This document shows positions 1 through 64,000 of a stretch of DNA of 64,000 nucleotides, one piece after another. This DNA is from an uncultured Cytophagia bacterium (GTDB lineage: Bacteria; Zhuqueibacterota; Zhuqueibacteria; Thermofontimicrobiales; Thermofontimicrobiaceae): assembly GCA_964605145.1 (NCBI GenBank), contig CAZSBG010000006.1, positions 28,788 to 92,787 of the forward strand, given 5' to 3'. The notes beneath the pieces are model-generated. The model saw nothing but the letters and a program-made list of their open reading frames with translations, was not told the origin of the DNA and did no database searches. The translations under genes and the position numbers were made by a program. Within the stretch, counting starts at the first letter, position 1. Each line of letters begins with the position of its first letter.

Positions 1-563
<563 letters not shown>

Positions 564-731
564 TCAATCATCCAACGCAAAAAATTTTCAAGCATTCAAA
601 GGATTTTCTATATAAAAACATCTAATTTATCGTTTTATTCCTGATGCAAGACCAGCCAGCGATGCCGGCAACGCGCGCGGGTTTCAGAAGCATGCCACGT
701 GACTGGTCGGCTTGTCTAGTGCAAACGATTG

Positions 732-1460
732 TCAGGCTGAGGTGTTAAACAGCCCCGCAAACAAGACAAACACCCCGGTGAGCAACAATCCAATCCCTCC
801 CATAACACCATAGATCCGAAGGAGGACCCTGGTTGAGTCAAACCGCCATTTCTGTAAATGACCATAGTAAGCCAGCCCGTCAACACCTGAAAATCCCACT
901 AAGGCGGCAAGGCATGGAATTGGGTTCGTGCTCAAGATGGAAATGTACACTAATGAGCGGCTCGAAATATGGATAGTTGTTGCAAGAACTCGCTCCAATA
1001 CCGACATCCACTGGATTTGCGGGTCGCCCTGAGACGATTCCGTTACATCATTGTAGTGATCCTCCAGATTCGTTCCCTTGAAAGGGTTACCAATAAAGGG
1101 CAAAATCACTGCCTCTACCATTCCCGCCCCTGCTCCAATCCCAATTAGCTCGGCCAAAGTATCAGGTTGCCAGAAGAACCAAAACAACAGCGCCGCAGCA
1201 CCCAACTCAGTGCTTGAAGAAAGTAAACCCTGAAACAAAGATATACTCTTGTAGCTGACTCCTCTTCGGACTGCGGGTTCAACGAAAATGTGGTGGATTG
1301 CAACTTTTAGGAGTACTGCAACTATCCAAGCGAAGGCGCCGTAGCCCACTGTTATTTTTGTGGGCACACCCCACCATGAAGCCAAAACGTAGACGGGGGC
1401 CACCCCGACAAGAACCGAAGCGACAGCAGTTACTTTTTCGACCATTTCAGTTCTTGCCAC
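732..1460 (-). CDS. Hypothetical polytopic integral membrane protein
   Basis: 242-aa ORF with at least six hydrophobic helices and no recognisable catalytic motif. The track start is GTG; an in-frame ATG five codons downstream at 1445 is an alternative. The gene is noticeably more GC-rich than the window average. Confidence 0.5.
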   Translation of the reverse strand: MARTEMVEKVTAVASVLVGVAPVYVLASWWGVPTKITVGYGAFAWIVAVLLKVAIHHIFVEPAVRRGVSYKSISLFQGLLSSSTELGAAALLFWFFWQPDTLAELIGIGAGAGMVEAVILPFIGNPFKGTNLEDHYNDVTESSQGDPQIQWMSVLERVLATTIHISSRSLVYISILSTNPIPCLAALVGFSGVDGLAYYGHLQKWRFDSTRVLLRIYGVMGGIGLLLTGVFVLFAGLFNTSA

Positions 1461-1494
1461 AGATACCGATTACCTTTCAGGCTAAATTTATTCT

Positions 1495-1664
1495 TTAACC
1501 TGAATTATTCACAAATTTCAATCAAAAGATGTTTAAATTAATGTTATTAATCTAATTAATCAGATATATGAAATTTAACAAAGTTAGATATACTGAATTC
1601 GGAATGAAGCACCATTCAGGCTACCTGGATTCCTTAATGCATTACAATGAATAATCTAGGTTAA
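1495..1664 (+). mobile_element. MITE-like element copy A: 162 bp (1499-1660) with ~13-bp imperfect terminal inverted repeats (CCTGAATTATTCA ... TGAATAATCTAGG), flanked by 4-bp direct repeats TTAA
   Basis: About 80% identical over its full length to the reverse complement of 23709-23870. Both copies are exactly 162 bp between the inverted-repeat ends, and both are flanked by a 4-bp direct repeat matching YTAR (TTAA here, CTAA/TTAG at copy B). There is no coding capacity. Confidence 0.7.
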
Positions 1665-2020
1665 AGAGATTGAATTTTTTAAGTACTGAATTGAAATTAT
1701 TAAAGTTCATATTATAACCAATTATTTTGAAAAATGCAAATGTTTTTCATCCTGAAAATCATTTTTTTGACCATTTTTTAGCCAATTCAACCGAAGCGAA
1801 TCTAATTGATAATCAAATAGTTACTTTGTTTTCAACACTTCTCTTGCGCGGTCTGAAAGTGCTCCGTCTTAATTCGTTTGAAGTTTATTGGTTTATACCC
1901 TTCCTTAGCTTAATGTTATATAAAATCCTTTTATTGACTTGATTAATACTTCAATTTTGTGTATATTTTATTCTTTTGAAAAGTCCTCTCTTCTTGTGAG
2001 ATAAATTTTTAGGAGTAAAT

Positions 2021-3436
2021 ATGAAATTAATATCAAAGTACTTCGTCGTCGCTATTCTTTTTTCATTTTTATCTGTCGCAAACCTCTTTGCACTTTCGCC
2101 GGGTGACTCCGATAAAACTCAAATCGAAACCTACAAAACCATTGCCAAAGCAATTGTCGATACCGCCATGATAGACGGCCATGCATATTCCATGCTGACT
2201 GAATTGTGCACGGATATTGGGCCGCGATTGAGCGGCTCGCCACAGGCTGCGGCCGCCGTGGAATGGGCCCGGCAGGTTATGTTAGATTATGGATTTGAAA
2301 ACGTTCATCTCCAGCCTGTGCTGGTTCCCCGCTGGATTCGCGGGGATGTTGAAGAAGCTTCCATAGTGAACTCACCCACAGTGGGTACGGTACCGCTTGC
2401 AATTAGCGCACTTGGCAGCAGTGTGGGCACACCTCAAATGGGAATTGTTGCTGAAGTGATTGAAGTAAAAAGTCTGGAAGAAGTCAAGAAAATAGGGGAG
2501 AAAGCAAAAGGTAAAATCATATTTTACAATCGTCCCATGGATCCCACCACGATGAGAACATTTTCAGGATATGGGGGAGCGGTTGATCAGCGGACGCGGG
2601 GAGCAGCAGAAGCCGGAAAAGTTGGCGCGGTTGCCGTGTTGGTGCGCTCTGTCACCACGCGATTGGACAAAGTGCCGCACACCGGTGTTATGCACTATGA
2701 AGAGAATGTTCCCAAAATTCCCGCTGTTGCGGTCAGCACTGTGGACGCAAATTTGCTCAGCAATGTTTTGAAAGAAGATGGGGCTGTGCGTGTGAGAATT
2801 GCTCTCGACTGCCAGCAGAAACCGGATATAATTTCGTACAATGTCATAGGCGAAATTAAGGGATCTGAAAAACCGGAAGAGGTTATCGCTCTGGGTGGGC
2901 ATCTCGATAGCTGGGATGTTGGGCATGGCGCACATGATGATGGTGCCGGATGCGTCCAGGCAATTGAGGCGCTCAGGCTCATCAAAGCCTTAAATTTAAA
3001 ACCGAAGCGCACGCTCCGGGCCGTGATGTTCATGTGCGAAGAATTTGGACTCCGCGGAGGCCCGGCTTACGCCGACAGCGTTGAAAACAGCGGACCCAAA
3101 CACATCGCTGCCATCGAATCGGACCGTGGTGGATTAACTCCCCGGGGTTTCACCATTGGCGCGGACTCGACAGCATTTGAGAAAATTAAAACTTGGTCGC
3201 CTCTGTTCGAATATATCGGCGCGGACTGGTTCACCAGGGGGGGGGGCGGACCGGATATTTCTCCACTGCGGAAACTGGGGGTCGCGACGATTGGGCTTAT
3301 GGTGGATTATCATCGCTACTTCGACTACCATCATTCTGCCAATGATGTGTTAGAAGCTGTCAACGATCGTGAATTGGAACTGGGAGCCGCGGCTATGGCC
3401 ATACTGGCATATCTTCTGGCCATGGAAGGAGTTTGA
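2021..3436 (+). CDS. Secreted M28-family zinc aminopeptidase with PA domain
   Basis: N-terminal signal peptide; HLDSWDVGHGAHDDGAGC and ESDRGG metal-binding motifs typical of M28 peptidases. 471 aa. Confidence 0.85.
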   Translation: MKLISKYFVVAILFSFLSVANLFALSPGDSDKTQIETYKTIAKAIVDTAMIDGHAYSMLTELCTDIGPRLSGSPQAAAAVEWARQVMLDYGFENVHLQPVLVPRWIRGDVEEASIVNSPTVGTVPLAISALGSSVGTPQMGIVAEVIEVKSLEEVKKIGEKAKGKIIFYNRPMDPTTMRTFSGYGGAVDQRTRGAAEAGKVGAVAVLVRSVTTRLDKVPHTGVMHYEENVPKIPAVAVSTVDANLLSNVLKEDGAVRVRIALDCQQKPDIISYNVIGEIKGSEKPEEVIALGGHLDSWDVGHGAHDDGAGCVQAIEALRLIKALNLKPKRTLRAVMFMCEEFGLRGGPAYADSVENSGPKHIAAIESDRGGLTPRGFTIGADSTAFEKIKTWSPLFEYIGADWFTRGGGGPDISPLRKLGVATIGLMVDYHRYFDYHHSANDVLEAVNDRELELGAAAMAILAYLLAMEGV

Positions 3437-3512
3437 TTATTTCAGCAACGGAAATAAAATTTTTCCAAAACAATGTTTCAGGGAAAAACATATTTCATCA
3501 ATTCAATTTCAA

Positions 3513-4715
3513 CTAAATTCCGTTTTCTGAAGCATTTTCCTCAAATTCCAGCTTTTTGATTTCCGCTTCCCGAACCGCATCGAAAATTAGTTGCTGCCAG
3601 TTTTCGATGCTATTTTCAGCCGCCTGAACTTCAGGCAATTTGGCTTTGGTTTCCGGGTTTTTGGGCACAAGGTAGCTGCAGCAGTCATCGTAAGGTTCTA
3701 TTGATGTTGCAAACGTCTCAATTTTTTTGGCTTCAGCAATGATTGTCTCTTTATCCATTCCAATGAGTGGACGCAAAACCGGCAATGTGACGACATCGTT
3801 GATGGCAATAATATTTTCCAGCGTTTGAGATGCCACCTGACCAACACTCTCCCCGGTCACCAGCGCTTTGGCCTTTTCCTTCTTTGCAATTAACGCAGCA
3901 ATGCGAAACATCATTCGACGATACAGCAGAAGACGAAGTTTGGCCGGCGCCTGCATGATAATAGCTTCCTGAATCTTCACCAGTGGCACAAGGTACAGCC
4001 GCACTGAATGCTGGAACCGGGTCAAATGCCCGGCCAGCTTTATTGCATTGTAATATGATGCTTTGTCCGTAAACGGAAAACTGTGAAAATGCACAAAGAT
4101 GTTTCTGCATCCCCGGGTCATCATTCGGAAAGAAGCGACCGGGGAATCGATGCCGGACGAAAGCAAGCTGACAACCCTGCCGCTGCTTCCCACCGGCAGC
4201 CCGCGAATTCCTTCATGACGATCAAAGTAGTAGAAAATCTGTTTATTGAAAATTTCAATATTGCAAGTTAAATCAGGATTCGTCAAATCGACCGGCTTGT
4301 GAAGATCCAGATGAATCTTTGCGCCAACCTCTCTGTTCACATCCACAGAAGTTAACGGATATTGTTTATCCGATCGCCTGGTGTTGATCCGAAACGTTGA
4401 AAAAAAAACATGTTTCAGCTTTTCGAAAATTTGGTGTTTGAGCACATGCACGTCAGAATCACCCGAATACGCAATGGTGAAATAGGCGATTCCAATGACA
4501 TCTTTCAATCGTTTCACTACAGTGTCAATATCTGAATTATTCGGAAAAGAAAGGATAAACCTCCCATAGTCATTCTTCAACTTTTTCCCGGAAATATCAT
4601 TCAGCGCTTTCAGGATATTGTTTTTCAGCTTCGTTTCAAAATATCCGCGATTCCCTTTTTTCAAACCTATTTCACTGTAGTGAATGAGAATATATTTTTT
4701 TTCTTTGTTTTCCAT
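3513..4715 (-). CDS. thiI: tRNA 4-thiouridine(8) synthase ThiI (THUMP plus PP-loop ATP pyrophosphatase)
   Basis: SGGIDSPVA PP-loop motif and a THUMP-like N-terminus. The track start at 4748 is GTG. The in-frame ATG at 4715 gives MENKEKKYILIHYSEIGLKKGNR, which matches canonical ThiI N-termini. Confidence 0.85.
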   Translation of the reverse strand: MENKEKKYILIHYSEIGLKKGNRGYFETKLKNNILKALNDISGKKLKNDYGRFILSFPNNSDIDTVVKRLKDVIGIAYFTIAYSGDSDVHVLKHQIFEKLKHVFFSTFRINTRRSDKQYPLTSVDVNREVGAKIHLDLHKPVDLTNPDLTCNIEIFNKQIFYYFDRHEGIRGLPVGSSGRVVSLLSSGIDSPVASFRMMTRGCRNIFVHFHSFPFTDKASYYNAIKLAGHLTRFQHSVRLYLVPLVKIQEAIIMQAPAKLRLLLYRRMMFRIAALIAKKEKAKALVTGESVGQVASQTLENIIAINDVVTLPVLRPLIGMDKETIIAEAKKIETFATSIEPYDDCCSYLVPKNPETKAKLPEVQAAENSIENWQQLIFDAVREAEIKKLEFEENASENGI

Positions 4716-4956
4716 GAATTCTCTAAGAAATGATTCACTACCTGACACTTTTCAATCTATGTTCGGTAGTTCTGTCATTCCCGCATGTTTTTTGCGGGAA
4801 TCTCCATATATTTTGTCAAATGGATGCCCGACAGAAGCACAGTCTGTATTTCCTTAAAATACAATGTAACTCTACAGGCATTCGGGCATGACAATTCCAT
4901 CAAAAATGCAATATTACAAAAAGTGCCCGGTAGCGAGAGAAATGATACTTTACCAT

Positions 4957-5115
4957 TTATAATAGATCGAACTCTTCCTTACCGACATAACACATGGGAC
5001 ACACCCAGGTTTCAGGCAAATCTTTGAATGGTTTGCCCGGATCAATATCATTTTCCGGATCCCCTTTTTGCGGATCATAAATATAGCCGCAATTTGTGCA
5101 CACATATTTTTCCAT
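4957..5115 (-). CDS. rub: Rubredoxin (52 aa)
   Basis: Not in the ORF track because it is under 60 aa. Translation is [52 protein letters not shown], with the two CxxCG / CPxCG iron-binding knuckles. It starts 15 nt downstream of the metH stop on the same strand. Confidence 0.9.
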
Positions 5116-5130
5116 ATTCAACCCGATATT

Positions 5131-8100
5131 TTATTCAATCGTAAAATATTTTGCTTGCGGATGATGCACAACAAAAGCGGATGTCGTTTGTTCAGGCACC
5201 ATCTGATCCTCATTGGTGAGCGTCACCTCGATCTGCTCAGGTTTCAGAATTTCGAATATCTTTCGATTTTCGCTTAGATCCGGACATGCAGGATAGCCAA
5301 AAGAATACCGCGCACCGCGATATTTTTGAACGACAAAATCCTGGATATGTTCACCATCCTCAGCTTCCATGCTCAACTCTTTGCGGATTTGCTTATGCCA
5401 GTACTCAGCCAGTGCTTCAGCAGCCTCTACGCTAAGTCCATGAAACAATAAATATTTTTTGTACTGATTTGTTTCAAATAAATATTTCGTCTCTTCCGAG
5501 GCTCTTTTTCCAACGCTTACCACCTGCAATGCAATGACATCTCTTTTCCCCAAATTCAGCGGAAGGAAGAAGTCTGCAATGCAATGAAATGGCGCTTTCT
5601 TCTGGCGGGGAAACGTGAGTCGCTTCCATTCTTTTTGCGTTTCAGGATGGAAAATGATTACCTGGTTATTTTCGCTATTGCATGGATAGTATCCGTAAAC
5701 AACGTCTGCAACCAACAACTTTTCATTTTTACACCGAGTTTTGAATTCATCCAATGCAGGTCGCGCTTCATGTCTGATGATGTTTTCGAATTCATCGCTC
5801 TTAAGTTTTCCACGGCGAAATCCCCAGCGACCGCGGAACAGCACGGTTTCATTCAAATAAGTGAAAACACGACCCAAATCAACGCCACGTACTATCCGTT
5901 CTCCCCAGAACGGCGGTGATGGAATGTTCACATTTCGGTCTATTTTGGGAGGACCGGACCCGGCAGGTTTTTCCTCTTGCTGTTTCGGCTTTTTTTTTGT
6001 ATTCAGCGGTTTTGCAGAAAACTCATTGACCAACGCTCCTGATTTTATCTTTCCCATGGAGGAAAGTCCGGAAAATGCATCGAGACAGTAAACCACCGGC
6101 TGCTTCAGAATCGGCTGGCAGACATCTTCCACATAACTCTTTGTCAACGCCGCGCCGCCGAGAAGAACAGGCACATTCACACTGCGCCGCTTCATTTCCT
6201 CGAGATTTTCTTTCATCACCATGGTAGATTTCACCAGCAGTCCGCTCATCCCAATGGCATCGGCCTGGACTTTCTGGACTTTATTGAGGATTGTCTCAAT
6301 CTCACATTTTATGCCAAGGTTGTAGACTTTATAACCATTATTCGTCAGTATAATGTCCACCAAATTTTTCCCAATGTCATGCACATCGCCCCGAACAGTA
6401 GCCAGAACAATACTCGTTTTTGCATGATCTTCAGTTTTCTCCATAAAGGGTTGCAGCTTGTCCACAGCGAATTTCATGACTTCTGCGGATTGAAGCACAA
6501 AGGGCAACTGCATTTCCCCGGCGCCAAAAAGATCACCGACTTTTTTCATGGCTGGAATAAGCAGTTGATTGACAATTTCCAGTGGTCCGGTTTTCTCAAG
6601 CGCGAGTTTCAGCAATTTTTCCAGGCCGGTGCTGTTGCCATCCACTACCTGACGCATTATTTTTTGTTCAAGCGACAGTTTTTTCTCTTCAATCCGTTCT
6701 CTTTTTATTCCACCAGTTTTTTTGTCGAAATAATGGATAAAGGTGAGTAAATCATTTTCTGGCCCTCTGTTATAGATCAAATTCAAACACTGTTCTCTAT
6801 CCGCTGCATCAATTTGATAAAGTGGTATGATTTTTTTAACATTGACAATGGCCAAATCCAAACCGGCCTTAACCGCTTCAGATAAAAAGACTGAATTGAG
6901 CACCTCACGCGTATGGGGATTAAGCCCAAAAGAAACATTGCTGACGCCAAGAATTGTAAACACGCCGTCCAGCTCGTTCTTGATGCGCTTAATGCCTTCC
7001 AGGGTGTTCGCTGCAGAATCCGACAAACTTTCATCGCCACTGGCCAGGGTGAACGTTAATGCATCAAAGATGATATCCTTGGATCTGAGTCCATGCCTGT
7101 TCACTGCGATTTCATACAATCGTTTGGCAATTTCTACTTTTGTATCTACTTCACGCGCCATGCCGTTTTCATCGATGGTTAAGGCGATGAGGGCTGCGCC
7201 GTATCGCTTCGCCAATTGACAAATTTTATCCACCCGATCCTCGCCGTCCTCCAGATTGATGGAATTGATAACGCAACGACCACCGGCCAATTGCAGCGCT
7301 TTTTCAATCACGTGCGCATCTGTGGAGTCGATAAACAACGGTAAATCCACCTGCTTGACAATTCTGGATACCGCTTCTTTCATGTCGGCAGACTCATTTC
7401 GGCCTGTGAACGCGACACATAAATCCAGACCATGAGCACCGGTTTTCATCTGTTGTCGCGCGACAGAAACGACGCCATCCCAATCATTGTTCAATACATA
7501 TTCACGAAATTTCTTACTGCCATTGGTATTGGTGCGCTCTCCGACAAAAAAGGGCCCGGGGTCCTGCTTCAGAATTCTTTCACTGAACAATGAGGCGATA
7601 GATGGAAATTTTTCCGGCTCTCTTTGCGGTCTGGTTAAAGTAGGAATTTTTTCTGCCATTGCTTTGATAAAATCAGGATTTGTACCGCAACAACCACCAA
7701 CGAACTGAACTCCCTCTTCTGTTATGAAACCCGACATGATGTTAACAAATTCATCGACCGGTAGCGTATAGACCAGAGCACCATCAATGTTTTCCGGCAA
7801 TCCTGCATTTGGCTGACAAATGACAGGGCCATCGAATTGCTGACTGATTCTCTTTATATAAGGATGCATCTGTTCCGGTCCTGTGGCACAATTGATCCCG
7901 AGAACATCGATGTCAAATGGCTCCAGGGCTGCCATAACCGCCCCAATTTCACTGCCGAGAAGCAACGTCCCGGTGGTTTCGACCGTCACGGAGACGATAA
8001 CCGGAAGTTTCACATCCTGTGCTTTCATTTCATCGAATATTGCAAGAAGCGCCGTTTTAATTTGAAGTAAATCCTGGCATGTTTCCATAATAAACAGGTC

Positions 8101-8547
8101 AACGTGACCCTCAATTAATCCCTTTGCCTGAAGGTTATAGGAGCGATACATGGTATCGAAATCAGTCTGGCCCAGAGTTATCAGTTTTGTACCCGGGCCT
8201 ACAGACCCGGCAACGATTTTTTTTTTGTCTGCAGAATATTTATTAACAGCCCGGCGAGCAATGTCAGCAGCAACTTTGTTGATTTCAACCACCCGATCTT
8301 GCAATCCATACTCGGCGAGTACAATTACATTAGCGCCAAACGTGTTGGTTTCAACCACATCAGCGCCTACCTCCAAATATTTTTCATGGATTTTTTGAAT
8401 TTTTTCAGGCGCGGTCAAATTCAATACTTCGCTGCATCCGATTTTGCCATCCCACTCTACCTGTGTTGGATTCATGGCTTGAATTTGGGTGCCCATGGCA
8501 CCATCGAAAAGCACGATTCTTTCTCCGAACAATTCCCGGATTCGCAT
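5131..8547 (-). CDS. metH: Cobalamin-dependent methionine synthase MetH
   Basis: Its four modules are homocysteine S-methyltransferase, pterin-binding, B12-binding (DxHxxG region) and an AdoMet-activation domain. The track start at 8550 is GTG; the adjacent ATG at 8547 is preferred, with a GAGG RBS. Confidence 0.9.
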   Translation of the reverse strand: MRIRELFGERIVLFDGAMGTQIQAMNPTQVEWDGKIGCSEVLNLTAPEKIQKIHEKYLEVGADVVETNTFGANVIVLAEYGLQDRVVEINKVAADIARRAVNKYSADKKKIVAGSVGPGTKLITLGQTDFDTMYRSYNLQAKGLIEGHVDLFIMETCQDLLQIKTALLAIFDEMKAQDVKLPVIVSVTVETTGTLLLGSEIGAVMAALEPFDIDVLGINCATGPEQMHPYIKRISQQFDGPVICQPNAGLPENIDGALVYTLPVDEFVNIMSGFITEEGVQFVGGCCGTNPDFIKAMAEKIPTLTRPQREPEKFPSIASLFSERILKQDPGPFFVGERTNTNGSKKFREYVLNNDWDGVVSVARQQMKTGAHGLDLCVAFTGRNESADMKEAVSRIVKQVDLPLFIDSTDAHVIEKALQLAGGRCVINSINLEDGEDRVDKICQLAKRYGAALIALTIDENGMAREVDTKVEIAKRLYEIAVNRHGLRSKDIIFDALTFTLASGDESLSDSAANTLEGIKRIKNELDGVFTILGVSNVSFGLNPHTREVLNSVFLSEAVKAGLDLAIVNVKKIIPLYQIDAADREQCLNLIYNRGPENDLLTFIHYFDKKTGGIKRERIEEKKLSLEQKIMRQVVDGNSTGLEKLLKLALEKTGPLEIVNQLLIPAMKKVGDLFGAGEMQLPFVLQSAEVMKFAVDKLQPFMEKTEDHAKTSIVLATVRGDVHDIGKNLVDIILTNNGYKVYNLGIKCEIETILNKVQKVQADAIGMSGLLVKSTMVMKENLEEMKRRSVNVPVLLGGAALTKSYVEDVCQPILKQPVVYCLDAFSGLSSMGKIKSGALVNEFSAKPLNTKKKPKQQEEKPAGSGPPKIDRNVNIPSPPFWGERIVRGVDLGRVFTYLNETVLFRGRWGFRRGKLKSDEFENIIRHEARPALDEFKTRCKNEKLLVADVVYGYYPCNSENNQVIIFHPETQKEWKRLTFPRQKKAPFHCIADFFLPLNLGKRDVIALQVVSVGKRASEETKYLFETNQYKKYLLFHGLSVEAAEALAEYWHKQIRKELSMEAEDGEHIQDFVVQKYRGARYSFGYPACPDLSENRKIFEILKPEQIEVTLTNEDQMVPEQTTSAFVVHHPQAKYFTIE

Positions 8548-8785
8548 CACATCCTCACTTTTATTCCATTAAATTTTCACACTTCATCACCTAAATAAAT
8601 GTTATTTTATCAATTCAAAAAAGATCAACAAATAGTGTTTGGTCTTCATCGCTCTGCTACCAGCATTAAGTTGAATCAGCTTTAGCAGATTAAAGCTGAA
8701 CCGAAATATCTCTGAACCTCTGGCCTTTCAGAGATCATTCTGCAAGAGACTGAATAGTTTTCATCTTCAGCGATCTGCGCATTAA

Positions 8786-8820
8786 CAAAAAAAGGAGTTT
8801 GATAAATTTCAACAAACTCC
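8786..8820 (-). terminator. Rho-independent terminator downstream of the STAS gene, ending the long - strand locus
   Basis: In - strand orientation, GGAGTTTG-11 nt loop-CAAACTCC is followed by TTTTTTTG. Confidence 0.6.
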
Positions 8821-8852
8821 TGTTTTATATGAATAAAAATATTTTTCTAATT

Positions 8853-9566
8853 TTAATTCTGTTTAAATGTCTCTCTCTGAAAAAACTCAACCCTCTTTTT
8901 CTTGGAATTTAAGTTCAACTGTTTTAAATATCTAACCACCTGAAACCAGCTTAACTTTAAATTGCCGTACATCGGTGAATTTAACTCGCGCATAATTTTT
9001 ATGCTGCCATTCTCGGGATTTTCAATGACCAACTGTTTTATTTTTTCTTCGACGCTTTTATCCCCGGCATCCGACGAAATCATTTTATTTAAATACGCTT
9101 CTCTCTCGCTTGCATCGTCTTCGGAGTGAGAAGAATGACTCGTTTCTTCTTTATAACTTTCAGTGTCTCGTCTCACCTGACTGACACTTCGTTGTTCACC
9201 ACGCGGTCTGGATTTATCGAAATCAGCCACCGCATCTTCGATCGAATCGAAGGCTTTTAAAATATAATGAAATTCCAACAATTCAAATACTTCATACACG
9301 TCAGGAATCATGCCGATAAGCTTGAGGTCGCCACCTTTCTCCCGAATACCTTTAATCTCACTGATAAAAATACCCCAACCTGCGCTGCTTATGTAATCAA
9401 CATTGGACAAATCGATAATAATGTTGTAATTGTTGGCGTCTAACAAGGTTTCAAGAGAGTGTTCTAATTCTGCGGAAGTAGTCGTGTCAATATACCCACC
9501 CACCTTTATCACAGAAATATTGTTGTCAACACCTGTTTGTTTAACAGACAATTGAATTCCTTCCAT
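8853..9566 (-). CDS. STAS-domain protein (anti-sigma-factor antagonist-like) with a ~130-aa C-terminal extension
   Basis: The N-terminal ~110 aa (IKVGGYIDTTTSAELEHSLETLL ... DLSNVDYISSAGWGIFI) is a SpoIIAA/RsbV-type STAS fold. The C-terminal part is Ser/Glu-rich and then has a predicted helical domain. The track start is TTG at 9611; the ATG at 9566 preceded by GGAG is preferred. Confidence 0.75.
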   Translation of the reverse strand: MEGIQLSVKQTGVDNNISVIKVGGYIDTTTSAELEHSLETLLDANNYNIIIDLSNVDYISSAGWGIFISEIKGIREKGGDLKLIGMIPDVYEVFELLEFHYILKAFDSIEDAVADFDKSRPRGEQRSVSQVRRDTESYKEETSHSSHSEDDASEREAYLNKMISSDAGDKSVEEKIKQLVIENPENGSIKIMRELNSPMYGNLKLSWFQVVRYLKQLNLNSKKKRVEFFQRETFKQN

Positions 9567-9699
9567 CGAATACTCCAAGATGTATGATTCGCAAAATTTT
9601 CTTAAATTCAAATATAATAGAAAAACAAGTAAAAGTCAACAAAAAAATATGATTTACATCTTTCGTTTTTTTAATATACTATCTCATTTCTCTAAAAAT

Positions 9700-12600
9700 T
9701 TACTTACGATTTTTTAGTAATTCTTCAGCTTTGATAATATGATTCGAAATATCGTCTCTGCCGGGATCTAATTCGAGTAATTTTTTCCATTCCCCTATAG
9801 CTTCCTTTAACTTACCGTTATTCGCATAAATAACTCCTGTATTTTCATAAGCATCCGTATCTTTTGGATCCAGTTCTTTGACGCGAAGGTAAGCTGAAAC
9901 AGCCTTTTCGTATTGGTGGGAACGATAATAAGAGTTTCCCAGAATACTGAATGCTTCTTTGAACTCCGGATAAATTTTTGTAACTTGGAGGAATTGCTCA
10001 ACAGCTTGCTCGTAATTATGCTCATTATAAAATTTTAAACCCAGAATAAGGTGTTTCTCGCGAAGTGGGTCCTGTTTCGACAGGAATGAATTTGAATCTT
10101 CAGAATCATTTGTAACCTGGCTATTGGAAAAATTCATAAAATTATTCTCTTCGGATGCTCGTTTCTTTTCAGGATTTTTTGGCTGACCTTCGAGCACAAG
10201 CTCAGCTTCATCGTCCTGCAATTCGCCTTTTTCGAAAAATGAGATGTCCGATTCGATTTCATCCAATAAATCATTGAATGAAAATTCATCGCCCATAATT
10301 TCATCGTCCTCTAAAATATCCTGTTCATTAACTTCCGACACGTCCTGGACATCATCCAATAACTCCATGGTTTCATCTTGCGATTGATTCTCATCCTCTT
10401 CTTCGGAATCTTGAATTTCTTGTTCATCACTCAAGTCCAGTTTTCCATTATCGCCATTTTTATCCGTATCGGTTTGAAAAATTTCATTTTTAAAACTCGT
10501 TTCATCAACCAGTGTTTCGAAACCCAGATCGTCTGAGTTGTCTTCTTCAGAATCTTCGAGTAATTCATCTAAATTTATTGATGGTTTTGGTCTTTCCTGT
10601 TCTTCTTTCGGTTGATCAATTTCGTCAGGCTCGTCTGAAATTTCTTCTTTTGAATCTTCAAAGTCTGACGTTTCATTTAAATCCAAATCGTTTTCTTCAT
10701 CGTGTTCCCCCTGTTCATCCCAAATATCTTTGAAGCTGAAATCGTGCTCCAAGCCGAGATCATCAACGTCCTCAGCTTCTTCCGAAACGTCATCATCATC
10801 AAAATCAATATCGTCTTCCAGGTCAGTTGACTCTTCCTCTTCAAAAAAGATATCTTCCTCTGATTTTTCATCCGATGAATCGAAATCATCTTCACTTTCC
10901 GCAGTTTCTGATTCATCCTCGCGATGAATACTTGATTCATGCAAACCACCCTCTTCTTCATCGTCTTCTTCTTCATCCCGTTCTTTTTTGAGCAGGTCCT
11001 CAATTGGCATGGTCATCAGGCTTTCGAGGTAGAAGTTATCATCCGGATCCTTTGGCATCCTGACTTGCTTTGGCTTCCTGGGTTTATTTTTCTTTTCAAC
11101 GGGTCGTTCATCATCTTCTTCGTGACCGAGTTCTTTTTTCGATTCCTCCGGCGGCGGTGGTAAGGGAGGTTCGTCGTAGCTTCGGTCAAGAATAATCTTC
11201 CCGTCCAATGTTAACATCGGGGTACCCGGGGGTTTCATTCTCTTTTTCTTGCCTGACCGGGCGATATAAGCTTCCCGCAACTGCCGTGTGTTTAATCGAC
11301 TTCGAACGAGTTCATCATAGATTCGGCTTTCATTGATTTCCGTGTAGGTGTATTTTTCTGTGTTGAGTTCTTCGCTAATTCTCTTGGCACCAAATTCCGG
11401 ATGTTTCTTTATAATGTCATATATCTTCGTTTTTTCTTCGATACTCAGATGTTTCGCCTCGACGGCAATGGTTTCGTCAATGGAATAGGCGTCGATCCCT
11501 TCTTCTTCGAATATTTTTTTGTATTTATTATAGTATGCATAGGTTGTGATGCCTGATTCCTCACACGCTTCGCGGATATTTTTTCCGGCTAATATGGCGT
11601 TATGCGCTTTCTGCGCGCGATGCAATTCAATTTTTTCCGGCGAACTTTTTTCTTTGATGGCAACAACAGTGATATCGTCATTTTGGTCAAAGCCTTCTGT
11701 AAAAGAATGTATTTCATCTTTCAATTTATCGATAAATGCCTTGGCACGTAACGTTCCATGCTTACGTATCACATCCTGCAATCGCTCTTCACTGAACAAT
11801 TCACGGCGACCATTCATGGCCTCGGTGATACCATCGGTGTAAATCAATAGGATATCATCTTCGGCTAACTGAATTGTGTCCGATTCGATCGAACGTTTGA
11901 ACAATTCAGGATCCGGCAGTGAAATGCCCACCGGGAATCCCCTGGGATTTAAATAATACGTTTTCTTTGAACCCCGTCTGTAAAGAATCATTGGATTGTG
12001 CCCGGCGCTGGCGTAATTAATTCGTCGCTTTTTGGAATCAATGATGACATAAAACAGGGTCACAAACATTCCCTTTTTCATATCATTGACGACAAACTCG
12101 TTCACACGCGCCAACACCTCTGAAGCTGAACGAATGGAGCGCGCTTCGGTTCTCAGGGCAGTCCGAATCATTGTCATGATAAGTGAACCGGGAACGCCTT
12201 TTCCTGACACATCAGCAACGACAATCCCCAAAGTATCTTTATCCACTTCAACAAAATCGAAATAATCACCGCCAACTTGTTTGGCCGCTTCATAATGCGA
12301 TGCTATCTCGTATCCCTCCAGAACCGGGGTTTCTGCCGGAAGCAATGTCTGCTGTATATCCTGGGCCAGTTGCATTTCCTTTTGAATCCGCTCTTGTTCA
12401 GCGAGATTTTTCTGGGATTGTCGAAATTTATCCGTTATATCGCTAAAGGCTTTGGCAATCTCGCCCACTTCGTCGCCGCTATCGAAATCAATTTCGTCTT
12501 TGACATCTCCGCCATGACCCAGATCACTCACCCAGGTTGAGAGCTTGCGAAATGGATTCATTATTAAATAGATGAGCAATGTCACGCCGAGATAGCTCAG

Positions 12601-13593
12601 CGCCAAAATCATAAATGCTGTCAGAAGATCTCTCGTCCGAACCGAAGCCACCTTGCTGCTGACGACATCTTTTTGAAATTCCAGGTAGACGGTTCCAACC
12701 CTTACCCGAGAAGCATTGTATATATCGCTTACAAAGCTGTAAACTTCCGTTCCACTGTTGTCGTCTTTATATTTGTAGAGATTGGGACGTGGTTCATCGC
12801 GATCTGAGGGAATAACAAATTCCTGCCCCAGCAATGTTTCATCAGTTGAATTAATGATATAATTGGTCGTATCAGTGACTGACAGACGATAAAAATCGTC
12901 TTTTGACTCCTGAAATTCCTTAACTTTGAGCGCCACATAAAATATTTTCAAATCTTCATCTTCATTATCGATGATACTGCGGGCAATACTTTTGCCGGTA
13001 GGTCGCTCGATGGCAACAAATTCATCCAGCACTTCGTTCCCATGCTTGAAAAAATAATAGAAATATCCGATCGTAATAGCAACGAATAATATTAGTGCGG
13101 AAATGATTGAGTAGCGCATTTTCAAACTGACAGATATGGTGGGAGTCTGAATCACTTTTTTCTTGCGAAAAGAACTGACCCTGTATTTCGTCAGCCTGAG
13201 TTCATTGCCTTCTTCGGTATGATGGTATTCAATTTCATCCAGCAGCTTGCGCATGATAAAAATTCCCAGACCACCCTTTTTACCGATATCAACATACCGC
13301 TTCAAATCCGGGTCTGCAACTCGGGACGGATCAAAATATTTTCCCTGGTCGATAAGCACAACACTCATGCTGTTTTTCTTGACGATGACGCGCATTGTAA
13401 TCATGCCCTCCAGATCGCGGTAGGCATGCTTAATGATATTCGTCGCGGCCTCGTCAATGCACAGCTTGAATGCATTTACCACTGTATCCGGGAAGCTATG
13501 TTTGCGCCCTGCTTTGGTGACAAAATTCCGCAGTTCGCCCAGATAATCAATGTGAGCGGGAACTTTTATTTCTTCTTTAATCGCTGCTTTCAA
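9700..13593 (-). CDS. 1,297-aa multidomain transmembrane signalling protein. Domains, N to C: RsbW/SpoIIAB-like HATPase kinase, TM, periplasmic sensor, TM, HAMP, SpoIIE/PP2C phosphatase, HTH-like segment, ~370-aa polyacidic disordered region, TPR repeats.
   Basis: The N-terminus (FKLCIDEAATNIIKHAY ... GGLGIFIMRKL) matches anti-sigma-factor serine-kinase HATPase_c. There are two TM helices (aa ~160-182 and ~326-348). The PP2C motifs are YEIASHYEAAKQVGGDYFDF, VVADVSGKGVPGSLIM and YTDGITEA. The C-terminal TPRs are LILGLKFYNEHNYEQAVEQF.... Confidence 0.75.
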   Translation of the reverse strand: MKAAIKEEIKVPAHIDYLGELRNFVTKAGRKHSFPDTVVNAFKLCIDEAATNIIKHAYRDLEGMITMRVIVKKNSMSVVLIDQGKYFDPSRVADPDLKRYVDIGKKGGLGIFIMRKLLDEIEYHHTEEGNELRLTKYRVSSFRKKKVIQTPTISVSLKMRYSIISALILFVAITIGYFYYFFKHGNEVLDEFVAIERPTGKSIARSIIDNEDEDLKIFYVALKVKEFQESKDDFYRLSVTDTTNYIINSTDETLLGQEFVIPSDRDEPRPNLYKYKDDNSGTEVYSFVSDIYNASRVRVGTVYLEFQKDVVSSKVASVRTRDLLTAFMILALSYLGVTLLIYLIMNPFRKLSTWVSDLGHGGDVKDEIDFDSGDEVGEIAKAFSDITDKFRQSQKNLAEQERIQKEMQLAQDIQQTLLPAETPVLEGYEIASHYEAAKQVGGDYFDFVEVDKDTLGIVVADVSGKGVPGSLIMTMIRTALRTEARSIRSASEVLARVNEFVVNDMKKGMFVTLFYVIIDSKKRRINYASAGHNPMILYRRGSKKTYYLNPRGFPVGISLPDPELFKRSIESDTIQLAEDDILLIYTDGITEAMNGRRELFSEERLQDVIRKHGTLRAKAFIDKLKDEIHSFTEGFDQNDDITVVAIKEKSSPEKIELHRAQKAHNAILAGKNIREACEESGITTYAYYNKYKKIFEEEGIDAYSIDETIAVEAKHLSIEEKTKIYDIIKKHPEFGAKRISEELNTEKYTYTEINESRIYDELVRSRLNTRQLREAYIARSGKKKRMKPPGTPMLTLDGKIILDRSYDEPPLPPPPEESKKELGHEEDDERPVEKKNKPRKPKQVRMPKDPDDNFYLESLMTMPIEDLLKKERDEEEDDEEEGGLHESSIHREDESETAESEDDFDSSDEKSEEDIFFEEEESTDLEDDIDFDDDDVSEEAEDVDDLGLEHDFSFKDIWDEQGEHDEENDLDLNETSDFEDSKEEISDEPDEIDQPKEEQERPKPSINLDELLEDSEEDNSDDLGFETLVDETSFKNEIFQTDTDKNGDNGKLDLSDEQEIQDSEEEDENQSQDETMELLDDVQDVSEVNEQDILEDDEIMGDEFSFNDLLDEIESDISFFEKGELQDDEAELVLEGQPKNPEKKRASEENNFMNFSNSQVTNDSEDSNSFLSKQDPLREKHLILGLKFYNEHNYEQAVEQFLQVTKIYPEFKEAFSILGNSYYRSHQYEKAVSAYLRVKELDPKDTDAYENTGVIYANNGKLKEAIGEWKKLLELDPGRDDISNHIIKAEELLKNRK
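10083..11193 (-). repeat. Polyacidic low-complexity disordered region (D/E-rich, ~370 aa) within the multidomain signalling protein
   Basis: The coding strand is dominated by GAA/GAT/GAG codons. The Ser-rich track ORF on the opposite strand at 10730-10927 is an antisense artefact of this region. Confidence 0.8.
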
Positions 13594-13625
13594 ATTTAAT
13601 TTATCCTCTCTTCCGATAATCCTCT

Positions 13626-15548
13626 CTATTTATTCCGCTGCCGTTGTCTCTCTTTTGCCTGATCGATGGCGTCCAATATTTCCTGGTTATAAGGTTGAAT
13701 TTCTAACAGCTCTTCCCAGGTTTTTATTGCGTCATTATATTTTTCAGCTCTATAGAGATTAATTCCTCGATTATACCGCTTGGTCATTTCCGGGGTCATT
13801 CGCTGTTTTTTCGCATTGGCGCGACGGTCTGCATCTTTATAGAATTTCTTTAGCTGCTCATTATTGGGCCGATGCTTAAGCGCCTCTTCGAATGAATTCA
13901 TCGCATTGATATAATCCTTTGTGATATAATACCGATATCCCTGCTGAAATAACTCATCGAATTGCATTTGCTGCTTGTATCGATTGCTGCGCGTTTCAAT
14001 TGCGTTAATTTGCTTTTGATCCGGATTCAACATACGCACATTGTTCAAAACACTGATGGCTTCCAGGTAGCGGCCCTTCCTGGCAAAATTATCCGCTCGG
14101 TTAATCAGCGAGAGTATTTTCTTTTCATAATCTGTATTTGCTTTGGCAATCCACTCTTTTGCCAGTACATTATTAGGATCGCGATCCAACATTTTCTGCC
14201 ATTCAGCAATGGCTTTTTCGTATTCATCGACTTCGTAGTGCGCCAATCCTGCATCAAATTGCCTGTCCAGGAAAATTTTCAATTCTTCGCGTCGTTTTTC
14301 TTCCTCATTACGGGTTCTGATTTCATCATAGGCTTGCTTAATTTTATCATCGCGTTTCTGAATTGTTGCTTCCGCCAATTTACGCGCTTCTTCGATCACC
14401 GTTGAATTTGGAATTTCATTCTCATAGCTGGTAATGAAATTGAATTCTCTCAACGCCCGGGCATAATCTTCAATTTCAAAATATTGTTTTCCGCGTTCCA
14501 GACTCTCCGCGATTTTTTCGTCCCGTTCCCAAATTCGCTGCTGTTCCACTTTCCGTTGAATTTCCTGCAGCCGCCGCTCTTCTGCTATTTTCACAAGCTC
14601 CTTTTTCGATTTTCCAAATGTCATGCTCAAAGAAATTCGGTGGCTTGCATCGAATTCATTTTCTGAAAATTTTCCATACGAGTAATCTATCTGAAACTTG
14701 TTAACCACTGCGCCAGCGCCAAAGGCAAGCTGATTGTTATTCAGCCCAACGCGCAGCATGGCGAAATTATTGAACACATATTCAGTGCCGGTGTGATATT
14801 TGAACGGCTCATATTCACTTTGCTCAAAATCCATAAAAATCGTGAACTGATTTCCCCATTCATTGGTTAAAATGGGCTTGGCAAATCCCATTCGGAAATT
14901 CAGCGGGTGGACATCTGTTTCGGAAATTAACTTCAGTCTCGGTCCGACAACATTTTGCAGCGCCACTCCAACAGAAAGCCCGCTCAAAAGTGCATTGGTA
15001 AAATTGGGTCGATATAAAAATCCAAGATCGAGTCCAACGCCTGTATCCGATATTTTAAAAATGCTTTGATGCTCAACCTTCAGGTTCACGCCGACACTGA
15101 TATTCCACGGCAACTGTTTTCCGTAGGAAACCAAAAACTGTTGATTGGAGAGTGAATTATCGTCCCCATAATAAACATTATCATTATCTCTTTCAGGAAT
15201 TCCACCGGTTCCAATGCTGATGGCGGCCACACCGAACGAGCCCAACGCCACTGTGGGATGAGCATAACCCACATAAAAATATTGAGTATCCATGACGAGA
15301 TTGGTATAAAACAAGCTCACGTTTTTTCTTTGAATATAATCCAGTCCGGCGGGATTCCAATAAACTGCGGTTGCATCGAACGGCATCGCAACGTAGGCAT
15401 TGCCCAGCGCCAGAGCCCTGGCGCCGACCCCAAGATTGAAATTGCTTTGCGTCCCTGCAAAACCATCATCTCCTTTAGCTATACCGGCAAACATACCAAA
15501 TGCCAGAAAAAAACTGAAAATCCCTATGAATAAATTTGATTTTCGCAT
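13626..15548 (-). CDS. FadL/PorV-like outer-membrane beta-barrel (N-terminal ~310 aa) fused to a ~330-aa TPR/coiled-coil C-terminal domain
   Basis: Signal peptide, then GVGARALALGNAYVAMPFDATAVYWNPAGL, the FadL/PorV-family N-terminal motif. The first half has alternating beta-strand-like segments. The C-terminal half is TPR-like (YEKAIAEWQKMLDRDPNN, YNDAIKTWEELLEIQPYN) and rich in charged coiled-coil. It starts 17 nt after the giant T9SS cargo gene. Confidence 0.65.
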   Translation of the reverse strand: MRKSNLFIGIFSFFLAFGMFAGIAKGDDGFAGTQSNFNLGVGARALALGNAYVAMPFDATAVYWNPAGLDYIQRKNVSLFYTNLVMDTQYFYVGYAHPTVALGSFGVAAISIGTGGIPERDNDNVYYGDDNSLSNQQFLVSYGKQLPWNISVGVNLKVEHQSIFKISDTGVGLDLGFLYRPNFTNALLSGLSVGVALQNVVGPRLKLISETDVHPLNFRMGFAKPILTNEWGNQFTIFMDFEQSEYEPFKYHTGTEYVFNNFAMLRVGLNNNQLAFGAGAVVNKFQIDYSYGKFSENEFDASHRISLSMTFGKSKKELVKIAEERRLQEIQRKVEQQRIWERDEKIAESLERGKQYFEIEDYARALREFNFITSYENEIPNSTVIEEARKLAEATIQKRDDKIKQAYDEIRTRNEEEKRREELKIFLDRQFDAGLAHYEVDEYEKAIAEWQKMLDRDPNNVLAKEWIAKANTDYEKKILSLINRADNFARKGRYLEAISVLNNVRMLNPDQKQINAIETRSNRYKQQMQFDELFQQGYRYYITKDYINAMNSFEEALKHRPNNEQLKKFYKDADRRANAKKQRMTPEMTKRYNRGINLYRAEKYNDAIKTWEELLEIQPYNQEILDAIDQAKERQRQRNK

Positions 15549-15565
15549 AGTACAAATCCTGTTTG

Positions 15566-18500
15566 CTATTTTATCACTGCAATTTTTATGAGTGCTGATT
15601 TTCCATTACCAGTGGATATTCTGGCAACGTAGACGCCGTTTAATACCTTATATCCCTGACCATTTCTGCCATCCCAAATCACATCCGAATCGTGCAAACC
15701 TTTTCGACCCTGAGGCTCGAGTTCAGAATAGGTGCGTGACCAAACCAGCTCGCCGATCAACGTATATATTTGTATTTTCACTTCAGTGTCTTCATCCAGG
15801 TAATAGACGAAATTGGTCACCGGCCTCCCGATTTCTCCGAAAGGATTGGGATAATTGCTGAACGCCTTGTCAAAATCCGCTTCAATTATTACCGATGGCT
15901 CAGATTCAAAATTAAGCGCTTCCAATGTTTGCCCATTGACATTCTTTAATTTCGGCGTTTGCCCGGATTCCTCATCATAAAGATAAAGAGAATTGACCGA
16001 ATCAATCGCTATTTGAAAATCACTAATTTCGGCTGTGGTTGCAATATCCACTTTGAACTGAACCTGGTTTTCAATTTCAGGTTTGAGCGTATCTATTTGT
16101 GAAAATAGAATTTCAATTGGATTTGACGTTGGAATTGCTGTTATCTGTCCAAAAACTTCATTGTTTTGCTGATTATTCACAACACAGACGCGTGAAATAA
16201 CCTGGGCCGGATTTGTAACAGGCACGCCAAATCGATCCTTCAATTTAATTTTAACGCCTGTAAACAGTATATTGTTCGAAAACGCATCGCCGGATGCCAG
16301 CAATTCCAGTCCCATCATGGACACGCCGGTATCCCCCCGGGCAATCGTGTTTTTTGTTGTTGTGGGCAACATACTCACAGTGACGCTTTTTTCTTCAGCA
16401 GAAATTGGAATCGAAACATTTTTCAGCAAGATTGCTTCTGCTGCAACAGGTAGATTTGAGTTTTCATCTTCCGGCCAACTCACGAGGTCAATCGCGATAT
16501 TGCTTGGATCTCTCTCTGATGTCGGTGCGGTGATTGTCCAGAACAGTGAATCATTATACGCAGCCGTCTGGGTTAAATCCTGCGCGATGGAATATCCCTG
16601 GCCTTCCGGCAAAGTTAACGTTGCATTGAAATTTCCCAAAATGTTTGCATCGCCGGTTTTTGAAAGATAAGCGCTCACTACAAAGTTTTGATTCGTTGAA
16701 ACGATACCATCCAGAGCGCTTGCCGGAGATAATATTTTACCTTTCAATTGAATTTCTGCCCGGCGAACCACGTCCACTTCCAGCGAATCCGATGTTCTGG
16801 TGAATGATATTCGACTGTTGGCATCCTGCGCTGTTAATTTCATCCAGATGTGCTGATCGTCGATTGTGCCTCCCGGCGTGGTGATTGTCCAATTCACTGT
16901 TCCCTGGTCGCCAACTCCCACCGGTAATTTTGGATAGGATTCCGGCGTTGTAAATCCTCCTTCCAATTGCAGTTGCACGGAAGGCGCGCCGGTACAGTTA
17001 AACCAGCTCACATCAGCTTCAATTTGAAAGGATTGATGAGTTGACAGAATTTTATCAATCGCCCCGACCGGTGATACAATCCGGAGATTCTCGATCCAGG
17101 CATTTGCCGATTGTTGCGTCTGAACATAGTAATATTTTGATCGGGTCGGCACCATTGCTTTTTCATTTGTATTCACATCTTTGGGTATCGTATTGATGGT
17201 GACAACAATTGGTGCTTTCAGGGTTTCGACTTCAGGAGCCAGCAATCGCCAGGTTACAGGAATATCCGGCTGGAACGGTTTCACTGTATCGTCCTCCGTG
17301 GTGACGCCGGTTGCTCCAAAATCGATGCTCAAATACGCCGCGCCTTCAAGAGGTGCATCCCCAGAATTAATGACAATCGCACTCAAATCGAATTCCTGTC
17401 CCATGGAAAGTGTGCTGTCGGTGGAAGGCCAGGAAATCCATGCCCGATCGATCAACAACGTCGCCCGATTTTCAACTACGACAGAAATACTGTCAGATGC
17501 CGTGACCTCATCGCCTCCAACGGTTCCTGTGACCAGAACTTTTATCCACTTCTCATTGGAATGTGCGTTTTCAGGAGCGATAAGTTCCCAACCGGCCACG
17601 TCTGCGACGTTCGCTTTGATTGAATCTGTGCCAGGCGCAAATCTGTATCCTGCCGGGAGGTTCAATCTGGCGTTTGCGCTGGTGATGTTTTCCGACTTCA
17701 TAATATCTACCTGAACCCAAAAATTCTGAAGTGTGGATAAAGTATCATCCAGCGCCCCTTCAGGCGAACTTATTTCGAATGATTCCACGGCAAGCTCCAG
17801 AGGCACCGTTCTCACCACAAGTGAATCAAACGGGTCCGTATTTTCTATCAAAGCAAATGAGCCGGTATTTTCATCCAAAGGCGGTTTTGAAATCTTCGCG
17901 ACAATCGTATCGTTACTGGACGCATATGAAGGCGGCACGACCTGCCATTCCACTGTTTCATTAATTTCAAACGATGTGGTATCGGATGATTTTTGTTGTT
18001 GGTCGACCACGACAAAATAATTCTGCGGCATGAATAAGGCCAGTTCGCCGCTGGCGTCCACATCTGCTGTTCCGAGATTTTCAATTTGAACCTGAAATGG
18101 CGCGACCTGGCCAATCGAGTAAATCGAATGTTCCTTATTGATGGAAATTTTCAACAGGGCCGGATCGTGCACACGAACCAACGCTGTGGAGTCAGATGCT
18201 CCACCGATTGTAGCCGGAAGGCCGCTGCCGTGTGAAATAGCTGATTCAATTCGCACTGTAAATTTCACCTGTTCAGTGGCCACGGACTGTGCCGCAACAT
18301 TGAAAGTAGCAATGGCCTCTCCTGAAGGTAAAATATTATCGATATTCACAGAGGGTATGATGTACCCAGGCGCTGTTAAACTCACCAGCACATTATCAAC
18401 TTGTTCCCCCCCGGTATTACGGATTTTTGATCTCACGGAAAAAGCCTGGTTTGTGTTCACCTGGCCGATATCGTACTGGTTAATATTTCGACACACCGGT

Positions 18501-21500
18501 TCCGTAAAATCGATGAAAACATCTGCAGACGGACGAACATAAACCGCGCCTGAGTCTGCCACCTGAAAAGTTGTATTTGTATTTAAATAGGTTCCACTCA
18601 AATTTAGTTTTATTTTTGCCATTCCGCCCAAAACACCGGTACTTGTCACGCGGTAAATCAGCGTATCGGCTCCATTCCAGGACAGCGTTAAATTTGGATT
18701 ATTTTCAAATTCGAGTGGCGCCACGATGGTGTAATCATCCTGCTCATTCCCGGTAATTATGATGGATACATCCTCTCTGTTTGGCGGATCCAATTTTATG
18801 AATCCCGCTCCGCTATCTTCAACAGCCACGATAATTTGCCATTCGAAAGGACTCAGCGCTCTGACCGTATCCTGCGATGGCGAAATGGAAACAATTTTGA
18901 ACTTGCCTGGTCGCTGTACAGTGACTGTATCCGTCGAATCGACTGAGGGGCTGATAAAAATTTTATCAGGCTCCGTCGGTGTATTTTCTGCAAATGCGGT
19001 ATCAATTGAGGCGGAGAATACTTCATCCCAAATCCAGTCCGATGACGCCTGTACATTGAACTTTAGCGTATCCGTGCTCGCGCCTTGCACAATTTCAAGG
19101 GAATCCACCGGATTCAAAATAGTTGATGTACTATCACTAATTAACGACATTTTGATATTTTGGGCCGCGTCTTCTCCCTGGTTCTGGACAAGAACGGCTA
19201 TCTGGAAAACCTGATTATTATCCACATACGGCGCATTGGGCGCAATATTCACAGTTTTCAGAATTCGAATATCGGCCGGCATTTCTACCTTAATTGTTGT
19301 GCTATCTTCAGCGGTTTTTTCTTCCTGACTGTTTATCTCCTCGGCAAAAACCGATACATGAATCGTTCGACTGCCTGCAACAGAACCGGTTGTGTCCACT
19401 GAAAAAATCAGGCTGTCCGTAGCGCCGGAAGGCAGCTTGAAAAAGCCGAGTGTTTCAAAACTTATTGGGAAACTGACCACATAATTTGTGTCATCCCCAA
19501 AACTCACAAAGTCATTCAGGTGTGTCGAATCGATTGCAATATCTCCGCCACCGTTATTAGTTAGCGAAATAATAGTCTGCCAGGGCATTGATTGATTTAC
19601 TGTTACTTCTGGTTGGGATGTTCGAATATAATCTATAACAAGCTCACCCGGCGCCTGCACCGTTACCCCGGTCACTTTGCTTTTGATGATTTGACCGCTG
19701 ATCATATCATTCAAATAAACTGTTCCTCCAATGGTAACTGAACCGATTGTTGTGCCGGTTTCATCAACCGTTACTATCAGCGTATCGGTCAATCCGGCAT
19801 CGAGCAAACTATCACCACTTGTCTTGAATGTGTCAGGATATAACATCTGGTACTCGCTCGAAATATCTGAACCGCCATAGGTAAAATTTACCCGAGCGCT
19901 ATCCAGCCGCAACGGCGCTCCCCCATTATTGCGAATTACCATGTTCAGAAACCAGTTCTCAGCCTGACCGCTGGTGACCGTTCTCTGACTGGGATAAAAA
20001 TCGACTATTTCCAAATCAGATGCTTGTTTGACATACCATTGATCGGTTGTGTCTGCGTTCAAATCCGAATAGGGTAGTTCTGAGTTTTCATCGCTTGCAT
20101 AGACTTTTCCATCGATTGTTATGCTGTCGAGTGTGGCATTTGTGCCTACCGTTACGGTAAAGAACAGACTATCCAGGCTGTGCCCTGCGATTGAGGTTGG
20201 ATTCGTCGGATAAGGCACGAGCGCATATTCGTCACTCACATCTAAAATTGGTGGCGTTAAATTTGAATAAGAGAATCTCACTGAATCCACAATCGCCGTT
20301 GCATCCCCATTATTCTGAATCCTTGCGGAGATAATTGTATTTGTCCCCTGGGTAACGGTATCTGCATCAGCTTTCACTCTCAAAAATTGTAGTGAAGGAG
20401 GCGTTTGAACCAGCCATTTATCCGTTTCATTGGCTGCCACATCGCTTACAGAACTGCCATTTACCCTGCAATTAATGAAACCATCGATCTGGATTGAATC
20501 TGTCAATGCGTTTGACTTCACATTCACTAAAAAACTTAGGGTCTTATTTCCATTTCCTGGTAACACTGAAATCGTATCATTACGACTCACAATATAATCG
20601 CCTGAACGATTTGAATAACCGGGTGCAGGGCCGGTAAATTCTAATCCAGCGCCATCAGAAATTATCGTGGCATTTGAAGCGCCATGATTTTTCACGGCCA
20701 TCAGAACCGTTATATTTTGTTGATTGCGGCTCACTTTATCAAAATCTGAACTAACAGACAGAATCTCCAACCCGGAAATAATTATGCTGGTATCCCCAAC
20801 TGCACTTCCCCTGACAACACTATTCGCCTGAACGAGAGCCGTTCCACCTGTTACACCTGCATTGACAACGAATGAAATTTGGCCTGCTGTGTCTGATACA
20901 ACCTGTGTGCCTCCGATACCCGGATTTTCATCAGGTGTTGTAATGGTACCCAATGTTGTTGACACGGTGAAATATTCGCCGCTGGAAATTGGATTGTTAT
21001 CGCTGTCACGAATTGTATCCGACGTAACCACAGAAAACGAATCAGGATCGGCCGGTATTATTTCAGGAACAGGATGAAGTACAATTTCGCCTATCGGTAC
21101 GCCGGGATTTACAGTAATGAGTCCAGTCGTATCATTTTCTGCTGTAGCATGCACGGCCAGAATTTTTCCGTGCGCCGGCGCTGTTGATGGCGAGAAATCA
21201 AGCGTTGAACCGGTCCACAATACAGCCGGCGCTAATGTACTGTCACTGGACCAATCTACAACCGCCGGCCCGAGATAAACATTTCCTTCGTCATAAGCAG
21301 CCGCATACAGTGTCAATGTTTCATCGGCTGAAATGGTACGCGTCGTCACCACATTGCCGGCGCCATTATCTGCATCGCGAATGAGCACGTGGTGAATGGC
21401 TCCCACAGTAAATGTACCTGTCGAATCGGCTCCCACACTCACACTGTCAGCATAAATTCGTCCACTCGTATAGGGCGTAGCCGGACTGAACATTGTGCTC

Positions 21501-23656
21501 GTTCCCTGCAATGGAGTTGGCGTATCCAGATCTCCGGTGGTTCCCCAGTCTGCAACCACTTCTCGAATGTAATTATCATACTGGTCGTATCCTGCAGCGT
21601 AAAGGGATATTTGATCATCCAGATTCAACATATAATCACCAACCTCGGAGCCCAAACCACCCGGATTATCCCGAATGACAATGTGATTCAATCCATCTGG
21701 TTTCACATTGAAATTATTCGAAACACCACTCTCGCCGGAGCCGGCTGCAGTGATTTTATTATCCGTATATTTTTTTGTGATTGTTAAATTTCCTGACCAG
21801 GTGCCTGCACTGAAATTTCCTGTGGAACCGGGGCTCAAAGAACCGGACTCATCCGTCAAACTGACCGCATTTGTAAATCCGGTCACTATATTTTCGTATG
21901 CATCGTTTGCTTCAATAGTCACCGAGAAAGGTGTTCCAGCAGTCTGCGGGCTGGAAATATCTGAAATTGAAAAATGATCCAGTGATGCCGGGTTCACATT
22001 AAAGCTGTTTGACGTTCCGTTTTTATCGCTGCCATTGACAATGATTTTATTACTGGAACCAGTTTTCGTGACAATCACATTACCATTCCAGCTCCCTCCA
22101 CTGAAACTGCCTGAAACCTGGGGAGTGAGTGTGCCTGTTAAATCACTCATCGCCACAGGACCGGCGTACGTTGGTATTGTATTCCCTTCTCTATCCTCTG
22201 CCGTTACAGTTATCGAAAAAGAATTACCGGCTGTTTGTGGTGTTGAAATAGCGTCAATAGTAAAATGATCTAACGCTCCCACTTGTACATCAAAAGCATT
22301 TGATGTCCCGGTTTCGCCTCCGCCGGATCGCTGAACGCTGATCTGATCATTGGTAAAATCGGCTGTAATCTTCACCTGACCGTTCCATTCTCCGCCGCTG
22401 AAATTGTCACTCTGATTGGGCGAGACTGTCCCGCTATTATCCGAAATATCTACTTTTCCGGTAAAACTTGTTACGGTGTTATCATAATTGTCCTGGGCAG
22501 TAACTGAAATGGAAAAATATTCGCCCGCAGTTTTGGGAGAAGAAATCGGCCCGATGTAAAATTTTGCCAAACTTCCGGGATTCACATTGAATAAATTCGA
22601 TGTGCCAACTTTGGAACTCCCGGATGCTGTAATGTAATTATCGCTCTGGCTTTCCGTGATTGTTACGCTTTGCGTTAATGAACCTGAGCTAAAAATATTT
22701 GATGTTTCGTTGAGCGAACCGGTAAGATCGGTCAACAATACAGTGCCAGTAAAACTTTCCACAAGATTCTCATACTGATCCCTCGCAGTAACTGTAATGC
22801 TGAATGACGTCCCGGCCGTTTTTGGACTGGTGATTGTGTTAAATGTAAAATGATCCAGGCCGGCAGGCAAAACATCAAATTCAGATGACATGCCGGATAT
22901 ATCATTATACGTGGCTGTAATTTTATTATTCGACCTGCTTTTAGTAAACGTCACCGTACTATTCCAGACACCTGCTGTGATGCTGCCGGTAGATGTTGGG
23001 CTAATAGTATCGGTTAAATCTGTCAGCGCAACAGAAGATGTATGCGACGTGACCGTATTGTCGTATGCATCCTGTGCGGTAATTGTGACAGAAAAATTTG
23101 AACCAGCCGTTGCATCGCCACTTGTACTGACATCAAAATGATCCAGCGCTCCGGCAGCAATTGAAAAATTTGGTGTATTCCCGTCATCGATATGGGTGTA
23201 TCCCTGGGTCATGGTAATAATTTTTACGCTATAATTATCCGCATCCGGGTTATTCCCCACAGTTCCGATACTGATTTCCACCTCGGTTGATGCCGGAACT
23301 TTTGTTCCGGTGCCATCACGTTCGATCATGACCGAGTCACCATTAACATATTGTATGGAAACACCGCCATTGATACTGCCATCCTCCGAATCGGCAATTT
23401 GAACGCCCGTGAGATCGAATCCCGACGGAAAAATTAATTTAATTTTGCCATCCACCGGGATGCCGTCATCAGCATTATTCCCTGTCGCTGAAGTTGTGAA
23501 AGTAAAAGTATAAATCGCGGACTCCCCGGCAACATTATCACTCAAACTTGTACTCATATTTGCTAGATCACCTTGCGCAAATACTATAGTTGCATTCCCT
23601 GAAAAAATGAGAATTATTACTATTACGATCCCTGCTCTCAGATGTCTTATCCTCAT
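15566..23656 (-). CDS. Giant (~2,696-aa) cell-surface protein with tandem Ig-like repeats and a C-terminal type-A T9SS sorting domain
   Basis: Signal peptide MRIRHLRAGIVIVIILIFSGNATIVFA (ATG at 23656; the track start at 23671 is TTG). At least five ~95-aa tandem repeats share the motif LDHF..ISSPQTAG..FS.TVTA.D.Y.N...F.G.V.L. The last ~90 aa (NYPNPFGE...VYVARISTGNGKSALIKIAVIK) match the Por_Secre_tail / TIGR04183-type CTD. Confidence 0.85.
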   Translation of the reverse strand: MRIRHLRAGIVIVIILIFSGNATIVFAQGDLANMSTSLSDNVAGESAIYTFTFTTSATGNNADDGIPVDGKIKLIFPSGFDLTGVQIADSEDGSINGGVSIQYVNGDSVMIERDGTGTKVPASTEVEISIGTVGNNPDADNYSVKIITMTQGYTHIDDGNTPNFSIAAGALDHFDVSTSGDATAGSNFSVTITAQDAYDNTVTSHTSSVALTDLTDTISPTSTGSITAGVWNSTVTFTKSRSNNKITATYNDISGMSSEFDVLPAGLDHFTFNTITSPKTAGTSFSITVTARDQYENLVESFTGTVLLTDLTGSLNETSNIFSSGSLTQSVTITESQSDNYITASGSSKVGTSNLFNVNPGSLAKFYIGPISSPKTAGEYFSISVTAQDNYDNTVTSFTGKVDISDNSGTVSPNQSDNFSGGEWNGQVKITADFTNDQISVQRSGGGETGTSNAFDVQVGALDHFTIDAISTPQTAGNSFSITVTAEDREGNTIPTYAGPVAMSDLTGTLTPQVSGSFSGGSWNGNVIVTKTGSSNKIIVNGSDKNGTSNSFNVNPASLDHFSISDISSPQTAGTPFSVTIEANDAYENIVTGFTNAVSLTDESGSLSPGSTGNFSAGTWSGNLTITKKYTDNKITAAGSGESGVSNNFNVKPDGLNHIVIRDNPGGLGSEVGDYMLNLDDQISLYAAGYDQYDNYIREVVADWGTTGDLDTPTPLQGTSTMFSPATPYTSGRIYADSVSVGADSTGTFTVGAIHHVLIRDADNGAGNVVTTRTISADETLTLYAAAYDEGNVYLGPAVVDWSSDSTLAPAVLWTGSTLDFSPSTAPAHGKILAVHATAENDTTGLITVNPGVPIGEIVLHPVPEIIPADPDSFSVVTSDTIRDSDNNPISSGEYFTVSTTLGTITTPDENPGIGGTQVVSDTAGQISFVVNAGVTGGTALVQANSVVRGSAVGDTSIIISGLEILSVSSDFDKVSRNQQNITVLMAVKNHGASNATIISDGAGLEFTGPAPGYSNRSGDYIVSRNDTISVLPGNGNKTLSFLVNVKSNALTDSIQIDGFINCRVNGSSVSDVAANETDKWLVQTPPSLQFLRVKADADTVTQGTNTIISARIQNNGDATAIVDSVRFSYSNLTPPILDVSDEYALVPYPTNPTSIAGHSLDSLFFTVTVGTNATLDSITIDGKVYASDENSELPYSDLNADTTDQWYVKQASDLEIVDFYPSQRTVTSGQAENWFLNMVIRNNGGAPLRLDSARVNFTYGGSDISSEYQMLYPDTFKTSGDSLLDAGLTDTLIVTVDETGTTIGSVTIGGTVYLNDMISGQIIKSKVTGVTVQAPGELVIDYIRTSQPEVTVNQSMPWQTIISLTNNGGGDIAIDSTHLNDFVSFGDDTNYVVSFPISFETLGFFKLPSGATDSLIFSVDTTGSVAGSRTIHVSVFAEEINSQEEKTAEDSTTIKVEMPADIRILKTVNIAPNAPYVDNNQVFQIAVLVQNQGEDAAQNIKMSLISDSTSTILNPVDSLEIVQGASTDTLKFNVQASSDWIWDEVFSASIDTAFAENTPTEPDKIFISPSVDSTDTVTVQRPGKFKIVSISPSQDTVRALSPFEWQIIVAVEDSGAGFIKLDPPNREDVSIIITGNEQDDYTIVAPLEFENNPNLTLSWNGADTLIYRVTSTGVLGGMAKIKLNLSGTYLNTNTTFQVADSGAVYVRPSADVFIDFTEPVCRNINQYDIGQVNTNQAFSVRSKIRNTGGEQVDNVLVSLTAPGYIIPSVNIDNILPSGEAIATFNVAAQSVATEQVKFTVRIESAISHGSGLPATIGGASDSTALVRVHDPALLKISINKEHSIYSIGQVAPFQVQIENLGTADVDASGELALFMPQNYFVVVDQQQKSSDTTSFEINETVEWQVVPPSYASSNDTIVAKISKPPLDENTGSFALIENTDPFDSLVVRTVPLELAVESFEISSPEGALDDTLSTLQNFWVQVDIMKSENITSANARLNLPAGYRFAPGTDSIKANVADVAGWELIAPENAHSNEKWIKVLVTGTVGGDEVTASDSISVVVENRATLLIDRAWISWPSTDSTLSMGQEFDLSAIVINSGDAPLEGAAYLSIDFGATGVTTEDDTVKPFQPDIPVTWRLLAPEVETLKAPIVVTINTIPKDVNTNEKAMVPTRSKYYYVQTQQSANAWIENLRIVSPVGAIDKILSTHQSFQIEADVSWFNCTGAPSVQLQLEGGFTTPESYPKLPVGVGDQGTVNWTITTPGGTIDDQHIWMKLTAQDANSRISFTRTSDSLEVDVVRRAEIQLKGKILSPASALDGIVSTNQNFVVSAYLSKTGDANILGNFNATLTLPEGQGYSIAQDLTQTAAYNDSLFWTITAPTSERDPSNIAIDLVSWPEDENSNLPVAAEAILLKNVSIPISAEEKSVTVSMLPTTTKNTIARGDTGVSMMGLELLASGDAFSNNILFTGVKIKLKDRFGVPVTNPAQVISRVCVVNNQQNNEVFGQITAIPTSNPIEILFSQIDTLKPEIENQVQFKVDIATTAEISDFQIAIDSVNSLYLYDEESGQTPKLKNVNGQTLEALNFESEPSVIIEADFDKAFSNYPNPFGEIGRPVTNFVYYLDEDTEVKIQIYTLIGELVWSRTYSELEPQGRKGLHDSDVIWDGRNGQGYKVLNGVYVARISTGNGKSALIKIAVIK
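15569..15850 (-). other. Type-A T9SS C-terminal sorting domain of the giant surface protein
   Basis: YPNPF ... IWDGRNGQGYKVLNGVYVARI ... K terminal pattern. Confidence 0.75.
21750..23160 (-). repeat. In-frame tandem coding repeats (~285 nt units, about five copies) encoding Ig-like domains near the 5' end of the giant gene
   Basis: Recurrent nucleotide and protein-level units (...LDHF.ISDISSPQTAG.PFSVT..A.DAYEN.VT.FT..V.LTD.SG.L.P...G.FS.G.W.GN..ITK...NKI...GS...G.SN.FNVNP..L). Confidence 0.7.
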
Positions 23657-23704
23657 TTGATGCTCTTCCAAAGTTTTTGTTCGTCAATTCTTTTTCATCT
23701 GTCT

Positions 23705-23874
23705 CTAACCTGGATTATTCATTGTAATTCATTAAGGAATCCAGATAGCCTAAATGCTGCTTAATTCAGAATTCGTTATATCAAACTCTGTTAAATTTCA
23801 TACACCTCGTTAATCTTTTTAATAACATTTATTTATATATGTTTAGGTTGAAATCTGTGAATAATTCAGGCTAA
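23705..23874 (-). mobile_element. MITE-like element copy B: 162 bp (23709-23870), inverted relative to copy A, flanked by CTAA direct repeats
   Basis: The reverse complement aligns end to end with 1499-1660. Its terminal inverted repeats are CCTGGATTATTCA ... TGAATAATTCAGG, with 4-bp CTAA at 23705-23708 and 23871-23874. Its end nearest the giant surface-protein gene lies about 50 nt upstream of that gene's ATG. Confidence 0.7.
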
Positions 23875-23889
23875 AAATCAGACTGCATG

Positions 23890-24399
23890 TTATTCTTTTT
23901 CGGGCAGAATTCTGTGTATTTTTTCCTGCTTTAAAACTGATCTTTCATCTTCTATTATTTCCACTGTTATTCTATAGTTATCGGCAGGTTTTAAAGGATT
24001 TTTTACAATCGCGAACTTGACATCCACTTTTTCATTCGGTTTTATTTCTCTTCCAAGCCCGGATCTTTTCAGCGTCAATATCTGGTCATTGACCTCAACG
24101 TCAAATCCACCATTCATTGTTGTTGAGCTGGCTATCATCAATTCTGATAAATCAAACTCCGCTGGAAAAGTGACATTCAATTTTGCCGTCGGCGAAATCG
24201 GTTTTTCGATTCTAAATTCAATTTTGTAAATCGATTTTGCACTTGATTCAGGATGTCTGGCAATCACATTGACAGTATCGGCAGGTGCAGCGCTCGCCAC
24301 ACTGGTGAAAAAATAAATTATTGTAATAAAAAATAGTATTGGGATGAATCTGGTCTTCCCTGTCTCAAACCTATGATATGTTTCAGAAAGATACATCAT
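23890..24399 (-). CDS. Small secreted protein (169 aa), paralogous to the N-terminal domain of the giant surface protein
   Basis: Signal peptide, then SIYKIEFRIE...KLNVTFPAEFDLSEL...NGGFDVEVND...RSGLGREI...VKNPLKPADNYRITVEII. This aligns with the giant protein's AIYTFTFTT...KIKLIFPSGFDLTGV...NGGVSIQYVN...RDGTGTKV...GNNPDADNYSVKIIT. There is no T9SS CTD. Confidence 0.7.
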   Translation of the reverse strand: MMYLSETYHRFETGKTRFIPILFFITIIYFFTSVASAAPADTVNVIARHPESSAKSIYKIEFRIEKPISPTAKLNVTFPAEFDLSELMIASSTTMNGGFDVEVNDQILTLKRSGLGREIKPNEKVDVKFAIVKNPLKPADNYRITVEIIEDERSVLKQEKIHRILPEKE

Positions 24400-24716
24400 T
24401 GTATATTCTCCATGTTAGATTGAAAAACATGATTCGCTCTAAAAAACTTGGTTATATAATTATATTGGATTATTTCCAGTGCGTGGGTGATTTTCATCAA
24501 AAAATTAAATAATACTATCCAAAAAAATTTTCTAAGTTCAGAAAAAATATAAAAAACATATTATTTAAATTTCTGAATTGCAAAAATTATACCGATGTTC
24601 ATAAAAGGTACTCATTCAATGAGGAAATATAAGAAGGTGAAAATGCAGACTTATTCCATCATACATTCATGTGATTTGCTTGCCATGAAAAGGAATAAGT
24701 CCTGCAATTTAATAAA

Positions 24717-25847
24717 TTATTTCAAAATTGCCCGAAGAAGTATTAAAAATCCTTTACCATCGTTCTCTGCTAATTTTAAATTCTTCTCAGCTTTTTTGAA
24801 ATCAGGATTAATTTTCAATGCCTGACGGAATTCTTCAAGCGCATTTAAGAACAGATTTCGACACTGAATCAAATAGACAATTCCCAGACTATTCCGCAAA
24901 TCTGCATAGTCAGGATTTTTCTGAATGACATCTTTCAGTTGTTTTGTATATTGCATGATGAATTCATCATCTTTACCTTTGCCGCCAAACATAAATTTCA
25001 GATAAAACTCATTCTCAAAATCGTAGCCCACAATATCTGATCGGTCGGACTCGGCAATTTCCAGTGCGTTCACTGCTTCATCTATATTTTCGTCATCCAG
25101 ATGTTTGAGAATAGTGTCAATATTTTCCGGTTTGAAAAACTGCTTTTTCTCTTTTATTTCTGTCAACAGTGATTTAATCTTTTCAAGACGAATCACTTTA
25201 TTGGGAAGATTTTCGTTCTCTTCAATGCCTTCAACAATTGTCTTCAAAAAAACCAGACAAAGATTGAACATGGCGACTACGTAATCCGAATTCAGTTCAA
25301 TCGCTTTTTGCAATTCAGAAATTGCTTCGGAATATTTTTCCTTATTTAAATATGCGTATCCTAAATTATTATGAATATCCGCATAGTCAGAATTGTATTC
25401 AATTCCTGTATTAAAAACGTCGATAGCCTCCTGATACAATTTCTCTTTTAAATACGCTCTGCCGAGATTATTATAAGCTTCTACCATTTCAGGATCGATT
25501 TCCAGAGCCCGCTTAAATTCGGAAATCGCCTCATCCACCATATTTTTGCTCAGGAAAACCATCCCAAGTTTGTTGTTGGAAACAGCGTGCTCTATCATTT
25601 TCACTTTATCTGAAATATAGAACAGCAATTCAATGTCAGAAATCATACTTTGGTGGAGCTTGTTCACTTCGAGCTTTATGTCCGAAATACCGATTTCATT
25701 GGATAGCTCTACACCTTTTGACACTGTTACTTTTCCATCATCAAATACGCTTGATACAACCTTTTCATTGGGTTCCAGGTATTGTGTTTGAATATGGAAT
25801 TTTTTACCGCCCGCCAGAATCTCGCTATTCAATCCAATATTTTCCAT
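24717..25847 (-). CDS. TPR-repeat protein
   Basis: Multiple canonical TPR units (AYNNLGRAYLKEKLYQEAIDVF, IHNNLGYAYLNKEKYSEAISELQKAIELN, LRNSLGIVYL...) with a short N-terminal beta-rich domain. Confidence 0.7.
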   Translation of the reverse strand: MENIGLNSEILAGGKKFHIQTQYLEPNEKVVSSVFDDGKVTVSKGVELSNEIGISDIKLEVNKLHQSMISDIELLFYISDKVKMIEHAVSNNKLGMVFLSKNMVDEAISEFKRALEIDPEMVEAYNNLGRAYLKEKLYQEAIDVFNTGIEYNSDYADIHNNLGYAYLNKEKYSEAISELQKAIELNSDYVVAMFNLCLVFLKTIVEGIEENENLPNKVIRLEKIKSLLTEIKEKKQFFKPENIDTILKHLDDENIDEAVNALEIAESDRSDIVGYDFENEFYLKFMFGGKGKDDEFIMQYTKQLKDVIQKNPDYADLRNSLGIVYLIQCRNLFLNALEEFRQALKINPDFKKAEKNLKLAENDGKGFLILLRAILK

Positions 25848-25934
25848 TCTACATCCTCAAAACGATTTACACTTTTATAACACTTAAGTTATCGGATAAT
25901 TATATTTGCACTTTAATGATAAATATCAAAACAT

Positions 25935-26417
25935 TTATTTGTTTTTAAACTTATCTTTGAGCCGAGTGTTCACCTCAGGGGTCACAAAACAACTTACATC
26001 TCCCTGAAAACTGGCAACCTCTTTTACGATGGTTGAATTTAAATAGGTGAATCTTTCATGAGGCATCAGAAACACCGTAACCAGTTCATCGGAAAGCTTG
26101 CGATTTACCAGCGCCATTTGAAATTCAAATTCAAAATCTGATGTAGCCCTGAGGCCGCGAATGATCGCTGTGGCTCCTTTTTTCAACGCATAATTCACCA
26201 GCAAATCATCAAAACTTTCGACGGTTACCTTTTCCAGCTTTGGAATGGACTTCTGAATCATGGTAATACGTTCATCAATGTTGAACAAGGGTGATTTAGA
26301 AGGATTGGTTGTCACTGCCACGACGACCTCATCAAAAAGCATGACTGCCCGTTTAATGATATCTATGTGACCATTCGTCACCGGATCGAACGTGCCAGGG
26401 TAAATTCCGATTCTCAC
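25935..26417 (-). CDS. coaD: Phosphopantetheine adenylyltransferase
   Basis: IGIYPGTFDPVTNGHIDII signature (T/HxGH nucleotidyltransferase); 160 aa. Confidence 0.9.
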   Translation of the reverse strand: MRIGIYPGTFDPVTNGHIDIIKRAVMLFDEVVVAVTTNPSKSPLFNIDERITMIQKSIPKLEKVTVESFDDLLVNYALKKGATAIIRGLRATSDFEFEFQMALVNRKLSDELVTVFLMPHERFTYLNSTIVKEVASFQGDVSCFVTPEVNTRLKDKFKNK

Positions 26418-26422
26418 TACGG

Positions 26423-26977
26423 CTACCTTTCTTGTAATAAAAATGTGACTGTTGTGTCACCAAAATTTTTCTCGTTTTTCTTTGATAATCTATTCGATAG
26501 TGATGAAATATTTCTCTTTGAGCTATGTTCTAAAATGAATAATCCACCTTTTTTTAGCAGTTCATTTTCTTCGATAAGCGTTATCATTTTCTCATAAACC
26601 CTGCTAAAATAGGGTGGATCAGCAAAAATTATGTCAAACTTTTCTTTATTCGTAATATTGTTTTTGAGATATTGAATGACATCTTTTTTAATAATTTGAC
26701 ATTTCTCCGAAAGCCCCACCAAATTTATATTCCGATGTATCAAATCAAGAGCTTGCCTTGAATTGTCGACTAAAACACTATACCGAGCCCCCCGGCTCAA
26801 TGCCTCGATGGATAAATTTCCTGTACCACTGAATAAATCACAAATTACAGATCCTTGAATATCGTCTCCAATATAATTGAATATTGACTCTTTAATTCTA
26901 TCAGAAGTCGGGCGAATTGAATTTCCTTTTGGACTAAAAAGAATCCTGCCCTTGTGTTTTCCGGCTATCACCCGCAT
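26423..26977 (-). CDS. rsmD: 16S rRNA (guanine966-N2)-methyltransferase RsmD
   Basis: VIAGKHKGR...LDLFSGTGNLSIEALSRGA...IFADPPY motifs. Confidence 0.85.
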   Translation of the reverse strand: MRVIAGKHKGRILFSPKGNSIRPTSDRIKESIFNYIGDDIQGSVICDLFSGTGNLSIEALSRGARYSVLVDNSRQALDLIHRNINLVGLSEKCQIIKKDVIQYLKNNITNKEKFDIIFADPPYFSRVYEKMITLIEENELLKKGGLFILEHSSKRNISSLSNRLSKKNEKNFGDTTVTFLLQER

Positions 26978-26993
26978 TCAAAGCTTTACCCCA

Positions 26994-27983
26994 TTAGATC
27001 ATTTGATAGAGTTCAATATTCAGAACAAGTGAAATATTGGAATCACTTAAATCGACATCATTAGCGATGAGCGAAATTTTCGTGAAGTTGATATTCACAT
27101 TTTCATCTATCACTTGTTGAAGAAAATTCAAAATATTGCTCTTTTTTCCAACTGCTCTGAATTTTATCGGTACAATTTCAAAATCGCCTTCGATTTTATT
27201 TTTCCCAGAGTCAAATTGCTTTAATGCCAGACCCGATTGTCCGCATAAACGCGATAACTGATTCTTCAAATCATTCGCATTTAAATATTTTGGTTCCTGA
27301 ATCGTACCAAATTCTCCCGCACCATCACCAACATTTACATTTCCATTCATCAATGCCTGGCGATATGGTCTTCCCATAATATTTCGCCTGTTACGCGACA
27401 ATATTTTCATTTCAGAATCATAAAGCTTCTGCTTCAAATTGCTGTTTACATCATTAATCGCTTTGTCATTATTGGCCAGGAACTCAACTAAAAATTTCCC
27501 ATCATTGTACGTGATCATGGTAAAATTTACATTTTCAGGAACTGTCGTGATAATATTACTTACAGTATTCACGCCTGTTTGAGATTTTCTCAATTTCTCC
27601 CGAACCGCAGGTGAAACGGTAGACATTGTTGCGGTTTCATTTTCAAGGCTCGATGTTTCTACTGTATCGTCAGCAGCAGGTTGCTCAGTTAAATAAGGGG
27701 AGGTTTCCGGTTCTTTATCCTTGCCTGAAAAAATCAGAAAATATCCCACGATGAATAGCAAAATAACACATCCAGCGATCAAAATATAAACAATTTTTTT
27801 AGATCCACCTCGGTTCATGTAGTTGGAGTATTCCGAACCATCTATCCCGCCATCGCTCATGTAATTCCCGCTCTCATGCTCCCCGACATCAGACTCAAAA
27901 CTGTCTTGGAAGTCTTTGTCTTTGTCGTTTTCTTCACCATCAAATTGATCCTGGTCATCTCCGATTAGATTAATATCTACCAT
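26994..27983 (-). CDS. Bitopic membrane protein, possibly PilN/PilO-like pilus assembly component
   Basis: Acidic cytoplasmic N-terminus, a single TM (IVYILIAGCVILLFIVGYFLIF), and a ~240-aa periplasmic domain. It sits directly downstream of a PilM-like gene. Only topology and context support the assignment. Confidence 0.3.
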   Translation of the reverse strand: MVDINLIGDDQDQFDGEENDKDKDFQDSFESDVGEHESGNYMSDGGIDGSEYSNYMNRGGSKKIVYILIAGCVILLFIVGYFLIFSGKDKEPETSPYLTEQPAADDTVETSSLENETATMSTVSPAVREKLRKSQTGVNTVSNIITTVPENVNFTMITYNDGKFLVEFLANNDKAINDVNSNLKQKLYDSEMKILSRNRRNIMGRPYRQALMNGNVNVGDGAGEFGTIQEPKYLNANDLKNQLSRLCGQSGLALKQFDSGKNKIEGDFEIVPIKFRAVGKKSNILNFLQQVIDENVNINFTKISLIANDVDLSDSNISLVLNIELYQMI

Positions 27984-28101
27984 GACCCCTCCTATTTAAA
28001 ATTAGTATACGTTTCTCTTAGAACCATCGAGAAAGCAGGTGAATCCTGCACCAAAAATATTCCTGTTGCCTTATTAATCATGCAGGAATAATTATCTATG
28101 T

Positions 28102-29073
28102 TTAACGTAATGCGGAACCTACACAGACGGTAAATGTTTCGGGACGTGACCATATATTTTCGTCAACACTGACATTTGGAGCAAATAGCAACCTTCTAAA
28201 CGGATTTACGCGGTCTATTCTTACATTATAATTATTTTGAAGATTTTCGAGTATATTGTCTTTAACCATATCGCCATATAAAAATATTCGATTTAAATTT
28301 TCGATATTTTCGCCCAATTTATTATCCAGTATTATTCTCCGCAGCTCCTTTGAAATAAATTTTGCGACTTCTTCTTCATCTGAAGATTCCAATGACTCTA
28401 TGTCAAGTCCTAACTTGGTTAAAGACACTTCCTGAGAATAAAAGAATTCTTTTTCCTCTATTATTGTGAACAATAGTCCGGTAGGATTAACTTCTATCAA
28501 TGCGATTATCTCACCTTCCCGTAAGTCGTAATTCACTTCTATCGCGCGCATTGCTGCAAAGACATCCAGATCAATGACCTTGACCTGAATTCTTCCATTT
28601 GCAAAAAGTTTTTTCAATTTGGAGATAAGCTTTTCTCGGACAGAAACGACCACCATTTCAGGCACAGAGCGTTTACCAGAAGGGGATAGTTTATGAAAAT
28701 CTACTATATATTCATCTTCAGGAGAATACGAAAATTCTTTCACTTCCCAATCCACCTGATTGATAATATCTTCCTCGGACAGGTCTCTGTCATAGGGCAT
28801 TTTTTTTATGAGCGTCATCAAACTTTCCAATGAAAATACGACATGTCGAGAATTTATATTGTTATCAATTATTATCTCAGATAATTCATTTCCTATTCTC
28901 GCAATTTTGTTTTCATCGCCCAGCGCTTCAATTGTCAATGGGGATTCAATTTTTGTCTGAACAATCTTATTAATTCGATATTGCTGATTGGTCGCACTAA
29001 CAACTTCAATCAGTTTAAGATTGTTCTTTCTCAAATGGATTCCTGTAATATTGCCATTTTGTTGTTCATTCAT
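28102..29073 (-). CDS. PilM-like actin-fold pilus assembly protein (divergent)
   Basis: Colinear with PilM: ITGIHL..LKLIEV at the N-terminus, VIDLDVFAAMRAIEVNY, ALIEVNPTGLLFTII, IFLYGDM, FTVCVGSALR at the C-terminus. The glycine-rich phosphate-binding motifs are substituted (IHLR for IDIG, EVNP for DIGA, YGDM for AGGG). Confidence 0.5.
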   Translation of the reverse strand: MNEQQNGNITGIHLRKNNLKLIEVVSATNQQYRINKIVQTKIESPLTIEALGDENKIARIGNELSEIIIDNNINSRHVVFSLESLMTLIKKMPYDRDLSEEDIINQVDWEVKEFSYSPEDEYIVDFHKLSPSGKRSVPEMVVVSVREKLISKLKKLFANGRIQVKVIDLDVFAAMRAIEVNYDLREGEIIALIEVNPTGLLFTIIEEKEFFYSQEVSLTKLGLDIESLESSDEEEVAKFISKELRRIILDNKLGENIENLNRIFLYGDMVKDNILENLQNNYNVRIDRVNPFRRLLFAPNVSVDENIWSRPETFTVCVGSALR

Positions 29074-29210
29074 TCTTTATCCCCACCTGACATCTATCCG
29101 AAATGTACAATCAAATTTAAAAGGAAAGAGAGAAATATTTAAATTATAACACCGATGGATGTTTTTGCCTCCAAAAGCACCCATCGGTAAATGCTAAATT
29201 ACTATCTAAA

Positions 29211-30107
29211 TTATTTGGACCAACTACGTTCTGTCTGCTCAATTTTGCCATGGTTTGCGATTCTTCGATGACCGAAATAATATTTGACAAAATCGGATTT
29301 ATTTTGCTCAATATCTGTCGAATCTATTGGGCACTCAATATTAACGAATTTTATCGCAGATGTATCAATAACTGTGAGTTTGTATTCACGGTTCACCGTG
29401 GGACAATAAGTAAAATTATCCATCGTATAGAAGACAGCGCTGTCAATTTTTTCCGCCCAACTTTCGTTCAGGGAATAGAGAGAGTCTAATAACGAACCCG
29501 TGGGGACTTCCGGCATCATTCTGTGAAATACCAGTTTCAACGAGTCATCGTCCATCATTGGTTCGTAGATATCGATACCTGCGTATTCTTTATCCAATTG
29601 TTTTAGAATTACAACATCACTGCTATCGGTTGCTCTTTTTGCTGCGATAGAATCAGCCAATGGAGAAAACTCCAAACGGTTGAGCATAACTCGGGCCAGG
29701 TTTGAATCGTATTTTACGGCTTCAACAATGGCAAACATCAACGTGTCGGCAAACAAATTTCTAACGACCAAATCCGCAGCCTCGTCTTTATCTCTCAGAA
29801 ATTTAACCATTGTTTCCGCAAGTGTTGTATCTGCTCTAAAATAATCACGTACTGATTTTTTGGTTGTATCCTCTTTGAAAAATGAAACCAATCCCTGAAT
29901 GCTATCTGTATATGTATTATTATTATAACTCTGGTATACCAACTCTGCCTTTAAAAGTCTGTCCATATTATTACGGCAGGCTTTTGTTTGATTTTCTGTC
30001 TCCCTCCATATTTTTTTTGGATATAATATTGTTGCAATTAATGCGACAATCAGAATAACAATGAGTATTTCCAGGATAATAGAACCTTTTGCCTTTGCCT
30101 TTGCCAT
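29211..30107 (-). CDS. Type IV pilin-like protein (prepilin-type N-terminus), 298 aa
   Basis: The N-terminus MAKAKAKG|SIILEILIVILIVALIATI has a Gly cleavage site, Glu at +5 and a hydrophobic helix, which is the class III signal peptide pattern. It is followed by an amphipathic alpha1 extension. Confidence 0.55.
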   Translation of the reverse strand: MAKAKAKGSIILEILIVILIVALIATILYPKKIWRETENQTKACRNNMDRLLKAELVYQSYNNNTYTDSIQGLVSFFKEDTTKKSVRDYFRADTTLAETMVKFLRDKDEAADLVVRNLFADTLMFAIVEAVKYDSNLARVMLNRLEFSPLADSIAAKRATDSSDVVILKQLDKEYAGIDIYEPMMDDDSLKLVFHRMMPEVPTGSLLDSLYSLNESWAEKIDSAVFYTMDNFTYCPTVNREYKLTVIDTSAIKFVNIECPIDSTDIEQNKSDFVKYYFGHRRIANHGKIEQTERSWSK

Positions 30108-30153
30108 TTTCCCTCCTTAAGCCTACTATTTATTAATGATTTAATAACCAAAC

Positions 30154-30642
30154 TTAATTTTGTTTGGAACTTATAAAAATATATGGTTTGATTGAATTTA
30201 ATTTTTTTATTCCGATCCCCTTGACTTCACGAATTTCATCCAGCGTCCTGAATTGACCATATTCACTTCGATAATCTATAATCCGTTGTGCCAATACTGG
30301 GCCGATGTAGGGAAGCCTGATTAAATCTTCTAATTGTGCCGTATTAATATTGATCGATGCTTTCGCTAACCGATTTTCTTTTGGTTTATCCGACTTTGAA
30401 TTACCTGAATTTGCCTTTTTTGATGTGATTTCATTTTTCACATCATTGGTCAAAAGCGAATCTATAAGAGCTGCTTTTTCCGCGATCTTATCTCCAGTTT
30501 GTTCTAATTTTTCTCTATTTGAGTTTACTTCGGCACTTGATCCATAATAAACTCGATAAATTTTCGCCCCGGTTCCGAAAAGGATTCCACCCAATAAGAA
30601 AATTATGAAAAGTTTTTCCTGTTTTGTAAAAAAATCTTTCAT
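30154..30642 (-). CDS. comEA: ComEA-like helix-hairpin-helix DNA-binding competence protein
   Basis: N-terminal TM, C-terminal tandem HhH ([29 protein letters not shown]...[25 protein letters not shown]). Confidence 0.8.
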
Positions 30643-31778
30643 TCAAAAAGGGCTTCTTTTACCTTTCTAAAAAAACTTTTATCTTCAGCCGGTGGTTTAA
30701 TGGCTTCACTTTCAGCTAACTCAGCGAACATTTTCTTTTCTTTGTCAGATAATTTTATAGGCGTCCACACCATAACCCTGACCAACTGATCGCCCCGGCC
30801 ATTATGATTCAGATGCTGAATGCCTTTCCCTTTCATTCTTAAAATTTTTCCTGACTGAGTCCCGGGAACAATATGAAGTTTCGCCTTGCCATTCAAGGTT
30901 GGAACTTCAACCTGATCCCCAAGGGCAACCTGACTGAAGCTCAGATATAAGTCGTACAAGATATCATCACCATGACGCTCAAAAAACTCATGTTCGGCTT
31001 CATCGATTAATATAATTGCGTTCCCAGCCGGACCACCCCGTGGACCGCTGTGTCCTTCACCTCTTAATGTGATATAATTCCCTGAAGAAACCCCGGCAGG
31101 AATATTCACTGAAATTGTCGCATTGGTTTTCACTCTTCCTTCGCCAGAACACTCGGGACAGGGATCTTTTATTATTCTCCCCTCTCCGCCACATTGAGAG
31201 CATGTTGTTACGTTGATGAATTGACCAAAAATAGTTTTCGATACCTGCCGAACCTCGCCGGTGCCATGACATATCGGGCATTCCGTTGGCGAGCTTCCCC
31301 TTTTTACGCCAGAACCTTCACAGATTTCACAGCTTGTGTATCGTTTAAGTTTTATCTTCTTGGTCGTTCCTGATGCAATTTCTTCGTAGGTTAATTTCAG
31401 ATTAATTTGAAGATCCGGGCCTTTTGTTCGCGTCCTGCGTGAACGCCCCTGACCTGCATTTCCAAAGAAATCTCCGAACCCAAATCCTTCTGACATGAAT
31501 GTTTTCAGTGCATCTGCCAGATCAAATTCAAAACCGCCAAAACTGCTGAAGTCTCCCTTTAATCCTGAATGCCCAAATTGATCATATCGTCGACGCTTTT
31601 CAGGGTCTTTTAAGACTTCATATGCCTCTGAAACTTCTTTAAATTTTTCTTCTGATTTTGTATCTCCCTGATTTTTATCAGGGTGATACTGCATGGCCAA
31701 TTTACGATACGCTTTTTTTATGTCGTTTGGATCTGCACTTCGTGAAATACCCAATACTTCGTAATAATCACTCGCCAT
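30639..31778 (-). CDS. dnaJ: Molecular chaperone DnaJ
   Basis: J-domain with HPD (YHPDKN), G/F region, four CxxCxGxG zinc-finger repeats. Confidence 0.95.
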
Positions 31779-31822
31779 AACTACACACTCGTTCCCTTAC
31801 CATTTATCTTGCATTGAAGTAT

Positions 31823-32398
31823 TCATTTATTGACTATAACCTTGGAATATCTGAGGACTTTATCTTTCAATAAGTAGCCTTTTTCCGCCTCGTTTAGCAC
31901 ACAATTCGATGGTTGATCTTTATCTTCCATCTGCATTAAGGCTTCGTGATATTCAGGATTGAATGGCTTTCCGACTGCCTCGATTGGCTCCACTCCCTGA
32001 CTTTTTAACGTTGACATTAATTTTTGATAGATGAGTTCAATGCCCTCTTTAAAGGAAGTATAGTTTTTTTTCTTTGTATCCGATTCTGAATTTAATGATC
32101 GCTCCAAATCATCCAGAACCGGAAGTAACCCAAGACAGAACTCTTTATTTGCACTTTGGATAATATTGCCAATATCTCGTTCAGATCTCTTTTTGTAATT
32201 ATCGAACTCTGCGACAAGTCTTACATATTTATCTTTTAGCTCATTCAATTCCGTCTTTAACTTTTCATTTTCCTTCTTTAACGCATCTGACTGAGTCGGT
32301 TTTTTTGTTGATTTCTTTGTCGCCGTTTTTGAACGCGATGTTTTTTTTGACTTGGTTTCTTTCTTTTTTCCTTTTTGACTCTTTTCTTCTTCCGCCAT
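31823..32398 (-). CDS. grpE: Nucleotide exchange factor GrpE
   Basis: LKDKYVRLVAEFDNYKKRSERD core motif, lysine-rich N-terminus. Confidence 0.9.
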   Translation of the reverse strand: MAEEEKSQKGKKKETKSKKTSRSKTATKKSTKKPTQSDALKKENEKLKTELNELKDKYVRLVAEFDNYKKRSERDIGNIIQSANKEFCLGLLPVLDDLERSLNSESDTKKKNYTSFKEGIELIYQKLMSTLKSQGVEPIEAVGKPFNPEYHEALMQMEDKDQPSNCVLNEAEKGYLLKDKVLRYSKVIVNK

Positions 32399-32434
32399 TG
32401 ACTACACAACTCTCCTTAGAAATTTTTCGCTATA

Positions 32435-33466
32435 TCATGAGAATAGATTCCCCAGAGTCTTTGTCAGATAATCGACAAGACTGGTTACCTTTTCGTACTT
32501 CATTCGTGTTGGGCCAATTATACCCAATGTGCCGGTGACATCGCCAATTTTATAGTCTGCAGTGATCAAACTACATTTATTGACAATTTTTTCTTTGTTC
32601 TCATTTCCTATCGTAATTGAAATATTTTCATCCTGAATTTTCGTATTGTTTATAATGTGAATTAAAACTTTTTGATTATCAATCAGTTCCAAAATTCTGC
32701 CGATTCTTTCCTGATCTGAAAATTCAGGTTGAGATAAAATATTTTGCGTCCCTCTAAAGTGGACATGATCATTTTGTACTGAAAAAATTTTATCGGCTGA
32801 CTCAGCAAGTTGAAAAATCAGTTCCTCGTCACCATACGTGACATCTTTCATTCTTTTCTTGATGGATTCTCGAATTTGCCGAAGGGACAATCCGGATAAT
32901 CGTTCATTCAAAACCAAAGCTGTCTGCTCGAGCTTGTTCCTGGGAATAGTTGAATTAATTTCCATCATTACTGTTTTCACCAGGCCTGAAGATATGGAAA
33001 TTATCACAAGTAATTTGGTTTCGCTCAAACTGATCAGTTCTAACTTTTTGAATTTTCCCTGGTAAAACCTTGGTGTGAGAATTATTCCAAACTGGTTTGA
33101 AATTTTTGACAAAACTTCACAGGATTTTTCGAGTATTGCTTCGACATCTTCATTATTAACAGGATTTAGACCATAATCTATTTCTTTTCTTTCTTCCCGA
33201 GTTAGAGATTCTATCATCATCAAATCATCGACATAATACCTGTAACCTAAATCCGTTGGTATTCTGCCTGCTGATGTATGCGGTTGAGAAACCAAACCTT
33301 TGTCTTCCAAATCTATCATAACATTGCGAATAGTGGCAGCGCTGATTTGATTATTGTGAATTTTGGACAGGTATCTCGATCCAACAGGAGCAGCACTATC
33401 CACAAAAGTCGTTATTAACGACTTCAAAATCATGCTTTCACGAGTTGTCAGTACCGGTTCCTTCAT
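32435..33466 (-). CDS. hrcA: Heat-inducible transcription repressor HrcA
   Basis: LTTRESMILKSLITTFVDSAAPVGSRYLSK N-terminal winged HTH. The operon order hrcA-grpE-dnaJ is preserved. Confidence 0.9.
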   Translation of the reverse strand: MKEPVLTTRESMILKSLITTFVDSAAPVGSRYLSKIHNNQISAATIRNVMIDLEDKGLVSQPHTSAGRIPTDLGYRYYVDDLMMIESLTREERKEIDYGLNPVNNEDVEAILEKSCEVLSKISNQFGIILTPRFYQGKFKKLELISLSETKLLVIISISSGLVKTVMMEINSTIPRNKLEQTALVLNERLSGLSLRQIRESIKKRMKDVTYGDEELIFQLAESADKIFSVQNDHVHFRGTQNILSQPEFSDQERIGRILELIDNQKVLIHIINNTKIQDENISITIGNENKEKIVNKCSLITADYKIGDVTGTLGIIGPTRMKYEKVTSLVDYLTKTLGNLFS

Positions 33467-33539
33467 TTCAATTCAACCTAACCAATAATTACCAGATTAT
33501 TCGTTTTTTTTATCTCTAACAAGATGTTATTTTGATGCA

Positions 33540-33575
33540 ATTTGAAGATAATAATTTTTAACTCTTTTGTCAAGT
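33540..33575 (-). promoter_or_regulatory. Candidate sigma-70-type promoter for hrcA (TTGACA -35 with an AT-rich -10 region)
   Basis: - strand TTGACAaaagagttaaaaattatTATCTT, about 100 nt upstream of the hrcA ATG. No CIRCE inverted repeat (TTAGCACTC-N9-GAGTGCTAA) was found. Confidence 0.3.
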
Positions 33576-33689
33576 AAAATTTCCTGCCGAAAAAAATCAG
33601 ACGACACCGAATCTTTACCTCAATACTTTGAAAGATTTCAGAATATTATAATGATTTTATAGATCAATTTTTTTTATTAGACGAAACAG

Positions 33690-34550
33690 TTAATATTTCA
33701 TAAATTTTCTCAGAGCAAACTTACTGCCAATCAGACCCCACAACAAGCCAACAATTATCAAAATAGGATAGTTTTTTTGATCAATCAATATCAGGCCGGG
33801 TATTTCAAAATCAATGAGACGGAAAATTAAATAGAAAAACAATGCAGCCAGGGCACCGCCGATAATTCCCTGGATTACTCCCTCAATAATAAAGGGGCGA
33901 CGAATAAATCGTCCCGTTGCTCCCACCAGCTTCATAATTTCGATGATTGTTTTTCTCGAAAAAATAATTAATTTTATGGTATTTGAAACAAGAAAAATTG
34001 AACCAATTCCAAGTAAAACTCCCATAGCAAAAATGATTATAATGAACAAACGAATATATTTCTCCAAGAGTATAATCAAATCGCGCCGATACAAAGCTTC
34101 ATCTACCCCTTCGAGCTCGGAAATTTTTTCAAATATGAATTGCGCTTTTTCCGCCGATCGAAATTGCGGTTTCAATTTTATTTGAAAAGACGCAGGCAAA
34201 GGATTTTCTTCCAGAATTTCAAACACATCCTGTCCAAATTGTTCTTCAAAAATCTTCGCTGCTTCCTGGTTGGAAATGTACAGTACGCTTTCCACGCCTT
34301 CAATCTGAAATATTTCCTGCCTCAGTGCATCAATTTTTTCGAGTGTGTAGGAATTGTCGATAAACACTTCTAATTCTACTCTGGATTGAATTTGTTGAAT
34401 CAGCCTCTGAATATTAAAAATGAAAATGATAAAAATTCCGATAAGAACCAGAGACAGAAAGATGGTTGAAATTGAAACGAATGCAGAAAATTTGGCTCTC
34501 CGCAGTCCCCGAAATCCCTCGGCTATTGAATATAGATATCCTCTGTACAC
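33690..34550 (-). CDS. ftsX: Cell division permease FtsX
   Basis: Four TM segments with a large periplasmic loop; adjacent to ftsE. Confidence 0.85.
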   Translation of the reverse strand: MYRGYLYSIAEGFRGLRRAKFSAFVSISTIFLSLVLIGIFIIFIFNIQRLIQQIQSRVELEVFIDNSYTLEKIDALRQEIFQIEGVESVLYISNQEAAKIFEEQFGQDVFEILEENPLPASFQIKLKPQFRSAEKAQFIFEKISELEGVDEALYRRDLIILLEKYIRLFIIIIFAMGVLLGIGSIFLVSNTIKLIIFSRKTIIEIMKLVGATGRFIRRPFIIEGVIQGIIGGALAALFFYLIFRLIDFEIPGLILIDQKNYPILIIVGLLWGLIGSKFALRKFMKY

Positions 34551-35198
34551 TTATTTGGTTCTTCCCTTTTCAATTTTAATCACTTTTCTTCTTGAACTGG
34601 CAACCAGCCGATAATCGTGAGTGGCCATTAACACTGCCGTTCCTTTAGAATTGATTTTTTCCAATAGTTCCATTATATCGTGAGAAGCCTCAGGATCCAG
34701 ATTCCCGGTGGGTTCATCTGCCAATAAAACAATGGGTTCATTCACTAATGCTCTGGCAATTGCCACTCGTTGCTGTTCGCCGCCGGATAATTGCAGCGGT
34801 AATTTTTCGCGTTTATGACTCAGTCCAACCTCGGCCAGCACTCTCAACACCTTCTTTTTTATATCCCGTTTTCTCGTATTGGTCACATAAAGAGAAAAAG
34901 CAACATTGTCGAAAACAGTTCTATCGGTGAGTAATTTGAAGTCCTGAAAAATAATACCTATCTTTCTCCTTAAATATGGAATGTGCTTTTTCTTCATGTT
35001 CAGAGAATTATAGCTGTTTACCCGGACAAAACCGGATTCAGGAAAAATGTCCATGTAAATGACTTTTAAAACACTGCTTTTTCCAGCGCCGCTCGAACCA
35101 ACCAAATAGACAAATTCTCCAGGCTCGACTGAAAAATTCACCAATTCCAAACCATCTCCGCCCGGGTACATGGCGACAACATTGGATAACTGAATCAT
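34551..35198 (-). CDS. ftsE: Cell division ATP-binding protein FtsE
   Basis: Walker [13 protein letters not shown] signature [15 protein letters not shown], Walker [12 protein letters not shown]. Confidence 0.9.
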
Positions 35199-35201
35199 AA
35201 T

Positions 35202-35972
35202 TTATTCTTTTTTTAAGACGAAGTGAATTCTGTACGATTTTTCGCTTCCCTGTCGAAATGAAAATCCATCATAAAATCCAGCAAGACTGAAATTTGAATC
35301 TTCTATCAAACTCAAAATCTCATTTATTGCATAGATCTTCTGCTTATGCATCTCGATGTACTTTTTATCTTCTGAATCGAAAATTATTTCGAATCGATTG
35401 CAGTGTATCTTTTTCTTTTTGTTATAGGTACTATGACGGGTATACGAATAATTCTTTCCACCGATTTGTTCAAAATAATTCAAAAAATAATCAATTGAAT
35501 TTCTCGCAGTGCATATATCAAATATGAAAATTCCCTGATCTGATAAATTCTGCCACACAACATTGAACAGATTAGCAATTTCTTCAGGCTTGTGTAAATA
35601 GTTGATGCTGTCATAAATACAAATGACCACATCTGCGCTTTGTTTCAATTGAAATGACTGCATGTTGCTCTGCCAAACATCTATGATGGCAGATTTATTT
35701 TCGATTTTCTCCTTTGCATTCTTTATCATTTCAAATGAAAGATCAAATCCGAAAAGGCGATAATTATATCTTTTTAAATTGAATAAGATACTCCCGGTTC
35801 CACAGGAAATATCCACAACTTTGTGAGCAGCCGAATTCCACCTTTTAATGATTTTGTTAATATACTCTGCCCAATGTTTATAATCAACATGGGACATGAC
35901 TTCATCATAGATTTCAGCTAATCTGGAGTAGGGCTCAACAATTTTTTCTTTTTTGGGCAAGGTGCTTGCCAA
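35202..35972 (-). CDS. Class I SAM-dependent methyltransferase
   Basis: VVDISCGTGS motif I with surrounding Rossmann-fold pattern. It overlaps pdxA by 38 nt. Confidence 0.7.
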   Translation of the reverse strand: MASTLPKKEKIVEPYSRLAEIYDEVMSHVDYKHWAEYINKIIKRWNSAAHKVVDISCGTGSILFNLKRYNYRLFGFDLSFEMIKNAKEKIENKSAIIDVWQSNMQSFQLKQSADVVICIYDSINYLHKPEEIANLFNVVWQNLSDQGIFIFDICTARNSIDYFLNYFEQIGGKNYSYTRHSTYNKKKKIHCNRFEIIFDSEDKKYIEMHKQKIYAINEILSLIEDSNFSLAGFYDGFSFRQGSEKSYRIHFVLKKE

Positions 35973-36948
35973 GTTTTATTGCCTCCAACATACTATCTGA
36001 TTTTGCGATAAATTTACCTGCAATATCAAAAGCAGTTCCATGATCCGGTGATGTTCGGATAATCGGTAATCCTGCGGTGAAATTTACTCCTCGACCCGCA
36101 GATTGCATTTTTAAAGGTATCAATCCCTGGTCATGATACATCGCCAGATAACCATCATATTTTTCCATTTCGAATCTTGAAAAAAGCGTGTCTGCCGGAA
36201 AAGGTCCCCGAACATTCAGTCCGGCTAACTGCGCATCCTTGATGGCCGGGACGATATATTTCTCTTCCTCAAATCCAAATGCGCCTCCATCACTAGCGTG
36301 AGGATTCAGGGCTGTAACCGCTATTAACGGTTCTCCAATTCCAAAATCTTTACAAAGGCTTTCTTCCAATATTTTTATTTTGAAAAGGACTCTGTCAGAA
36401 GTCAATTTATCGGATACCTCTGAAATCGCGCAATGGGTCGTCACAAGCGAAACCCTGAAATCATCCACCAGCAGCATCATCAAAAATTTTTCTGATCGGG
36501 TTAATTTCGCCAGCATTTCGGTTTGCCCTGGAAAATGGTATCCTGCCATCATCAGCGCTTCCTTTGATATTGGCGAAGTCACCATACAGTCTATTTTACC
36601 GTCGATCGCCAGTTGCACTGCTTTCTCGATGCATTTTCCGGCACACAGGCCTGCATGCTTTGAAAGCGCTCCGAATTCAACTCGGATATCTTCATTTTTA
36701 AAAATATCAAACAAATAAATGTTATTCGGCTGAATTATATGTTCATCAATACGGTCGATTAGGTCGTAAACGACAGTTGAATTGATTATTCCATTTACTT
36801 GATCAAAAACCTGCTGCGCACCGATGAGTATCACAGCAGAATTCTCGTTTGAAAATTCCCCAAGCGATTTAAGAACGATTTCAGGCCCAATACCATTGTA
36901 ATCCCCCATTGTGATTCCGATTACAATATGATCTTTTACATCACGCAT
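35935..36948 (-). CDS. pdxA: 4-hydroxythreonine-4-phosphate dehydrogenase PdxA
   Basis: IGITMGDYNGIGPEI, VTSPISKEAL, ALNPHASDGGAFG motifs. Confidence 0.9.
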   Translation of the reverse strand: MRDVKDHIVIGITMGDYNGIGPEIVLKSLGEFSNENSAVILIGAQQVFDQVNGIINSTVVYDLIDRIDEHIIQPNNIYLFDIFKNEDIRVEFGALSKHAGLCAGKCIEKAVQLAIDGKIDCMVTSPISKEALMMAGYHFPGQTEMLAKLTRSEKFLMMLLVDDFRVSLVTTHCAISEVSDKLTSDRVLFKIKILEESLCKDFGIGEPLIAVTALNPHASDGGAFGFEEEKYIVPAIKDAQLAGLNVRGPFPADTLFSRFEMEKYDGYLAMYHDQGLIPLKMQSAGRGVNFTAGLPIIRTSPDHGTAFDIAGKFIAKSDSMLEAIKLGKHLAQKRKNC

Positions 36949-38128
36949 AACTAATTGTTCCTAATATCGCGGGTCTTTTTGCTCCGGTAACTGATGACAC
37001 ATTAGCGGGATTTCCTGAAATCGTTTCATTCGCCAACACAGCAAAACAAATTGCTTCCTTTGCATCAGAAGAAATTCCAAAATCGTCGGTTGATAGTATT
37101 TTGCTGTGATTAAATTTTTCTTTGAGAGAAGCCATAATGACTTTGTTGTGAACGCCGCCACCACTGACAATTAATTCATCAACATCGCTGATATCCAAGG
37201 AAGAATATTTCAACGCATCAGCGATGGACCATGAGGTCAGTTCTGTGACTGTTGCGATGATATCCTCTTTCGTCAGCCGAAGTTTGCCCGCCTTTTTTAA
37301 AATTTCACTGACGAAGACGTCACCGAATTTCTCTCTTCCGGTGGATTTGGGAATTGATTTTTCAAAATAGGGATGTTTCTTCAAATTTTCTAATAACTGA
37401 TTCGAAACCTTTCCACTCAAAGCAATTTTCCCTGATTCATCAAACTCTTTATCAAACAGATTTTTCATAAGTGAATTGATGACCATATTGCCGGGCCCGG
37501 TATCATACGCAATTACTGAATTCCGACTGCAATTTCTTTTTAACACCGTAAAATTTGAAATACCGCCAATATTTAATATCACCCGGTTTTTTTGATTTGA
37601 TTGAAAAACCAAATAATCAAAATAGGGAATCAATGGCGCGCCCTGACCGCCTACTGCCATGTCAGCGCTGCGAAAATTAGCAACGGTTAAAATTCCGGTA
37701 CGATTCGCAATGACGGCTGGCTCTCCTATCTGAAGCGTTGAACCAATGAACTTATTGTACACTTTTGTTCTATTTGGTAAGTGATGAATCGTTTGCCCGT
37801 GCGATCCAATGAGGTCTAGATTTGCAGGATCGATGTCCCCCTGTCTGCAAATTTCCAGTGCAGCGTCTGAAAAGTATTCGCCGACGACAAAATTCAACGT
37901 GCATATTTGTTCAACAGAACCAGCTCCGACCTGAGAAATTTGTAATAATTTGTCCCGTAAATCTGCCGGATACTCGTAAGTCATGAAATGCAGCAAATCA
38001 ACGTTCGTTTTCTCACCATTCCCTCGAAGTCGAACCAGAGCTGCGTCAATGCCATCCATGGACGTGCCTGACATCAGTCCAATAGTTAATATTTCTTTTT
38101 TATGGAGAATCTGAGCAAATTTGGACAC
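36941..38128 (-). CDS. anmK: Anhydro-N-acetylmuramic acid kinase
   Basis: IGLMSGTSMDGIDAALV N-terminal motif, ~395 aa, actin-like ATPase fold pattern. Confidence 0.9.
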   Translation of the reverse strand: MSKFAQILHKKEILTIGLMSGTSMDGIDAALVRLRGNGEKTNVDLLHFMTYEYPADLRDKLLQISQVGAGSVEQICTLNFVVGEYFSDAALEICRQGDIDPANLDLIGSHGQTIHHLPNRTKVYNKFIGSTLQIGEPAVIANRTGILTVANFRSADMAVGGQGAPLIPYFDYLVFQSNQKNRVILNIGGISNFTVLKRNCSRNSVIAYDTGPGNMVINSLMKNLFDKEFDESGKIALSGKVSNQLLENLKKHPYFEKSIPKSTGREKFGDVFVSEILKKAGKLRLTKEDIIATVTELTSWSIADALKYSSLDISDVDELIVSGGGVHNKVIMASLKEKFNHSKILSTDDFGISSDAKEAICFAVLANETISGNPANVSSVTGAKRPAILGTISYA

Positions 38129-38140
38129 AGGACTTTCCGA

Positions 38141-39124
38141 TTATCTTTGAATAGAATTTTCTAAATTGTCTAATAATTGTTCATTTATTTCAACGCCACT
38201 TTTCTGCAGGGCCATTAATGCGGCGCCAAATTCCGGATTAAAAAGGGGATCTGAAATTTCAACATTCCACGAAATTTCATACAACTCTTTAGAAATATCA
38301 TTCATCAACATTTCTTTTTGTTTAAAAATGCTACCGATGAGAGCCACCCGAATTTCTTCATTTGAAAAATTCAATTTTTCAGCCACAGCTTTTGCCAGTT
38401 TTCCAAGTTCTCTTCCTGTCTGCCGAATAATTTCTTCCGAAACAGTATCGCCTTTATTTGCATAATCAAAAACAATTGGTGCTAATTGGGCAATGCCGAT
38501 TCGATCAATTTTGTTTTGATAAATCTGGGGAATGATTAATTCGATAGACTGCAAATTGAAATGCTTTTCTAATGCCGTCCGCAAATCTGTTTTATCTCCG
38601 CGTCCATCGAAATGCTTCAGTGCTGACATGATGGCTTTTCTTCCGATATAATATCCGCTTCCTTCATCACCTAACAGATATCCCCATCCACCGGAGCGCA
38701 CGACTTTTCCCTCATCGTTTTTTCCGAAACAAATTGCTCCGGTTCCGGAAATAATGATAATCCCCGGCGCGGTGCCAAAAGCGCCTGATAACGCCACTAT
38801 GGCATCGCTGTCCACAGTAATTTTCCCTTGAAATTCTGTATCATCAAACAGCGCTTTAATTTCTTTTCGATCACTTTCTCTGCCAGCGCCGGCCAGTCCC
38901 AAAAATATGTGATCAATTTTTTGATCGGTGACGTTCGTTGTTTTCATCAGTTCAGAGAAACCAGTGAGTAAATTCTCTTTCAGTTTTTCGCCTCCGATTG
39001 CCTGGTAATTCGAACTCCCCACTTTGGCTCTTCCGATGTAATTCCCCAACATATCTATTAGCACCAATTCCGACTTGGTGCCGCCACCATCTACTCCAAT
39101 TACGAAATGACTCATTACCTGCAT
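38141..39124 (-). CDS. BadF/BadG/BcrA/BcrD-type ATPase, likely N-acetylglucosamine/N-acetylmuramic acid kinase (MurK-like)
   Basis: VIGVDGGGTKSELVL N-terminus and ISGTGAI motif. It is adjacent to anmK, which suggests a role in peptidoglycan recycling. Confidence 0.7.
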   Translation of the reverse strand: MQVMSHFVIGVDGGGTKSELVLIDMLGNYIGRAKVGSSNYQAIGGEKLKENLLTGFSELMKTTNVTDQKIDHIFLGLAGAGRESDRKEIKALFDDTEFQGKITVDSDAIVALSGAFGTAPGIIIISGTGAICFGKNDEGKVVRSGGWGYLLGDEGSGYYIGRKAIMSALKHFDGRGDKTDLRTALEKHFNLQSIELIIPQIYQNKIDRIGIAQLAPIVFDYANKGDTVSEEIIRQTGRELGKLAKAVAEKLNFSNEEIRVALIGSIFKQKEMLMNDISKELYEISWNVEISDPLFNPEFGAALMALQKSGVEINEQLLDNLENSIQR

Positions 39125-39172
39125 CCTTCCTTAAATATGTAAGCATTTATTTAAATATTAGCTTAATTACGT

Positions 39173-39784
39173 TTAGTACATTGAATTGTCGAATAATCTG
39201 ATGTGTTTCAACTTCATTGTAAGCAAACCTGCCAGTAAAACTTTGATCAAATCCAGGGGAATGAAAACGAAAAATGCTGTTTTCAACGCATTGCCCCAAT
39301 TTAACGATGAGGTCATTTCTTCAACCCGGAGATACAGTCCAAATTTAATATTGAAATACAAATAACTCAGTCCACAAATAAAAATTACAAAAATGCCGAT
39401 AATATCTGAAATAATGATCCCGACAAAATACTTAGTTCTCGATATGTGAAATGAAATTTTTGAGTCGATTTTTTTGATGAGTAAACCAATGAAAAACGCA
39501 CAGAGCGGGTATCCCAAAAGATAACCAAAAGACGGTTGAAAAATGTAAGCCGGTCCGCCGCCGTAAGCAAAAATTGGTATTCCCACAAGCCCCAACATCA
39601 CATATAAAAGTTGACTTATTGATCCAAATTTATAGCCGAGTAAATTACCGGCCATTAAAACAATAAATGTCTGCAAAGTGATGGGAACATGTGGTAAAGG
39701 TATTTTCATAAATGCGCCAACTGCTGTCAACGCAGTGAAAAAACTGACCAAAATAATTTTCTGATTTTTGGAAGCAATGCCCAT
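39173..39784 (-). CDS. bioY: Biotin transporter BioY
   Basis: Six-TM ~200-aa protein with the BioY-family N-terminus (ALTAVGAFMKIPLP.VPITLQTF.VLMAG.LLG). Confidence 0.85.
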   Translation of the reverse strand: MGIASKNQKIILVSFFTALTAVGAFMKIPLPHVPITLQTFIVLMAGNLLGYKFGSISQLLYVMLGLVGIPIFAYGGGPAYIFQPSFGYLLGYPLCAFFIGLLIKKIDSKISFHISRTKYFVGIIISDIIGIFVIFICGLSYLYFNIKFGLYLRVEEMTSSLNWGNALKTAFFVFIPLDLIKVLLAGLLTMKLKHIRLFDNSMY

Positions 39785-39943
39785 ATTTTCATCGTATTAA
39801 ATTGAAATTACTACAAATATACTAAATAAAATTATCAAAGTCAATTCCATTTTTATAACCTCAACATATTTTGAACTTTATTGCATTTTTTTACGTTTAA
39901 TTTTGGTAACCAAATACATGTGTATAGTTGACAATTCAGCGAT

Positions 39944-42601
39944 ATGAAACGAACAATTTATCTCATATTATTTCTTTCTTTTCTTCTTTTTATTTTTGTA
40001 ACAGAAAATTATGGAAAATCGGTCCGGGTAGACACCCTTCGTCTGAAATATAAGGGACAGGACAAACCTCCTTATTGTTTTGTTGCTCATAAAAAAATCG
40101 GTCGGCCTAAAATTGGTCTGGCTTTAAGTGGGGGCGGTGCACGAGGATTCGCGCAAATTGGAGTGCTTCAGGTCCTTGAAGAAAATGCCATTCCCATTGA
40201 TGTTATTGTGGGAACCAGTATGGGAAGCATTGTTGGAGGATTGTATGCTTCCGGGTATTCTCCTGATCAAATCGAATACCTGGCCAAATCAATCGACTGG
40301 AGCAAAATTATGGTGGACACACCTCCACGGTCAAGCCTTTTCATTGGCCAAAAACAGGAGCGAAGCCGAACCATTCTTCAAATCAGATTTAGAGGATTGC
40401 GTCCATCGATCCCTCAGGCAATAACACCCGGACAGAAATTAACTTCAATTTTGACCAATCTCTATCTTAAAGCGGACTACCAAACAAGTTCTGATTTCGA
40501 TAAGTTAAAAATTCCATTTCAAGCTCTGGCCTGCGACCTGATCTCCGGCCAAAAAGTCGTATTAAGGAATGGAAATCTTGCCGAAGCCATGAAGGCCTCC
40601 TCTGCCGTTCCATTATTGTTTTCTCCTGTGCCGCACGACTCTATGCTTCTTGTCGATGGTGGACTCCTCAATAATATTCCTGTTGATGATGTTCGCAAGG
40701 CCGGCGCAAATATCGTACTGGCATTGGATACCGCTTCGAAATTGCGCCAAAAGAATCAATTATCTGCACCATGGGAAATCGCTGACCAGGTGACGACGAT
40801 CATGCAACGTGAAAAACTGGAGGAACAAAGAAACAAAGCTGATGTACTCATTAAAGTTGATTTAGATGATTACAAATCAGATAGCTTTCAAAAAGTCGAC
40901 CAGATAATTGAGGCAGGCAGGGAAGAAACAATAAAAAAAATCTATCCCATTAAAAAATTAATTCTGGAATCAAATAACGATACATATTCCAAATTTCCAT
41001 ACCATATAAAAAAAGTGGAAGTTACCGGCGTACAAGATACTTTAAAAAACCTGATCCTGGATATTCTGAATATTCAATTGAACGAAAAGGCTTCGTATGC
41101 TGATATTCATTCCATTTTAACATCCATTTATGAAACCGGTTATTTCGAGCATGTTGAAGCAGAATGTATTCTTGACAATTTGGAACTTTCTGTGAAATTT
41201 CTCCTGTCACCCAATCCACAATTTTGTGATGTAGTTTTCAAGGGAAATACAGTTTTCCCTGATTCAATTCTCAGCGCCCAGATTGCATGTAAAAAGAACA
41301 TGCCGGTAAATTATAAACAATCCAAGCATGATATTGCTAATATTATTCGTTTGTATAAAAGCAACGGCTATGCTATTGTTTCAATAAATGAAATCCAAAT
41401 ACATAATGATTCGTTATTTATTAATATTAACGAAGGCCTAATTTCTTCCATAAAAATTGATGGAAATGTTCGGACAAAAGATTTTGTGATATTAAGGGAA
41501 TTTCCCTTGAAAGATGGTGATATTTTTAATCTCAACAAAGCAGACGATGGCATAAATAATATACACAGCACCAATTTATTCGAAACCGTATCTCTTGAAG
41601 TAAATCGAATTGATCGATCAGCGGAGCTTGTCATAAAAATAAGAGAAAGAGCTTTCAGTATTATCAAGCTCAGTTATAATTACAATTTGAAAAAACGAAA
41701 CAAAGTGCTCTTTGAAATTGCTGATGAAAACTTATTTGGAACTGGAAATCAGCTGATGCTGCATACAATTTATGGTCCAAGGGAACAGCAATTCAATTTA
41801 AATTTTCGTGCAGATAGAATTTTTAAGTCCTTCGCCACAAGCGACTTTAATGCCTTTCACATTCGAGAAAAAAATTATGTTTACGAAAATGGAAAGCGTT
41901 CTGGTGAATATCAACAACAGGATTATGGTTTTTCGTTCTCCCTGGGGCAGCAGATTAAACGGCTCGGCGTAATTTCAGCGATCGCCTCTTTTAATGACAT
42001 TCGTCTGTCTTCCTTAAGCGGCTATGGCTTTCCGACTGGTAATTACGAATTGAAAACTATTGCACTACAGTCGATTGTAGATACTCAGGATACATATCCC
42101 TATCCACGAAAGGGAAAGTATTACAAATTCTTTTACAAAATGTCTTCCGCTACTTTCTTGAATAGCGAAATCTCATTTATCAAGCTATTCAATTCACTTG
42201 AATTGTATCATACATTTTTAAGAAGAAACACGCTTCATCCCAGGATATTTTGGGGCACATCAGATCTCACAACGCCATTTTTTGAGCAATATCGTTTGGG
42301 TGGCCAAAAATCTTTTTATGGATTATATGAAGACGAAATGATTGGCAGACATATTGTTGTGGGGAGTCTCGAATACCGTTACTTTTTTCCTTTTGCTTTT
42401 CCAGTCGATGTATATTGGACCATAAGATACGATATCGGCGCTACATGGGAAAATAGCGTGGATATCAATCCAAAAGATTTCAATGTTGGAATTGGAACTT
42501 CACTTGATATAAATACACCGGTTGGACCTTTCAGTATCGCGCTCGGTAAGTTATGGGAAGGTAAAAAAGTTCTGTATTTTTCGGCAGGCTTCACCTTTTA
42601 A
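39944..42601 (+). CDS. Patatin-like phospholipase fused to POTRA plus Omp85/BamA-like beta-barrel (PlpD-like, type Vd)
   Basis: Signal peptide. Patatin motifs GLALSGGGARGFAQIG (oxyanion), GTSMGS (GxSxG) and a DGG active-site Asp region. The C-terminal ~350 aa have surface-antigen-type barrel features. Confidence 0.85.
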   Translation: MKRTIYLILFLSFLLFIFVTENYGKSVRVDTLRLKYKGQDKPPYCFVAHKKIGRPKIGLALSGGGARGFAQIGVLQVLEENAIPIDVIVGTSMGSIVGGLYASGYSPDQIEYLAKSIDWSKIMVDTPPRSSLFIGQKQERSRTILQIRFRGLRPSIPQAITPGQKLTSILTNLYLKADYQTSSDFDKLKIPFQALACDLISGQKVVLRNGNLAEAMKASSAVPLLFSPVPHDSMLLVDGGLLNNIPVDDVRKAGANIVLALDTASKLRQKNQLSAPWEIADQVTTIMQREKLEEQRNKADVLIKVDLDDYKSDSFQKVDQIIEAGREETIKKIYPIKKLILESNNDTYSKFPYHIKKVEVTGVQDTLKNLILDILNIQLNEKASYADIHSILTSIYETGYFEHVEAECILDNLELSVKFLLSPNPQFCDVVFKGNTVFPDSILSAQIACKKNMPVNYKQSKHDIANIIRLYKSNGYAIVSINEIQIHNDSLFININEGLISSIKIDGNVRTKDFVILREFPLKDGDIFNLNKADDGINNIHSTNLFETVSLEVNRIDRSAELVIKIRERAFSIIKLSYNYNLKKRNKVLFEIADENLFGTGNQLMLHTIYGPREQQFNLNFRADRIFKSFATSDFNAFHIREKNYVYENGKRSGEYQQQDYGFSFSLGQQIKRLGVISAIASFNDIRLSSLSGYGFPTGNYELKTIALQSIVDTQDTYPYPRKGKYYKFFYKMSSATFLNSEISFIKLFNSLELYHTFLRRNTLHPRIFWGTSDLTTPFFEQYRLGGQKSFYGLYEDEMIGRHIVVGSLEYRYFFPFAFPVDVYWTIRYDIGATWENSVDINPKDFNVGIGTSLDINTPVGPFSIALGKLWEGKKVLYFSAGFTF

Positions 42602-42602
42602 A

Positions 42603-42649
42603 CAAAAACGCTCACTACAATCTTCACATGCAATGAGCGTTTTTCTTTC
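42603..42649. terminator. Bidirectional intrinsic terminator between the convergent PlpD-like and FecR-like genes
   Basis: AACGCTCA-19 nt loop-TGAGCGTT is followed by TTTTTCTTT on the + strand and preceded by AAAAACAAA. The latter reads as a U-tract for the - strand. Confidence 0.65.
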
Positions 42650-42666
42650 AAAATATTTTAATTCGA

Positions 42667-43497
42667 TTATTTCATTTTATCTCGCATTAGATTCCATTTC
42701 ACCCAATCTGTTTTCTCATCCTGGTCTGTATGTTCAAATTCTCCCACTTCCTTCACTTTACCTTTATTGTCAATCACTATTTTCTGCATATTTCGGACGA
42801 TATAAATCCATTCATCCAGAGATACCTCACGTGGTCCTGGAATTTCATAGGGGCCTGGAACCTCATGCACTTTTATCGACTTTGGAGTCAAATTTGTTTT
42901 TTCCGGTGCATTGGTAATTCGAACTTCTCCATTATACACCTTCAATTCAGTTGTTGAATCGGATTGCACGCCCATCCTCAAAACCGTCCCTGTTATTGCT
43001 GCAACCGCAACCGGCGCCGAAATATTAAATTTTACATTTTCATTCTTTTTCTTTACCTTGGCCCAAATATCTCCTTTTTCAACCGTCAGCGTTGTTTCTT
43101 TCACCTTTTGCTTTGTTTCTTCGTAAAGTTTAACAACATCAATAATGGTCTCCGGGGCCATCCGTACGACATCGAGTTCCAGTAATTCAAGTTCTGCTCT
43201 GGATCTCTGATAGGTTCTCACTCTGTCTCCGGAAAGCACATCGGAATTTTTCGTTGCATTCATCCATTCTTCGTTGCTCAACGCTCTTTTTTTGACGCGA
43301 CCATCAGTATATGTTATCAATCCTTTTTTAGCATCCTGCTCCAAAGCAAAGCCAATTGAAAATAAAAATATCATTCCAAGAAGAACTATTACGATTCCCC
43401 TTAAAATTTTAGATGAAGAAAATTTCGTGTTTTGCATGATTATCCTCATTTGTTTTTTAATGTTTTTTGGGAAAGTAACGATTGAAAACCAAATCAC
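42667..43497 (-). CDS. FecR-domain membrane protein
   Basis: N-terminal TM followed by a FecR-like beta-domain (LSGDRVRTYQRSRAELELLELDVVRMAPETII ... GDIWAKV ... ITGTVLRMGV). The start site is ambiguous among several in-frame Met codons. Confidence 0.55.
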   Translation of the reverse strand: MIWFSIVTFPKNIKKQMRIIMQNTKFSSSKILRGIVIVLLGMIFLFSIGFALEQDAKKGLITYTDGRVKKRALSNEEWMNATKNSDVLSGDRVRTYQRSRAELELLELDVVRMAPETIIDVVKLYEETKQKVKETTLTVEKGDIWAKVKKKNENVKFNISAPVAVAAITGTVLRMGVQSDSTTELKVYNGEVRITNAPEKTNLTPKSIKVHEVPGPYEIPGPREVSLDEWIYIVRNMQKIVIDNKGKVKEVGEFEHTDQDEKTDWVKWNLMRDKMK

Positions 43498-44788
43498 CTA
43501 ATCGTAATGCTTCTTTTGAAAACGGTTGAACTGCTCTGCTCATCAGTTCTTTATCTATTACTCTTTTGGCTTTTTTCCAACTGCTTATTTTTTCTAATTT
43601 TTTAATGAACTCAGTATAAGCAAAATCGTCATTTTTAAAAATTCTCTTTATGATGAATTTTTTACTTTTTTCATCAATCAAAAATTCAAGTGAATTTAAA
43701 GGGCCGGAAGGCTGCGCTTCGATTTTGCTGCGCGTAATTACCATGTCCATTGGATCTTTCCAGACATTGGTAATAATCGGATGTTTATTTTTATTATTTC
43801 CATTACCATTAACAGATGTTTCAGGAATTCCTTCAGATGCTATATCTCCATTTTCCAGCCCATCTACCTGACCAGTCTCTTGCCCGAAACTTTGTTTTAT
43901 TTCAGATTCATACAATCGAGATTTTTCGTCTATATCCTGCAACTTGACTTCATCTACCGGAGACATAATAAATTTTTCTATTTCATCTTCATCATGTCCC
44001 GGTGTTTTGTTCAGTGCATCCTTATCACGGTTATTGGTTTTGAAAAGAGAAGGTATGTGGGAAATTTCTATTGTGTCTTCTTTATAATCGTTAAATAACG
44101 ACTCATATTCATTATGGTTTCTTTCGCTCATGAGTAATTTGAGCAGGTCAAGACTCATTCTATCTGCTTTCCGGCCATGAATATAACCGAGAAATTCCGC
44201 AAACGCTGATACATCCGAAAGAAACGCTGATACAAAATTTGCTTCATACACTTCTTTTTCAGTTTTGTGAAGCAAGTTTTTGAAATCTACTTCTACGATA
44301 TGATACTGATCGAATTCCCTTATATTTGTAATTAATGTTTGAATGAATATCCTACAATCATCAAGACCTTCGAGTATTTGAAGAAGATCATTCTGAACGC
44401 GGTCTGATTTATTTCTGTAGAAAATTTTTAACAGCGTCGTCCCGGGTTTAACCAGAAGATCGAATTGAAGTCTGACAGTTCGATTGATGATCTCGCCCAA
44501 TTCATCCCTGGAGAAAACTGTTGCTTGTTCGTATGCCCTGATTATAGATGATTTTAATTGATTTATTTTTTCATCTTCTAAATCAAACCGTTTCGAATTT
44601 TTGAATTGAACTGGTTCCTCTGTATGAACAAATTTTTGGACGCTATTCTGTAAATAATTTTTTAAAAATATCGGTATTTTATTCTCTAATAATTCCTTAT
44701 ATAATATAATATTTCTTTGTCCGATCAATCTTTCTCGAACTGTTGCTGCCAATAACCGCTTCTCATTTTCTCCAGCTGTCGCTTCCAT
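43457..44788 (-). CDS. Hypothetical protein (443 aa), no recognisable domain
   Basis: Long ORF immediately downstream of gyrA, overlapping the FecR-like gene by ~40 nt. The central region is rich in charged residues. Confidence 0.5.
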   Translation of the reverse strand: MEATAGENEKRLLAATVRERLIGQRNIILYKELLENKIPIFLKNYLQNSVQKFVHTEEPVQFKNSKRFDLEDEKINQLKSSIIRAYEQATVFSRDELGEIINRTVRLQFDLLVKPGTTLLKIFYRNKSDRVQNDLLQILEGLDDCRIFIQTLITNIREFDQYHIVEVDFKNLLHKTEKEVYEANFVSAFLSDVSAFAEFLGYIHGRKADRMSLDLLKLLMSERNHNEYESLFNDYKEDTIEISHIPSLFKTNNRDKDALNKTPGHDEDEIEKFIMSPVDEVKLQDIDEKSRLYESEIKQSFGQETGQVDGLENGDIASEGIPETSVNGNGNNKNKHPIITNVWKDPMDMVITRSKIEAQPSGPLNSLEFLIDEKSKKFIIKRIFKNDDFAYTEFIKKLEKISSWKKAKRVIDKELMSRAVQPFSKEALRLGDLVFNRYFPKKH

Positions 44789-44861
44789 GTTGGCCCTTTC
44801 CGAGTGTCGGCTCGATTCTTTTTAATTTGTAATTCTTTTGGATTAATGAGTGTGATTTTCA

Positions 44862-47294
44862 TCACTGATTATTTTCTTTTACAATTCTTGCAACATCGGC
44901 AATCTTGTCATCTTTTCCCAGCTTAATGAGGCGTATTCCTTGTGTTGCTCTCCCCATTTTTCGAAGGGCGTTAATTGGTTGACGAATTACCTTTCCTTTT
45001 GTTGTAATGATCATCAGATCATCATCGTCAAATACTTCCTTGATAGTGACCATTTTTCCAACTTTATTAGTTGTATTCACGGTAACAATCCCCTTGCCCC
45101 CGCGTTTCGTCACTCGATACTCTGTGATAGCGGTTCGCTTGCCATATCCATTCTCAGTTACGACTAATAACGTCGAATCCTGGCGAACGGTGACCATTCC
45201 AACAACCCGATCTCCCTTTGCAAGGTTGATTCCACTGACCCCGCTAGCCTGTCTTCCCATATCACGCACATCTGATTCAAAAAAGTGAATTGCTTTGCCG
45301 AATCTCGTTCCCAAAACAATTTCCTGAGAGCCATCCGTCAGCCGTGCCTCTATTAAGTCATCACCATCCCTGATTGTTGCTGCATTTATGCCACCTCTGC
45401 GGGGATTGCTAAAAGCTGACAATACAGTTTTTTTCACCAATCCCTTCCGAGTGGCCATGATAACAAAGTGCTCATCATCGAAATCTTTTACGTTTACGAT
45501 GGATGCGATACTTTCATCTCGCTGAATATCAATCAAATTAACAATTGCTCGACCTTTCGATCCCTTTCCTGCCTGCGGAATTGAATATACTTTTAACCAA
45601 TAACATCTTCCTTTGTCTGTGAAAATCAGCATGTAATGATGTGTTGATGCAATGAAAATATGTTCAATAAAATCTTCCACATTGGTGCTGGCGCCGGAAT
45701 GACCGGTTCCTCCCCGAATTTGTCTCCTGTAACCGGACACCGGAAATCTTTTGATAAATCCGGAATGAGAAATTGTGATGACCATATCTTCTTCTGCGAT
45801 CATATCTTCTACAGAAAATTCTTCTGTTTTGATGATGATTTCAGTGCGCCGTTCATCACCGAATTTCTCTTTCAAGCCAATTAATTCTTCCTTAATAATA
45901 TTCATTCGCATTGGCTTGCTATCTAAAATCGCTCTTAATTTGTTGATTAATTTAATTGTCTCTAAATATTCTTCTTCAATTTTCTTTCTCTCCAGCCCGG
46001 TCAGTCTTTGCAGCCTCATATCCAATATTGCCTGTGCCTGAATTTCTGACAATTTGAATCGTTTCATCAATCCCTGTTTCGCAGTTTCAGGATTTTTCGA
46101 TTTTTTAATCAGAGCGATTATTTCATCGATATTATCCAGCGCAATTTTCAACCCTTCTAAAATATGGGCGCGCTTTTCAGCTTTATCCAATTGATATCTG
46201 GTTCGCCTGACAACGACTTCATGACGAAAATCGATGAAGTGCTGCAAAATTTCTTTCAAATTCAGGACCAGGGGAACACCGTCCACCAGAGCGAGCATTA
46301 TGACGCCAAAGGTTACCTGCATTTGCGTGTGACGATATAACTGATTGAGTATTACATGCGCGTGCACATCTTTGCGCAATTCGATGACAATTCGTAATCC
46401 ATCTTTATCCGATTCATCACGTATTTCTGTGATTCCCTCAATTTTACGATCATTCACAAGTGCGGCAATTTTCTCGATTAAATTTGCCTTGTTGACCATG
46501 TAAGGAATTTCACTGATCACAATCTGAAATTTTATGCCCCGAACGGATTCAACATTGGCCCTAGCACGAACTATAATTCTCCCTCTCCCGGTTGTATAGG
46601 CTTCCTTAATACCTTCTACACCATAAATGATCGCCCCGGTTGGAAAATCAGGTCCTTTGATGAATTGCATCAGGTCGTTAATCTGAATTTCAGGAGTCTC
46701 AATTTGGGCAATCAAGGCATCCACAACCTCTGTTAAATTATGCGGAGGAACATTCGTAGCCATGCCAACAGCAATACCGGATGAACCATTGACAAGCAAA
46801 TTCGGCAATAATGTGGGAAGCACCAAAGGTTCTTTCAGAGATTCATCAAAATTTGGGGTGAAATTGACTGTATCTTTATCAAGATCTTTCAGGAATTCTT
46901 CAGCAATACTTGCCAACTTTGCTTCGGTGTACCTCATCGCTGCCGGAGAATCGCCATCTATCGATCCGAAATTACCCTGGCCATTCACCAGCGGATACCG
47001 TAAAGAAAATTTTTGAACCATTCGAACCATTGAAAAATAAACTGCTGAATCGCCATGCGGATGATATTTACCCAAGACCTCACCAACAATTCTTGCACTT
47101 TTTTTGTACGACGAGTTAGGTCGCAATCCCAATTCGTGCATTCCAAAAAGCACTCTTCGGTGCACCGGTTTCAAACCATCACGAACATCAGGAAGCGCAC
47201 GCGATACAATAACCGACATCGAATAATCGATGTAGGAATCTTTCATTTCCTCTTCAATGTATATGGGAAGAATTCTCTCTCTATTGATTTCCAT
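44862..47294 (-). CDS. gyrA: DNA gyrase subunit A
   Basis: [16 protein letters not shown], the active-site Tyr region, and C-terminal beta-pinwheel repeats. 810 aa. Confidence 0.95.
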
Positions 47295-47316
47295 GTTCTT
47301 TTCTCACAATGCTATG

Positions 47317-49263
<1,947 letters not shown>

Positions 49264-49352
49264 TTATTTTTATCCCGTGAAATTAGGATGGAAAAACGTG
49301 GGGAATTTTTTGCTGTTCAGCAGATCCCCTGTAAATTTCGAAGACGAAAATC

Positions 49353-49640
49353 TTAGTACAATCTTATATCCTTAATAATATCTTTGCCCACTTTTTTATT
49401 CAATCTCTCAATGATGTTTTTTTTGAGAAAGAGAAGTTCATTTCTCCAGCTATCATTCAACACCCTAACGAATAACACGTGATGTTCAATTTTTTTCGCC
49501 TCACTCACGTCAGCTATCCTTTTTCCCACTACAATTGGCCAGAGATTTAACACCTGGTTCACCTGAACCTGTTCTTCTATGCCTAAATTTTTAATTAAAT
49601 TTTTTAATGCTTGTTCGAGGGTTTTCATCATAGCCACCAA
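49353..49640 (-). CDS. DUF721 (DciA-like) protein
   Basis: ~95-aa protein in the conserved slot between recF and gyrB. Confidence 0.6.
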   Translation of the reverse strand: MVAMMKTLEQALKNLIKNLGIEEQVQVNQVLNLWPIVVGKRIADVSEAKKIEHHVLFVRVLNDSWRNELLFLKKNIIERLNKKVGKDIIKDIRLY

Positions 49641-50765
49641 TCAACTATCTGATTTTTTCCCTTCTGCAACAGTTCCCCTGGAAATGAAGAAATATTTATC
49701 TTCATCATTTTTTTCTGATTTATTATGAACGCTCGTTGAAGTAATAAATATTTGTCCTTTATCATTTAATACATCCAGAATTCTGCTTTCCCTGCTCACA
49801 TCCAATTCTGAATAGAGATCGTCAATCAAAATAATTGGTTTTTCTTGCTTCTGATTTTCAATCAAATCAGCTTCAGCAATGACAAGCGATATTAAAGTTG
49901 TTTTGTGTTGCCCTCTCGATCCGAATTTTTTAATATCCTGATCATTAATTTTAAATATAAAATCGTCACGATGCGGACCTGTCAAACTGGTTCCACGTTT
50001 AATTTCCTTTTGTCTTTTTCTATTGAGTTTCTCTTTAAAAACTTCCTGTATATTTTCTCCTACTTTAAAACCAATATTCGGCTTATAAGCAAATGATAAA
50101 ATTTCATTATTGGTTACAAAATTCGAATAAATACCAGAGATGATTTCCGAAAAAGTTTTAGAAAATTTCATCCGATGTTCAATGAGGGCACTTCCCACCT
50201 GAATTAATTTTTCATCCCAGGGATCTAATATTGCAGGTGATTTAAAGCCGGATACTTTCCAGTCCAATAATATTGAATTTCTTTGCTGAACAATTCGATG
50301 ATATTCTTGTAAAAAACGAAAATACCTTTTATAAATTTGTGATAAAAGAATATCAACAAATTTTCTTCGTTCCGGCGGTGGTCCGAGCGTCAGATTATAT
50401 TCTTCAGGAGATGAAATTACAACAGGGAAATTTCCAATCAACTCGGATATTTTACTCAACCTTTTGCGGTTGATTGAAATTTGTTTTCCCTGATTTATGG
50501 AACAGTTAAAGACGATTTTTTGGACAGTACTATTATCAAGAACAATCTCCCCCTTTATCAGGAACTCTTTGGCTGCAAACTGAATTGCCTCTTTTTCATG
50601 TTTTGTCCTGAAACTTTTCGAAAGGCACAACAGGTAAATCGCTTCTAATAAATTTGTTTTTCCCTGAGCATTATCTCCAATAAAAAAATTCTTACGGGGA
50701 CTAAAATCTATCACCTCATGCTGATAATTTCTAAAGTCAGCTAATTCGATCGATTTGAGAATCAT
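49641..50765 (-). CDS. recF: DNA replication and repair protein RecF
   Basis: Walker A GDNAQGKTNLLEAI, SMC-like signature and Walker B (IILIDDLYSELD). Confidence 0.9.
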   Translation of the reverse strand: MILKSIELADFRNYQHEVIDFSPRKNFFIGDNAQGKTNLLEAIYLLCLSKSFRTKHEKEAIQFAAKEFLIKGEIVLDNSTVQKIVFNCSINQGKQISINRKRLSKISELIGNFPVVISSPEEYNLTLGPPPERRKFVDILLSQIYKRYFRFLQEYHRIVQQRNSILLDWKVSGFKSPAILDPWDEKLIQVGSALIEHRMKFSKTFSEIISGIYSNFVTNNEILSFAYKPNIGFKVGENIQEVFKEKLNRKRQKEIKRGTSLTGPHRDDFIFKINDQDIKKFGSRGQHKTTLISLVIAEADLIENQKQEKPIILIDDLYSELDVSRESRILDVLNDKGQIFITSTSVHNKSEKNDEDKYFFISRGTVAEGKKSDS

Positions 50766-50774
50766 GGATAGAAA

Positions 50775-51902
50775 TTATCCTTCATTTAACCGAATTGGCA
50801 TTATCAACATCATCAAATCCTCACCATCTTTCTGACTGGTCGGCGTTACGATAGCCGCGCTCACTGAATCTTTTATAAGAAAATTGACTTCTTCTGTATC
50901 GATGTTTTTTATGATATCCAAAATATAGATGCCGTTATATCCTACTTCAATGTTGTCAAAATCGTATTTAATGGCAACTTCCTCTTTTCCTTCACCACCA
51001 AATTCAATATCTTCAGAACTCACTCGCATCACATCATTGTCAATATCAAACTTGATTTGATGCGTAAACGAATTAGAGAAAATAGCCACTCGCTTGACTG
51101 CAGCCGCCAATTCATTTTTATCCACAGTCAGTTTTTTATCATTATCTATGGGGATTACATTTTCATATTTGGGATATTGTCCTTCGATAATTTTCGAGTA
51201 AACAAATGTTTCATCCAACTTAAAGACAACATGATTTTCTCCCATAGAAATATTGATATTTTTTTGCTCTTCCAATGCTTCAATATTTCTCAGAATGAGA
51301 GCCAGCGCCTTAGTTGGAACGATCACATTTTTTTGAAATTCAGGCGATTTTATATTCAAATTTTTAATACGCACCAATCGATGACCATCGGTAGCCACGC
51401 ATCGAAATTCTTCCTGCATCAATTGAAAATAGACGCCCATTAAAGTTGTTCTCAATTCATCCGTGGAAACTGCGAAAATTGTTTTATTGATCATTCTAAG
51501 CAATGTATCGCTATCAATATCGATCTGGCCTTCGGAGTCTTCCAGCACAATACTTGGAAATTCTTCTTTTGGCTGACTGCTCAGTTTATACAAACCATTT
51601 TTGGTACGAAGTGAAATTTTTCCCTGATCTTCAACCTGCAGTTCCAGCGGTATTTCAGGAAGTTCTCTTAAAATTTCGTTCATCGATCTAGCTGGCACTG
51701 CACACGATCCATCCATACTTCCGTTTACATCAATCTCGGTAGAAATGCAAATTTCCAGATCTGTACCGGTTATTTGAAGTCTATTGCCTTGAAGTTCCAG
51801 TAACATATTTTCTAAAATTGGAATCGTGGTTTTGCTCGGTATTACGCCGACGACTTTTTGCAATCCTTTTTGAAGTACACCTTTGGATACTGTAAAGTGC
51901 AT
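50775..51902 (-). CDS. dnaN: DNA polymerase III beta sliding clamp
   Basis: Three-domain ~375-aa clamp pattern; position between dnaA and recF. Confidence 0.9.
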   Translation of the reverse strand: MHFTVSKGVLQKGLQKVVGVIPSKTTIPILENMLLELQGNRLQITGTDLEICISTEIDVNGSMDGSCAVPARSMNEILRELPEIPLELQVEDQGKISLRTKNGLYKLSSQPKEEFPSIVLEDSEGQIDIDSDTLLRMINKTIFAVSTDELRTTLMGVYFQLMQEEFRCVATDGHRLVRIKNLNIKSPEFQKNVIVPTKALALILRNIEALEEQKNINISMGENHVVFKLDETFVYSKIIEGQYPKYENVIPIDNDKKLTVDKNELAAAVKRVAIFSNSFTHQIKFDIDNDVMRVSSEDIEFGGEGKEEVAIKYDFDNIEVGYNGIYILDIIKNIDTEEVNFLIKDSVSAAIVTPTSQKDGEDLMMLIMPIRLNEG

Positions 51903-52450
51903 TTTAGACTCCTTTATCGTTCAATTTATTTTATCGAAAATAATATTGTATAATATAAAGAATAAAAATAAAATTATCAATACTTTTTTCTATCCATAAA
52001 AGTTAATCAGTTTTGTGTGATTTCAATTTGGATACAGAACAAAATGTGACGCTTGTAATATAAAATATATATAATAAATATTAAAGAATAGTTATTATAG
52101 TATAGATGTTGATAACTGACTTCTATGAAAAATTTATTTGTTATTTTCAATAAAAATAAAGGAATTAAAGAGAAGGAGTGTTGTGAATAACTTTGGAATG
52201 AATGTTGAGAAATTGTTAATATGGTTACGGGTTATTCACGTGTATTTAAAATTTTTGAAACTGGCTATGTTTTGGCTAAATTATTCACATCGATTGATAT
52301 CGTTCATGTGTTCGTCTGGGGATAAATTGTGAATAATAAAAAATGATATAATAAATTGGTTGTACATGAATTAAACACATTTTTACTGAAATTTGCAAAA
52401 TGGAAATGTTGATAACCAGTATATTTTCATTTTGGAATAAGTTCAAGAAT
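51903..52450. promoter_or_regulatory. Candidate oriC: AT-rich dnaA-dnaN intergenic region with four DnaA boxes
   Basis: TTATTCACA (matching TTATNCACA) at 52281-52289, and its reverse complement TGTGAATAA at 52182-52190 and 52328-52336. TTATTCACG at 52232-52240. Weaker TTATCAACA-type sites nearby. Classical position downstream of dnaA. Confidence 0.6.
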
Positions 52451-53818
52451 TTATATACTGGCGATCTCGATTTTTCTCTCCAAAACAGATAAATCTTCTT
52501 TCACCGCTTTGTCATGTTTTCTGAGTTGATCGATAGTTTGAATTGCATGAACGACAGTGGAATGGTCTCTGCCTCCAAAATGTAAGCCAATTGTCTTCAG
52601 GGAATGATGTGTCATTCGTTTTGCCAGATACATGGATACTTGTCTTGCCAGAGCAATTTCTTTTTTACGGTTTTTTGCTCGGATGAGATCTTCCGGGATG
52701 GAATAATGTTCGCAGACAATTCGTTGAATTTCCTCAATACTCAAATTTCGCTTGGATCCCAGACTGAGATCTTTTAATACGCTTTTTGCCAGGTCTGTGG
52801 TGATATCTTTTCCCTGGAGCGAGGAAATTGCAAATAATCTGATCAGAGAACCTTCGAGTTCGCGAATATTTGATGTGATATTTGTTGCAAACAAATGGAT
52901 AATTTCCTGCGGAAGCCTGAGGTTGTTTTCTTCAGCTTTTTTCTGAAGAATTGCAATTCGGGTTTCAAGATCAGGAGGTTGAATATCCACAACTAATCCC
53001 CATTGGAAGCGGGATGTGAGTCTTTCTTCCATTCCTTTGAGTTCTTTAGGGGGACGATCTGAAGTGAGAACAATCTGTTTTCCTTTTTGATGCAAAGAGT
53101 TGAATGTATGAAAAAACTCTTCTTGGGTTCGCTCTTTGTTAGTAAAAAATTGAATATCGTCGACCAGAAGAATATCTACATTTCTATAATTGTTGCTGAA
53201 TTCAGTTGTCTTGTTATTTTGGATGGAGTCGATAAATTCGATTGTGAATTTCTCACTAGATACGTATAAAACCCGTTTGGCCAATCCTTCAATTTTGGTA
53301 TAGTTGCCAATTGCCTGAATGAGGTGTGTTTTTCCCAATCCAACTCCGCCGTAAATGACAAGCGGATTGAATGTGGTTTTACCCGGGGATTGCGATACAG
53401 CAAGGGAAGCAGCTCGGGCAAATTGATTATTGGCGCCTTCAACAAAATTTTCGAAAGTGTATCGTTCGTTGAGCTGACTTTCGAAATCGACATTATTGTA
53501 AATAGGTTTTTCCTGAACAGGAATCTTGATTGAATCGGAAGAACCGTTGATGACCTCAGGCTTGTCATTCACTACGATCGAGTAGAGCAATTCCGCATCA
53601 TCGCCAATCGTACGCTGCAATGCTCGATTAATTAATTCTTTGTAATGCGTCTCCAGAAATTCATAGAAGAACTGGCTCGGGATTTGAACTGTCAATTTGT
53701 TTTTATCTAAATTGACTGGCGTAATGGGCTTGAACCAGGTTATGAAAGTTTGATCGTTTAAATTCTCTTTTATGTTAGATAAGAATTTTGACCAGATGTC
53801 TACGCAATTGGGTGTCAT
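52451..53818 (-). CDS. dnaA: Chromosomal replication initiator DnaA
   Basis: AAA+ Walker A GGVGLGKTHL, sensor motifs, C-terminal DNA-binding domain (IGLHFGGRDHSTVVHA). Confidence 0.95.
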   Translation of the reverse strand: MTPNCVDIWSKFLSNIKENLNDQTFITWFKPITPVNLDKNKLTVQIPSQFFYEFLETHYKELINRALQRTIGDDAELLYSIVVNDKPEVINGSSDSIKIPVQEKPIYNNVDFESQLNERYTFENFVEGANNQFARAASLAVSQSPGKTTFNPLVIYGGVGLGKTHLIQAIGNYTKIEGLAKRVLYVSSEKFTIEFIDSIQNNKTTEFSNNYRNVDILLVDDIQFFTNKERTQEEFFHTFNSLHQKGKQIVLTSDRPPKELKGMEERLTSRFQWGLVVDIQPPDLETRIAILQKKAEENNLRLPQEIIHLFATNITSNIRELEGSLIRLFAISSLQGKDITTDLAKSVLKDLSLGSKRNLSIEEIQRIVCEHYSIPEDLIRAKNRKKEIALARQVSMYLAKRMTHHSLKTIGLHFGGRDHSTVVHAIQTIDQLRKHDKAVKEDLSVLERKIEIASI

Positions 53819-54429
53819 TGGGTATGCCTTTTTTGATTAGGGTGAAAAGTTGTCAACAAATTATTAACAATATTTCAGGGATGCTAATAATTTTAAAGTC
53901 CAATATTCTAAAAATACATAAATTAGAAATAAGCGTATATTTAATGTTATAATAATAAATATATTGTTTTAAATAAATAAAAATAAATAAGATAGAAAAC
54001 TTCAATAATTCAGGATGAAATATGAATACTATGATAAGTAAAAATGAGGATGGATTGGAAGTAATTTATAAAATATCAACATTGATAAATTGTCAACATT
54101 TTATAAATACATGCGCCCGATATCCCTTGCTTTAAATTTAGAAATTTTATTGCAAATGTCAAATAAAAAATTAAAAATGTAAAAATTTGTGACCGGAAAG
54201 AAATAATTACGATTATAATTATATAACGTTCATGTTTTTTAATGTGATAATGCCAAATATGATTAAAAACAGGAGGAAATCTTGATTACTTATCATACAA
54301 TTTTGGAGATGTCTCTTTTTGAATGGCACAAAAATAGCTTGACTTTTATTTAAAATTTTAATACTTTTATGAGATAATTTTTTGAAAGATCAGGTATTTT
54401 TTGGAATAAAAAATTGTGAGGATTTTGTA
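53819..54429. other. Very AT-rich divergent dnaA / rpmH intergenic region (promoters; possible DNA-unwinding element)
   Basis: ~610 bp of roughly 80% A+T with repeated TTGTCAACA and TGATAA motifs and no ORF. Confidence 0.4.
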
Positions 54430-54573
54430 ATGAAAAGAACATTTCAACCCAGCAGAAAAAAAAGAGCAAATAAACACGGTTTCAGAGAAAGAATGAGCAC
54501 GAAAAACGGCCGTATAATATTGAAAAGAAGAAGAGCTAAAGGCAGAAAAAAATTATCTGTTAGTGATGAATAA
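54430..54573 (+). CDS. rpmH: 50S ribosomal protein L34
   Basis: [44 protein letters not shown]. The track ORF includes 16 spurious upstream codons. Confidence 0.95.
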
Positions 54574-54590
54574 AGTTGTTCGGTCTTTTT

Positions 54591-54941
54591 ATGGCTTTTC
54601 ACAAATTTAAAAGAAATGCCTTGCCGAAGAAGATAATTCTTCGCGGTAAAGAAAAATTTGATTTCATTTTTAAAAATGGCTCATCTTTGAAAGGCAGAAA
54701 TATAACAATTTTATTTGTCGAAAGTCAGACAGAAAAAGTTGGTTTTGTCGTATCTAAGAGAATAAAGGGAGCTGTTCAACGCAATTATTATAAAAGAATA
54801 CTGAGGGAAATTTATCGACAAAATAAAGAAAAGTTTCCAATTCAAAAAGAATTAATACTAATTGCCAAGGGAAGAGAAAAAAACGTTGCAATACTTAGGG
54901 GCGAAATTTTAAATTTATTGAAAAAAGAGTTCAATATATAG
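54591..54941 (+). CDS. rnpA: Ribonuclease P protein component
   Basis: Basic ~115-aa protein immediately after rpmH (RNR-like motif region KRIKGAVQRNYYKRILREIYR). The track start is TTG at 54576; the ATG at 54591 is preferred. Confidence 0.85.
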   Translation: MAFHKFKRNALPKKIILRGKEKFDFIFKNGSSLKGRNITILFVESQTEKVGFVVSKRIKGAVQRNYYKRILREIYRQNKEKFPIQKELILIAKGREKNVAILRGEILNLLKKEFNI

Positions 54942-54981
54942 TACGCTTTTAAAGGATTTGTCAATATATAGTATTTGATAT

Positions 54982-55191
54982 ATGAAATATGTACTAATGG
55001 CAGTCATAAAGTTTTACCAAAAGGCGATTTCGCCTTTTTTTTTACCATCATGTCGATTTGTACCAACTTGCTCAGAATATTCATATCAGGCATTAAAGAA
55101 ATATGGCTTCTTCAAAGGTACTGCTCTGGCTGTTTGGCGAATTTTACGATGCAATCCCTTCAATAAAGGCGGATACGATCCCTTGGTATAA
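54982..55191 (+). CDS. yidD: Membrane protein insertion efficiency factor YidD
   Basis: YQK.ISP..LP.SCRF.PTCSEYS..AL.KYG motif. Confidence 0.9.
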
Positions 55192-55220
55192 TTCAATTTT
55201 AATCGATATAGGATAATGTA

Positions 55221-57080
55221 ATGGATAAAAGAACTATTCTCGCGTTTGTTCTTATTGGTATTGTACTTCTGATTATGAGAACAGATTTTTATCGCGATCT
55301 CGTAATGCCGGAACAAAAAACGATTGTTTCAGAGTCTCTGCAGGATTCCACGTACAATGATAAAGAAACTTCATTGGCAGCTAAAACTGAAAAAGAAATA
55401 CCAGCAACGCAAGAAAATATTTCTCCAATAGCTTCTGAAGTAATGGACGAAAAAGAGAAAAATGACAAAACTTTTTTATTTTCAAATATTAATAACGATG
55501 TAATATACGATGAAGTTATTGTTGAAACTGAATTATATAAAGCCAGAATAAATCCAAAAGGTGCGGTGATATCAAGTTGGATTCTCAAAAATTATGAGTA
55601 CAAAGAGAATGAAAATGTTCAATTAATTAAAGACGCCGGTGTTGGAAATTTAGGACTATTTTTTATTATTGATGGGGATACGGTTTATACTTATGATTCC
55701 GTTTTCAAACCAAATAAAAAGAACGTTCTTTTCAGAAATAATCAAACCAGTGAAACTATAAAATTCACGCTGGATTTGAATGATAGACGTCAAATTATTA
55801 AAACATTTACATTTTTCAGAGATGAGTATATTGTTGATTTAAATATCGAAATGAAAGAAATTCCACTTCAATTTGATAATCATCAGTATTTTCTCGCATG
55901 GAATTCCGGATTGAAATATGCCGAACTGGATTATAATGGTTATGTTGACAAAGAAGATGTGAATAGTGCCAAAGCCTATATTTATCAGGGTGGAAGCAAA
56001 GAAGATTTATCCCTTCCAAATAAGCCCTATGAACATAAATCACGAGATGATTTCAGTGGAATTGTAGACTGGGCGGCAGTGCGGACGAAGTATTTTGCAA
56101 TGATTATTATTCCAGATAAAGAATATGATATTGAGCCCACCCTCAAAGGAAAAACGTCTCCACTTTACAAGAATCCAAATTTAAAAGACAGGGTTGAAAA
56201 AGATTATACGGTAATACTTAAATCGAATATTCCACCGACGAATCTCAATAATGTAAATCAAAATTTCAGAGTATACATCGGTCCATTGGATTATTCTATC
56301 ATTAAAAACTATCACCCAACTCTTGGCAAATTGATGGATTTTGGAATGTCCATTATTCGTCCGTTCGCTAAACTGGTATTAAAAAGTTTTGTCTTCTTAC
56401 ATGAATTCATTCCAAATTATGGTGTCGTCCTTATAGTTTTTTCAATTCTAATAAAAATATTAGTTTTTCCTCTGACCCGAAAAAGCTATGTTTCCATGCA
56501 AAAAATGCAAACGCTGCAACCAAAAATGAATGAGTTAAAAGAAAAGTATTCAAAAGATCCGCAGCGAATGAATAAGGAAACGATGAAATTATACAAAGAA
56601 GAAGGAGTGAATCCATTAAGCGGCTGTTTGCCAACATTGCTGCAATTGCCATTATTATGGGCGGTGTTTATTATTTTCAGAAATACAATTGAATTGAGGG
56701 GAGCAGAATTTGTATGGTGGATCAAAAATCTTTCAGCGCCGGATACCATATTTCAGTTACCGTTCTCAATTCCATTTTATGGTGATTTAGTCAATGTGCT
56801 GCCCATTGTGATGGGCGTATCCATGTTGATACAACAAAAAATGACCATGAAAGACCCAAAGCAAAAGGCGATGGTGTATTTCATGCCAATATTTTTTACA
56901 CTGCTTTTTAATTCATTTCCATCCGGCTTGAATTTGTATTATACCTTATTTAACTTTTTTACAATACTTCAACAAAAGTTTACTCACGAGAAAAAAGCTG
57001 AAGATGAACCTGAAGAGGTTCAAAAACCTGCAAAAAACGCAGGAAGAAAATTACAAAGTAATAAAAGGAAAAATAAGTAG
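55221..57080 (+). CDS. yidC: Membrane protein insertase YidC
   Basis: N-terminal TM, large periplasmic domain, conserved C-terminal 5-TM core (GCLPTLLQLPLLWAVF). Confidence 0.9.
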   Translation: MDKRTILAFVLIGIVLLIMRTDFYRDLVMPEQKTIVSESLQDSTYNDKETSLAAKTEKEIPATQENISPIASEVMDEKEKNDKTFLFSNINNDVIYDEVIVETELYKARINPKGAVISSWILKNYEYKENENVQLIKDAGVGNLGLFFIIDGDTVYTYDSVFKPNKKNVLFRNNQTSETIKFTLDLNDRRQIIKTFTFFRDEYIVDLNIEMKEIPLQFDNHQYFLAWNSGLKYAELDYNGYVDKEDVNSAKAYIYQGGSKEDLSLPNKPYEHKSRDDFSGIVDWAAVRTKYFAMIIIPDKEYDIEPTLKGKTSPLYKNPNLKDRVEKDYTVILKSNIPPTNLNNVNQNFRVYIGPLDYSIIKNYHPTLGKLMDFGMSIIRPFAKLVLKSFVFLHEFIPNYGVVLIVFSILIKILVFPLTRKSYVSMQKMQTLQPKMNELKEKYSKDPQRMNKETMKLYKEEGVNPLSGCLPTLLQLPLLWAVFIIFRNTIELRGAEFVWWIKNLSAPDTIFQLPFSIPFYGDLVNVLPIVMGVSMLIQQKMTMKDPKQKAMVYFMPIFFTLLFNSFPSGLNLYYTLFNFFTILQQKFTHEKKAEDEPEEVQKPAKNAGRKLQSNKRKNK

Positions 57081-57106
57081 TAAATAAGGAAGAAAATTAG
57101 AATATT

Positions 57107-57145
57107 ATCAAAAAGCCCTATCGTAATCTCTGGTGGGGCTTTTTA
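57107..57145 (+). terminator. Rho-independent terminator after yidC
   Basis: AAAAGCCC-17 nt loop-GGGCTTTT followed by T-rich sequence. Confidence 0.6.
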
Positions 57146-57157
57146 GGTGATAACTTA

Positions 57158-58543
57158 ATGATTTCATTTGATGAGCACACAATCGCTGCTATTTCAACGC
57201 CGCCTGGACATGGTGGAATCGCTATTGTAAGAATGAGCGGTCATGAAGCCATACCGATTGCTGATAAAGTTTTCAGGGGAAAAAGCAGTGTTCATGAAAT
57301 AGAACCCTGGAAAGCCATGCTTGGGAAAATTCATGATGGTGACGTTGTACTGGATGAGGTTGTATTAATTGTCTATAAAGCTCCATTTTCATACACGAAA
57401 GAAGATGTCGTTGAAATAAGTTGTCACGGCGGCGTGTATGTTTCACAACGAATTTTAGAATTATTACTTCATCATGGGGCCAGAATTGCAAATCCTGGCG
57501 AATTTTCTTTTCGGGCATTTATGAATGGTCGTCTCGATCTATCTCAGGTCGAGGCTGTTGGTACTTTAATTCAGTCAAAGACCGAATCCAGCATGCAGGC
57601 TTCACTGAGGCAGCTTGAAGGTTCCTTATCCTCAATGATTCATGAAATTCGAAATGAATTGATGGATTCATGTTCGTTGCTTGAACTGGAACTTGATTTC
57701 CCTGAAGAAGATGTTGAATTTGTAAATCGACAGGGTTTCATTGAACTGATTTTGAAAAGAGAACAGAAAATACAATATCTGATTCACACGTATAAATATG
57801 GAAGAATCGCCCGAGAAGGCGTGAAAGTTGTTATCGTTGGCAAACCAAATGTGGGAAAATCCAGTCTGTTGAACAGACTACTGAAAGAGGACAGGGCAAT
57901 CGTAACGGAATTGCCTGGGACTACACGGGACGTCCTTGAAGTGCAACTCGATTTAAATGGAATATTGTTTCGAATATTTGATACGGCCGGAATTGCTGCG
58001 ACGAAAAATTTAGTCGAGATGGAAGGAATATCTCGTGCCAAAAAAGTACTCGAATCAGCAGATATAGTTTTGCATGTTTGTGATGGATCGAATGATCTTG
58101 ATGAAGAAGATTTTGAAATTGTAGACCATTTGAATAATTTGACCGAAAAAAAAATCATTCGGATATTTAATAAATATGATTTGGTAGAAAAAAATGATTA
58201 TGAAGAATTGAACGACGACTCAATTTCCAAAGTCAAAATATCTGCAAAAACCGGGTTTGGAATCGATGCTTTGGAAAGAGAACTGAGTGATTCAGTGATA
58301 TTCGATAAAGAGAATATGTTGAATGAGGAAATAATCATCACGGAAGTTCGACATTTGGAACAATTGAAAGCAACTTTAGCGAGCTTGCAGAAAGCGAAAG
58401 AGCAGGCACAAAAAAACGTTTCATCTGAATTTATTGCTCTTTACCTCAGGGAAGCGCTCGATCATTTAGGTGAAATTATTGGCGTGGTATCAAGTGAAGA
58501 TATATTGAATAATATTTTTTCTAAATTTTGTATTGGTAAATGA
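57158..58543 (+). CDS. mnmE: tRNA modification GTPase MnmE
   Basis: TIAAISTPPGHGGIAIVRMSG N-terminus, G-domain GKPNVGKSSLLN, C-terminal CIGK. Confidence 0.95.
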   Translation: MISFDEHTIAAISTPPGHGGIAIVRMSGHEAIPIADKVFRGKSSVHEIEPWKAMLGKIHDGDVVLDEVVLIVYKAPFSYTKEDVVEISCHGGVYVSQRILELLLHHGARIANPGEFSFRAFMNGRLDLSQVEAVGTLIQSKTESSMQASLRQLEGSLSSMIHEIRNELMDSCSLLELELDFPEEDVEFVNRQGFIELILKREQKIQYLIHTYKYGRIAREGVKVVIVGKPNVGKSSLLNRLLKEDRAIVTELPGTTRDVLEVQLDLNGILFRIFDTAGIAATKNLVEMEGISRAKKVLESADIVLHVCDGSNDLDEEDFEIVDHLNNLTEKKIIRIFNKYDLVEKNDYEELNDDSISKVKISAKTGFGIDALERELSDSVIFDKENMLNEEIIITEVRHLEQLKATLASLQKAKEQAQKNVSSEFIALYLREALDHLGEIIGVVSSEDILNNIFSKFCIGK

Positions 58544-58565
58544 AATTGTTTCACGTGGAACAATT
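58541..58565. repeat. 25-nt motif TGAAATTGTTTCACGTGGAACAATT containing a near-perfect palindrome, copy 1, beginning at the mnmE stop codon
   Basis: Identical 25-mer at 60455-60479. Arms AATTGTT/AACAATT flank a CACGTG core. Confidence 0.8.
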
Positions 58566-58579
58566 GTCGAGATTTTGGT

Positions 58580-60457
58580 ATGGTACGTAATCAAGATAAA
58601 TATGATGTCATCATTGTAGGGGCGGGACACGCGGGCTGTGAAGCTGCGCTGGTTGCCGCGCGTATGGGAGCAAAGACCCTGCTCATTACGATGAATATAT
58701 CCACAGTGGCGCAGATGTCCTGTAATCCTGCCATTGGCGGCTTGGCAAAAGGACATCTGGTGCGGGAGTTGGATGCGCTTGGCGGTGAAATGGGAAAGGT
58801 GACCGATGCAACCGGAATTCAATTTCGAATGCTGAATAAATCCAAAGGCCCGGCTGTATGGTCTTTGAGGGCGCAGGCGGACAGACAGGAATATTCCGCT
58901 AAAATGCGGGAAGTATTGGAAAACCAGGAAAATCTGGATTTGCTGCAAAGCGAGGTTGTTGCTTTGCTCATAGATGCGAATAAGTGTGTCGGTGTAAAAA
59001 CATTCACCGGTTCTGAAATTTCGTCAAAATCGGTCATTCTTACGGCCGGAACTTTTTTGAATGGTTTGATTCATATTGGCATGTTTAGTTACGATGCTGG
59101 AAGATCAGGTGAGTTTGCTGCAAAAGGGTTGACAGAGAATTTGATGCAATTGGGATTTGTCGCAGGTCGTCTAAAAACCGGTACGCCGCCTCGAATCGAT
59201 GGAAAGTCTTTGGATTTTGAAAGCATGACAATTCAGCACGGTGATGAAAATCCCGTTCCCTTTTCATTTCATACCAAAGAATTAAAAGTCGATCAATTAC
59301 CTTGTTATTTAACAACGACAAATGAAAAAACTCATAAAATTATCAACTTTGGATTGGATCGTTCGCCATTATTTAGCGGAAAGATTATTGGTATTGGACC
59401 GAGATATTGTCCATCTATTGAAACAAAATTGGTGCAGTTTCCCGATAAAATTTCTCATCAATTGTATCTGGAGCCGGAGGGACGAAATACCACCGAGTAT
59501 TATTTGAACGGATTTTCAACAAGCTTGCCCGAGGATATTCAGATCAATGCATTGCAAACAATTCCTGGATTGGAGCGCGCAAAAGTGACGCGGTTAGGGT
59601 ATGCCATCGAATATGATTATTTTCCCTCGAATCAATTATACGCTTCGCTTGAAACAAAAATTATGGAAAATCTATATTTTGCCGGACAATTAAACGGAAC
59701 ATCAGGATATGAGGAAGCGGCTGTTCAGGGATTTATGGCTGCTGTGAATGCGGTTCGGAAAAATAACAATGAAAAGCCGATTGTATTGAATAGGTCTCAG
59801 GCATACATCGGCGTTTTAATCGATGATTTGATCACCAGAGACGTAAATGAACCATACAGGATGTTTACATCACTGGCAGAATACAGGCTATTATTGAGGC
59901 AGGATAATGCGGATTTGCGGTTGGGTGAAATAGGTTATAAATTGGGATTGAATTCATCAGAATATTATTCGAGGATTCAAAAAAAACAGAAATTGATAGA
60001 ACAATACATCTGCGAATTTAAAAATATAAGAGTATCGCCCGAGAAAGTCAATTCAATTCTTAAAAATAAAAAAACCTCTCCAATATCAGAAAAGGAGAGT
60101 GTGTATCAGTTGTTGAAAAGACCGGAAATGAAAATTCAGGATTTTGAAAAAAATTATAAAACGTCAATTTCTGATGCTGTTGAAAATGGACTGATGGATG
60201 AGGTGTTAGAGCAGGTTGAGATAGAAATAAAATATGAAGGTTACCTAAAGCGGCAAAATGAGCAAATCATTCGATATGAAAAAATGGAAAATAAATCCAT
60301 TCCAAATAATTTTAATTATAATCAAATTGGCTCGCTTTCAAATGAAGCAAGGGAAAAATTGAAAAGAGTGAAGCCTGCATCCATTGGCCAGGCATCGAGA
60401 ATTGCCGGGGTTTCGCCAGCAGATATTTCTATTTTATTGCTTCATCTTAAAAATTGA
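58580..60457 (+). CDS. mnmG: tRNA uridine 5-carboxymethylaminomethyl modification enzyme MnmG (GidA)
   Basis: FAD-binding YDVIIVGAGHAGCEAA N-terminus; 625 aa. Confidence 0.95.
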   Translation: MVRNQDKYDVIIVGAGHAGCEAALVAARMGAKTLLITMNISTVAQMSCNPAIGGLAKGHLVRELDALGGEMGKVTDATGIQFRMLNKSKGPAVWSLRAQADRQEYSAKMREVLENQENLDLLQSEVVALLIDANKCVGVKTFTGSEISSKSVILTAGTFLNGLIHIGMFSYDAGRSGEFAAKGLTENLMQLGFVAGRLKTGTPPRIDGKSLDFESMTIQHGDENPVPFSFHTKELKVDQLPCYLTTTNEKTHKIINFGLDRSPLFSGKIIGIGPRYCPSIETKLVQFPDKISHQLYLEPEGRNTTEYYLNGFSTSLPEDIQINALQTIPGLERAKVTRLGYAIEYDYFPSNQLYASLETKIMENLYFAGQLNGTSGYEEAAVQGFMAAVNAVRKNNNEKPIVLNRSQAYIGVLIDDLITRDVNEPYRMFTSLAEYRLLLRQDNADLRLGEIGYKLGLNSSEYYSRIQKKQKLIEQYICEFKNIRVSPEKVNSILKNKKTSPISEKESVYQLLKRPEMKIQDFEKNYKTSISDAVENGLMDEVLEQVEIEIKYEGYLKRQNEQIIRYEKMENKSIPNNFNYNQIGSLSNEAREKLKRVKPASIGQASRIAGVSPADISILLLHLKN

Positions 60458-60479
60458 AATTGTTTCACGTGGAACAATT
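60455..60479. repeat. 25-nt palindromic motif copy 2, beginning at the mnmG stop codon
   Basis: Exact repeat of 58541-58565. Confidence 0.8.
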
Positions 60480-60498
60480 TCCAGAATGATCAATCAAT

Positions 60499-61170
60499 AT
60501 GAAAGAATTAGATTTAGTTGAAGATTTTTTTCAGGATATCGGTAGAGCGTTCTCACCTGAAATTAAAAAACAACTTATTCAATATTTGGACCTGTTGTGT
60601 GCGTGGAACTCAAAAATAAACCTGGTATCCCGATTTGACAAATCCAATTTAATTAAACGGCATGTTTTAGAGTCACTTTTAATTTTGGAAGCAATCGATT
60701 TTCCAGACGGATCAAAAATTGTGGATGTCGGGAGCGGTGGAGGTTTTCCTGGTATACCGCTTTCAATATGCTGCAGCAAATCCCATTTTTCATTAGTTGA
60801 GTCGAAAAGAAAAAAAACATTATTTTTGAAAGAGGTCGTGTCTCAATTGGACTTGAAAAATGTGGATGTACATAATGACAGGCTCGAAAAGTTTGTTGAA
60901 GTGACGCAATGGCAGCAATATTTTGATTTCGGATTAAGTCGTGCAGTAGCTGACTTAGATGTGGTTTTTCGGTCGGTAAAAAATCTTTTAAAACCACAGG
61001 GTGTGTATGTTGCCTGGAAAGGTGGGAATATTCAATCAGAGATAGAAAATATCAAATCTGAATTTTCTAATATATTTATAAAAACAATTCAAATGAATGA
61101 ACGATATGTTAATAAAAATCTAAATAGGTGTTTTGTAGCTGTTTTCAGGAAGCAAAATGGAGGAATATAA
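60499..61170 (+). CDS. rsmG: 16S rRNA (guanine527-N7)-methyltransferase RsmG (GidB)
   Basis: IVDVGSGGGFPGIPL SAM-binding motif. Confidence 0.9.
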   Translation: MKELDLVEDFFQDIGRAFSPEIKKQLIQYLDLLCAWNSKINLVSRFDKSNLIKRHVLESLLILEAIDFPDGSKIVDVGSGGGFPGIPLSICCSKSHFSLVESKRKKTLFLKEVVSQLDLKNVDVHNDRLEKFVEVTQWQQYFDFGLSRAVADLDVVFRSVKNLLKPQGVYVAWKGGNIQSEIENIKSEFSNIFIKTIQMNERYVNKNLNRCFVAVFRKQNGGI

Positions 61171-62083
61171 ATTGGCCCAAAATTTATTTGATGAACTGAA
61201 AAATCTTGTTACAGAGAAAGTCAATCCAGAAACACGCGATATCGATTCCAAAAATATTGAAGAGATTCTCAGGATAATTAATAATGAGGATAAAAAAATT
61301 CCCCATATTGTCGAAAAGGAGATTCCTTATATTGAAAAGGCTGTGGAAATAGTGGTATCAGCATTTAAACAAGGTGGGCGATTAATTTATGTTGGCGCAG
61401 GGACAAGTGGCAGACTCGGGGTGTTGGATGCTTCTGAATGTCCGCCAACTTTTGGTACGAATCCTGAAATGGTGCAGGGTATCATTGCCGGCGGTTTTGC
61501 TGCGTTGGTAAGTGCCCAGGAAGGCGCTGAAGATAAAAAAGAAGTTGGCGCTGAGGATTTGATGGCTTTAAATTTCAATAAAAATGATGTGGCATGTGGT
61601 ATAGCCGCCAGCCGAAGAACACCGTATGTTATCGGTGCCATCGAAAAGGCACGGGAAATTGGGGCGAAAACAATTTATGTAACGTGCACTCCCAGGGAAG
61701 AAATGAATTTAAATGTAGATGTGTCTATTTGTCCGGTCGTCGGACCTGAGGTGATAATGGGTTCCACACGCATGAAGTCAGGCACTGCGCAGAAGTTGGT
61801 ATTGAATATGATTACCACATCATCCATGATTCGGTTGGGAAAAGTATATGGAAATATGATGGTCGATCTGCAGATGACTTCTAAAAAACTGGAAGAACGA
61901 TCGAAAAGAACTGTAATGTTGGTGACTGGTGTTGATTATGAAAAAGCAGCGGAAGTTTTAAACGAAGCAGGCGGTCATGTAAAAACAGCGTTGGTCATGA
62001 TATTAAAAGAAGTGAATAAAGAGACCGCACAGGAACACTTAAAACTGGCGAATGGGTTCGTTCGCGGCGCTCTGAAAATATAA
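61157..62083 (+). CDS. murQ: N-acetylmuramic acid 6-phosphate etherase MurQ
   Basis: SIS domain; GRLIYVGAGTSGRLGVLDASECPPTFG and GSTRMKSGTAQKLVLNMITT motifs. Confidence 0.9.
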   Translation: MEEYKLAQNLFDELKNLVTEKVNPETRDIDSKNIEEILRIINNEDKKIPHIVEKEIPYIEKAVEIVVSAFKQGGRLIYVGAGTSGRLGVLDASECPPTFGTNPEMVQGIIAGGFAALVSAQEGAEDKKEVGAEDLMALNFNKNDVACGIAASRRTPYVIGAIEKAREIGAKTIYVTCTPREEMNLNVDVSICPVVGPEVIMGSTRMKSGTAQKLVLNMITTSSMIRLGKVYGNMMVDLQMTSKKLEERSKRTVMLVTGVDYEKAAEVLNEAGGHVKTALVMILKEVNKETAQEHLKLANGFVRGALKI

Positions 62084-62093
62084 AGATTAAGAT

Positions 62094-64000
62094 ATGATTT
62101 TGGAAGACATAAAAAGTATCATATTAGAATCTCCCGGTTTAAAAAAAGTATTTGCTCAAGTTAAAACTGAATATCAAATTCAAATAAAAGGGCTTGCAGG
62201 GTCTCTCAAAGCCCTTTTTTTAGTTTTGCTGCATGAGAAAATCAAGAGACCTGTGATTTATATTTCAAGTGACAGTGAGCAAGAGGAAATTGTACGGGAT
62301 GATCTTGAAGTGATGATGGAAAATAACGGCGTGATTTATGTACCAAAAATGTCCGATGCCTCATTTCGAGGTTTGGATTTGGATGCTGCCAAGAAAGGAC
62401 AGTTATTATCATCACTTGAGCAATTGGTAGAAGGCATACCCAATATTGTCATTATTCCATCTAAAAATTTATATCACAAAATTCCATCTGCAAAGTGGAT
62501 TAAACAGCAAAGCCTTAAATTTGAGATCGGGAAAGAATATCATTTTGATGAGATAAAAGAGAATTTAGTTGATATGGGATTTAATCGCGAATCTATTGTT
62601 GAGGAGTGGGGAGAGATGAGTATCCGTGGCGGGATTATTGATGTTTATCCTTTTTCCAGCGATTATCCCTATCGCATTGAATTTTTTGGCAATATTATTG
62701 AATCGATACGTGTTTTTGATCCAAAAAATCAGCTTTCTATTGACAGAGTAGGTGAACTCACTATTTATCCACAAATATCTGACGAACAGAATAATTTTAA
62801 TGAAATACCATTCGAATCGCTGCTTAATTTTTTTCAACATGACAGCATCATATTTTTTGACGAACCAGAGTTGATTAAAAAAGAATATGAGGAGTATTAC
62901 AATTTCCTTCACAAACAGGAATTTCTAAATGATGATTCTGAATCAGAAATTGATGAATCAGAAAGATTGGTTCTTTGGGAAGATTTATTGAATAAAACAG
63001 AAAAATTTCAAACCATTTCACACAATAGTTTCTCTGGTTCGAAGAATGAAAAGCAGATCGATTTTTCATCACAACCCCAGGAATCACTTAAAGGAAATAT
63101 CAAATTACTTAAAAAGAAAATCGATTTATTCATCCGTTCGAAAGGGGAATCAGACCAAAAAATATTTTTTCTCTGTGGGAGTTCAGACCAGGTAGAGCGA
63201 ATAACAGACATTTTTGAAGAAGAAAAAATCGATCTTAATAGTTTAATTATTAAAGATTTGGCTCTTAATCAAGGATTTGTTTTTTCTGATGTTGGATTGG
63301 CTATTTTTACAGATAATCAATTTTATGGCCGTTCAATGAGATGGCGCAAAAGAAAAAAACTTCCTAAGGGATTGACAATAAATGAATTAAGCTCGCTAAA
63401 AAGTGGGGACTTTGTCGTTCATGTCGATCATGGAATTGGTCAATATCAGGGCTTGAAAAAAATTACTGTTCAGAAAAATGAGAGGGAATGCTTCAGTGTT
63501 AGTTATAGAGATGGTGATATGTTATATGTACCGTTGGAAAGAATGAATCGTATACAAAAATATTCAGCCAAAGAAGGTATGGTTCCTTCTCTTTCAAAAC
63601 TTGGAAGCAAGGAATGGGATAAGCTAAAAAAGAGGACAAAAAAGCATATTAAGGAGATTGCAAACGATTTAATAGCCCTTTACGCTAATCGAAAAGCGCA
63701 ATATGGATTCACATTTTCAAAAGATACTTTATGGCAAAAAGAATTAGAAGCATCATTTGAGTTTGAAGACACACCTGACCAGAAAAAAGCAACCGAAGAA
63801 ATAAAAGTTGATATGGAAAGTCGCTCTCCGATGGATCGACTGGTGTGCGGGGATGTTGGTTATGGAAAAACTGAAGTCGCGCTGCGAGCCGCATTCAAAG
63901 CAGTTGAAAATGGAAAGCAGGTTGCAGTGTTGGTGCCCACAACGATTCTTGCCCTACAGCATTACTCTTCATTTAAATCGAGACTGAAAAACTACCCGAT
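62094..64000 (+). CDS. mfd: Transcription-repair coupling factor Mfd, N-terminal ~635 aa; the gene continues beyond the window
   Basis: UvrB-homology N-terminal domain, RNAP-interacting region (GDFVVHVDHGIGQYQGL), start of helicase Walker A (GDVGYGKTEVALRAAF). Absent from the ORF track because there is no stop codon in the window. Confidence 0.85.
   Translation, partial: MILEDIKSIILESPGLKKVFAQVKTEYQIQIKGLAGSLKALFLVLLHEKIKRPVIYISSDSEQEEIVRDDLEVMMENNGVIYVPKMSDASFRGLDLDAAKKGQLLSSLEQLVEGIPNIVIIPSKNLYHKIPSAKWIKQQSLKFEIGKEYHFDEIKENLVDMGFNRESIVEEWGEMSIRGGIIDVYPFSSDYPYRIEFFGNIIESIRVFDPKNQLSIDRVGELTIYPQISDEQNNFNEIPFESLLNFFQHDSIIFFDEPELIKKEYEEYYNFLHKQEFLNDDSESEIDESERLVLWEDLLNKTEKFQTISHNSFSGSKNEKQIDFSSQPQESLKGNIKLLKKKIDLFIRSKGESDQKIFFLCGSSDQVERITDIFEEEKIDLNSLIIKDLALNQGFVFSDVGLAIFTDNQFYGRSMRWRKRKKLPKGLTINELSSLKSGDFVVHVDHGIGQYQGLKKITVQKNERECFSVSYRDGDMLYVPLERMNRIQKYSAKEGMVPSLSKLGSKEWDKLKKRTKKHIKEIANDLIALYANRKAQYGFTFSKDTLWQKELEASFEFEDTPDQKKATEEIKVDMESRSPMDRLVCGDVGYGKTEVALRAAFKAVENGKQVAVLVPTTILALQHYSSFKSRLKNYP

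Follow-up and report, generated by a model that had tools for sequence, protein, structure and literature searches.

RsbW-type kinases and PP2C phosphatases residing on one chain and acting on a STAS target are known from SypE/SypA of Vibrio fischeri, HsbR/HsbA of Pseudomonas, and Rv1364c of M. tuberculosis. Within a window of 64,000 nucleotides, the whole stretch of DNA analyzed here, we found a gene with the same combination (9700-13593; like all features described below it lies on the minus strand). It encodes a sensor of 1297 aa with a TTG start, in which an RsbW-like kinase, a transmembrane (TM) segment, a periplasmic domain, a second TM segment, HAMP, PP2C, a double HTH, an acidic linker, and three TPRs follow each other. 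In the domain layout of SypE given in PMC3610818 and PMC10120452 the double HTH, the ~370-aa polyacidic linker, and the TPR are absent, and a receiver domain takes the place of the TM-periplasmic-TM-HAMP input of the sensor. Furthermore, the STAS partner of the sensor bears its own wHTH, another difference from the SypE/SypA group. As no Response_reg match was obtained for the sensor and its input is of the TM-periplasmic-TM-HAMP type, we regard it as SypE-like in its predicted working and not as a SypE orthologue. A search for literature on the sensor family yielded general reviews and the description of the phylum Zhuqueibacterota, and none on the family itself.

The sensor and its STAS partner

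The kinase domain (HATPase_c_2, RsbW/SpoIIAB-type serine kinase; 13186-13560, aa 12-136) was recognized by PF13581 at E=5.6e-27, with a sub-threshold NCBIfam RsbW match (1.2e-19), and its net charge was positive throughout the orthologues (+1 to +10). Two Kyte-Doolittle peaks marked TM1 (aa 158-183) and TM2 (aa 323-346), which enclose an extracytoplasmic sensor domain (aa 184-322; all three at 12556-13122), and K/R-rich sequence was found on the cytoplasmic sides of both segments. The extracytoplasmic TM1-TM2 region was the most variable folded portion of the sensor. It is followed by HAMP (12445-12579, aa 339-383; PF00672, E=1.6e-5, 25.6 bits at a cut-off of 25) and the SpoIIE/PP2C serine phosphatase (11653-12240, aa 452-647; PF07228, E=8.5e-51), in which several Asp residues were invariant in 118 sequences. 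Given two TM segments, everything C-terminal to HAMP is predicted to be cytoplasmic, and therefore also the linker. From kinase and PP2C on one chain and the adjoining STAS gene we predict the sensor to be a bifunctional partner-switching kinase/phosphatase. More than 120 full-length orthologues were found, all colinear and 1208-1475 aa long.

Between phosphatase and linker lies a conserved double HTH, which the initial annotation had overlooked. This transposase-type module (aa 659-775) and a conserved KPPGTPMLTLDGKIIL segment (to aa 802) cover 11188-11619 and matched the NCBIfam IS481 N-terminus at E=3e-6. Matches to HTH_28, HTH_32, and HTH_21 were sub-threshold for the sensor itself, and one relative (P0221) scored above the HTH_23 and HTH_28 cut-offs. 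Column identity of the module was 68-89% family-wide, pLDDT 85-97, and its net charge among the orthologues had a median of +2 (range -5 to +8). Searching PDB sequences with the HTH module gave just a chance match (E=0.17).

The partner gene (8853-9566, probably starting at the ATG at 9566) encodes a STAS anti-sigma-antagonist (PF01740, 7.7e-18) with a variable linker of ~55 aa and a C-terminal wHTH. This wHTH is paralogous to the second HTH of the sensor (BLASTP E=3e-6 to sensor aa 704-778). In the STAS domain the sequence DYISSAGWG, invariant in 4 orthologues, is the likely phosphorylatable Ser motif. The pairing of sensor and STAS genes was syntenic in three phylum-level lineages, and the flanks of the sensor/STAS loci, as far as examined, contained no sigma factor gene. 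A giant surface protein and a PorV-like outer-membrane protein are encoded next to the pair. The partner switch possibly controls these two adjoining proteins.

The C-terminal TPR module (9703-10068, aa 1176-1297; TPR_2 3.7e-16, TPR_1 1e-12) consists of three repeats and a capping helix, confirming that TPRs follow the acidic tract as initially annotated. AlphaFold2 predicted it with pLDDT 95-98, and Foldseek aligned ~115-120 TPR columns with CTPR3, SGT, and RPAP3 at target-normalised TM-scores (TMt) of 0.8-0.9. A carboxylate-clamp TPR of the Hop/SGT/RPAP3 type, which binds acidic EEVD peptides, was rejected on the groove residues, a weak test from sequence alone. With Hop TPR1 as the guide to the positions, the clamp residues on the A helices of TPR1-3 are K/N/N/K/R; counted relative to the helix-A glycines, the sensor has L1182/L1186, N1220, and E1250/V1254 instead.

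Composition, predicted disorder, and motifs of the linker

The initial annotation had placed a polyacidic region of ~370 aa at 10083-11193, corresponding to aa 801-1171 of the sensor. E and D make up 21.4 and 18.1% of this interval (D+E 39.5%, ~147 carboxylates), compared to 15.5% D+E in the remaining protein. We compared the 53 long frames of the window by their best 100-aa stretch; that of the sensor contained 54 D+E, versus 27 in the next-best frame and a median of 18. The acidity of the linker is well beyond chance, and the extreme D/E-rich tract is a clear outlier. An acidic proteome as in halophiles was rejected: D+E was ordinary in the rest of the sensor and in every other long frame of the window. 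We delimit the disordered linker as 10069-11187 (aa 803-1175; net charge -116, D+E 39%, K+R 8%, fraction of charged residues 0.48, net charge per residue -0.31). Although the tract is present as annotated, its strongly acidic core is narrower (aa 851-1140, nt 10174-11043), with 30-residue windows at net charges of -5 to -18. Both flanks are near neutral, Pro/basic at aa 803-850 and N/S-rich at aa 1141-1175. All strings quoted in the annotation (PPLPPPP, KKNKPRKPKQVRMPK, EEDDEEE, and DDDDVSEEAEDVDD) were located in the linker. The proline patch PPLPPPP (aa 809-815, nt 11149-11169) and the basic patch KKNKPRKPKQVRMPK (aa 834-848, nt 11050-11094), together 11050-11169, are lineage-specific and poorly conserved, the basic patch holding 0-11 K+R per 30 aa across orthologues. 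The suggestion that such polyanionic linkers are rare is plausible in view of the outlier status in the window and of a review of ESKAPE pathogens, in which most disordered sequences are weakly poly-ionic (PMC11326607).

We call the linker disordered, as proposed, on three predictions. First, AlphaFold2 assigned pLDDT <50 to aa 800-1173 except for short motif helices (~330 linker residues in one model, ~210 in another), with 85-98 for the flanking PP2C, HTH, and TPR. Second, by the charge-hydropathy criterion low hydropathy (mean 0.33, boundary 0.525) coincided with the high net charge per residue. Third, a Pfam profile search with the acidic segment alone returned no match at E<=5.

The tract is not uniform. 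Four conserved motifs (M1-M4), not seen in the initial annotation, are placed ~60-90 residues apart, with the negative charge concentrated in the three intervening spacers. M1 (DDNFYLESLMTMPIEDLLKKER; 10978-11043, aa 851-872) lies ~55-85 aa downstream of the HTH, has P863 in 110, E865 in 108, and L868 in 118 of 121 sequences, is predicted as helices (pLDDT 54-80), and also occurs in wider relatives. M2 (LEHDFSFKDIWDE; 10714-10752, aa 948-960) is a short predicted helix (pLDDT ~50-54) with S953 in 108/121 and F954 in 117/121 sequences. For M3 (LGFETLVDETSFKNEIF; 10477-10527, aa 1023-1039), F1025 was found in 85/121 sequences and positions 1030 and 1031 were acidic in 85-86%. M4 (FSFNDLLDEIESDISFFE; 10231-10284, aa 1104-1121), located ~50-80 aa upstream of the TPR, is predicted to form an amphipathic helix N-capped by S/T/D (pLDDT 66-76; F1106 in 101/121). 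Its hydrophobic moment was 0.43 compared to 0.21+-0.10 after shuffling, a value reached by 2.5% of the shuffles; the helical hydrophobic moments of M1-M3 were not significant versus shuffles. M2 and M4 have a common core, hydrophobic-S-F-x-D-hydrophobic-hydrophobic-acidic. Per linker the motif pattern occurred 3.2 times, compared to 0.37 times in shuffled linkers. When a construct of only linker and TPR was modelled, M1 and M4 were again predicted helical, and their pLDDT of 70-80 was higher than in the longer model, which is suggestive of docking on the TPR but not decisive.

The three polyanionic spacers S1 (10753-10977, aa 873-947), S2 (10528-10713, aa 961-1022), and S3 (10285-10476, aa 1040-1103) carry net charges of -41, -25, and -26 in the sensor. 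S1 and S2 were net negative in 119/119 orthologues and S3 in 117/119, with median net charges per residue of -0.27, -0.30, and -0.26, respectively, unlike the linker segments abutting the folded domains, which were near neutral. Interquartile ranges of the five spacer lengths were 59-71, 81-94, 57-75, 47-86, and 60-77 aa. M1 stays close to the HTH, and M4 keeps a fixed distance to the C-terminus, whatever the length of the linker.

At the DNA level, repetitive GAA/GAT codons had been expected to make the tract prone to length variation, which was not supported. Tandem Repeats Finder reported a TCT-rich patch alone (23-34 nt, score 32-47) and no microsatellite, the longest run of identical codons was 3, and GAA and GAT were used as in the rest of the gene. 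Compared to a 94%-identical relative (P0001), assembled independently on three contigs of other runs, two of which we read, the linker showed 0 indels. A slippage-prone contingency tract was rejected on these grounds. Since the reading frame is uninterrupted and runs colinear with >100 orthologues and no indels separate it from P0001, the linker is no assembly or frameshift artefact either, contrary to a concern raised about its low-complexity DNA. A K-rich open reading frame of 108 aa in another frame (10677-11003) was attributed to purine-rich GAA/GAT coding and discarded.

Variation of the linker among relatives

The linker was present in all 119 full-length orthologues of KSB1, Zhuqueibacterota, and Calditrichota. 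Its length was 286-542 aa (median 365) and its net charge -28 to -177 (median -77). Linkers were 60% identical where the folded domains were 80-98% identical, and at 80% identity 10 linker indels had occurred compared to 0-1 per folded domain; at deeper divergence indels build up fast, as for any disordered region. Versus the 94%-identical relative, dN/dS was 0.39 for the spacers, 0.14 for the motifs, and 0.03-0.11 for the folded domains. The linker is under relaxed yet purifying selection. Its evolution follows the pattern of a constrained disordered region, with composition and length kept, sequence not, and many indels.

Using HTH and M1 as query, a word-indexed search retrieved 6 homologous proteins and an exhaustive search of representatives 143 clusters. 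In the wider relatives that bear a TPR, the linker comprised 166-975 aa and is therefore no precise ruler. Every TPR-bearing relative examined has a linker, and none has lost it while keeping the TPR. Two relatives (P0210, P0252) stop directly after the HTH and lack both linker and TPR, and in a third (P0200) three STAS domains take the place of both. More distant relatives bear two TPR modules. Linker and TPR form one accessory unit on a core that is also found without them.

Possible roles of the linker and comparison with known systems

The initial annotation had offered three roles for the linker, namely a cation sink, a DNA or polyphosphate mimic, and an entropic spacer between phosphatase and TPR. 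The entropic spacer fits best, because the linker accompanies every TPR and both are absent from the relatives ending after the HTH. We give an even chance to the reading that the linker is a disordered tether which repels itself, doubles as a scaffold for motifs, and presents the TPR on a core that also exists without it. The ~370-aa cytoplasmic, polyanionic tether would join the membrane-anchored kinase-phosphatase-HTH core to the three-repeat TPR docking module. With about -0.3 charges per residue the spacers would keep the chain expanded, prevent its collapse, and hold it off the nucleoid and the anionic membrane by repulsion, so that the TPR might capture targets within a radius of tens of nanometres. 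M1-M4 would probably serve as docking sites that fold on binding, be it to the TPR of the same or another molecule, the STAS-wHTH substrate, or another partner. Both the binding targets of the motifs and the effect of the tether on signalling are what we infer.

One alternative, which we consider unlikely, is multivalent clustering, with the four motifs binding the TPRs of neighbouring sensors in trans and forming membrane clusters or condensate-like hubs, the solubility and fluidity of which would be tuned by the spacers, a task that falls to the acidic disordered region in PopZ. Several alike and regularly spaced motifs, the shared core of M2 and M4, a TPR of the peptide-binding type on the same chain, and the distant relatives with two TPR modules agree with it, and bacterial disordered scaffolds of this type have been reviewed (PMC11326607). 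However, the repulsion of like charges (net -116) opposes self-association, except in the presence of counter-ions or basic partners, and M2 and M3 are missing in many TPR-bearing relatives.

No better chance is given to an intramolecular autoinhibitor or nucleic-acid mimic on the model of the acidic tail of HMGB1 and the acidic C-terminus of Hfq. Here, the chain would have to fold back on a basic surface, offered by the HTH and its KKKRMK tail or by the basic patch or kinase domain, and compete with DNA or STAS. The location of the conserved double HTH immediately N-terminal of the linker, the net positive kinase domain, and, in the source lineage, a basic patch ahead of the acidic tract would be in line with this. 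On the other hand, the near-neutral HTH (median +2) and the non-conserved basic patch argue against it, as they do against the proposed DNA or polyphosphate mimic. Moreover, an acidic stretch of ~300 residues far exceeds the need for masking one small domain, and P0210 and P0252 share core and HTH without an acidic tail, with STAS domains at this place in P0200.

Less probable still, and purely inferential, is a physicochemical sensor, in which chain size would follow ionic strength, Mg2+, polyamines, or pH, and the ionic state of the cell would be passed on to the switch by how far the TPR extends or how exposed the motifs are. PP2C enzymes are Mn2+- or Mg2+-dependent, which counts in its favour, as do spacers negative in 117-119 of 119 orthologues. 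By charged fraction and net charge per residue the linker also belongs to the most salt-sensitive class in the Das-Pappu scheme (PMC11326607). However, the protein already has a periplasmic sensor domain and HAMP, and the acidity of the linker varies two-fold among orthologues. A wider proposal joins spacers, motifs, and TPR into a salt- or charge-responsive multivalent scaffold (signalling hubs) or a gauge of ionic strength, Mg2+, or polyamines, which would, in KSB1, Zhuqueibacterota, and Calditrichota, couple the physical state of the cell to the switch over the neighbouring PorV-like outer-membrane cassette and giant surface protein; we rate its prospects as low as those of clustering.

That the linker is a neutral filler is similarly improbable to the physicochemical sensor. 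Here, any long, hydrophilic, non-aggregating sequence would suffice, and D/E would result from AT- and purine-rich coding. Fast sequence change and many indels point in this direction, as does composition: linker D+E correlated with the GARP content of the folded domains at a Spearman coefficient of -0.62 (phylogeny uncorrected) and with FYMINK at +0.65, P/A/G-rich linkers tracked GARP-rich relatives (rho +0.79), and GC-rich relatives had P/A/E-rich linkers with 17-20% D+E. As linker acidity varies with the overall amino-acid composition, the extreme D/E content seen here is partly compositional. Nevertheless, net charge was negative in every orthologue, specifically in S1-S3, the spacer dN/dS of 0.39 is not ~1, the four motifs and their spacing are conserved, and the linker was never lost while the TPR was present. 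Hardly any credit remains for a cation sink or store, despite the ~147 carboxylates per chain, since a membrane sensor, presumably of low copy number, probably does not reach the abundance required for buffering cations at millimolar levels and D+E falls to 17-20% in P/A-rich relatives, or for a hypervariable contingency tract or assembly artefact, both essentially refuted by the short codon runs, the 23-34 nt repeat patch, the absence of indels, and the colinear frame.

For the favoured tether and motif scaffold, the evolutionary signature is unusually clear, with charge and motif spacing kept over three phylum-level lineages and the intervening sequence free. Cores without the tail, or with STAS domains instead, form a natural comparison set for what the charged tether adds, and the four defined motifs are concrete candidates for testing. 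The bacteria concerned are uncultured, and what the analysis offers at present is a well-defined hypothesis and an annotation rather than a solved mechanism. Long, strongly polyanionic disordered regions are to our knowledge uncommon in bacteria, and we know of no well-studied case in a bacterial signalling enzyme.

Several described disordered regions resemble the linker in part. RNase E contains a disordered region with conserved microdomains. The microdomains of its C-terminal scaffold are docking sites, a role proposed for the motifs of the sensor. Both regions are long and fast-evolving, with a charge pattern kept over sequence (PMC11326607). However, RNase E is an RNA-binding polyampholyte with alternating acidic and basic blocks, whereas the linker of the sensor is almost purely polyanionic (K+R 8%) and part of a membrane signalling enzyme. 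The C-terminal linker of FtsZ with its C-terminal peptide and the acidic disordered region of PopZ are tethers between a folded core and a binding module at the terminus; length, flexibility, and charge matter over sequence in both, and the net negative charge of PopZ is conserved. These linkers comprise ~50-100 aa in well-studied species and up to a few hundred elsewhere, without internal conserved motifs. In the sensor family the linker measures 286-542 aa, is far more densely charged, and contains four motifs. Autoinhibitory tails of acidic character are found in HMGB1, the Hfq C-terminal domain, and region 1.1 of sigma70. As in these proteins, an acidic disordered segment of the sensor lies beside a domain of a nucleic-acid-binding type, but the HTH is near neutral, the tract is ~ten or more times longer, and relatives of the core exist without it.

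The acidic tract and its place in the sensor protein

The polyacidic tract at 10083-11193 (minus strand) covers aa 801-1171 of the 1297-aa sensor encoded by ORF 9700-13593 (minus strand). Glu accounts for 21.4% and Asp for 18.1% of its residues, hence for 39.5% D+E versus 15.5% in the remaining protein. This confirmed the observation of the initial annotation and defined the tract better, as strong acidity is confined to a narrower core at aa 851-1140 (nt 10174-11043, minus strand; net charge of -5 to -18 per 30-residue window). All sequence strings quoted there, EEDDEEE, DDDDVSEEAEDVDD, the proline patch PPLPPPP (aa 809-815) and the basic patch KKNKPRKPKQVRMPK (aa 834-848), were found in the sensor. 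The complete linker (aa 803-1175) carries a net charge of -116, with a fraction of charged residues of 0.48 and a net charge per residue of -0.31. Comparing the top 100-residue stretches of the 53 long reading frames of the window, 54 D+E were counted for the sensor, 27 for the runner-up, and 18 as median. As the tract lies far above the other frames, its acidity is a property of the tract and not of the proteome.

Pfam and NCBIfam searches plus hydropathy revealed an RsbW/SpoIIAB-type kinase domain (HATPase_c_2, aa 12-136, E-value 5.6e-27), a first transmembrane segment (~aa 158-183), a variable extracytoplasmic domain (aa 184-322), a second transmembrane segment (aa 323-346), a HAMP domain (aa 339-383), a SpoIIE/PP2C phosphatase (aa 452-647, E-value 8.5e-51), and a transposase-type double HTH (aa 659-775) with the near-invariant KPPGTPMLTLDGKIIL after it. 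The linker connects the latter to a C-terminal module of three TPRs and a capping helix (aa 1176-1297). Because the chain crosses the membrane twice and its cytoplasmic flanks are rich in K/R, everything from the HAMP domain onward, including the acidic tract, is placed in the cytoplasm. The TPR fold is CTPR3/SGT/RPAP3-like; residues of the canonical EEVD carboxylate clamp are absent from the sequence positions which we take to be those of the clamp, a weak test. In the product of the adjoining gene (8853-9566, minus strand), a short variable linker joins a STAS anti-sigma-antagonist domain to a winged-HTH-like domain at the C-terminus. Three orthologues begin at the position of the ATG at 9566 (MEGIQ...), which is therefore the probable start codon of this gene instead of the TTG at 9611. 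In alignments the serine motif DYISSAGWG of the STAS domain is conserved, and BLASTP identified the ~60-aa conserved C-terminal domain as a homologue of the second sensor HTH (E=3e-6). These paralogous modules may pair together or bind a common target. From the domain architecture and the adjoining STAS gene we infer a single-chain kinase-plus-phosphatase partner-switching sensor.

At the DNA level, the tract is rich in purines (62% versus 55% in the remaining gene) without being repetitive, and codon usage equals that of the remaining gene (80% versus 76% for GAA, 72% versus 75% for GAT). Tandem Repeats Finder detected only a TCT-rich patch of 23-34 nt in the tract; the longest run of identical codons was 3 and that of D/E codons 9. 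Considering these values and the lack of linker indels against a relative of 94% identity, the suspected proneness of the GAA/GAT-rich sequence to length variation found no support. The same holds for an assembly error in low-complexity DNA, as the 1296-aa protein of this relative recurs on three contigs that stem from other sequencing runs (two of these contigs were read). A 108-aa Lys-rich ORF in an alternative frame (10677-11003, minus strand) was rejected as a gene and attributed to GAA/GAT-rich coding.

Disorder, conservation and motifs of the linker

Two AlphaFold2 runs were performed with a 118-sequence alignment for aa 395-1297 and aa 840-1297. In the longer model pLDDT values reached 75-97 in the PP2C and HTH domains and 95-98 in the TPRs, versus values below 50 for ~330 residues within aa 800-1173; the shorter model gave the same overall picture. 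The sole structured linker elements in both were short helices at aa 852-861, 864-868, ~955 and 1106-1120, with an additional one at aa 1035-1038 in the longer model. A mean linker hydropathy of 0.33 (boundary 0.525) is consistent with disorder by the charge-hydropathy criterion, and no Pfam match for the segment was obtained at E<=5. The region is therefore predicted to be intrinsically disordered, as initially proposed.

Database searches yielded more than 120 full-length colinear orthologues (1208-1475 aa), with candidate division KSB1, Candidatus Zhuqueibacterota (phylum described in PMC11683472) and Calditrichota as named sources; among named genomes, a Zhuqueibacterota MAG is nearest (75% identity). 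The linker was found in 119 full-length orthologues, with lengths of 286-542 aa (median 365), 17-40% D+E (median 31%) and net charges of -28 to -177 (median -77), so that a lineage-specific expansion absent from orthologues, as considered before, does not apply. Its sequence evolves fast. In a relative of 94% overall identity the linker is 88% identical without indels (folded domains 94-99%), and in one of 80% overall identity the linker shows 60% identity and 10 indel events (folded domains 80-98%, 0-1 events each). The dN/dS against the 94% relative was 0.39 for spacers, 0.14 for motifs and 0.03-0.11 for folded domains; selection on the spacers is relaxed yet purifying.

The linker alignment is not uniform and contains four conservation islands, M1 (DDNFYLESLMTMPIEDLLKKER, aa 851-872; P863 in 110 and L868 in 118 of 121 sequences), M2 (LEHDFSFKDIWDE, aa 948-960; S953 in 108/121, F954 in 117/121), M3 (LGFETLVDETSFKNEIF, aa 1023-1039) and M4 (FSFNDLLDEIESDISFFE, aa 1104-1121; F1106 in 101/121). 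M2 and M4 have the core hydrophobic-S-F-x-D-hydrophobic-hydrophobic-acidic in common; its preference for S/T/D first, with an acidic residue three later, looks like a helix N-cap. Hydrophobic residues of M4 occupy i, i+3, i+4, i+7, i+11 and i+14, with a helical hydrophobic moment of 0.43 (shuffles 0.21+-0.10), and the motif pattern occurred 3.2 times per linker versus 0.37 in shuffled linkers. Motif spacing is conserved, with interquartile ranges of 59-71 residues from HTH to M1, 81-94 from M1 to M2, 57-75 from M2 to M3, 47-86 from M3 to M4 and 60-77 from M4 to the TPRs. Negative charge is concentrated in the spacers S1-S3 between the motifs (median -0.26 to -0.30 per residue; net negative in all 119 orthologues for S1 and S2 and in 117 of them for S3), while the linker ends adjoining folded domains are near neutral (-0.04 and -0.09 per residue). 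Proline and basic patches are not conserved (0-11 K+R in the 30 residues preceding M1).

Calculated without phylogenetic correction, linker D+E correlated with folded-domain GARP (Spearman rho -0.62) and FYMINK content (+0.65), and linker P+A+G with folded-domain GARP (+0.79); in the least acidic relatives the linkers are rich in P, A and E. As D+E tracks folded-domain composition, the disordered linker owes part of its extreme D/E content to the composition of this AT-leaning genome. The charge sign never flips among orthologues and S1-S3 are polyanionic throughout; the conserved property is negative charge and not 40% D/E specifically.

Gene neighbourhood and related proteins

Sensor and STAS genes belong to a conserved four-gene cassette (8853-23671, minus strand). 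Of its two other genes, one codes for a giant surface protein, which has 2701 aa and a faint CARDB match here and 5110 aa and a match to Big_1 in a KSB1 genome. The other (13626-15548, minus strand; PorV_fam 1.9e-39) codes for an outer-membrane barrel of the PorV/PorQ family with TPRs fused at its C-terminus. Genomes of Zhuqueibacterota, KSB1 and Calditrichota share the cassette order but differ in the genes downstream (compared loci L001-L004). Since no sigma factor gene was found in the examined flanks of the cassette, the switch may act on the export or assembly of surface proteins and not on transcription. Two reading frames upstream of the giant protein (both within 23890-25847, minus strand) may share the operon, one of 169 aa that matched no Pfam family and one for a TPR-rich protein of 376 aa (TPR_11, 7e-32). 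Past the cassette, ordinary housekeeping genes show synteny with the Zhuqueibacterota MAG GCA_049322915.1 (L001), which puts the window within or close to this phylum. They comprise a 1139-aa ORF (5131-8550, minus strand) whose syntenic counterpart is a methionine synthase (MetH) gene, ThiI (3513-4748, minus strand) and an M28 peptidase (2021-3436, plus strand).

The family sharing HTH and M1 is small; an exhaustive search yielded only 143 clusters at 50% identity, 41 of them with E<1e-30. Every relative ending in TPRs has a long D/E-rich linker (166-975 aa), those with the longest linkers having two TPR modules. Independent of linker length, M1 lies ~55-85 aa past the HTH and an M4-like motif ~150-190 aa from the C-terminus. 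Distant relatives with the kinase-HAMP-PP2C-HTH core and differing tails were also compared (P0200, P0210, P0252, P0221, P0184, P0188). P0210 and P0252 (797-819 aa) have the same HATPase_c_2-(Cache)-HAMP-SpoIIE-HTH core and end right after the HTH, P0200 (1511 aa) has a tail with three fused STAS domains, and others carry a short basic Trp-containing tail of the form F-x-W-E-x-Y...KKxxKK. The co-occurrence of TPRs and linker, together with tail-less cores, indicates that linker and TPRs behave as one accessory unit, attached to a core that also occurs alone. The C-terminal tail seems to be an accessory site that can be swapped.

Function of the linker and comparison with known systems

Among the roles initially suggested, a spacer between phosphatase and TPR docking module is best supported, given the co-occurrence of linker and TPRs. 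The linker would be a cytoplasmic, self-repelling disordered tether which displays the TPR module away from the membrane-anchored catalytic core, with M1-M4 as putative fold-on-binding docking sites. Polyelectrolyte behaviour suggests an expanded chain, repelled from membrane and nucleoid, with a reach of tens of nanometres. Clustering in trans via motifs and TPRs, or condensate formation, ranks lower. So does autoinhibition or DNA mimicry directed at the HTH, as the HTH is near neutral, core relatives lack the acidic tail, and the tract is oversized for a masking task. A gauge of ionic strength or Mg2+, a purely inferential reading, also ranks lower. Neutral filler is contradicted by motif conservation and spacing, the spacer dN/dS and the negative charge of S1-S3, and a cation sink or contingency tract by the repeat search, the orthologue linker comparison and the codon-run analysis.

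SypE/SypA of Vibrio fischeri is likewise a partner switch with kinase and phosphatase in a single chain (PMC3610818, PMC10120452). However, SypE receives its input via a receiver domain and the sensor via its transmembrane and HAMP segments. HsbR/HsbA forms a bifunctional partner switch with a similar working mode. As it lacks a receiver domain, the sensor is not an orthologue of SypE or HsbR. The linker is not described in Pfam or NCBIfam models, nor in the literature found. Comparable bacterial tethers or scaffolds are the FtsZ linker and the disordered region of PopZ, which in well-studied species are far shorter. The C-terminal region of RNase E works likewise as tether and scaffold (PMC11326607). 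In contrast to these regions, the sensor linker is almost purely polyanionic, punctuated by motifs at regular intervals, and part of a signalling enzyme.

Follow-up and report, generated by a model that had tools for sequence, protein, structure and literature searches.

Results

Gene organization of the locus

The gene studied here lies on the minus strand of the window, as we call the whole 64,000-nucleotide stretch of DNA that was analysed. It encodes a 640-aa protein that combines an outer-membrane barrel with a TPR tail and belongs to a tightly spaced, conserved block in which a giant protein with a type-A-like C-terminal domain (CTD), the barrel-TPR protein, an RsbW-kinase/Cache/HAMP/PP2C sensor and a STAS protein follow each other. 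The genes of the block and the relevant parts of the neighbouring proteins are:

24717 to 25847, minus strand: cytoplasmic TPR protein, 376 aa, no signal peptide
23890 to 24399, minus strand: small secreted protein, 169 aa, with signal peptide; paralogous to the first ~150 aa of the giant protein (BLASTP)
15566 to 23671, minus strand: giant secreted protein, 2701 aa as listed, likely true start at the ATG at 23656
15569 to 15880, minus strand: CTD of the giant protein (aa 2598-2701), T9SS type-A-like sorting domain with FlgD_ig fold
13626 to 15548, minus strand: whole barrel-TPR gene, PorV/PorQ-family outer-membrane barrel with C-terminal TPR tail, 640 aa
9700 to 13593, minus strand: sensor, 1297 aa, directly downstream of the barrel-TPR gene
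12616 to 13050, minus strand: Cache-type periplasmic loop of the sensor (aa 182-326, ~145 aa) between two flanking TM helices, candidate partner of the tail
8853 to 9611, minus strand: STAS anti-sigma-antagonist-like protein with an extra C-terminal domain (Pfam STAS, 64.7 bits), likely start at the ATG at 9566

The barrel-TPR gene begins 17 nt downstream of the 2701-aa ORF and ends 32 nt upstream of the sensor gene. In a promoter and terminator scan of positions 8400-26400, terminator-like sites were as frequent as expected from shuffled sequence, and none was found on the minus strand in the short gaps between the four genes from 8853 to 23671; promoter-like sites numbered 61 against an expectation of 43.3 (sd 6.4), counted with a sigma-70 consensus that may not apply in the host lineage. 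None of the T9SS core genes sprA/sov, porK/L/M/N and porU was found within the 64-kb window. In KSB1, the gene of the 169-aa secreted protein, to which no Pfam family could be assigned, is conserved as the first part of the block, and the 376-aa TPR gene lies at the 5' edge; in MAGs labelled 'Ignavibacteria' the TPR gene is found downstream of the STAS gene.

Barrel domain and family assignment

The ORF starts with ATG, contains no internal stop, and its exact sequence is present in NCBI and Logan. The original prediction had considered a frameshift, with the C-terminal half belonging to a separate ORF. This is excluded because homologues 630-690 aa long align over 94-100% of the query (identity down to 33%) and most of the best 150 among 3,386 cluster representatives with E<=1e-30 match from end to end. 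The same architecture was seen in more than 100 independent assemblies, and the AlphaFold2 model (mean pLDDT 89.6) is continuous across the barrel-tail junction, with pLDDT 92-94 at aa 300-320. An artefact is thus refuted, whether a chance ORF or a frameshift in sequencing that joined two genes. The protein comprises the following parts:

15471 to 15548, minus strand: signal peptide, aa 1-26 (hydropathy scan and AlphaFold2 model; cleavage site read by eye)
15333 to 15461, minus strand: N-terminal segment, aa 30-72, with the motif GxGARAxxxG...DAxAxxWNPAGL, a plug- or hatch-like region of the FadL fold
14616 to 15326, minus strand: 14-strand beta-barrel, aa 75-311 (AlphaFold2 model)
13632 to 14606, minus strand: predicted periplasmic tail, aa 315-639; it opens with a charged helix of 44 residues, after which come about five TPR-like units linked by long helices

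The signal peptide, with the hydrophobic core LFIGIFSFFLAFGMFAGIA and without a lipobox Cys, corresponds to a hydrophobic segment at aa 6-24 in the hydropathy scan and to a helix at residues 3-21 with a low-pLDDT linker at 23-28 in the model. Both the Sec signal peptide and the outer-membrane targeting typical of the PorV/PorQ family are thus found in the 640-aa protein. The hallmark motif of the FadL fold predicted for the N-terminus was recovered at aa 40-69 (GVGARALALGNAYVAMPFDATAVYWNPAGL); in an alignment of 75 sequences it is the best-conserved stretch of the family, with R44, G49, A54 and N65 invariant. The match to the family model begins in this segment, which forms short helices (36-71) before strand 1. 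A 14-strand FadL-fold barrel with an N-terminal in-barrel segment is present as in other members of the family. The final strand ends in ISLSMTF, an internal beta-signal-like motif with an aromatic last residue.

The NCBIfam model NF033709 (PorV/PorQ family), a subfamily-level model with a curated cut-off of 90 bits, matches aa 38-311 with 136.2 bits (E 1.9e-39, profile 8-326/326); among orthologues its scores range from 88 to 198 bits. PorV was the sole barrel match in a PDB profile search. The predicted PorV/FadL-like barrel therefore stands as regards the family, and neither a missing barrel nor an unrelated best family was encountered, but the protein is not PorV itself, as it falls below the equivalog cut-offs for PorV (NF033710, 51.3 bits vs 250), PorQ (NF033711, 64.3 vs 220) and PorV2 (NF052325, 71.1 vs 325). 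The orthologues score slightly higher on PorQ than on PorV. Membership in PorP/SprF (TIGR03519 / PF11751) was rejected, with no HMM match at E<=0.1 for the 640-aa protein; one distant orthologue reached 26 bits against a cut-off of 90.55. The Toluene_X model (FadL/TodX/OMPP1, PF03349) gave 14 bits over aa 43-81 only, against a gathering threshold of 29.7; the fold is shared but sequence membership fails.

A TPR extension had been predicted to be foreign to described PorV proteins, and described PorV and PorQ indeed lack such a tail: the PorV and PorQ models span 367 aa and 335 aa, and solved PorV of F. johnsoniae (6H3I/8GL6 chain F) has 402 aa in the sequence file with 345 residues modelled. 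We are highly confident that the gene encodes a Sec-exported 14-strand FadL-fold barrel of the PorV/PorQ family joined to a helical TPR tail of ~330 aa, and by its sequence the protein appears to be a new variant inside this family.

The TPR tail

The model places 13 helices between aa 315 and 639, mostly at pLDDT >88. Pfam TPR_2 matches the tail in three stretches (69 bits), and TPR_1, TPR_14 and TPR_11 also match, within aa 430-625. TPR signature residues are retained in the alignment of 75 sequences, with A446 invariant and E449, W450, L454, G537, Y541, P561, Y604 and N621 conserved in at least 90%. The even strand number, together with family paralogues carrying an OmpA peptidoglycan-binding domain at the position of the tail, points to a periplasmic location. 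One such paralogue, at 16493-18181 of locus L058, bears a PorE-like OmpA domain in place of the TPR. Outside Bacteroidota, members of the PorV/PorQ family commonly carry an additional periplasmic domain at the C-terminus (TPR, FlgD_ig, OmpA), so the barrel-TPR fusion is no one-off. Tail length ranges across the family from one TPR unit to ~1100 aa, and a long-tail variant of 1442 aa has the same neighbour genes. A rough NJ tree groups the tailed barrels into what is essentially a single clade, with L050 and L075 falling in a second one, which suggests that barrel and tail were fused only once or twice.

The giant protein upstream

The giant protein carries an N-terminal signal anchor (hydrophobic segment) and Ig-like/CARDB repeats, and orthologues of 1100 to >3300 aa occur in all related loci. 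That a T9SS cargo is encoded upstream, as predicted, holds for the isolated CTD, whose 104 residues score 27.7 bits on TIGR04183 (type A, cut-off 23), but not for a scan of the whole 2701-aa protein (21.5 bits). With its N-terminal signal sequence and the score of the isolated CTD, the giant protein thus shows both hallmarks of a T9SS type A cargo. In the CTD set from the family loci, TIGR04183 was found in 22/23, FlgD_ig in 22/23 and type B (TIGR04131) in 1/23. Matches to the PorU and PorZ models are confined to the CTD, the PorZ model covering only the C-terminal ~100 aa with 27.8 bits (cut-off 260).

A protein with a homologous CTD is encoded directly upstream in 50/53 tailed loci and in 20/35 tail-less relatives, which supports the cargo-dedicated shuttle or anchor of the original prediction. 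In several genomes at least two paralogues of the family occur, and each of them follows a separate CTD protein (L006/L052, L043/L062, L041/L068). The CTD of the giant protein is the presumed ligand of the barrel.

The sensor and the STAS protein

The sensor consists of an RsbW-like kinase (aa 12-136), TM1 (163-181), the periplasmic loop, TM2 (327-345), HAMP and a PP2C/SpoIIE domain (452-647), followed by an HTH-like region (~660-780), an acidic disordered region and cytoplasmic TPRs (1180-1290). The scores for HATPase_c_2 (94.7 bits) and SpoIIE (173.1 bits) are above the Pfam cut-offs, as is that of the STAS protein. By its domains, the sensor is a fused RsbW-like kinase/Cache/HAMP/PP2C partner-switching protein and no histidine kinase. 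The STAS gene is the conserved last gene of the module, and the C-terminal domain of its product is homologous to sensor aa 703-781. An RsbW-type kinase, a PP2C phosphatase and a STAS protein, the parts of a partner-switching module, are thus encoded by the two genes downstream of the barrel-TPR gene, with the STAS protein as the presumed substrate of both sensor activities.

Pfam sCache_3_2 matches 4/13 orthologous sensor loops (best E 3e-14), and the loop of the sensor in the window has a weak dCache_1 match (E 0.003). An HMM built from the loop only picks up the Cache domain of the histidine kinases adjoining the barrel genes in L050 and L075 and of the L043 sensor. The loop is poorly conserved, with ~20% mean identity; this, and the tailed locus L047 without a sensor, are points against a coupling of tail and sensor.

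Conservation of the module and co-occurrence of tail and sensor

With differing flanks and at identities from 79% to ~25%, the module was found in KSB1, Calditrichota, 'Ignavibacteria' MAGs, Krumholzibacteriia, Zixibacteria and Eisenbacteria, including the complete genomes CP070762.1 and OZ254086.1 and a Caldithrix abyssi MAG (HGY56631.1 / UniProt A0A7V4U260). In Elusimicrobiota a histidine kinase takes the place of the sensor: L050 and L075, from Endomicrobiales and Elusimicrobia MAGs, retain the Cache domain, with the cytoplasmic output swapped from PP2C/RsbW to HisKA/HATPase.

A link between the tail and the neighbouring sensor had been suggested in the original prediction, and their co-occurrence is near-perfect: 47 loci had both, 28 had neither, two had a tail and no sensor, and two a sensor and no tail. 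The sensor is orthologous and adjacent in 47/49 tailed loci, compared with its presence in 2/30 tail-less loci. On inspection, three of the four discordant loci are no real exceptions: L078, scored as tailed without sensor, is an ORF-merging artefact in which the sensor is in fact present; L075, scored as tail-less, has a one-TPR mini-tail adjoining a Cache histidine kinase; and the sensor call in L064 is merely a weak HAMP-like match. In L043 the Cache sensor lies one gene further along. The Fisher test for co-occurrence (p 9e-17) treats loci that are not phylogenetically independent, and since the NJ tree gives one or two tail origins, its p value is inflated and only descriptive. In a mirror-tree comparison, sensor-loop distances correlated better with barrel distances (r 0.88) and tail distances (r 0.87) than with those of the sensor's own cytoplasmic domains (0.59-0.69); partial correlations were 0.37 and 0.40. 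This result was given no weight because envelope domains that evolve fast reach saturation together and the alignment of the loop, at ~20% identity, is poor.

Discussion

Relation to known systems

The barrel domain described here has ~280 aa and is ~90 aa shorter than that of PorV (~370 aa), the type A cargo carrier known from F. johnsoniae and, as LptO, from P. gingivalis. This suggests shorter loops, and the long extracellular loops by which PorV enters the SprA pore and binds type A CTDs may be missing. In contrast to PorV, which serves all type A cargo and has no tail, the protein in the window possesses the ~330-aa TPR tail predicted to be periplasmic and appears to be tied to one cargo. 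In the attachment complex of P. gingivalis, the CTD-bearing surface proteins PorU and PorZ are held on PorV and PorQ (PMC12365241). A CTD-bearing surface protein residing permanently on a PorV/PorQ-family barrel is also what we propose here, and the CTD of the giant protein matches the CTD regions of PorU and PorZ. Outside the CTD, however, the giant protein is unlike both, so that the partner is not PorZ as it is for PorQ, and PorQ has neither a TPR tail nor a described adjacent sensor.

The closest known analogue is the unfused complex of PorP, PorE and cargo. The TPR protein PorE forms a complex with PorP and PG1035, and porP-like genes adjoin porE-like genes (PMC9143113). The logic is the same there and in SprF-SprB: a private FadL-fold barrel is encoded beside an often giant cargo that it anchors by the CTD, and a TPR-containing protein in the periplasm binds to the barrel (PMC9143113, PMC12618676). 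Unlike in these systems, the barrel described here is of another subfamily, the cognate CTD is type-A-like and not type B, and the TPR part is fused to the barrel instead of forming a separate lipoprotein, with no beta-propeller or OmpA part. A report from a T9SS cargo through the periplasm has been described in P. gingivalis, where the CTD of PorA signals to the inner-membrane sensor PorY and regulates gene expression (PMC12152298). There the CTD binds a histidine kinase, whereas here the barrel-borne TPR tail is the proposed messenger and a Cache-HAMP-PP2C/RsbW protein the receiver.

The HATPase_c_2, HAMP plus SpoIIE/PP2C and STAS domains of the neighbours recall RsbU/RsbW/RsbV and SiaA/SiaB/SiaC of P. 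aeruginosa, and the SiaA model matches weakly. In contrast to these systems, kinase and phosphatase are fused here in a membrane protein with a Cache loop, and the STAS protein has an extra HTH-like domain. Barrels covalently joined to a periplasmic domain are familiar from OmpA, and a combination of TPR and barrel recurs in envelope-spanning export (PelB, BcsC, PgaA, Slam). PelB gave a weak fold match, but in exporters of the PelB/BcsC/PgaA kind N-terminal TPRs precede a C-terminal porin barrel, an order that the protein in the window does not have. In the searchable literature no link of partner switching to an outer-membrane barrel of a T9SS family was found; the barrel-TPR architecture was not found in the literature on T9SS in KSB1, Caldithrix and other FCB phyla or on PorV with partner switching, and the Zhuqueibacterota paper contains no mention of secretion.

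Proposed function and alternatives

We hypothesize that the protein is a cargo anchor or carrier whose periplasmic tail couples the giant protein to the sensor, a reading to which we assign a probability of roughly 0.5. The barrel is probably a dedicated outer-membrane anchor or carrier of the giant surface protein encoded just upstream; the coupling of the barrel to the sensor by the tail is more tentative, at slightly below even odds. After export, the CTD of the giant protein would stay bound to the barrel, in the way that PorV and PorQ retain PorU and PorZ and that PorP/SprF proteins retain type B cargo, and the barrel would then act as private carrier and surface anchor of its cargo. As the C-terminus of the barrel is predicted to be periplasmic, the tail would hang into the periplasm and could contact the Cache-type domain of the adjacent sensor. 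We infer both contacts, that of the CTD with the barrel and that of the tail with the Cache domain, from gene order only. The balance of sensor kinase and phosphatase, and thereby the phosphorylation state of the STAS protein as output of the partner switch, could depend on whether the surface protein is present, on its load or on its ligand state. The barrel-TPR protein would then correspond to the PorP-PorE pair with both parts joined covalently, and would be connected to a signalling protein. The order of giant protein, barrel-TPR protein and sensor across several uncultured phyla suggests such a link of a surface protein to cell signalling.

Cache domains typically bind small molecules, and the sensor may need no protein partner, which is a further point against the coupling. 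In line with this, the tail could be a scaffold only, either a periplasmic docking or chaperone platform for unfolded cargo, similar to the TPRs of PorE or SprE/PorW, or a tie to the T9SS ring or cell wall, while the sensor reads a small ligand and regulates the operon without touching the tail. PorE(TPR)-PorP-cargo and SprE(TPR)-translocon are precedents for such a role. In the C. abyssi orthologue, there is a weak match (E 7.6e-7) between the tail and the TPR part of the PorE model, structural domains such as OmpA and FlgD_ig are appended to the barrel in paralogues of the family, and the sCache_3_2 matches fit a small ligand. The variable tail length is also compatible with a scaffold and counts against a periplasmic bridge of fixed length. 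However, frequent CTD-protein/barrel pairs without a tail indicate that cargo handling as such needs none, and the tail is almost confined to loci with an adjacent Cache sensor, even in its one-TPR form and after the swap of the output domain. We regard a scaffold without signalling role as fairly unlikely.

In Bacteroidota, porU and porV are adjacent, and a CTD-protein gene beside porV can be a housekeeping arrangement. This adjacency, the match to the PorV/PorQ family model and PorV as best solved structural match would suit a general PorV or PorQ with a lineage-specific tail, which serves all type A cargo as housekeeping carrier or as barrel of the attachment complex. Such a role is nevertheless very unlikely given the scores far below the equivalog cut-offs, the restriction of PorU and PorZ matches to the CTD of the upstream protein, further family paralogues beside other CTD proteins in the same MAGs, and the strict linkage to one orthologous giant protein. 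Even less probable is a FadL-like channel importing a hydrophobic compound that the Cache sensor detects, with the giant protein as an unrelated neighbour. A FadL-type transporter was rejected on its Toluene_X score and on gene context: both sequence and fold agree better with PorV, the adjacency to the CTD protein is conserved across phyla, and the conserved block contains no catabolic genes.

Implications

T9SS biology rests almost entirely on two Bacteroidota models. Outside this phylum, as the family studied here shows, the PorV/PorQ barrel is a modular platform to which different periplasmic domains (TPR, OmpA, FlgD_ig) are attached, each form being paired with a CTD protein of its own. 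The tailed form belongs to a module that also comprises a Cache-HAMP phosphatase/kinase and the STAS protein and is conserved in at least six candidate phyla. If the tail does contact the sensor, a cell would have a new way of monitoring the state of a giant surface protein (adhesin or coat), one that resembles FecA-FecR, RcsF-IgaA and PorA-PorY in logic but uses other parts. It is conceivable, though speculative and rather improbable, that the module is a self-contained device for surface display and trans-envelope signalling, in which a CTD-held giant protein and a barrel-borne TPR arm are combined with interchangeable transmitters (PP2C/RsbW or histidine kinase), and that it may operate in lineages not known to have a T9SS, e.g. 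Elusimicrobiota and Firestonebacteria. The pairing of CTD and PorV family would in that case be older and more autonomous than the T9SS itself. For genes annotated just as 'PorV/PorQ family protein' or 'TPR repeat protein', the proposed coupling offers a testable function, and Caldithrix abyssi, a cultured species whose orthologue is known here from a MAG only, may provide an experimental entry.

The barrel-TPR protein and its homologues

The gene of interest lies in a tight same-strand arrangement: it begins 17 nt after the stop of a 2701-aa ORF and is followed after 32 nt by a 1297-aa ORF:

15566-23671, minus strand: giant protein ending in a T9SS sorting-type C-terminal domain (CTD)
13626-15548, minus strand: barrel-TPR gene, a single 640-aa ORF with an ATG start
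9700-13593, minus strand: sensor
8853-9611, minus strand: STAS protein

That an outer-membrane barrel and a TPR tail form one protein, as originally predicted, was confirmed by the uninterrupted ORF and by full-length homologues down to 33% identity. A word-indexed search returned 222 homologues, the best 120 of which are mostly 630-690 aa long (query coverage 94-100%, identity 33-97%) and, where named, bear the label 'PorV/PorQ family protein' or 'TPR repeat protein' and derive from KSB1 (Zhuqueibacterota) and Calditrichaeota. In the best named homologue (79% identity), the entire gene block is collinear with that of the window, which most probably stems from a KSB1/Zhuqueibacterota genome itself. 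An exhaustive search of representatives yielded 3,386 proteins at E<=1e-30; the best 150 are mostly end-to-end matches and include variants of 1,100-1,450 aa, in which the barrel precedes a far longer TPR array. An artefactual fusion was dismissed, given the single ORF and the query coverage of the 630-690-aa homologues.

By sequence, the protein is assigned to the PorV/PorQ family (NCBIfam NF033709, 136.2 bits at aa 38-311, cut-off 90), and the N-terminal motif quoted in the original prediction was located at aa 40-69, the most conserved block in an alignment of 75 sequences. Membership holds at the subfamily level, but the protein is neither PorV nor PorQ proper, as the equivalog models for PorV (51 bits, cut-off 250), PorQ (64 bits, cut-off 220) and PorV2 (71 bits, cut-off 325) all scored far below threshold. 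FadL left a mere 14-bit trace in the Pfam scan, and the HMM scan gave no match to PorP/SprF. The Pfam families TPR_2, TPR_1, TPR_14 and TPR_11 match aa 430-625.

An AlphaFold2 model built from the 75-sequence alignment (mean pLDDT 89.6) comprises a signal-peptide helix, a short helical segment (aa 36-71), the predicted barrel of 14 beta-strands (aa 75-311) and 13 helices (aa 315-639); a pTM of 0.57 leaves the placement of barrel and tail relative to each other undefined. The tail opens with a 44-residue charged helix, followed by approximately five TPR-like units joined via long helices. Foldseek against the PDB placed Flavobacterium johnsoniae PorV on top (8gl6_F, E 1.3e-11; 6h3i_F) with FadL next, and PorV was the sole barrel match in a PDB sequence profile search (E 6e-18). 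The final barrel strand (...ISLSMTF) resembles the internal beta-signal of OmpA-type proteins, which carry a periplasmic domain after the barrel. In a barrel with an even number of strands, both termini lie on the periplasmic side, and in a family paralogue (L058 16493-18181) the C-terminal place of the tail is taken by an OmpA peptidoglycan-binding domain; for these reasons, we take the TPR tail to be periplasmic.

Conservation of the gene block

Five homologue loci (37-79% identity) were looked up and the proteins of the window were compared with them by BLAST. The orthologous block reads cytoplasmic TPR protein (376 aa), small secreted protein, giant protein, barrel-TPR, sensor and STAS protein, while the flanking genes vary by locus (MetH, Obg/DprA or CarboxypepD_reg). 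The small secreted protein (23890-24399, minus strand, 169 aa), encoded just 5' of the giant gene and kept in those loci that retain the region, is paralogous to the N-terminal ~150 aa of the giant protein.

A scan of genome contigs yielded 80 loci, in which ORFs were called and screened with HMMs of the barrel, the tail, the CTD, the sensor and the STAS protein. The order giant CTD protein, barrel-TPR, sensor, STAS is kept in KSB1, Calditrichota (among them a Caldithrix abyssi MAG with protein HGY56631.1), MAGs labelled 'Ignavibacteria', Krumholzibacteriia, Zixibacteria and Eisenbacteria. The module spans several phyla; in the literature searched, we found neither an earlier description of it nor a published link of PorV-family barrels to TPR tails or partner-switching proteins.

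Across orthologous loci, the giant protein is alignable throughout only in its C-terminal part and CTD. It measures ~2500-2700 aa in most KSB1 loci, exceeds 3300 aa in Calditrichota (cut by the locus end), and has 1111 aa, the C-terminal 40% only, in L003 (6652-9987; CP070762.1, a 5.2-Mb genome). Two TTG starts are probably too far 5': homologue alignments begin at ATG 23656 (MRIRHL...) rather than 23671 for the giant protein, and at ATG 9566 (MEGIQL...) rather than 9611 for the STAS protein.

A barrel probably dedicated to its cargo

When its C-terminal 104 aa are scanned alone, the giant protein matches the model of T9SS type A sorting domains (27.7 bits, cut-off 23) and also the PorU and PorZ models, there in their CTD regions. 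Among CTDs of related loci, 22 of 23 match the type A model, 22 of 23 match Pfam FlgD_ig, and just one is touched by the type B model. The 64-kb window itself contains no T9SS core genes.

The suggestion that the barrel is a shuttle or anchor dedicated to this cargo fits the context well, as the gene directly 5' of the barrel encodes a protein with this CTD in 50 of 53 loci with a tail, and in 20 of the 35 relatives that lack one. In several MAGs, the family is represented by two or three paralogues, and every one of them follows a CTD protein of its own (L006/L052, L043/L062, L041/L068). PorP/SprF proteins are encoded beside their type B cargo (PMC9143113, PMC12618676), and PorV and PorQ hold PorU and PorZ (PMC12365241). 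Because the gene arrangement is that known for private carriers or anchors, a role of barrel-TPR as a putative cargo-dedicated anchor or carrier is well supported by context. We estimate a probability of roughly 0.7 that, once the giant protein is exported, its CTD remains on the barrel, which would anchor or carry it.

The closest working likeness is PorP-PorE with its cognate cargo (PMC9143113), barrel-TPR being like a fused PorP-PorE unit, although it differs from PorP/SprF in falling into the PorV/PorQ family by sequence. Its anchoring mode would resemble that of PorQ-PorZ. Periplasmic signalling linked to the T9SS has a precedent in PorA-PorY (PMC12152298), although that system is built from different parts.

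Tail-less relatives carry other C-terminal add-ons (L058 9968-11233, L058 16493-18181, L052 1104-2384), namely an FlgD_ig-like domain of ~117 aa, which shares its fold class with the cargo CTD, or an OmpA peptidoglycan-binding domain with a weak match to the PorE C-terminus. Given this variety, the PorV/PorQ barrel is a modular platform outside Bacteroidota.

The tail and the Cache sensor

The sensor combines an RsbW-like kinase domain with a 145-aa periplasmic loop set between two TM helices (aa 163-181 and 327-345); HAMP, a phosphatase of the SpoIIE/PP2C type, an HTH-like region, a long acidic stretch and cytoplasmic TPRs follow. Profile matches assign the loop to the Cache type: sCache_3_2 was matched in 4 of 13 orthologous loops (best E 3e-14), and the loop of the window's own sensor reached dCache_1 at E 0.003 only.

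Tail and adjacent sensor occurred together in 47 loci and were both absent from 28, with two loci scored for the tail alone and two for the sensor alone. Three of these four discordant loci were removed on inspection. In L078, the sensor is present and had been missed through an ORF-merging artefact; the L075 Elusimicrobia barrel, scored tail-less, carries a Pro-rich linker and exactly one TPR unit with the same signature; and L064 had been scored for a weak HAMP-like match and nothing more. L047 is a genuine exception, a tailed locus that lacks a sensor. In L043, scored sensor-positive, the STAS gene comes first and a TM-Cache protein next.

The tailed barrel of Endomicrobiales L050 is followed by an sCache_3_2-HAMP-HisKA-HATPase histidine kinase (11958-13400) in place of the RsbW/PP2C protein, and a kinase of the same architecture follows the L075 barrel (11160-12608). 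Thus, different cytoplasmic transmitters are joined to a periplasmic Cache domain that stays beside the tailed barrel; a loop-only HMM from KSB1-type sensors also detects the Cache domain of the L050 kinase (E 2e-7). In a rough NJ tree of barrel domains, nearly all tailed barrels form one clade, sister to a group with FlgD_ig extensions, with L050 and L075 elsewhere, so that the association reflects one or two origins with long retention and not 49 independent events.

We tentatively propose, at slightly less than even odds, that the periplasmic tail binds the Cache domain, whereby the state of the surface protein would tune the kinase/phosphatase balance of the sensor and hence the phosphorylation of the STAS protein. 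The main rival sees the tail as a scaffold or chaperone of the PorE/SprE kind and has the sensor answer to a small ligand, which would agree with the precedent of PorE, the differing tail lengths and the chemistry usual for Cache domains. However, CTD/barrel pairs without a tail are common, and the tail is found almost only together with the sensor. Overall, the finding is real and the original interpretation was essentially right.

The same neighbours, a CTD protein on the upstream side and an RsbW-type sensor on the downstream side, flank a 1442-aa long-tail variant (L088 1813-6141). In this variant and in L089 (5510-9046, 1178 aa), the tail units are repeated many times; L089 is arranged differently: a dCache_1 protein is encoded two genes downstream, and a PP2C gene lies on the other strand.

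The acidic segment of the sensor (aa ~800-1170, ~370 residues between the HTH-like region and the cytoplasmic TPRs) is extremely rich in D/E/S, apparently disordered and highly variable in length among orthologues (totals of ~900 to 1460 aa). An extra C-terminal domain of the STAS protein (aa ~171-246) is homologous to sensor aa ~703-781, a possibly DNA-binding region with weak matches to HTH_28 and the IS481-transposase N-terminus. On the strength of these HTH-type matches in the shared domain, the output of the partner switch might be direct transcription control instead of sigma factor release.

Genomic surroundings

The remaining genes of the window are mostly housekeeping genes around the replication origin, which the window probably spans, as the GC skew changes sign near 52 kb:

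44862-47294, minus strand: gyrA
47317-49263, minus strand: gyrB
49641-50765, minus strand: recF
50775-51902, minus strand: dnaN
52451-53818, minus strand: dnaA
55221-57080, plus strand: yidC

The gap between dnaA and yidC (~53.8-55.2 kb) falls where the window is richest in AT (GC 0.296, 54-56 kb), which would put ~30-40 kb between the module and oriC in this genome. A PilM_2-like protein (28102-29073, minus strand), encoded a short way upstream of the module, adjoins two ORFs without a family match (26994-27983 and 29211-30107), and the three may be part or remnants of a type IV pilus-like assembly cluster. An 885-aa protein (39944-42601, plus strand) fuses an N-terminal patatin-like phospholipase domain to a BamA/Omp85-type barrel according to two domain matches, which we take to be the domain layout of secreted lipases of the PlpD type (type Vd).

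Follow-up and report, generated by a model that had tools for sequence, protein, structure and literature searches.

Does the giant gene found in an uncultured KSB1/Zhuqueibacterota bacterium (FCB superphylum) encode a surface protein exported by a T9SS, and do the tandem repeats of its product make it prone to changes in length? Both had been proposed in an earlier note on the 64-kb stretch of DNA analysed here (the window). We find that the gene is real and intact and that it encodes a secreted surface protein, but that the proposed repeat instability does not hold.

An intact gene for a chain of beta-sandwich domains

The giant gene occupies positions 15566–23656 on the minus strand, which also carries all the features located below. 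Read from an ATG, it encodes 2,696 aa followed by a stop codon, without interruption; an alternative start, TTG, lies upstream at 23671. The expected intact ORF of ~2,700 aa is borne out by comparison with other genomes, which clearly answers the concern that assembly errors might mask an interruption: a 92%-identical relative from an independent assembly is 2,698 aa long, and more than 20 orthologues measure 2,686–2,706 aa. A public MAG protein (P0001) is identical to the giant. The gene is single and conserved, lies in a housekeeping neighbourhood ~30 kb from dnaA/oriC and is co-oriented with replication. Scans for promoters and terminators showed only a modest excess of promoter-like matches and no enrichment in terminators, and Rfam and tRNA scans of the 64-kb window gave no matches.

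The mature protein (~284 kDa, pI 4.2) is acidic, Ser/Thr-rich and almost devoid of cysteine (4 Cys), and consists of a chain of ~24 beta-sandwich domains. It is preceded by a Sec signal peptide (aa 1–28, MRIRHLRAGIVIVIILIFSGNATIVFAQ; 23573–23656), recognised by inspection from its basic n-region, its 17-residue hydrophobic core and a probable cleavage site near VFA↓QG, and kept, also by inspection, in the orthologues. Next comes a unique N-terminal beta-sandwich domain (aa 29–167; 23156–23572), modelled by AF2 with a pLDDT of about 90–96. It has no Pfam or PDB sequence match, the PDB profile search being empty, and a Pfam search of its family returned only weak DUF2808 matches (6 of 17 members). 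The N-domain leads into five tandem type-A Ig-like repeats of 96–99 aa (aa 168–652; 21701–23155), delineated by self-BLAST, unit alignment and HMM (aa 168–263, 264–359, 360–458, 459–555 and 556–652); the position given for them in the earlier note, 21750–23160, is close to the measured one. An AF2 model of aa 29–360, comprising the N-domain and the first two type-A repeats, is all-beta (pLDDT 95.1), and its top PDB matches in Foldseek are FdeC (E 2.4e-9, TM 0.43), the Ig-like domains of PrgB, and InvD; SbsC, an S-layer protein, is also among the fold matches. The succession of a unique N-domain and five Ig-like repeats in the first ~650 aa was therefore correctly described. As judged from this model, the invasin-type resemblance of the type-A repeats is one of fold only. 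The giant shares with the invasin/intimin proteins FdeC and InvD, which carry tandem Big_1-type Ig domains, the fold and the tandem arrangement of these repeats; unlike them, it has neither an inverse-autotransporter barrel nor a C-type lectin tip, and its predicted secretion is CTD-based and not of type Ve.

Downstream of the type-A repeats, fragment BLAST and an internal HMM define two type-B repeats (aa 653–750 and 751–848) and a third, divergent unit extending to ~aa 919 (20900–21700 altogether). The Pfam family Invasin_D3 matches weakly at aa 864–945 (18.1 bits versus a cut-off of 33), and the giant protein contains no Big_1 or Invasin_D3 match above threshold. The longest part of the chain is made of ~13 related CARDB-like beta-sandwich domains of 105–130 aa each (aa 920–2470; 16247–20899), identified by iterating an internal HMM; one of them exceeds the gathering score of CARDB (PF07705; 26.0 bits versus 22.7, aa 1474–1535). 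Comparable arrays of ~100–125-aa CARDB-like beta-sandwiches occur in other giant surface proteins, both bacterial and archaeal, CARDB being a generic module that defines no mechanism. A pre-CTD beta domain, delimited on an AF2 model (aa 2471–2601; 15854–16246), connects the array to the C-terminal sorting domain (CTD). The AF2 model of aa 1890–2696 is all-beta as well (pLDDT 84.5), with MG/ASH-like fold matches in Foldseek, so that the description of the remainder of the protein as beta-rich stands. The CTD and the N-domain are the most conserved parts of the giant, the CTD most of all by comparison with the 92% relative (substitutions: CTD, 1.1%; pre-CTD beta domain, 3.1%; N-domain, 4.2%).

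Among the Foldseek matches of the C-terminal model are C3, C5, A2M, CD109 and TEP1, which could suggest a bacterial protease trap related to alpha-2-macroglobulin. The TM-scores are, however, very low (0.11–0.14, with an rmsd of ~60 Å), the match being confined to the generic array of beta-sandwiches, and Pfam and NCBIfam detect no A2M domain. With only 4 Cys and no CxEQ thioester motif, the alpha-2-macroglobulin identity was rejected, and we regard a protease trap as scarcely credible.

Divergence of the type-A repeats

The repeats had been described as highly similar and as repetitive at the nucleotide level, and their number as a plausible source of strain-level variation. At the protein level, they are easily detected by comparing fragments with the whole protein (BLAST E-values of 1e-16 to 1e-28; BLAST of the whole protein against itself gave the diagonal only), and pairwise identities between units are 40–52%. 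At the DNA level, the codon-aligned units are 48–57% identical and the longest exact word common to any two of them is 12 nt. Tandem Repeats Finder reports no array in the giant gene, and the best ungapped DNA repeat retrieved by a seed-based search is 62 nt long at 71%. The repeat signal is thus far above chance in the protein and barely detectable in the DNA.

Could the giant nevertheless be a contingency-type adhesin, in which repeats similar in DNA gain and lose copies through slippage or recombination and generate strain-level length variation? The repeats are indeed tandem and equal in length, and their number differs from one old paralogue or deep lineage to another (23, 20, 17, 14, 11, 5, 4, 3 and 0 copies). 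Near-identical tandem DNA repeats fit for slippage or homologous recombination, the hallmark of contingency genes, are however absent from the giant gene, and even the units of the 23-copy paralogue are only 40–61% identical to each other. Among closer relatives, the copy number is stable. The 92% relative likewise has five repeats, a number inferred from the ungapped alignment and not from an HMM count (the part of the alignment displayed contains only two 1-aa gaps), and the HMM finds five repeats in 24 of the 25 listed proteins of ~2,600–2,700 aa that are 48–71% identical to the giant, the last one (P0035) having four. The differences between old paralogues and deep lineages reflect ancient domain shuffling, not instability.

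The type-A repeats are old and diverged. Neither the high similarity of the units, nor their nucleotide-level repetitiveness, nor the DNA-level instability and strain-level copy-number variation announced for them survives these comparisons; repeat instability is unsupported because the type-A units are too diverged in DNA, and a contingency-type adhesin appears highly improbable. This corrects a tempting misreading: tandem repeats in the protein do not here imply instability in the DNA. The five repeats may instead serve as a spacer of constant length, in which evolutionary change comes from point substitutions and not from gain or loss of copies.

The C-terminal domain and the adjoining barrel

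The last domain (aa 2602–2696; 15569–15853) is a T9SS type-A-like CTD according to TIGR04183 and the CTD models of PorU and PorZ. Against TIGR04183 (cut-off, 23), the last 105 aa in isolation score 27.6 bits (E 2e-6), whereas the whole protein scores 21.5. The CTDs of the family behave like the isolated domain, since 44 of 44 match both TIGR04183 and the CTD of the PorU model. The expectation that the CTD would reach the profile threshold hence holds for the isolated domain and for the family and fails for the full-length protein; despite these split scores, we count the profile check as passed, and the TIGR04183 match together with the signal peptide supports the prediction of a secreted protein of very large size that ends in a T9SS type-A-like CTD. 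A type-B, SprB-like CTD is not indicated: TIGR04131 is absent from the NCBIfam matches and CHU_C scores 17.7 bits versus a cut-off of 27.

Adjacent to the giant gene, 17 nt past its stop codon, starts a gene (13626–15548) encoding an outer-membrane barrel of the PorV/PorQ family fused to a TPR region. More specifically, the 640-aa protein comprises a barrel (aa 38–311), which matches NF033709 with 136.2 bits (cut-off, 90), and a coiled-coil and TPR region (aa ~315–640), for which TPR matches were also obtained. It belongs to the PorV/PorQ family and not to PorP/SprF, and its orthologues are named ‘PorV/PorQ family protein’ by NCBI. Its scores against the equivalogs NF033710, NF033711 and NF052325 are far below threshold (51 versus 250, 64 versus 220 and 71 versus 325, respectively), and a profile search of the PDB retrieved TPR proteins only and no PorV structure, leaving the barrel without a sequence match. 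Judging from these scores, this protein, hereafter PorV-TPR, represents a distinct subfamily that is only broadly PorV/PorQ-like and is characterised by its C-terminal TPR fusion; the fusion proteins form a large family of uniform length. In 9 of the 9 KSB1/Calditrichia loci having upstream DNA, the PorV-TPR gene directly follows an ORF for a giant CTD protein, and a CTD protein is also adjacent to a PorV-family barrel in a Gemmatimonadota locus (L026). This synteny suggests that the giant and the barrel pair physically. Note that the same CTD also occurs with no adjacent barrel, in P0007, a ~4,457-aa paralogue from the sister genome GCA_049322915.1, whose giant orthologue is 71% identical; therefore, a dedicated partner is not obligatory for this type of CTD.

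These data can also be read differently, with the CTD as a plain FlgD-like Ig domain, the giant being exported or anchored by another route, the lineage having no functional T9SS and the barrel being a FadL-type transporter with an unrelated function. In Pfam, FlgD_ig matches 34 of the 44 family CTDs and Por_Secre_tail (PF18962) 18 of the 44 at E ≤ 0.01, no PF18962 match at this level being reported for the giant's own CTD. FlgD structures also appear in the PDB profile search made with the CTD, and the barrel lies a long way from the equivalogs of PorV and PorQ. Literature searches retrieved no paper on a T9SS in KSB1 or Calditrichaeota; in Caldithrix, from the related phylum Calditrichota, the Bacteroidetes-type gliding machinery is reported to be absent (PMC5317091). 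The 64-kb window, which is the part of the genome that was searched, contains none of the T9SS core genes (SprA/Sov, PorK/L/M/N, PorU). In the sister genome, a candidate PorZ-like gene close to the paralogue P0007 had no match in NCBIfam and was rejected as T9SS evidence. Against the FlgD-like reading, the CTD is strictly C-terminal and displays an NxPNPF...K-terminal pattern in common with a canonical, PF18962-positive homologue (P0113); it scores best against the T9SS cargo, PorU and PorZ CTD models, and the PorU CTD (6za2) is the best match in the PDB search. Moreover, the adjacency of CTD protein and barrel in all nine loci, and in Gemmatimonadota, would be hard to explain otherwise. We consider the FlgD-like reading improbable, and export of the giant by a T9SS would best account for the domain and its neighbour.

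A cargo that has its own barrel and is associated with a TPR protein in the periplasm has a precedent in P. gingivalis, the PorP-PorE-PG1035 complex (PMC9143113). As in this complex and in the SprB-SprF pair of Flavobacterium johnsoniae, a giant T9SS gliding adhesin and its PorP-like barrel, the locus combines a giant, repeat-containing surface protein that ends in a T9SS CTD, an adjoining barrel gene and a periplasmic TPR element. Several features set it apart: the CTD is type-A-like (TIGR04183) and the barrel of the PorV/PorQ family, whereas the known pairs have a type-B CTD and a PorP/SprF barrel; the TPR region is fused to the barrel, whereas PorE is a separate lipoprotein; and the organism belongs to a different phylum, with no evidence of gliding. 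The combination of a PorV/PorQ-family barrel with a type-A-like CTD, predicted here, recalls two pairs from the attachment complex of P. gingivalis, PorQ-PorZ and PorV-PorU, in which a barrel of this family holds a surface protein by a type-A-like CTD. It differs from them in that the cargo is a 24-domain fibre instead of a sortase or an LPS-delivery propeller and in that the scores of the barrel are far under the PorV and PorQ thresholds. The strict pairing with a barrel-TPR protein of the PorV family hints that, outside Bacteroidota, dedicated barrels can exist for type-A-like cargoes.

The proposed surface fibre and its gene module

Altogether, we think it probable that the giant is a conserved cell-surface fibre, exported through its T9SS-type CTD, served by a dedicated PorV-like barrel and containing the five repeats as a spacer of fixed length. 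In the process that we envisage, (i) the acidic, 284-kDa chain of ~24 domains would be exported by the Sec pathway; (ii) its type-A-like CTD would be recognised by the T9SS and the giant moved across the outer membrane; (iii) the fibre would be displayed with its CTD end at the cell and its conserved N-domain, presumably the distal tip, facing away. PorV-TPR may act as the dedicated shuttle or anchor of the fibre, by analogy with PorQ holding PorZ, PorV holding PorU and the PorP-like SprF holding SprB, and its coiled-coil/TPR extension, predicted to be periplasmic, may play a PorE-like tethering role.

The role of the fibre could be adhesive or structural; a surface fibre or adhesin is a reasonable assignment. 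The same secretion route would equally serve a component of a surface layer or sheath, in which the giant would form a lattice or ruler of fixed height instead of a ligand-binding adhesin. This would fit the strikingly constant length and domain number of proteins that are only 48–71% identical, the single, conserved gene in a housekeeping neighbourhood, the SbsC fold match, and an acidic, Ser/Thr-rich and almost Cys-free composition like that of many S-layer proteins. On the other hand, Pfam and NCBIfam scans found no S-layer-specific domain or self-assembly motif, and a chain of ~24 domains would be expected in a fibre more than in a lattice, which makes a surface-layer component rather unlikely. 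In the FCB superphylum, giant surface proteins carrying a CTD are frequent, and the protein alone is therefore unsurprising; it is of an ordinary kind, and the novelty of its context is modest. It nonetheless gives an uncultured phylum a concrete and conserved candidate for its main surface fibre.

This context consists of six genes in the order TPR protein, small N-domain copy, giant, PorV-TPR, RsbW-HAMP-PP2C-TPR protein and STAS protein; the order and the matching domain content are kept in two loci whose giants are 71% and 48% identical to the present one (L001 and L003). On the downstream side, 32 nt past the PorV-TPR gene, lies a gene (9700–13593) for a 1,297-aa fusion of an RsbW-like kinase, a HAMP domain, a PP2C (SpoIIE) phosphatase and a TPR region, followed by a gene (8853–9611) for a 252-aa STAS anti-sigma-antagonist-like protein, which is presumably the substrate of the RsbW/PP2C kinase/phosphatase. 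The domain content of both proteins was confirmed in L001 and L003, their counterparts in the other related loci being ORFs matched by size and position. These partner-switching genes may have a role in the fibre system. On a tentative view, which we hold with distinctly less confidence than the fibre itself, the giant may be the centre of a previously undescribed, lineage-wide six-gene surface-fibre module of KSB1/Zhuqueibacterota and Calditrichia, in which a type-A cargo has a cognate barrel anchor, as the type-A counterpart of SprB-SprF/PorP-PorE, and partner switching controls display or anchoring post-translationally, possibly via shared TPR arms.

Two further genes complete the module on the upstream side. 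The first position is occupied by a conserved 376-aa TPR protein (24717–25847), identified by domain scan and also present in L001 and L003. Between it and the giant lies a small gene (23890–24399) encoding a 169-aa paralogue of the signal peptide and N-domain of the giant, devoid of CTD (BLASTP: E 6e-11, with 146 aa aligned at 26% identity). Counterparts of this protein were read and aligned from the equivalent position of six related loci, which contain called genes or ORFs of comparable size there.

An intact CTD cargo with Ig-like domains

The giant gene is an unbroken minus-strand ORF running from 23671 (TTG) or, more plausibly, from 23656 (ATG) to 15566. Translation from the ATG gives a 2,696-aa protein. 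Its N-terminus, MRIRHLRAGIVIVIILIFSGNATIVFAQ, looks like a Sec signal peptide, and the mature form is ~284 kDa, with a pI of 4.2. The earlier note had allowed for an ORF interrupted in the true sequence. The giant is intact: the public MAG protein P0001 has exactly the same sequence, a separate assembly codes for a 2,698-aa protein with 92% identity (hereafter, the 92% relative), and more than 20 orthologues (48–71% identity) are 2,686–2,706 aa long. Given these independent counterparts of near-constant length, the ORF is no assembly artefact, and it is under purifying selection.

The assignment of the C-terminal domain (CTD) depends on how the TIGR04183 profile is applied: the whole protein falls short of the cut-off (21.5 bits versus 23), whereas the isolated last 105 aa exceed it (27.6 bits). 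The PorU, PorZ and T9SS-dependent protease models likewise match these 105 aa through their CTD portions, and the best PDB profile match of the CTD is the PorU CTD, 6za2. TIGR04183 and the PorU CTD are matched by all 44 family CTDs tested; Pfam matches, mostly under gathering scores, are to CHU_C (37/44), FlgD_ig (34/44) and Por_Secre_tail (18/44). We conclude from these profiles that the domain is a diverged type-A-like T9SS CTD. The giant is a genuine CTD cargo with Ig-like repeats, an ordinary kind of protein.

An AlphaFold2 model of residues 29–360, built with 22 orthologues as input, is all-beta (pLDDT 95.1), and its top PDB matches in Foldseek (FdeC, the PrgB Ig-like domains and InvD) are tandem Ig domains of the invasin type. 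Beyond the five type-A repeats come two to three type-B repeats (residues 653–919) and ~13 related domains of 105–130 aa (residues 920–2470), one of which scores above the Pfam CARDB cut-off (26 versus 22.7 bits). The model of residues 1890–2696 is a string of beta-sandwiches (pLDDT 84.5) that matches macroglobulin/ASH-type arrays only generically; a thioester motif is absent from the giant sequence, which contains just four cysteines. With ~24 domains altogether, the giant would form a fibre of ~90–100 nm if fully extended.

Stability and plasticity of the type-A repeats

BLAST of a fragment against the whole giant delineates five tandem Ig-like repeats of ~97 aa (residues 168–652; window 21701–23155, near the 21750–23160 proposed in the earlier note), with pairwise E-values of 1e-16 to 1e-28. 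Their description as highly similar and repetitive in DNA does not hold: the units display 40–52% protein identity and 48–57% codon-aligned DNA identity, the longest exact DNA word common to any two of them is 12 nt, the top ungapped DNA repeat spans 62 nt with 71% identity, and Tandem Repeats Finder detects no array over the region. Units this diverged are not expected to undergo slippage or homologous recombination with one another. A repeat HMM counts five copies in 24 of the 25 listed proteins of ~2,600–2,700 aa (48–71% identity), the sole exception being P0035, with four. The 92% relative differs from the giant by at least two single-residue gaps, and its repeats align without gaps, an alignment from which, rather than from the HMM, its count of five is deduced. 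Substitutions between the two reach 12.6% in the repeats, where they are densest, and fall to 4.2% in the N-domain, 3.1% in the pre-CTD domain and 1.1% in the CTD, the three parts with the fewest. Between these near-strains, the repeats change by point substitution and not by copy number; the DNA-level instability suggested previously is refuted, and the anticipated strain-level variation in repeat number is not what this pair displays.

Copy number does vary over deep evolutionary distances. One paralogous family, formed by P0007 of the sister genome (L004:10001-23374) and its relatives P0019, P0039, P0043 and P0055, has 23, 20, 17, 14 and 11 type-A copies in proteins of 4,457, 4,161, 3,875, 3,585 and 3,302 aa, respectively, i.e. 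in steps of exactly three units. Unit identity in this family is 0.46–0.61 at lags 3, 6 and 9 versus 0.38–0.49 at other lags, so a three-domain super-repeat underlies the array. The five copies of the giant also belong to this series (2 mod 3). In two orthologues with 38% identity (L012:2347-9909 and L015:2461-9975), both still adjoining the PorV-TPR gene, the type-A repeats are missing altogether and the N-domain is followed by additional type-B repeats. It is the N-proximal stalk that is evolutionarily plastic.

A conserved module around the giant and a candidate barrel partner

Seventeen nucleotides downstream of the giant starts a gene (13626–15548, minus strand) for a PorV/PorQ-family barrel fused to a coiled-coil/TPR region. 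It scores 136 bits against NF033709 (PorV/PorQ family; cut-off 90), is well under every cut-off of the PorV, PorQ and PorV2 equivalogs, and belongs to a large, uniform family of 630–696 aa named 'PorV/PorQ family protein' by NCBI. Next come (8853–13593, minus strand) a single 1,297-aa protein in which RsbW-like kinase, HAMP, PP2C phosphatase and TPRs are combined, and a STAS protein extended at its C-terminus, a domain content also found downstream of the giant/PorV-TPR pair in the related loci L001 and L003. On the upstream side of the giant are the genes for a TPR protein and for a secreted protein of 169 aa (23890–24399, minus strand) with no CTD and no family match. This small protein is a stand-alone paralogue of the signal peptide plus N-domain of the giant (E 6e-11); six related loci have it at the equivalent position, and a 'MYLxET'-like motif is conserved at its N-terminus. 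Gene order and domain content of the module are kept at 71% and 48% giant identity. Searching genomes with PorV-TPR yielded ten KSB1/Calditrichia loci. Nine of these include upstream DNA, and in each of the nine the barrel gene comes directly after a giant ORF that carries a CTD; ORFs sized like the kinase/phosphatase and STAS genes follow the barrel.

The longer paralogue P0007 has the same CTD and no adjacent barrel; its surroundings (L004:1569-25807) are Bat-operon-like, with BatA/VWA-like, DUF4159 and TPR/BamD-like genes and no PorV-like neighbour. The cargo–barrel adjacency recurs in another phylum: in a Gemmatimonadota MAG (L026:8470-10831), the gene immediately upstream of a plain PorV-like barrel gene encodes a protein of 484 aa whose CTD is of this kind. 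Three MAGs labelled 'uncultured Cytophagia bacterium' (L007, L009 and L012) carry the KSB1-type module with 51–55% PorV-TPR identity; these labels are probably wrong.

The best-supported reading is that the giant is a T9SS-type surface fibre: it would be exported by the T9SS and act at the surface, its CTD would be handled or held by the dedicated PorV-family barrel, and the periplasmic TPR arm of the barrel may supply tethering or coupling. PorV–PorU and PorQ–PorZ are precedents for such barrel–partner pairs. Further, published precedents are the binding of SprB by SprF and the anchoring of type-B cargo by the PorP–PorE–PG1035 complex (PMC9143113). The T9SS has been discussed for several other FCB phyla, not for KSB1 (PMC11285876). 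Only the conserved pairing with the PorV-TPR fusion, as read from synteny, taken together with the tip-domain paralogue and the genes for partner switching, is moderately novel.

The origin region and other genes of the window

The window corresponds to the oriC region of a KSB1/Zhuqueibacterota genome, and the giant's homologues carry the names KSB1, Zhuqueibacterota or Calditrichaeota. The probable replication origin (49641–55220) has dnaA, dnaN, recF, gyrB and gyrA (minus strand) to one side and yidC and mnmG (plus strand) to the other, with a sign change in GC skew near 52 kb and an AT-rich gap (GC ~0.30) at 53.8–55.2 kb. The giant gene lies ~30 kb from this putative origin, co-oriented with replication. 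A patatin-like phospholipase fused to an Omp85/BamA-type barrel (885 aa; 39944–42601, plus strand) presumably resembles PlpD-type (type Vd) secretion. Finally, three genes between ComEA and RsmD (26994–30107, minus strand) may form a minimal pilus-like set: one for a PilM-like ATPase-fold protein, one for a 298-aa product whose N-terminus is that of a GspG-like pseudopilin, and one for a 329-aa product without matches. The PilM-like and unannotated genes have counterparts at the corresponding positions of L001 and L003.

Follow-up and report, generated by a model that had tools for sequence, protein, structure and literature searches.

A putative IS1380-derived miniature transposon in the spacer of an apparent adhesin operon of a KSB1-like bacterium

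The short repeat separating the gene of a small signal-peptide protein from that of a giant T9SS-sorted protein in the 64-kb window (the whole stretch of DNA analyzed, 64,000 nucleotides) is, judging from its sequence, a miniature transposon (MITE) of the IS1380 family that lacks a transposase gene. It looks like a fairly recent insertion into an apparent two-gene operon, and this IS1380-derived MITE is quite probably carried in the adhesin operon as a passive passenger. The segment 23705–23874 comprises exactly the element, referred to below as copy B, and both 4-bp duplications of its target site; a further copy, copy A, is found in the same window in inverted orientation (Table 1). The initial annotation had called the repeat a MITE, and it is real as such: there are two 84%-identical copies with terminal repeats and 4-bp duplications.

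Table 1. Features of the copy B locus and of copy A (positions within the window)
Feature	Position	Strand	Remarks
Giant gene, 2696 aa	15566..23656	-	CARDB; T9SS type A C-terminal sorting domain
Native leader of the giant gene	23657..23704	-	Shine-Dalgarno-like GGAAGAG at 23663-23669
Target-site duplication CTAA, giant-gene side of copy B	23705..23708	.	same 4 nt at both ends
Terminal inverted repeat CCTGGATTATTCA, end of copy B facing the giant gene	23709..23721	+	12/13 complementary to the other end
MITE copy B proper	23709..23870	.	162 bp, 27.8% G+C, non-coding
Internal dyad CTGGATT(N21)AATCCAG in copy B	23710..23744	.	arms 23710-23716 and 23738-23744
Terminal inverted repeat TGAATAATTCAGG, end of copy B toward the small-gene stop codon	23858..23870	+	
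Target-site duplication CTAA, small-gene side of copy B	23871..23874	.	
Small signal-peptide gene	23890..24396	-	168 aa counted from the second ATG
MITE copy A	1499..1660	.	inverted relative to copy B, 84% identical (136/162)
TTAA duplications of copy A	1495-1498 and 1661-1664		

Both 162-bp copies share the same start and end (CCTGGATTATTCA ... TGAATAATTCAGG), and the termini of copy A are complementary at 11 of 13 positions. The repeat search of the window delineated the pair as two arms of 174 nt (1494–1667 and 23702–23875) with 84% complementarity. On the transcribed minus strand, the duplication on the giant-gene side of copy B reads TTAG. No ORF of at least 20 aa was found wholly inside copy B; an ORF of 40 aa (23642–23764, plus strand) merely reaches into its left end. 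A MITE is understood here as an element shorter than ~600 bp and devoid of coding capacity, possessing terminal repeats and a target duplication, and displaying presence/absence polymorphism of its site; in copy B, the small size and non-coding character, the terminal repeats, the duplication, and the presence or absence at orthologous sites were all observed.

The 35-nt segment harboring the internal dyad occurs twice in the window vs. zero occurrences expected (100 shuffles); in copy A, the dyad has one mismatch relative to CTGGATT/AATCCAG. The inner arm of the dyad in copy B resembles the terminal repeat, as though it were a third, degenerate copy; ATAG and then a degenerate CCTAAATGCTGC follow it. 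In copies B and A (23709–23761 and 1608–1660) as well as in the related element of locus L204 (328–380), the structure appears composite, with a 37-bp mini-palindrome made up of a terminus, a loop, and a degenerate inverted terminus, next a 4-nt xTAR (ATAG, GTAG, or ATAA), and last a degenerate second left terminus (CCTAAATGCTGC, CCTGAATGGTGC, or CCTGAATGGCGA). The terminus CCTGC of the L204 copy pairs with an internal GCAGG, a two-sided change keeping the dyad. The composite structure may be what is left of a nested insertion, or else a transposase-binding site inside the element.

In the order of transcription, the small gene, copy B, and the giant gene follow each other, all on the minus strand. 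The giant reading frame is intact and starts, most plausibly, from the ATG at 23656 behind GGAAGAG; its sorting domain (TIGR04183) scored 25.5 bits vs. the cut-off of 23. The small protein is paralogous to the N-terminus of the giant protein (first 146 residues; BLASTP 2e-8, 27% identity over 136 aa) and has no match in Pfam or NCBIfam. Its homologues, 52 in number, bear names pointing to candidate division KSB1; the protein represents a conserved family (52 clusters) in KSB1-like genomes. On the side of copy A, the gene at 2021–3436 encodes an M28 peptidase (PF04389, 6e-24). The identities originally proposed for the small paralogue, the T9SS gene, and the M28 gene were thereby borne out. Copy B lies 52 nt upstream of the giant ATG (48 nt with the duplication excluded), in agreement with the initial estimate of ~50 nt, and its duplication on the opposite side is 15 nt away from the stop of the small gene (23890).

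The history of the locus can be traced from its relatives. In homologues with protein identities of 83%, 76%, and 74%, the spacer between the small and the giant gene is 70, 66, and 67 nt long, respectively, and lacks the element. Overall, the empty junction was found in five orthologous loci (L204, L205, L206, L207, and L208; spacer 66–70 nt), which provides the comparison with insertion-free loci proposed in the initial annotation and upholds its view that copy B separates the two genes by insertion. Subtraction of the element and one duplication (166 nt) from the 233-nt spacer of the window yields 67 nt, matching the empty sites. At the same time, a relative with 93% identity (L203) harbors the element at exactly this junction; the copy lacks 10 bp internally, and the contig ends inside it. 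Since the sites are empty in the former and L203 is occupied, the insertion of copy B is younger than the split of the 83% lineage and older than that of the 93% lineage. Its retention across the split from the 93% relative fits neutrality and also fits a benefit. Judging from the ancestral spacer of 66–70 nt alone, which is so short, the small and the giant genes very probably formed one transcription unit before the insertion stretched the untranslated spacer from ~67 to 233 nt.

The small gene is situated directly upstream of a longer gene in four orthologous lineages (L204–L208); the giant gene aligns at its 5′ end with this longer gene, whose full length the contigs are too short to display. 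The proximal part of the giant-gene leader is identical in the orthologues. In the giant gene, a stretch of ~55 nt (23623–23677, minus strand) that runs from the ribosome-binding site through the ATG to codon 11 is invariant (100% identity) among the window, L204, and L207 and nearly so in L208, with only 67–77% identity in the surrounding DNA. This conservation pattern marks it as a region of translation initiation or regulation under strong constraint, with the insertion point of copy B just upstream. Another block (TTTTTTGATGAAAATCACCCACGCACTGGAAATAATCCAATAT, 24462–24505, minus strand), situated in front of the small gene, hardly varies among four lineages; it is probably the promoter or operator of the operon and is unlike the canonical −35/−10 pair.

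The termini of copy B are by no means confined to this genome. The genome scan, covering one genome per species and both termini at a spacing of 120–150 nt, revealed terminus pairs in at least 81 loci across many phyla. Those represented among the matches listed are Gemmatimonadota, Gamma- and Zetaproteobacteria, Cyanobacteria, Verrucomicrobiota, Aminicenantes, Bacteroidales, Planctomycetota, Elusimicrobia, KSB1, and others; even the finished chromosome of Acaryochloris marina (NC_009925) carries a member (L021, 5608–5770). Short elements delimited by these common termini, at least 76 in number, occur in many bacterial phyla; those among the matches listed are 146–176 bp long (L001–L081; termini CCTGRATTATTCA...TGAATAATYYAGG). 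Perfect flanking duplications of at least 4 bp accompany 43 of the 83 terminal-repeat pairs among the matches listed (about 1 in 256 expected by chance), and, in the same set, they are mostly CTAG, TTAG, CTAA, or TTAA, i.e., YTAR. The termini remain constant across these 81 or more loci; the interiors resemble one another within one genome and are unrelated from lineage to lineage. Such a combination of constant termini, unrelated interiors, and YTAR duplications is the hallmark of a family of non-autonomous elements mobilized through shared transposase-binding ends, with YTAR as the target.

In many Proteobacteria, Verrucomicrobia, and Planctomycetes, the similarity reaches ~27 nt (…ATGAAC.TCGTCGCGAG / …CTACTGCGG). 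In the Aminicenantes locus L067 (3318–3493), a stretch of 176 nt holds two short family elements, nested or head to tail (…GTGAATAACTCAGGCACCTGAATTATTCA…). The widespread elements sharing these termini look like a very large MITE superfamily for which no description was found, and the family, with its IS1380-type termini, YTAR duplications, distribution from Cyanobacteria to Aminicenantes, and lineage-specific interiors, appears to be undescribed. Among the papers searched, the terminal-repeat string occurred in no bacterial one, only in a mouse paper. No published description of an IS1380-derived MITE was found in this literature, and IS1380 is absent from a 2024 review of prokaryotic MITEs.

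The affiliation with IS1380 comes from full-length elements. The scan of viral contigs for a single terminus yielded two such elements, L091 (2723–4371, 1649 bp) and L173 (776–2435, 1660 bp), with identical 14-nt termini, each enclosing one ORF of 440 or 441 aa. These ORFs scored 388 and 380 bits on the NCBIfam model NF033539 “IS1380 family transposase” (cut-off 180) and 476 and 490 bits on PF13701. Fragments of IS1380 transposases were also detected by tblastn with the L091 and L173 transposases in two other loci of the viral scan (L083 and L196), in L083 ~150 nt from a terminus. Copy B is considered an IS1380-derived MITE because its termini are common to elements encoding IS1380 transposases; the termini are also the only sequence shared by the MITE and the full-length elements. 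The length of its duplication is within the 4–5 bp of such a derivative, and duplications of 4 bp are known in the IS1380 family. The duplications of L091 and L173 are 5 bp long (CTAAA and CTCAG) vs. the 4-bp YTAR of the MITEs, so the mobilizing subgroup may differ from L091 and L173. An origin from IS5 or IS701, initially suggested by the 4-bp YTAR, was dropped, since the full-length elements with these termini belong to the IS1380 family; according to a review of IS4 and IS701, the latter has a fixed 4-bp duplication but different ends.

Other searches for the autonomous partner were negative in their respective scopes. No autonomous IS1380 element or transposase gene was detected by tblastn within the 64-kb window. 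Among the matches listed, terminal-repeat pairs 0.7–3.5 kb apart disclosed no transposase in the loci of the genome scan, and all-against-all clustering of 534 ORFs with Pfam analysis of the recurrent ones returned housekeeping proteins only. BLAST of the Acaryochloris copy against plasmids gave nothing relevant. A second viral scan (CTAG flank plus terminus) revealed no further full-length element; one new match was chance-like, and one was truncated by the end of its locus.

Besides the two copies within the 64-kb window, one more subfamily member was found in a related metagenome (L209), and L204/L205 carry a related copy. L209 was the sole additional copy with the subfamily-specific end that the metagenome scan yielded, and it is incomplete at the contig end. 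Six short-read contigs (L202, L203, L206, L209, L210, and L211) break off within a copy or at its edge, L210 terminating at the edge of copy A and L211 30 nt inside it; such breakage is expected of a multi-copy repeat. No counterpart of copy A was found upstream of the M28 gene in relatives with 89% and 82% identity. In these relatives, the left neighbor is different and the intergenic DNA upstream of M28 is too diverged to yield a clean empty site for copy A. Synteny with the 89% relative (window 1–2020 vs. L214–L217) runs rightwards from the M28 gene through genes for ThiI, rubredoxin, MetH, STAS, and a SpoIIE phosphatase; on the left, it stops at the M28 upstream region, near copy A, and the relatives possess another gene there (at least 694 aa).

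The related MITE of the 83%-identity lineage (L204 328–487 and L205 324–483; L206 begins inside it) has an interior identity of ~60–65% and the duplication TTAG. It was inserted independently in the same operon, 57 nt upstream of the small gene and right after a conserved upstream block. Relative to the downstream gene, it is turned the other way round from copy B.

The arrangement of the copies relative to the genes was the basis for a regulatory role suggested earlier. The statement that the same end of the element points to the giant gene (copy B) and to the M28 gene (copy A) is literally correct. The inference drawn from it, which is based on two copies, fails: 360 nt separate copy A from the M28 start, the divergent ORF 732–1460 is nearer, starting 35–50 nt from the opposite end of the element, and the L204/L205 copy is reversed. 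Of the family members among the matches listed, 72 of 76 are intergenic, between co-directional, divergent, and convergent genes alike, with a median distance of ~90 nt to the facing start codon. In view of these family-wide positions, a start codon at a distance of ~50 nt is the usual situation and does not call for a particular explanation.

Strong outward promoters are documented in the IS1380-family elements ISEcp1 and ISPme1, and even a ~200-bp remnant of ISEcp1 can keep one (PMC9330008); sigma-70-like promoters are also carried by Correia elements and MITEAba12 (PMC10969869). By analogy, copy B, alone or together with its flank, could serve as a mobile promoter driving the giant adhesin gene independently of the small paralogue. 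Such a role seems quite improbable. The ISEcp1 promoter resides inside the IS and not in its terminal repeat, and the MITE has only the termini of the full-length elements. The consensus scan, based on a sigma-70-type promoter that may not be valid for KSB1, found no site of at least 9/12 inside copy A or B on either strand, nor between the small and the giant gene. The best site common to both copies in a looser scan (TGGATT-N18-AATAAT, 8/12) does read toward the giant gene, with its −10 in the terminal repeat, but 8/12 matches are common at 28% G+C, and in such DNA this one constitutes weak evidence. No Bacteroidetes-type promoter (TAnnTTTG) was seen in the element by eye; the Shine–Dalgarno-like sequences suggest conventional expression signals. 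Three independent insertions 35–60 nt upstream of start codons would be in line with promoter delivery; however, closeness to starts is typical across the family in every gene arrangement among the matches listed, and the nearest start codons are faced by different ends of the element (the left one in copy B; the right one in copy A, toward ORF 732–1460, and in the L204 copy). Furthermore, the distant M28 gene has a 9/12 sigma-70-like site of its own (1939–1967).

The RNA of copy B is predicted to fold with paired termini (−36.8 kcal/mol, z = −3.84), and so is that of copy A (−31.0 kcal/mol, z = −2.4). With the flanks included, the stem of copy B extends through the duplication (−50 kcal/mol), and the ribosome-binding site of the giant gene stays unpaired. 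A module acting post-transcriptionally or by polarity might be seen in this long closing stem of termini, duplications, and flanks: cleaved in the manner of RNase III or slowing elongation, it would uncouple the giant gene from the small one or lower its expression. The lengthened untranslated spacer and the precedents of RNase III cleavage in Correia elements and of the effects of ERIC elements on mRNA decay (PMC10969869) speak for it, but such a fold arises by construction in any inverted-repeat element, and the structure common to copies A and B is the stem of the terminal repeats only, with differing interiors. No intrinsic terminator (a G+C-rich hairpin followed by a U-tract) was found in 23657–23889 on either strand or inside copy A, and copy B has the makings of neither a SPRITE-like nor an intrinsic terminator. 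The spacer RNA contains less C than G (30 vs. 39 of 233), unlike a Rho loading site, and this explanation is, on balance, unlikely. The internal dyad, proposed earlier as an RNA hairpin, is present in the sequence, but the minimum-free-energy fold leaves its arms CTGGATT/AATCCAG unused.

Two intergenic copies beside genes of signal-peptide proteins, together with negative z-scores of the folds, could also bring to mind a duplicated small RNA gene or a conserved cis-regulatory RNA instead of a transposon. This is scarcely credible, and as an alternative to the transposon origin it is effectively refuted by the target duplications, the empty orthologous sites, and the termini common to transposase-bearing IS1380 elements. 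Moreover, the interiors diverge freely (84% identity between A and B; ~60–65% to the L204 copy), no promoter or terminator flanks the element, and Rfam 15 gave no match at the gathering score in the window, with only eukaryotic snoRNA and miRNA noise (E 0.6–3.3) even at E = 10. Hence, of the roles entertained in the initial annotation (promoter, terminator, insulator, or sRNA), none gained support: there is no site of at least 9/12, no terminator, and no Rfam match, and the folds of the two copies differ. There is little chance that a weak promoter (with AATAAT as its −10) or hairpin processing uncouples the giant adhesin and that the L204/L205 insertion reflects recurrent selection for expression variants rather than target preference.

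The preferred reading, that of an IS1380-derived MITE carried passively, implies the following course of events. An IS1380-family transposase, presumably supplied in trans, would have recognized the 13-bp termini of copy B (CCTGRATTATTCA), and integration at a YTAR site (CTAA/TTAG) would have duplicated these 4 bp. The target would have been the ~67-nt spacer between the gene of the small secreted protein and its giant T9SS-sorted paralogue, both of them presumably co-transcribed, then and now, from a promoter upstream of the small gene. Copy B would ride passively in the bicistronic mRNA, its termini paired as a closed stem and the conserved ribosome-binding region of the giant gene left free. 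Most likely, its effect on expression is small, and any such effect is more likely post-transcriptional (processing or stability of the hairpin) than exerted by a new promoter.

For annotation, the value of this finding is that a hitherto unannotated repeat of KSB1-like genomes receives a place in the IS1380 family. Across many phyla, its 13-bp termini mark out a very widespread group of MITEs, apparently uncatalogued, and such MITEs break short-read assemblies right at operon junctions (six cases here). Should copy B prove to influence the giant adhesin, it would join the established cases of MITE regulation, in Neisseria and elsewhere, and would raise no new question.

The likeness of copy B to the IS1380 family (ISEcp1, ISPme1, and IS1247) lies in the terminal repeat CCTGRATTATTCA, identical in L091 and L173; the left repeat of ISEcp1, CCTAGATTCTACGT, resembles the terminus of copy B. 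In contrast to these elements, copy B is 162 bp long and has no transposase gene, with L091 and L173 measuring ~1.65 kb, and the outward promoter of ISEcp1 (TTGAAA-18-TACAAT) has no counterpart of like quality in it. The target duplication is short both in the MITEs (4 bp) and in IS1247 (5 bp; PMC3281130). The Correia elements of Neisseria are similar in their size of ~100–160 bp, terminal repeats, and short TA-containing duplications (PMC10969869). They also share the intergenic location near gene starts, the terminal-repeat hairpin, and co-transcription with the neighbors, the latter being presumed for copy B. At the same time, their sequence is unrelated and their parent family and host phylum are different; the promoters, the IHF site, and the RNase III cleavage at the terminal repeats are experimentally established there (PMC10969869), and none of these is predicted in copy B. 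With MITEAba12, ERIC, RUP, Nezha, and the MaeMITEs, copy B shares the nature of a non-autonomous deletion derivative keeping only the termini of an IS (PMC2779907), as well as the breakage of short-read assemblies and, presumably, an occurrence in many copies.
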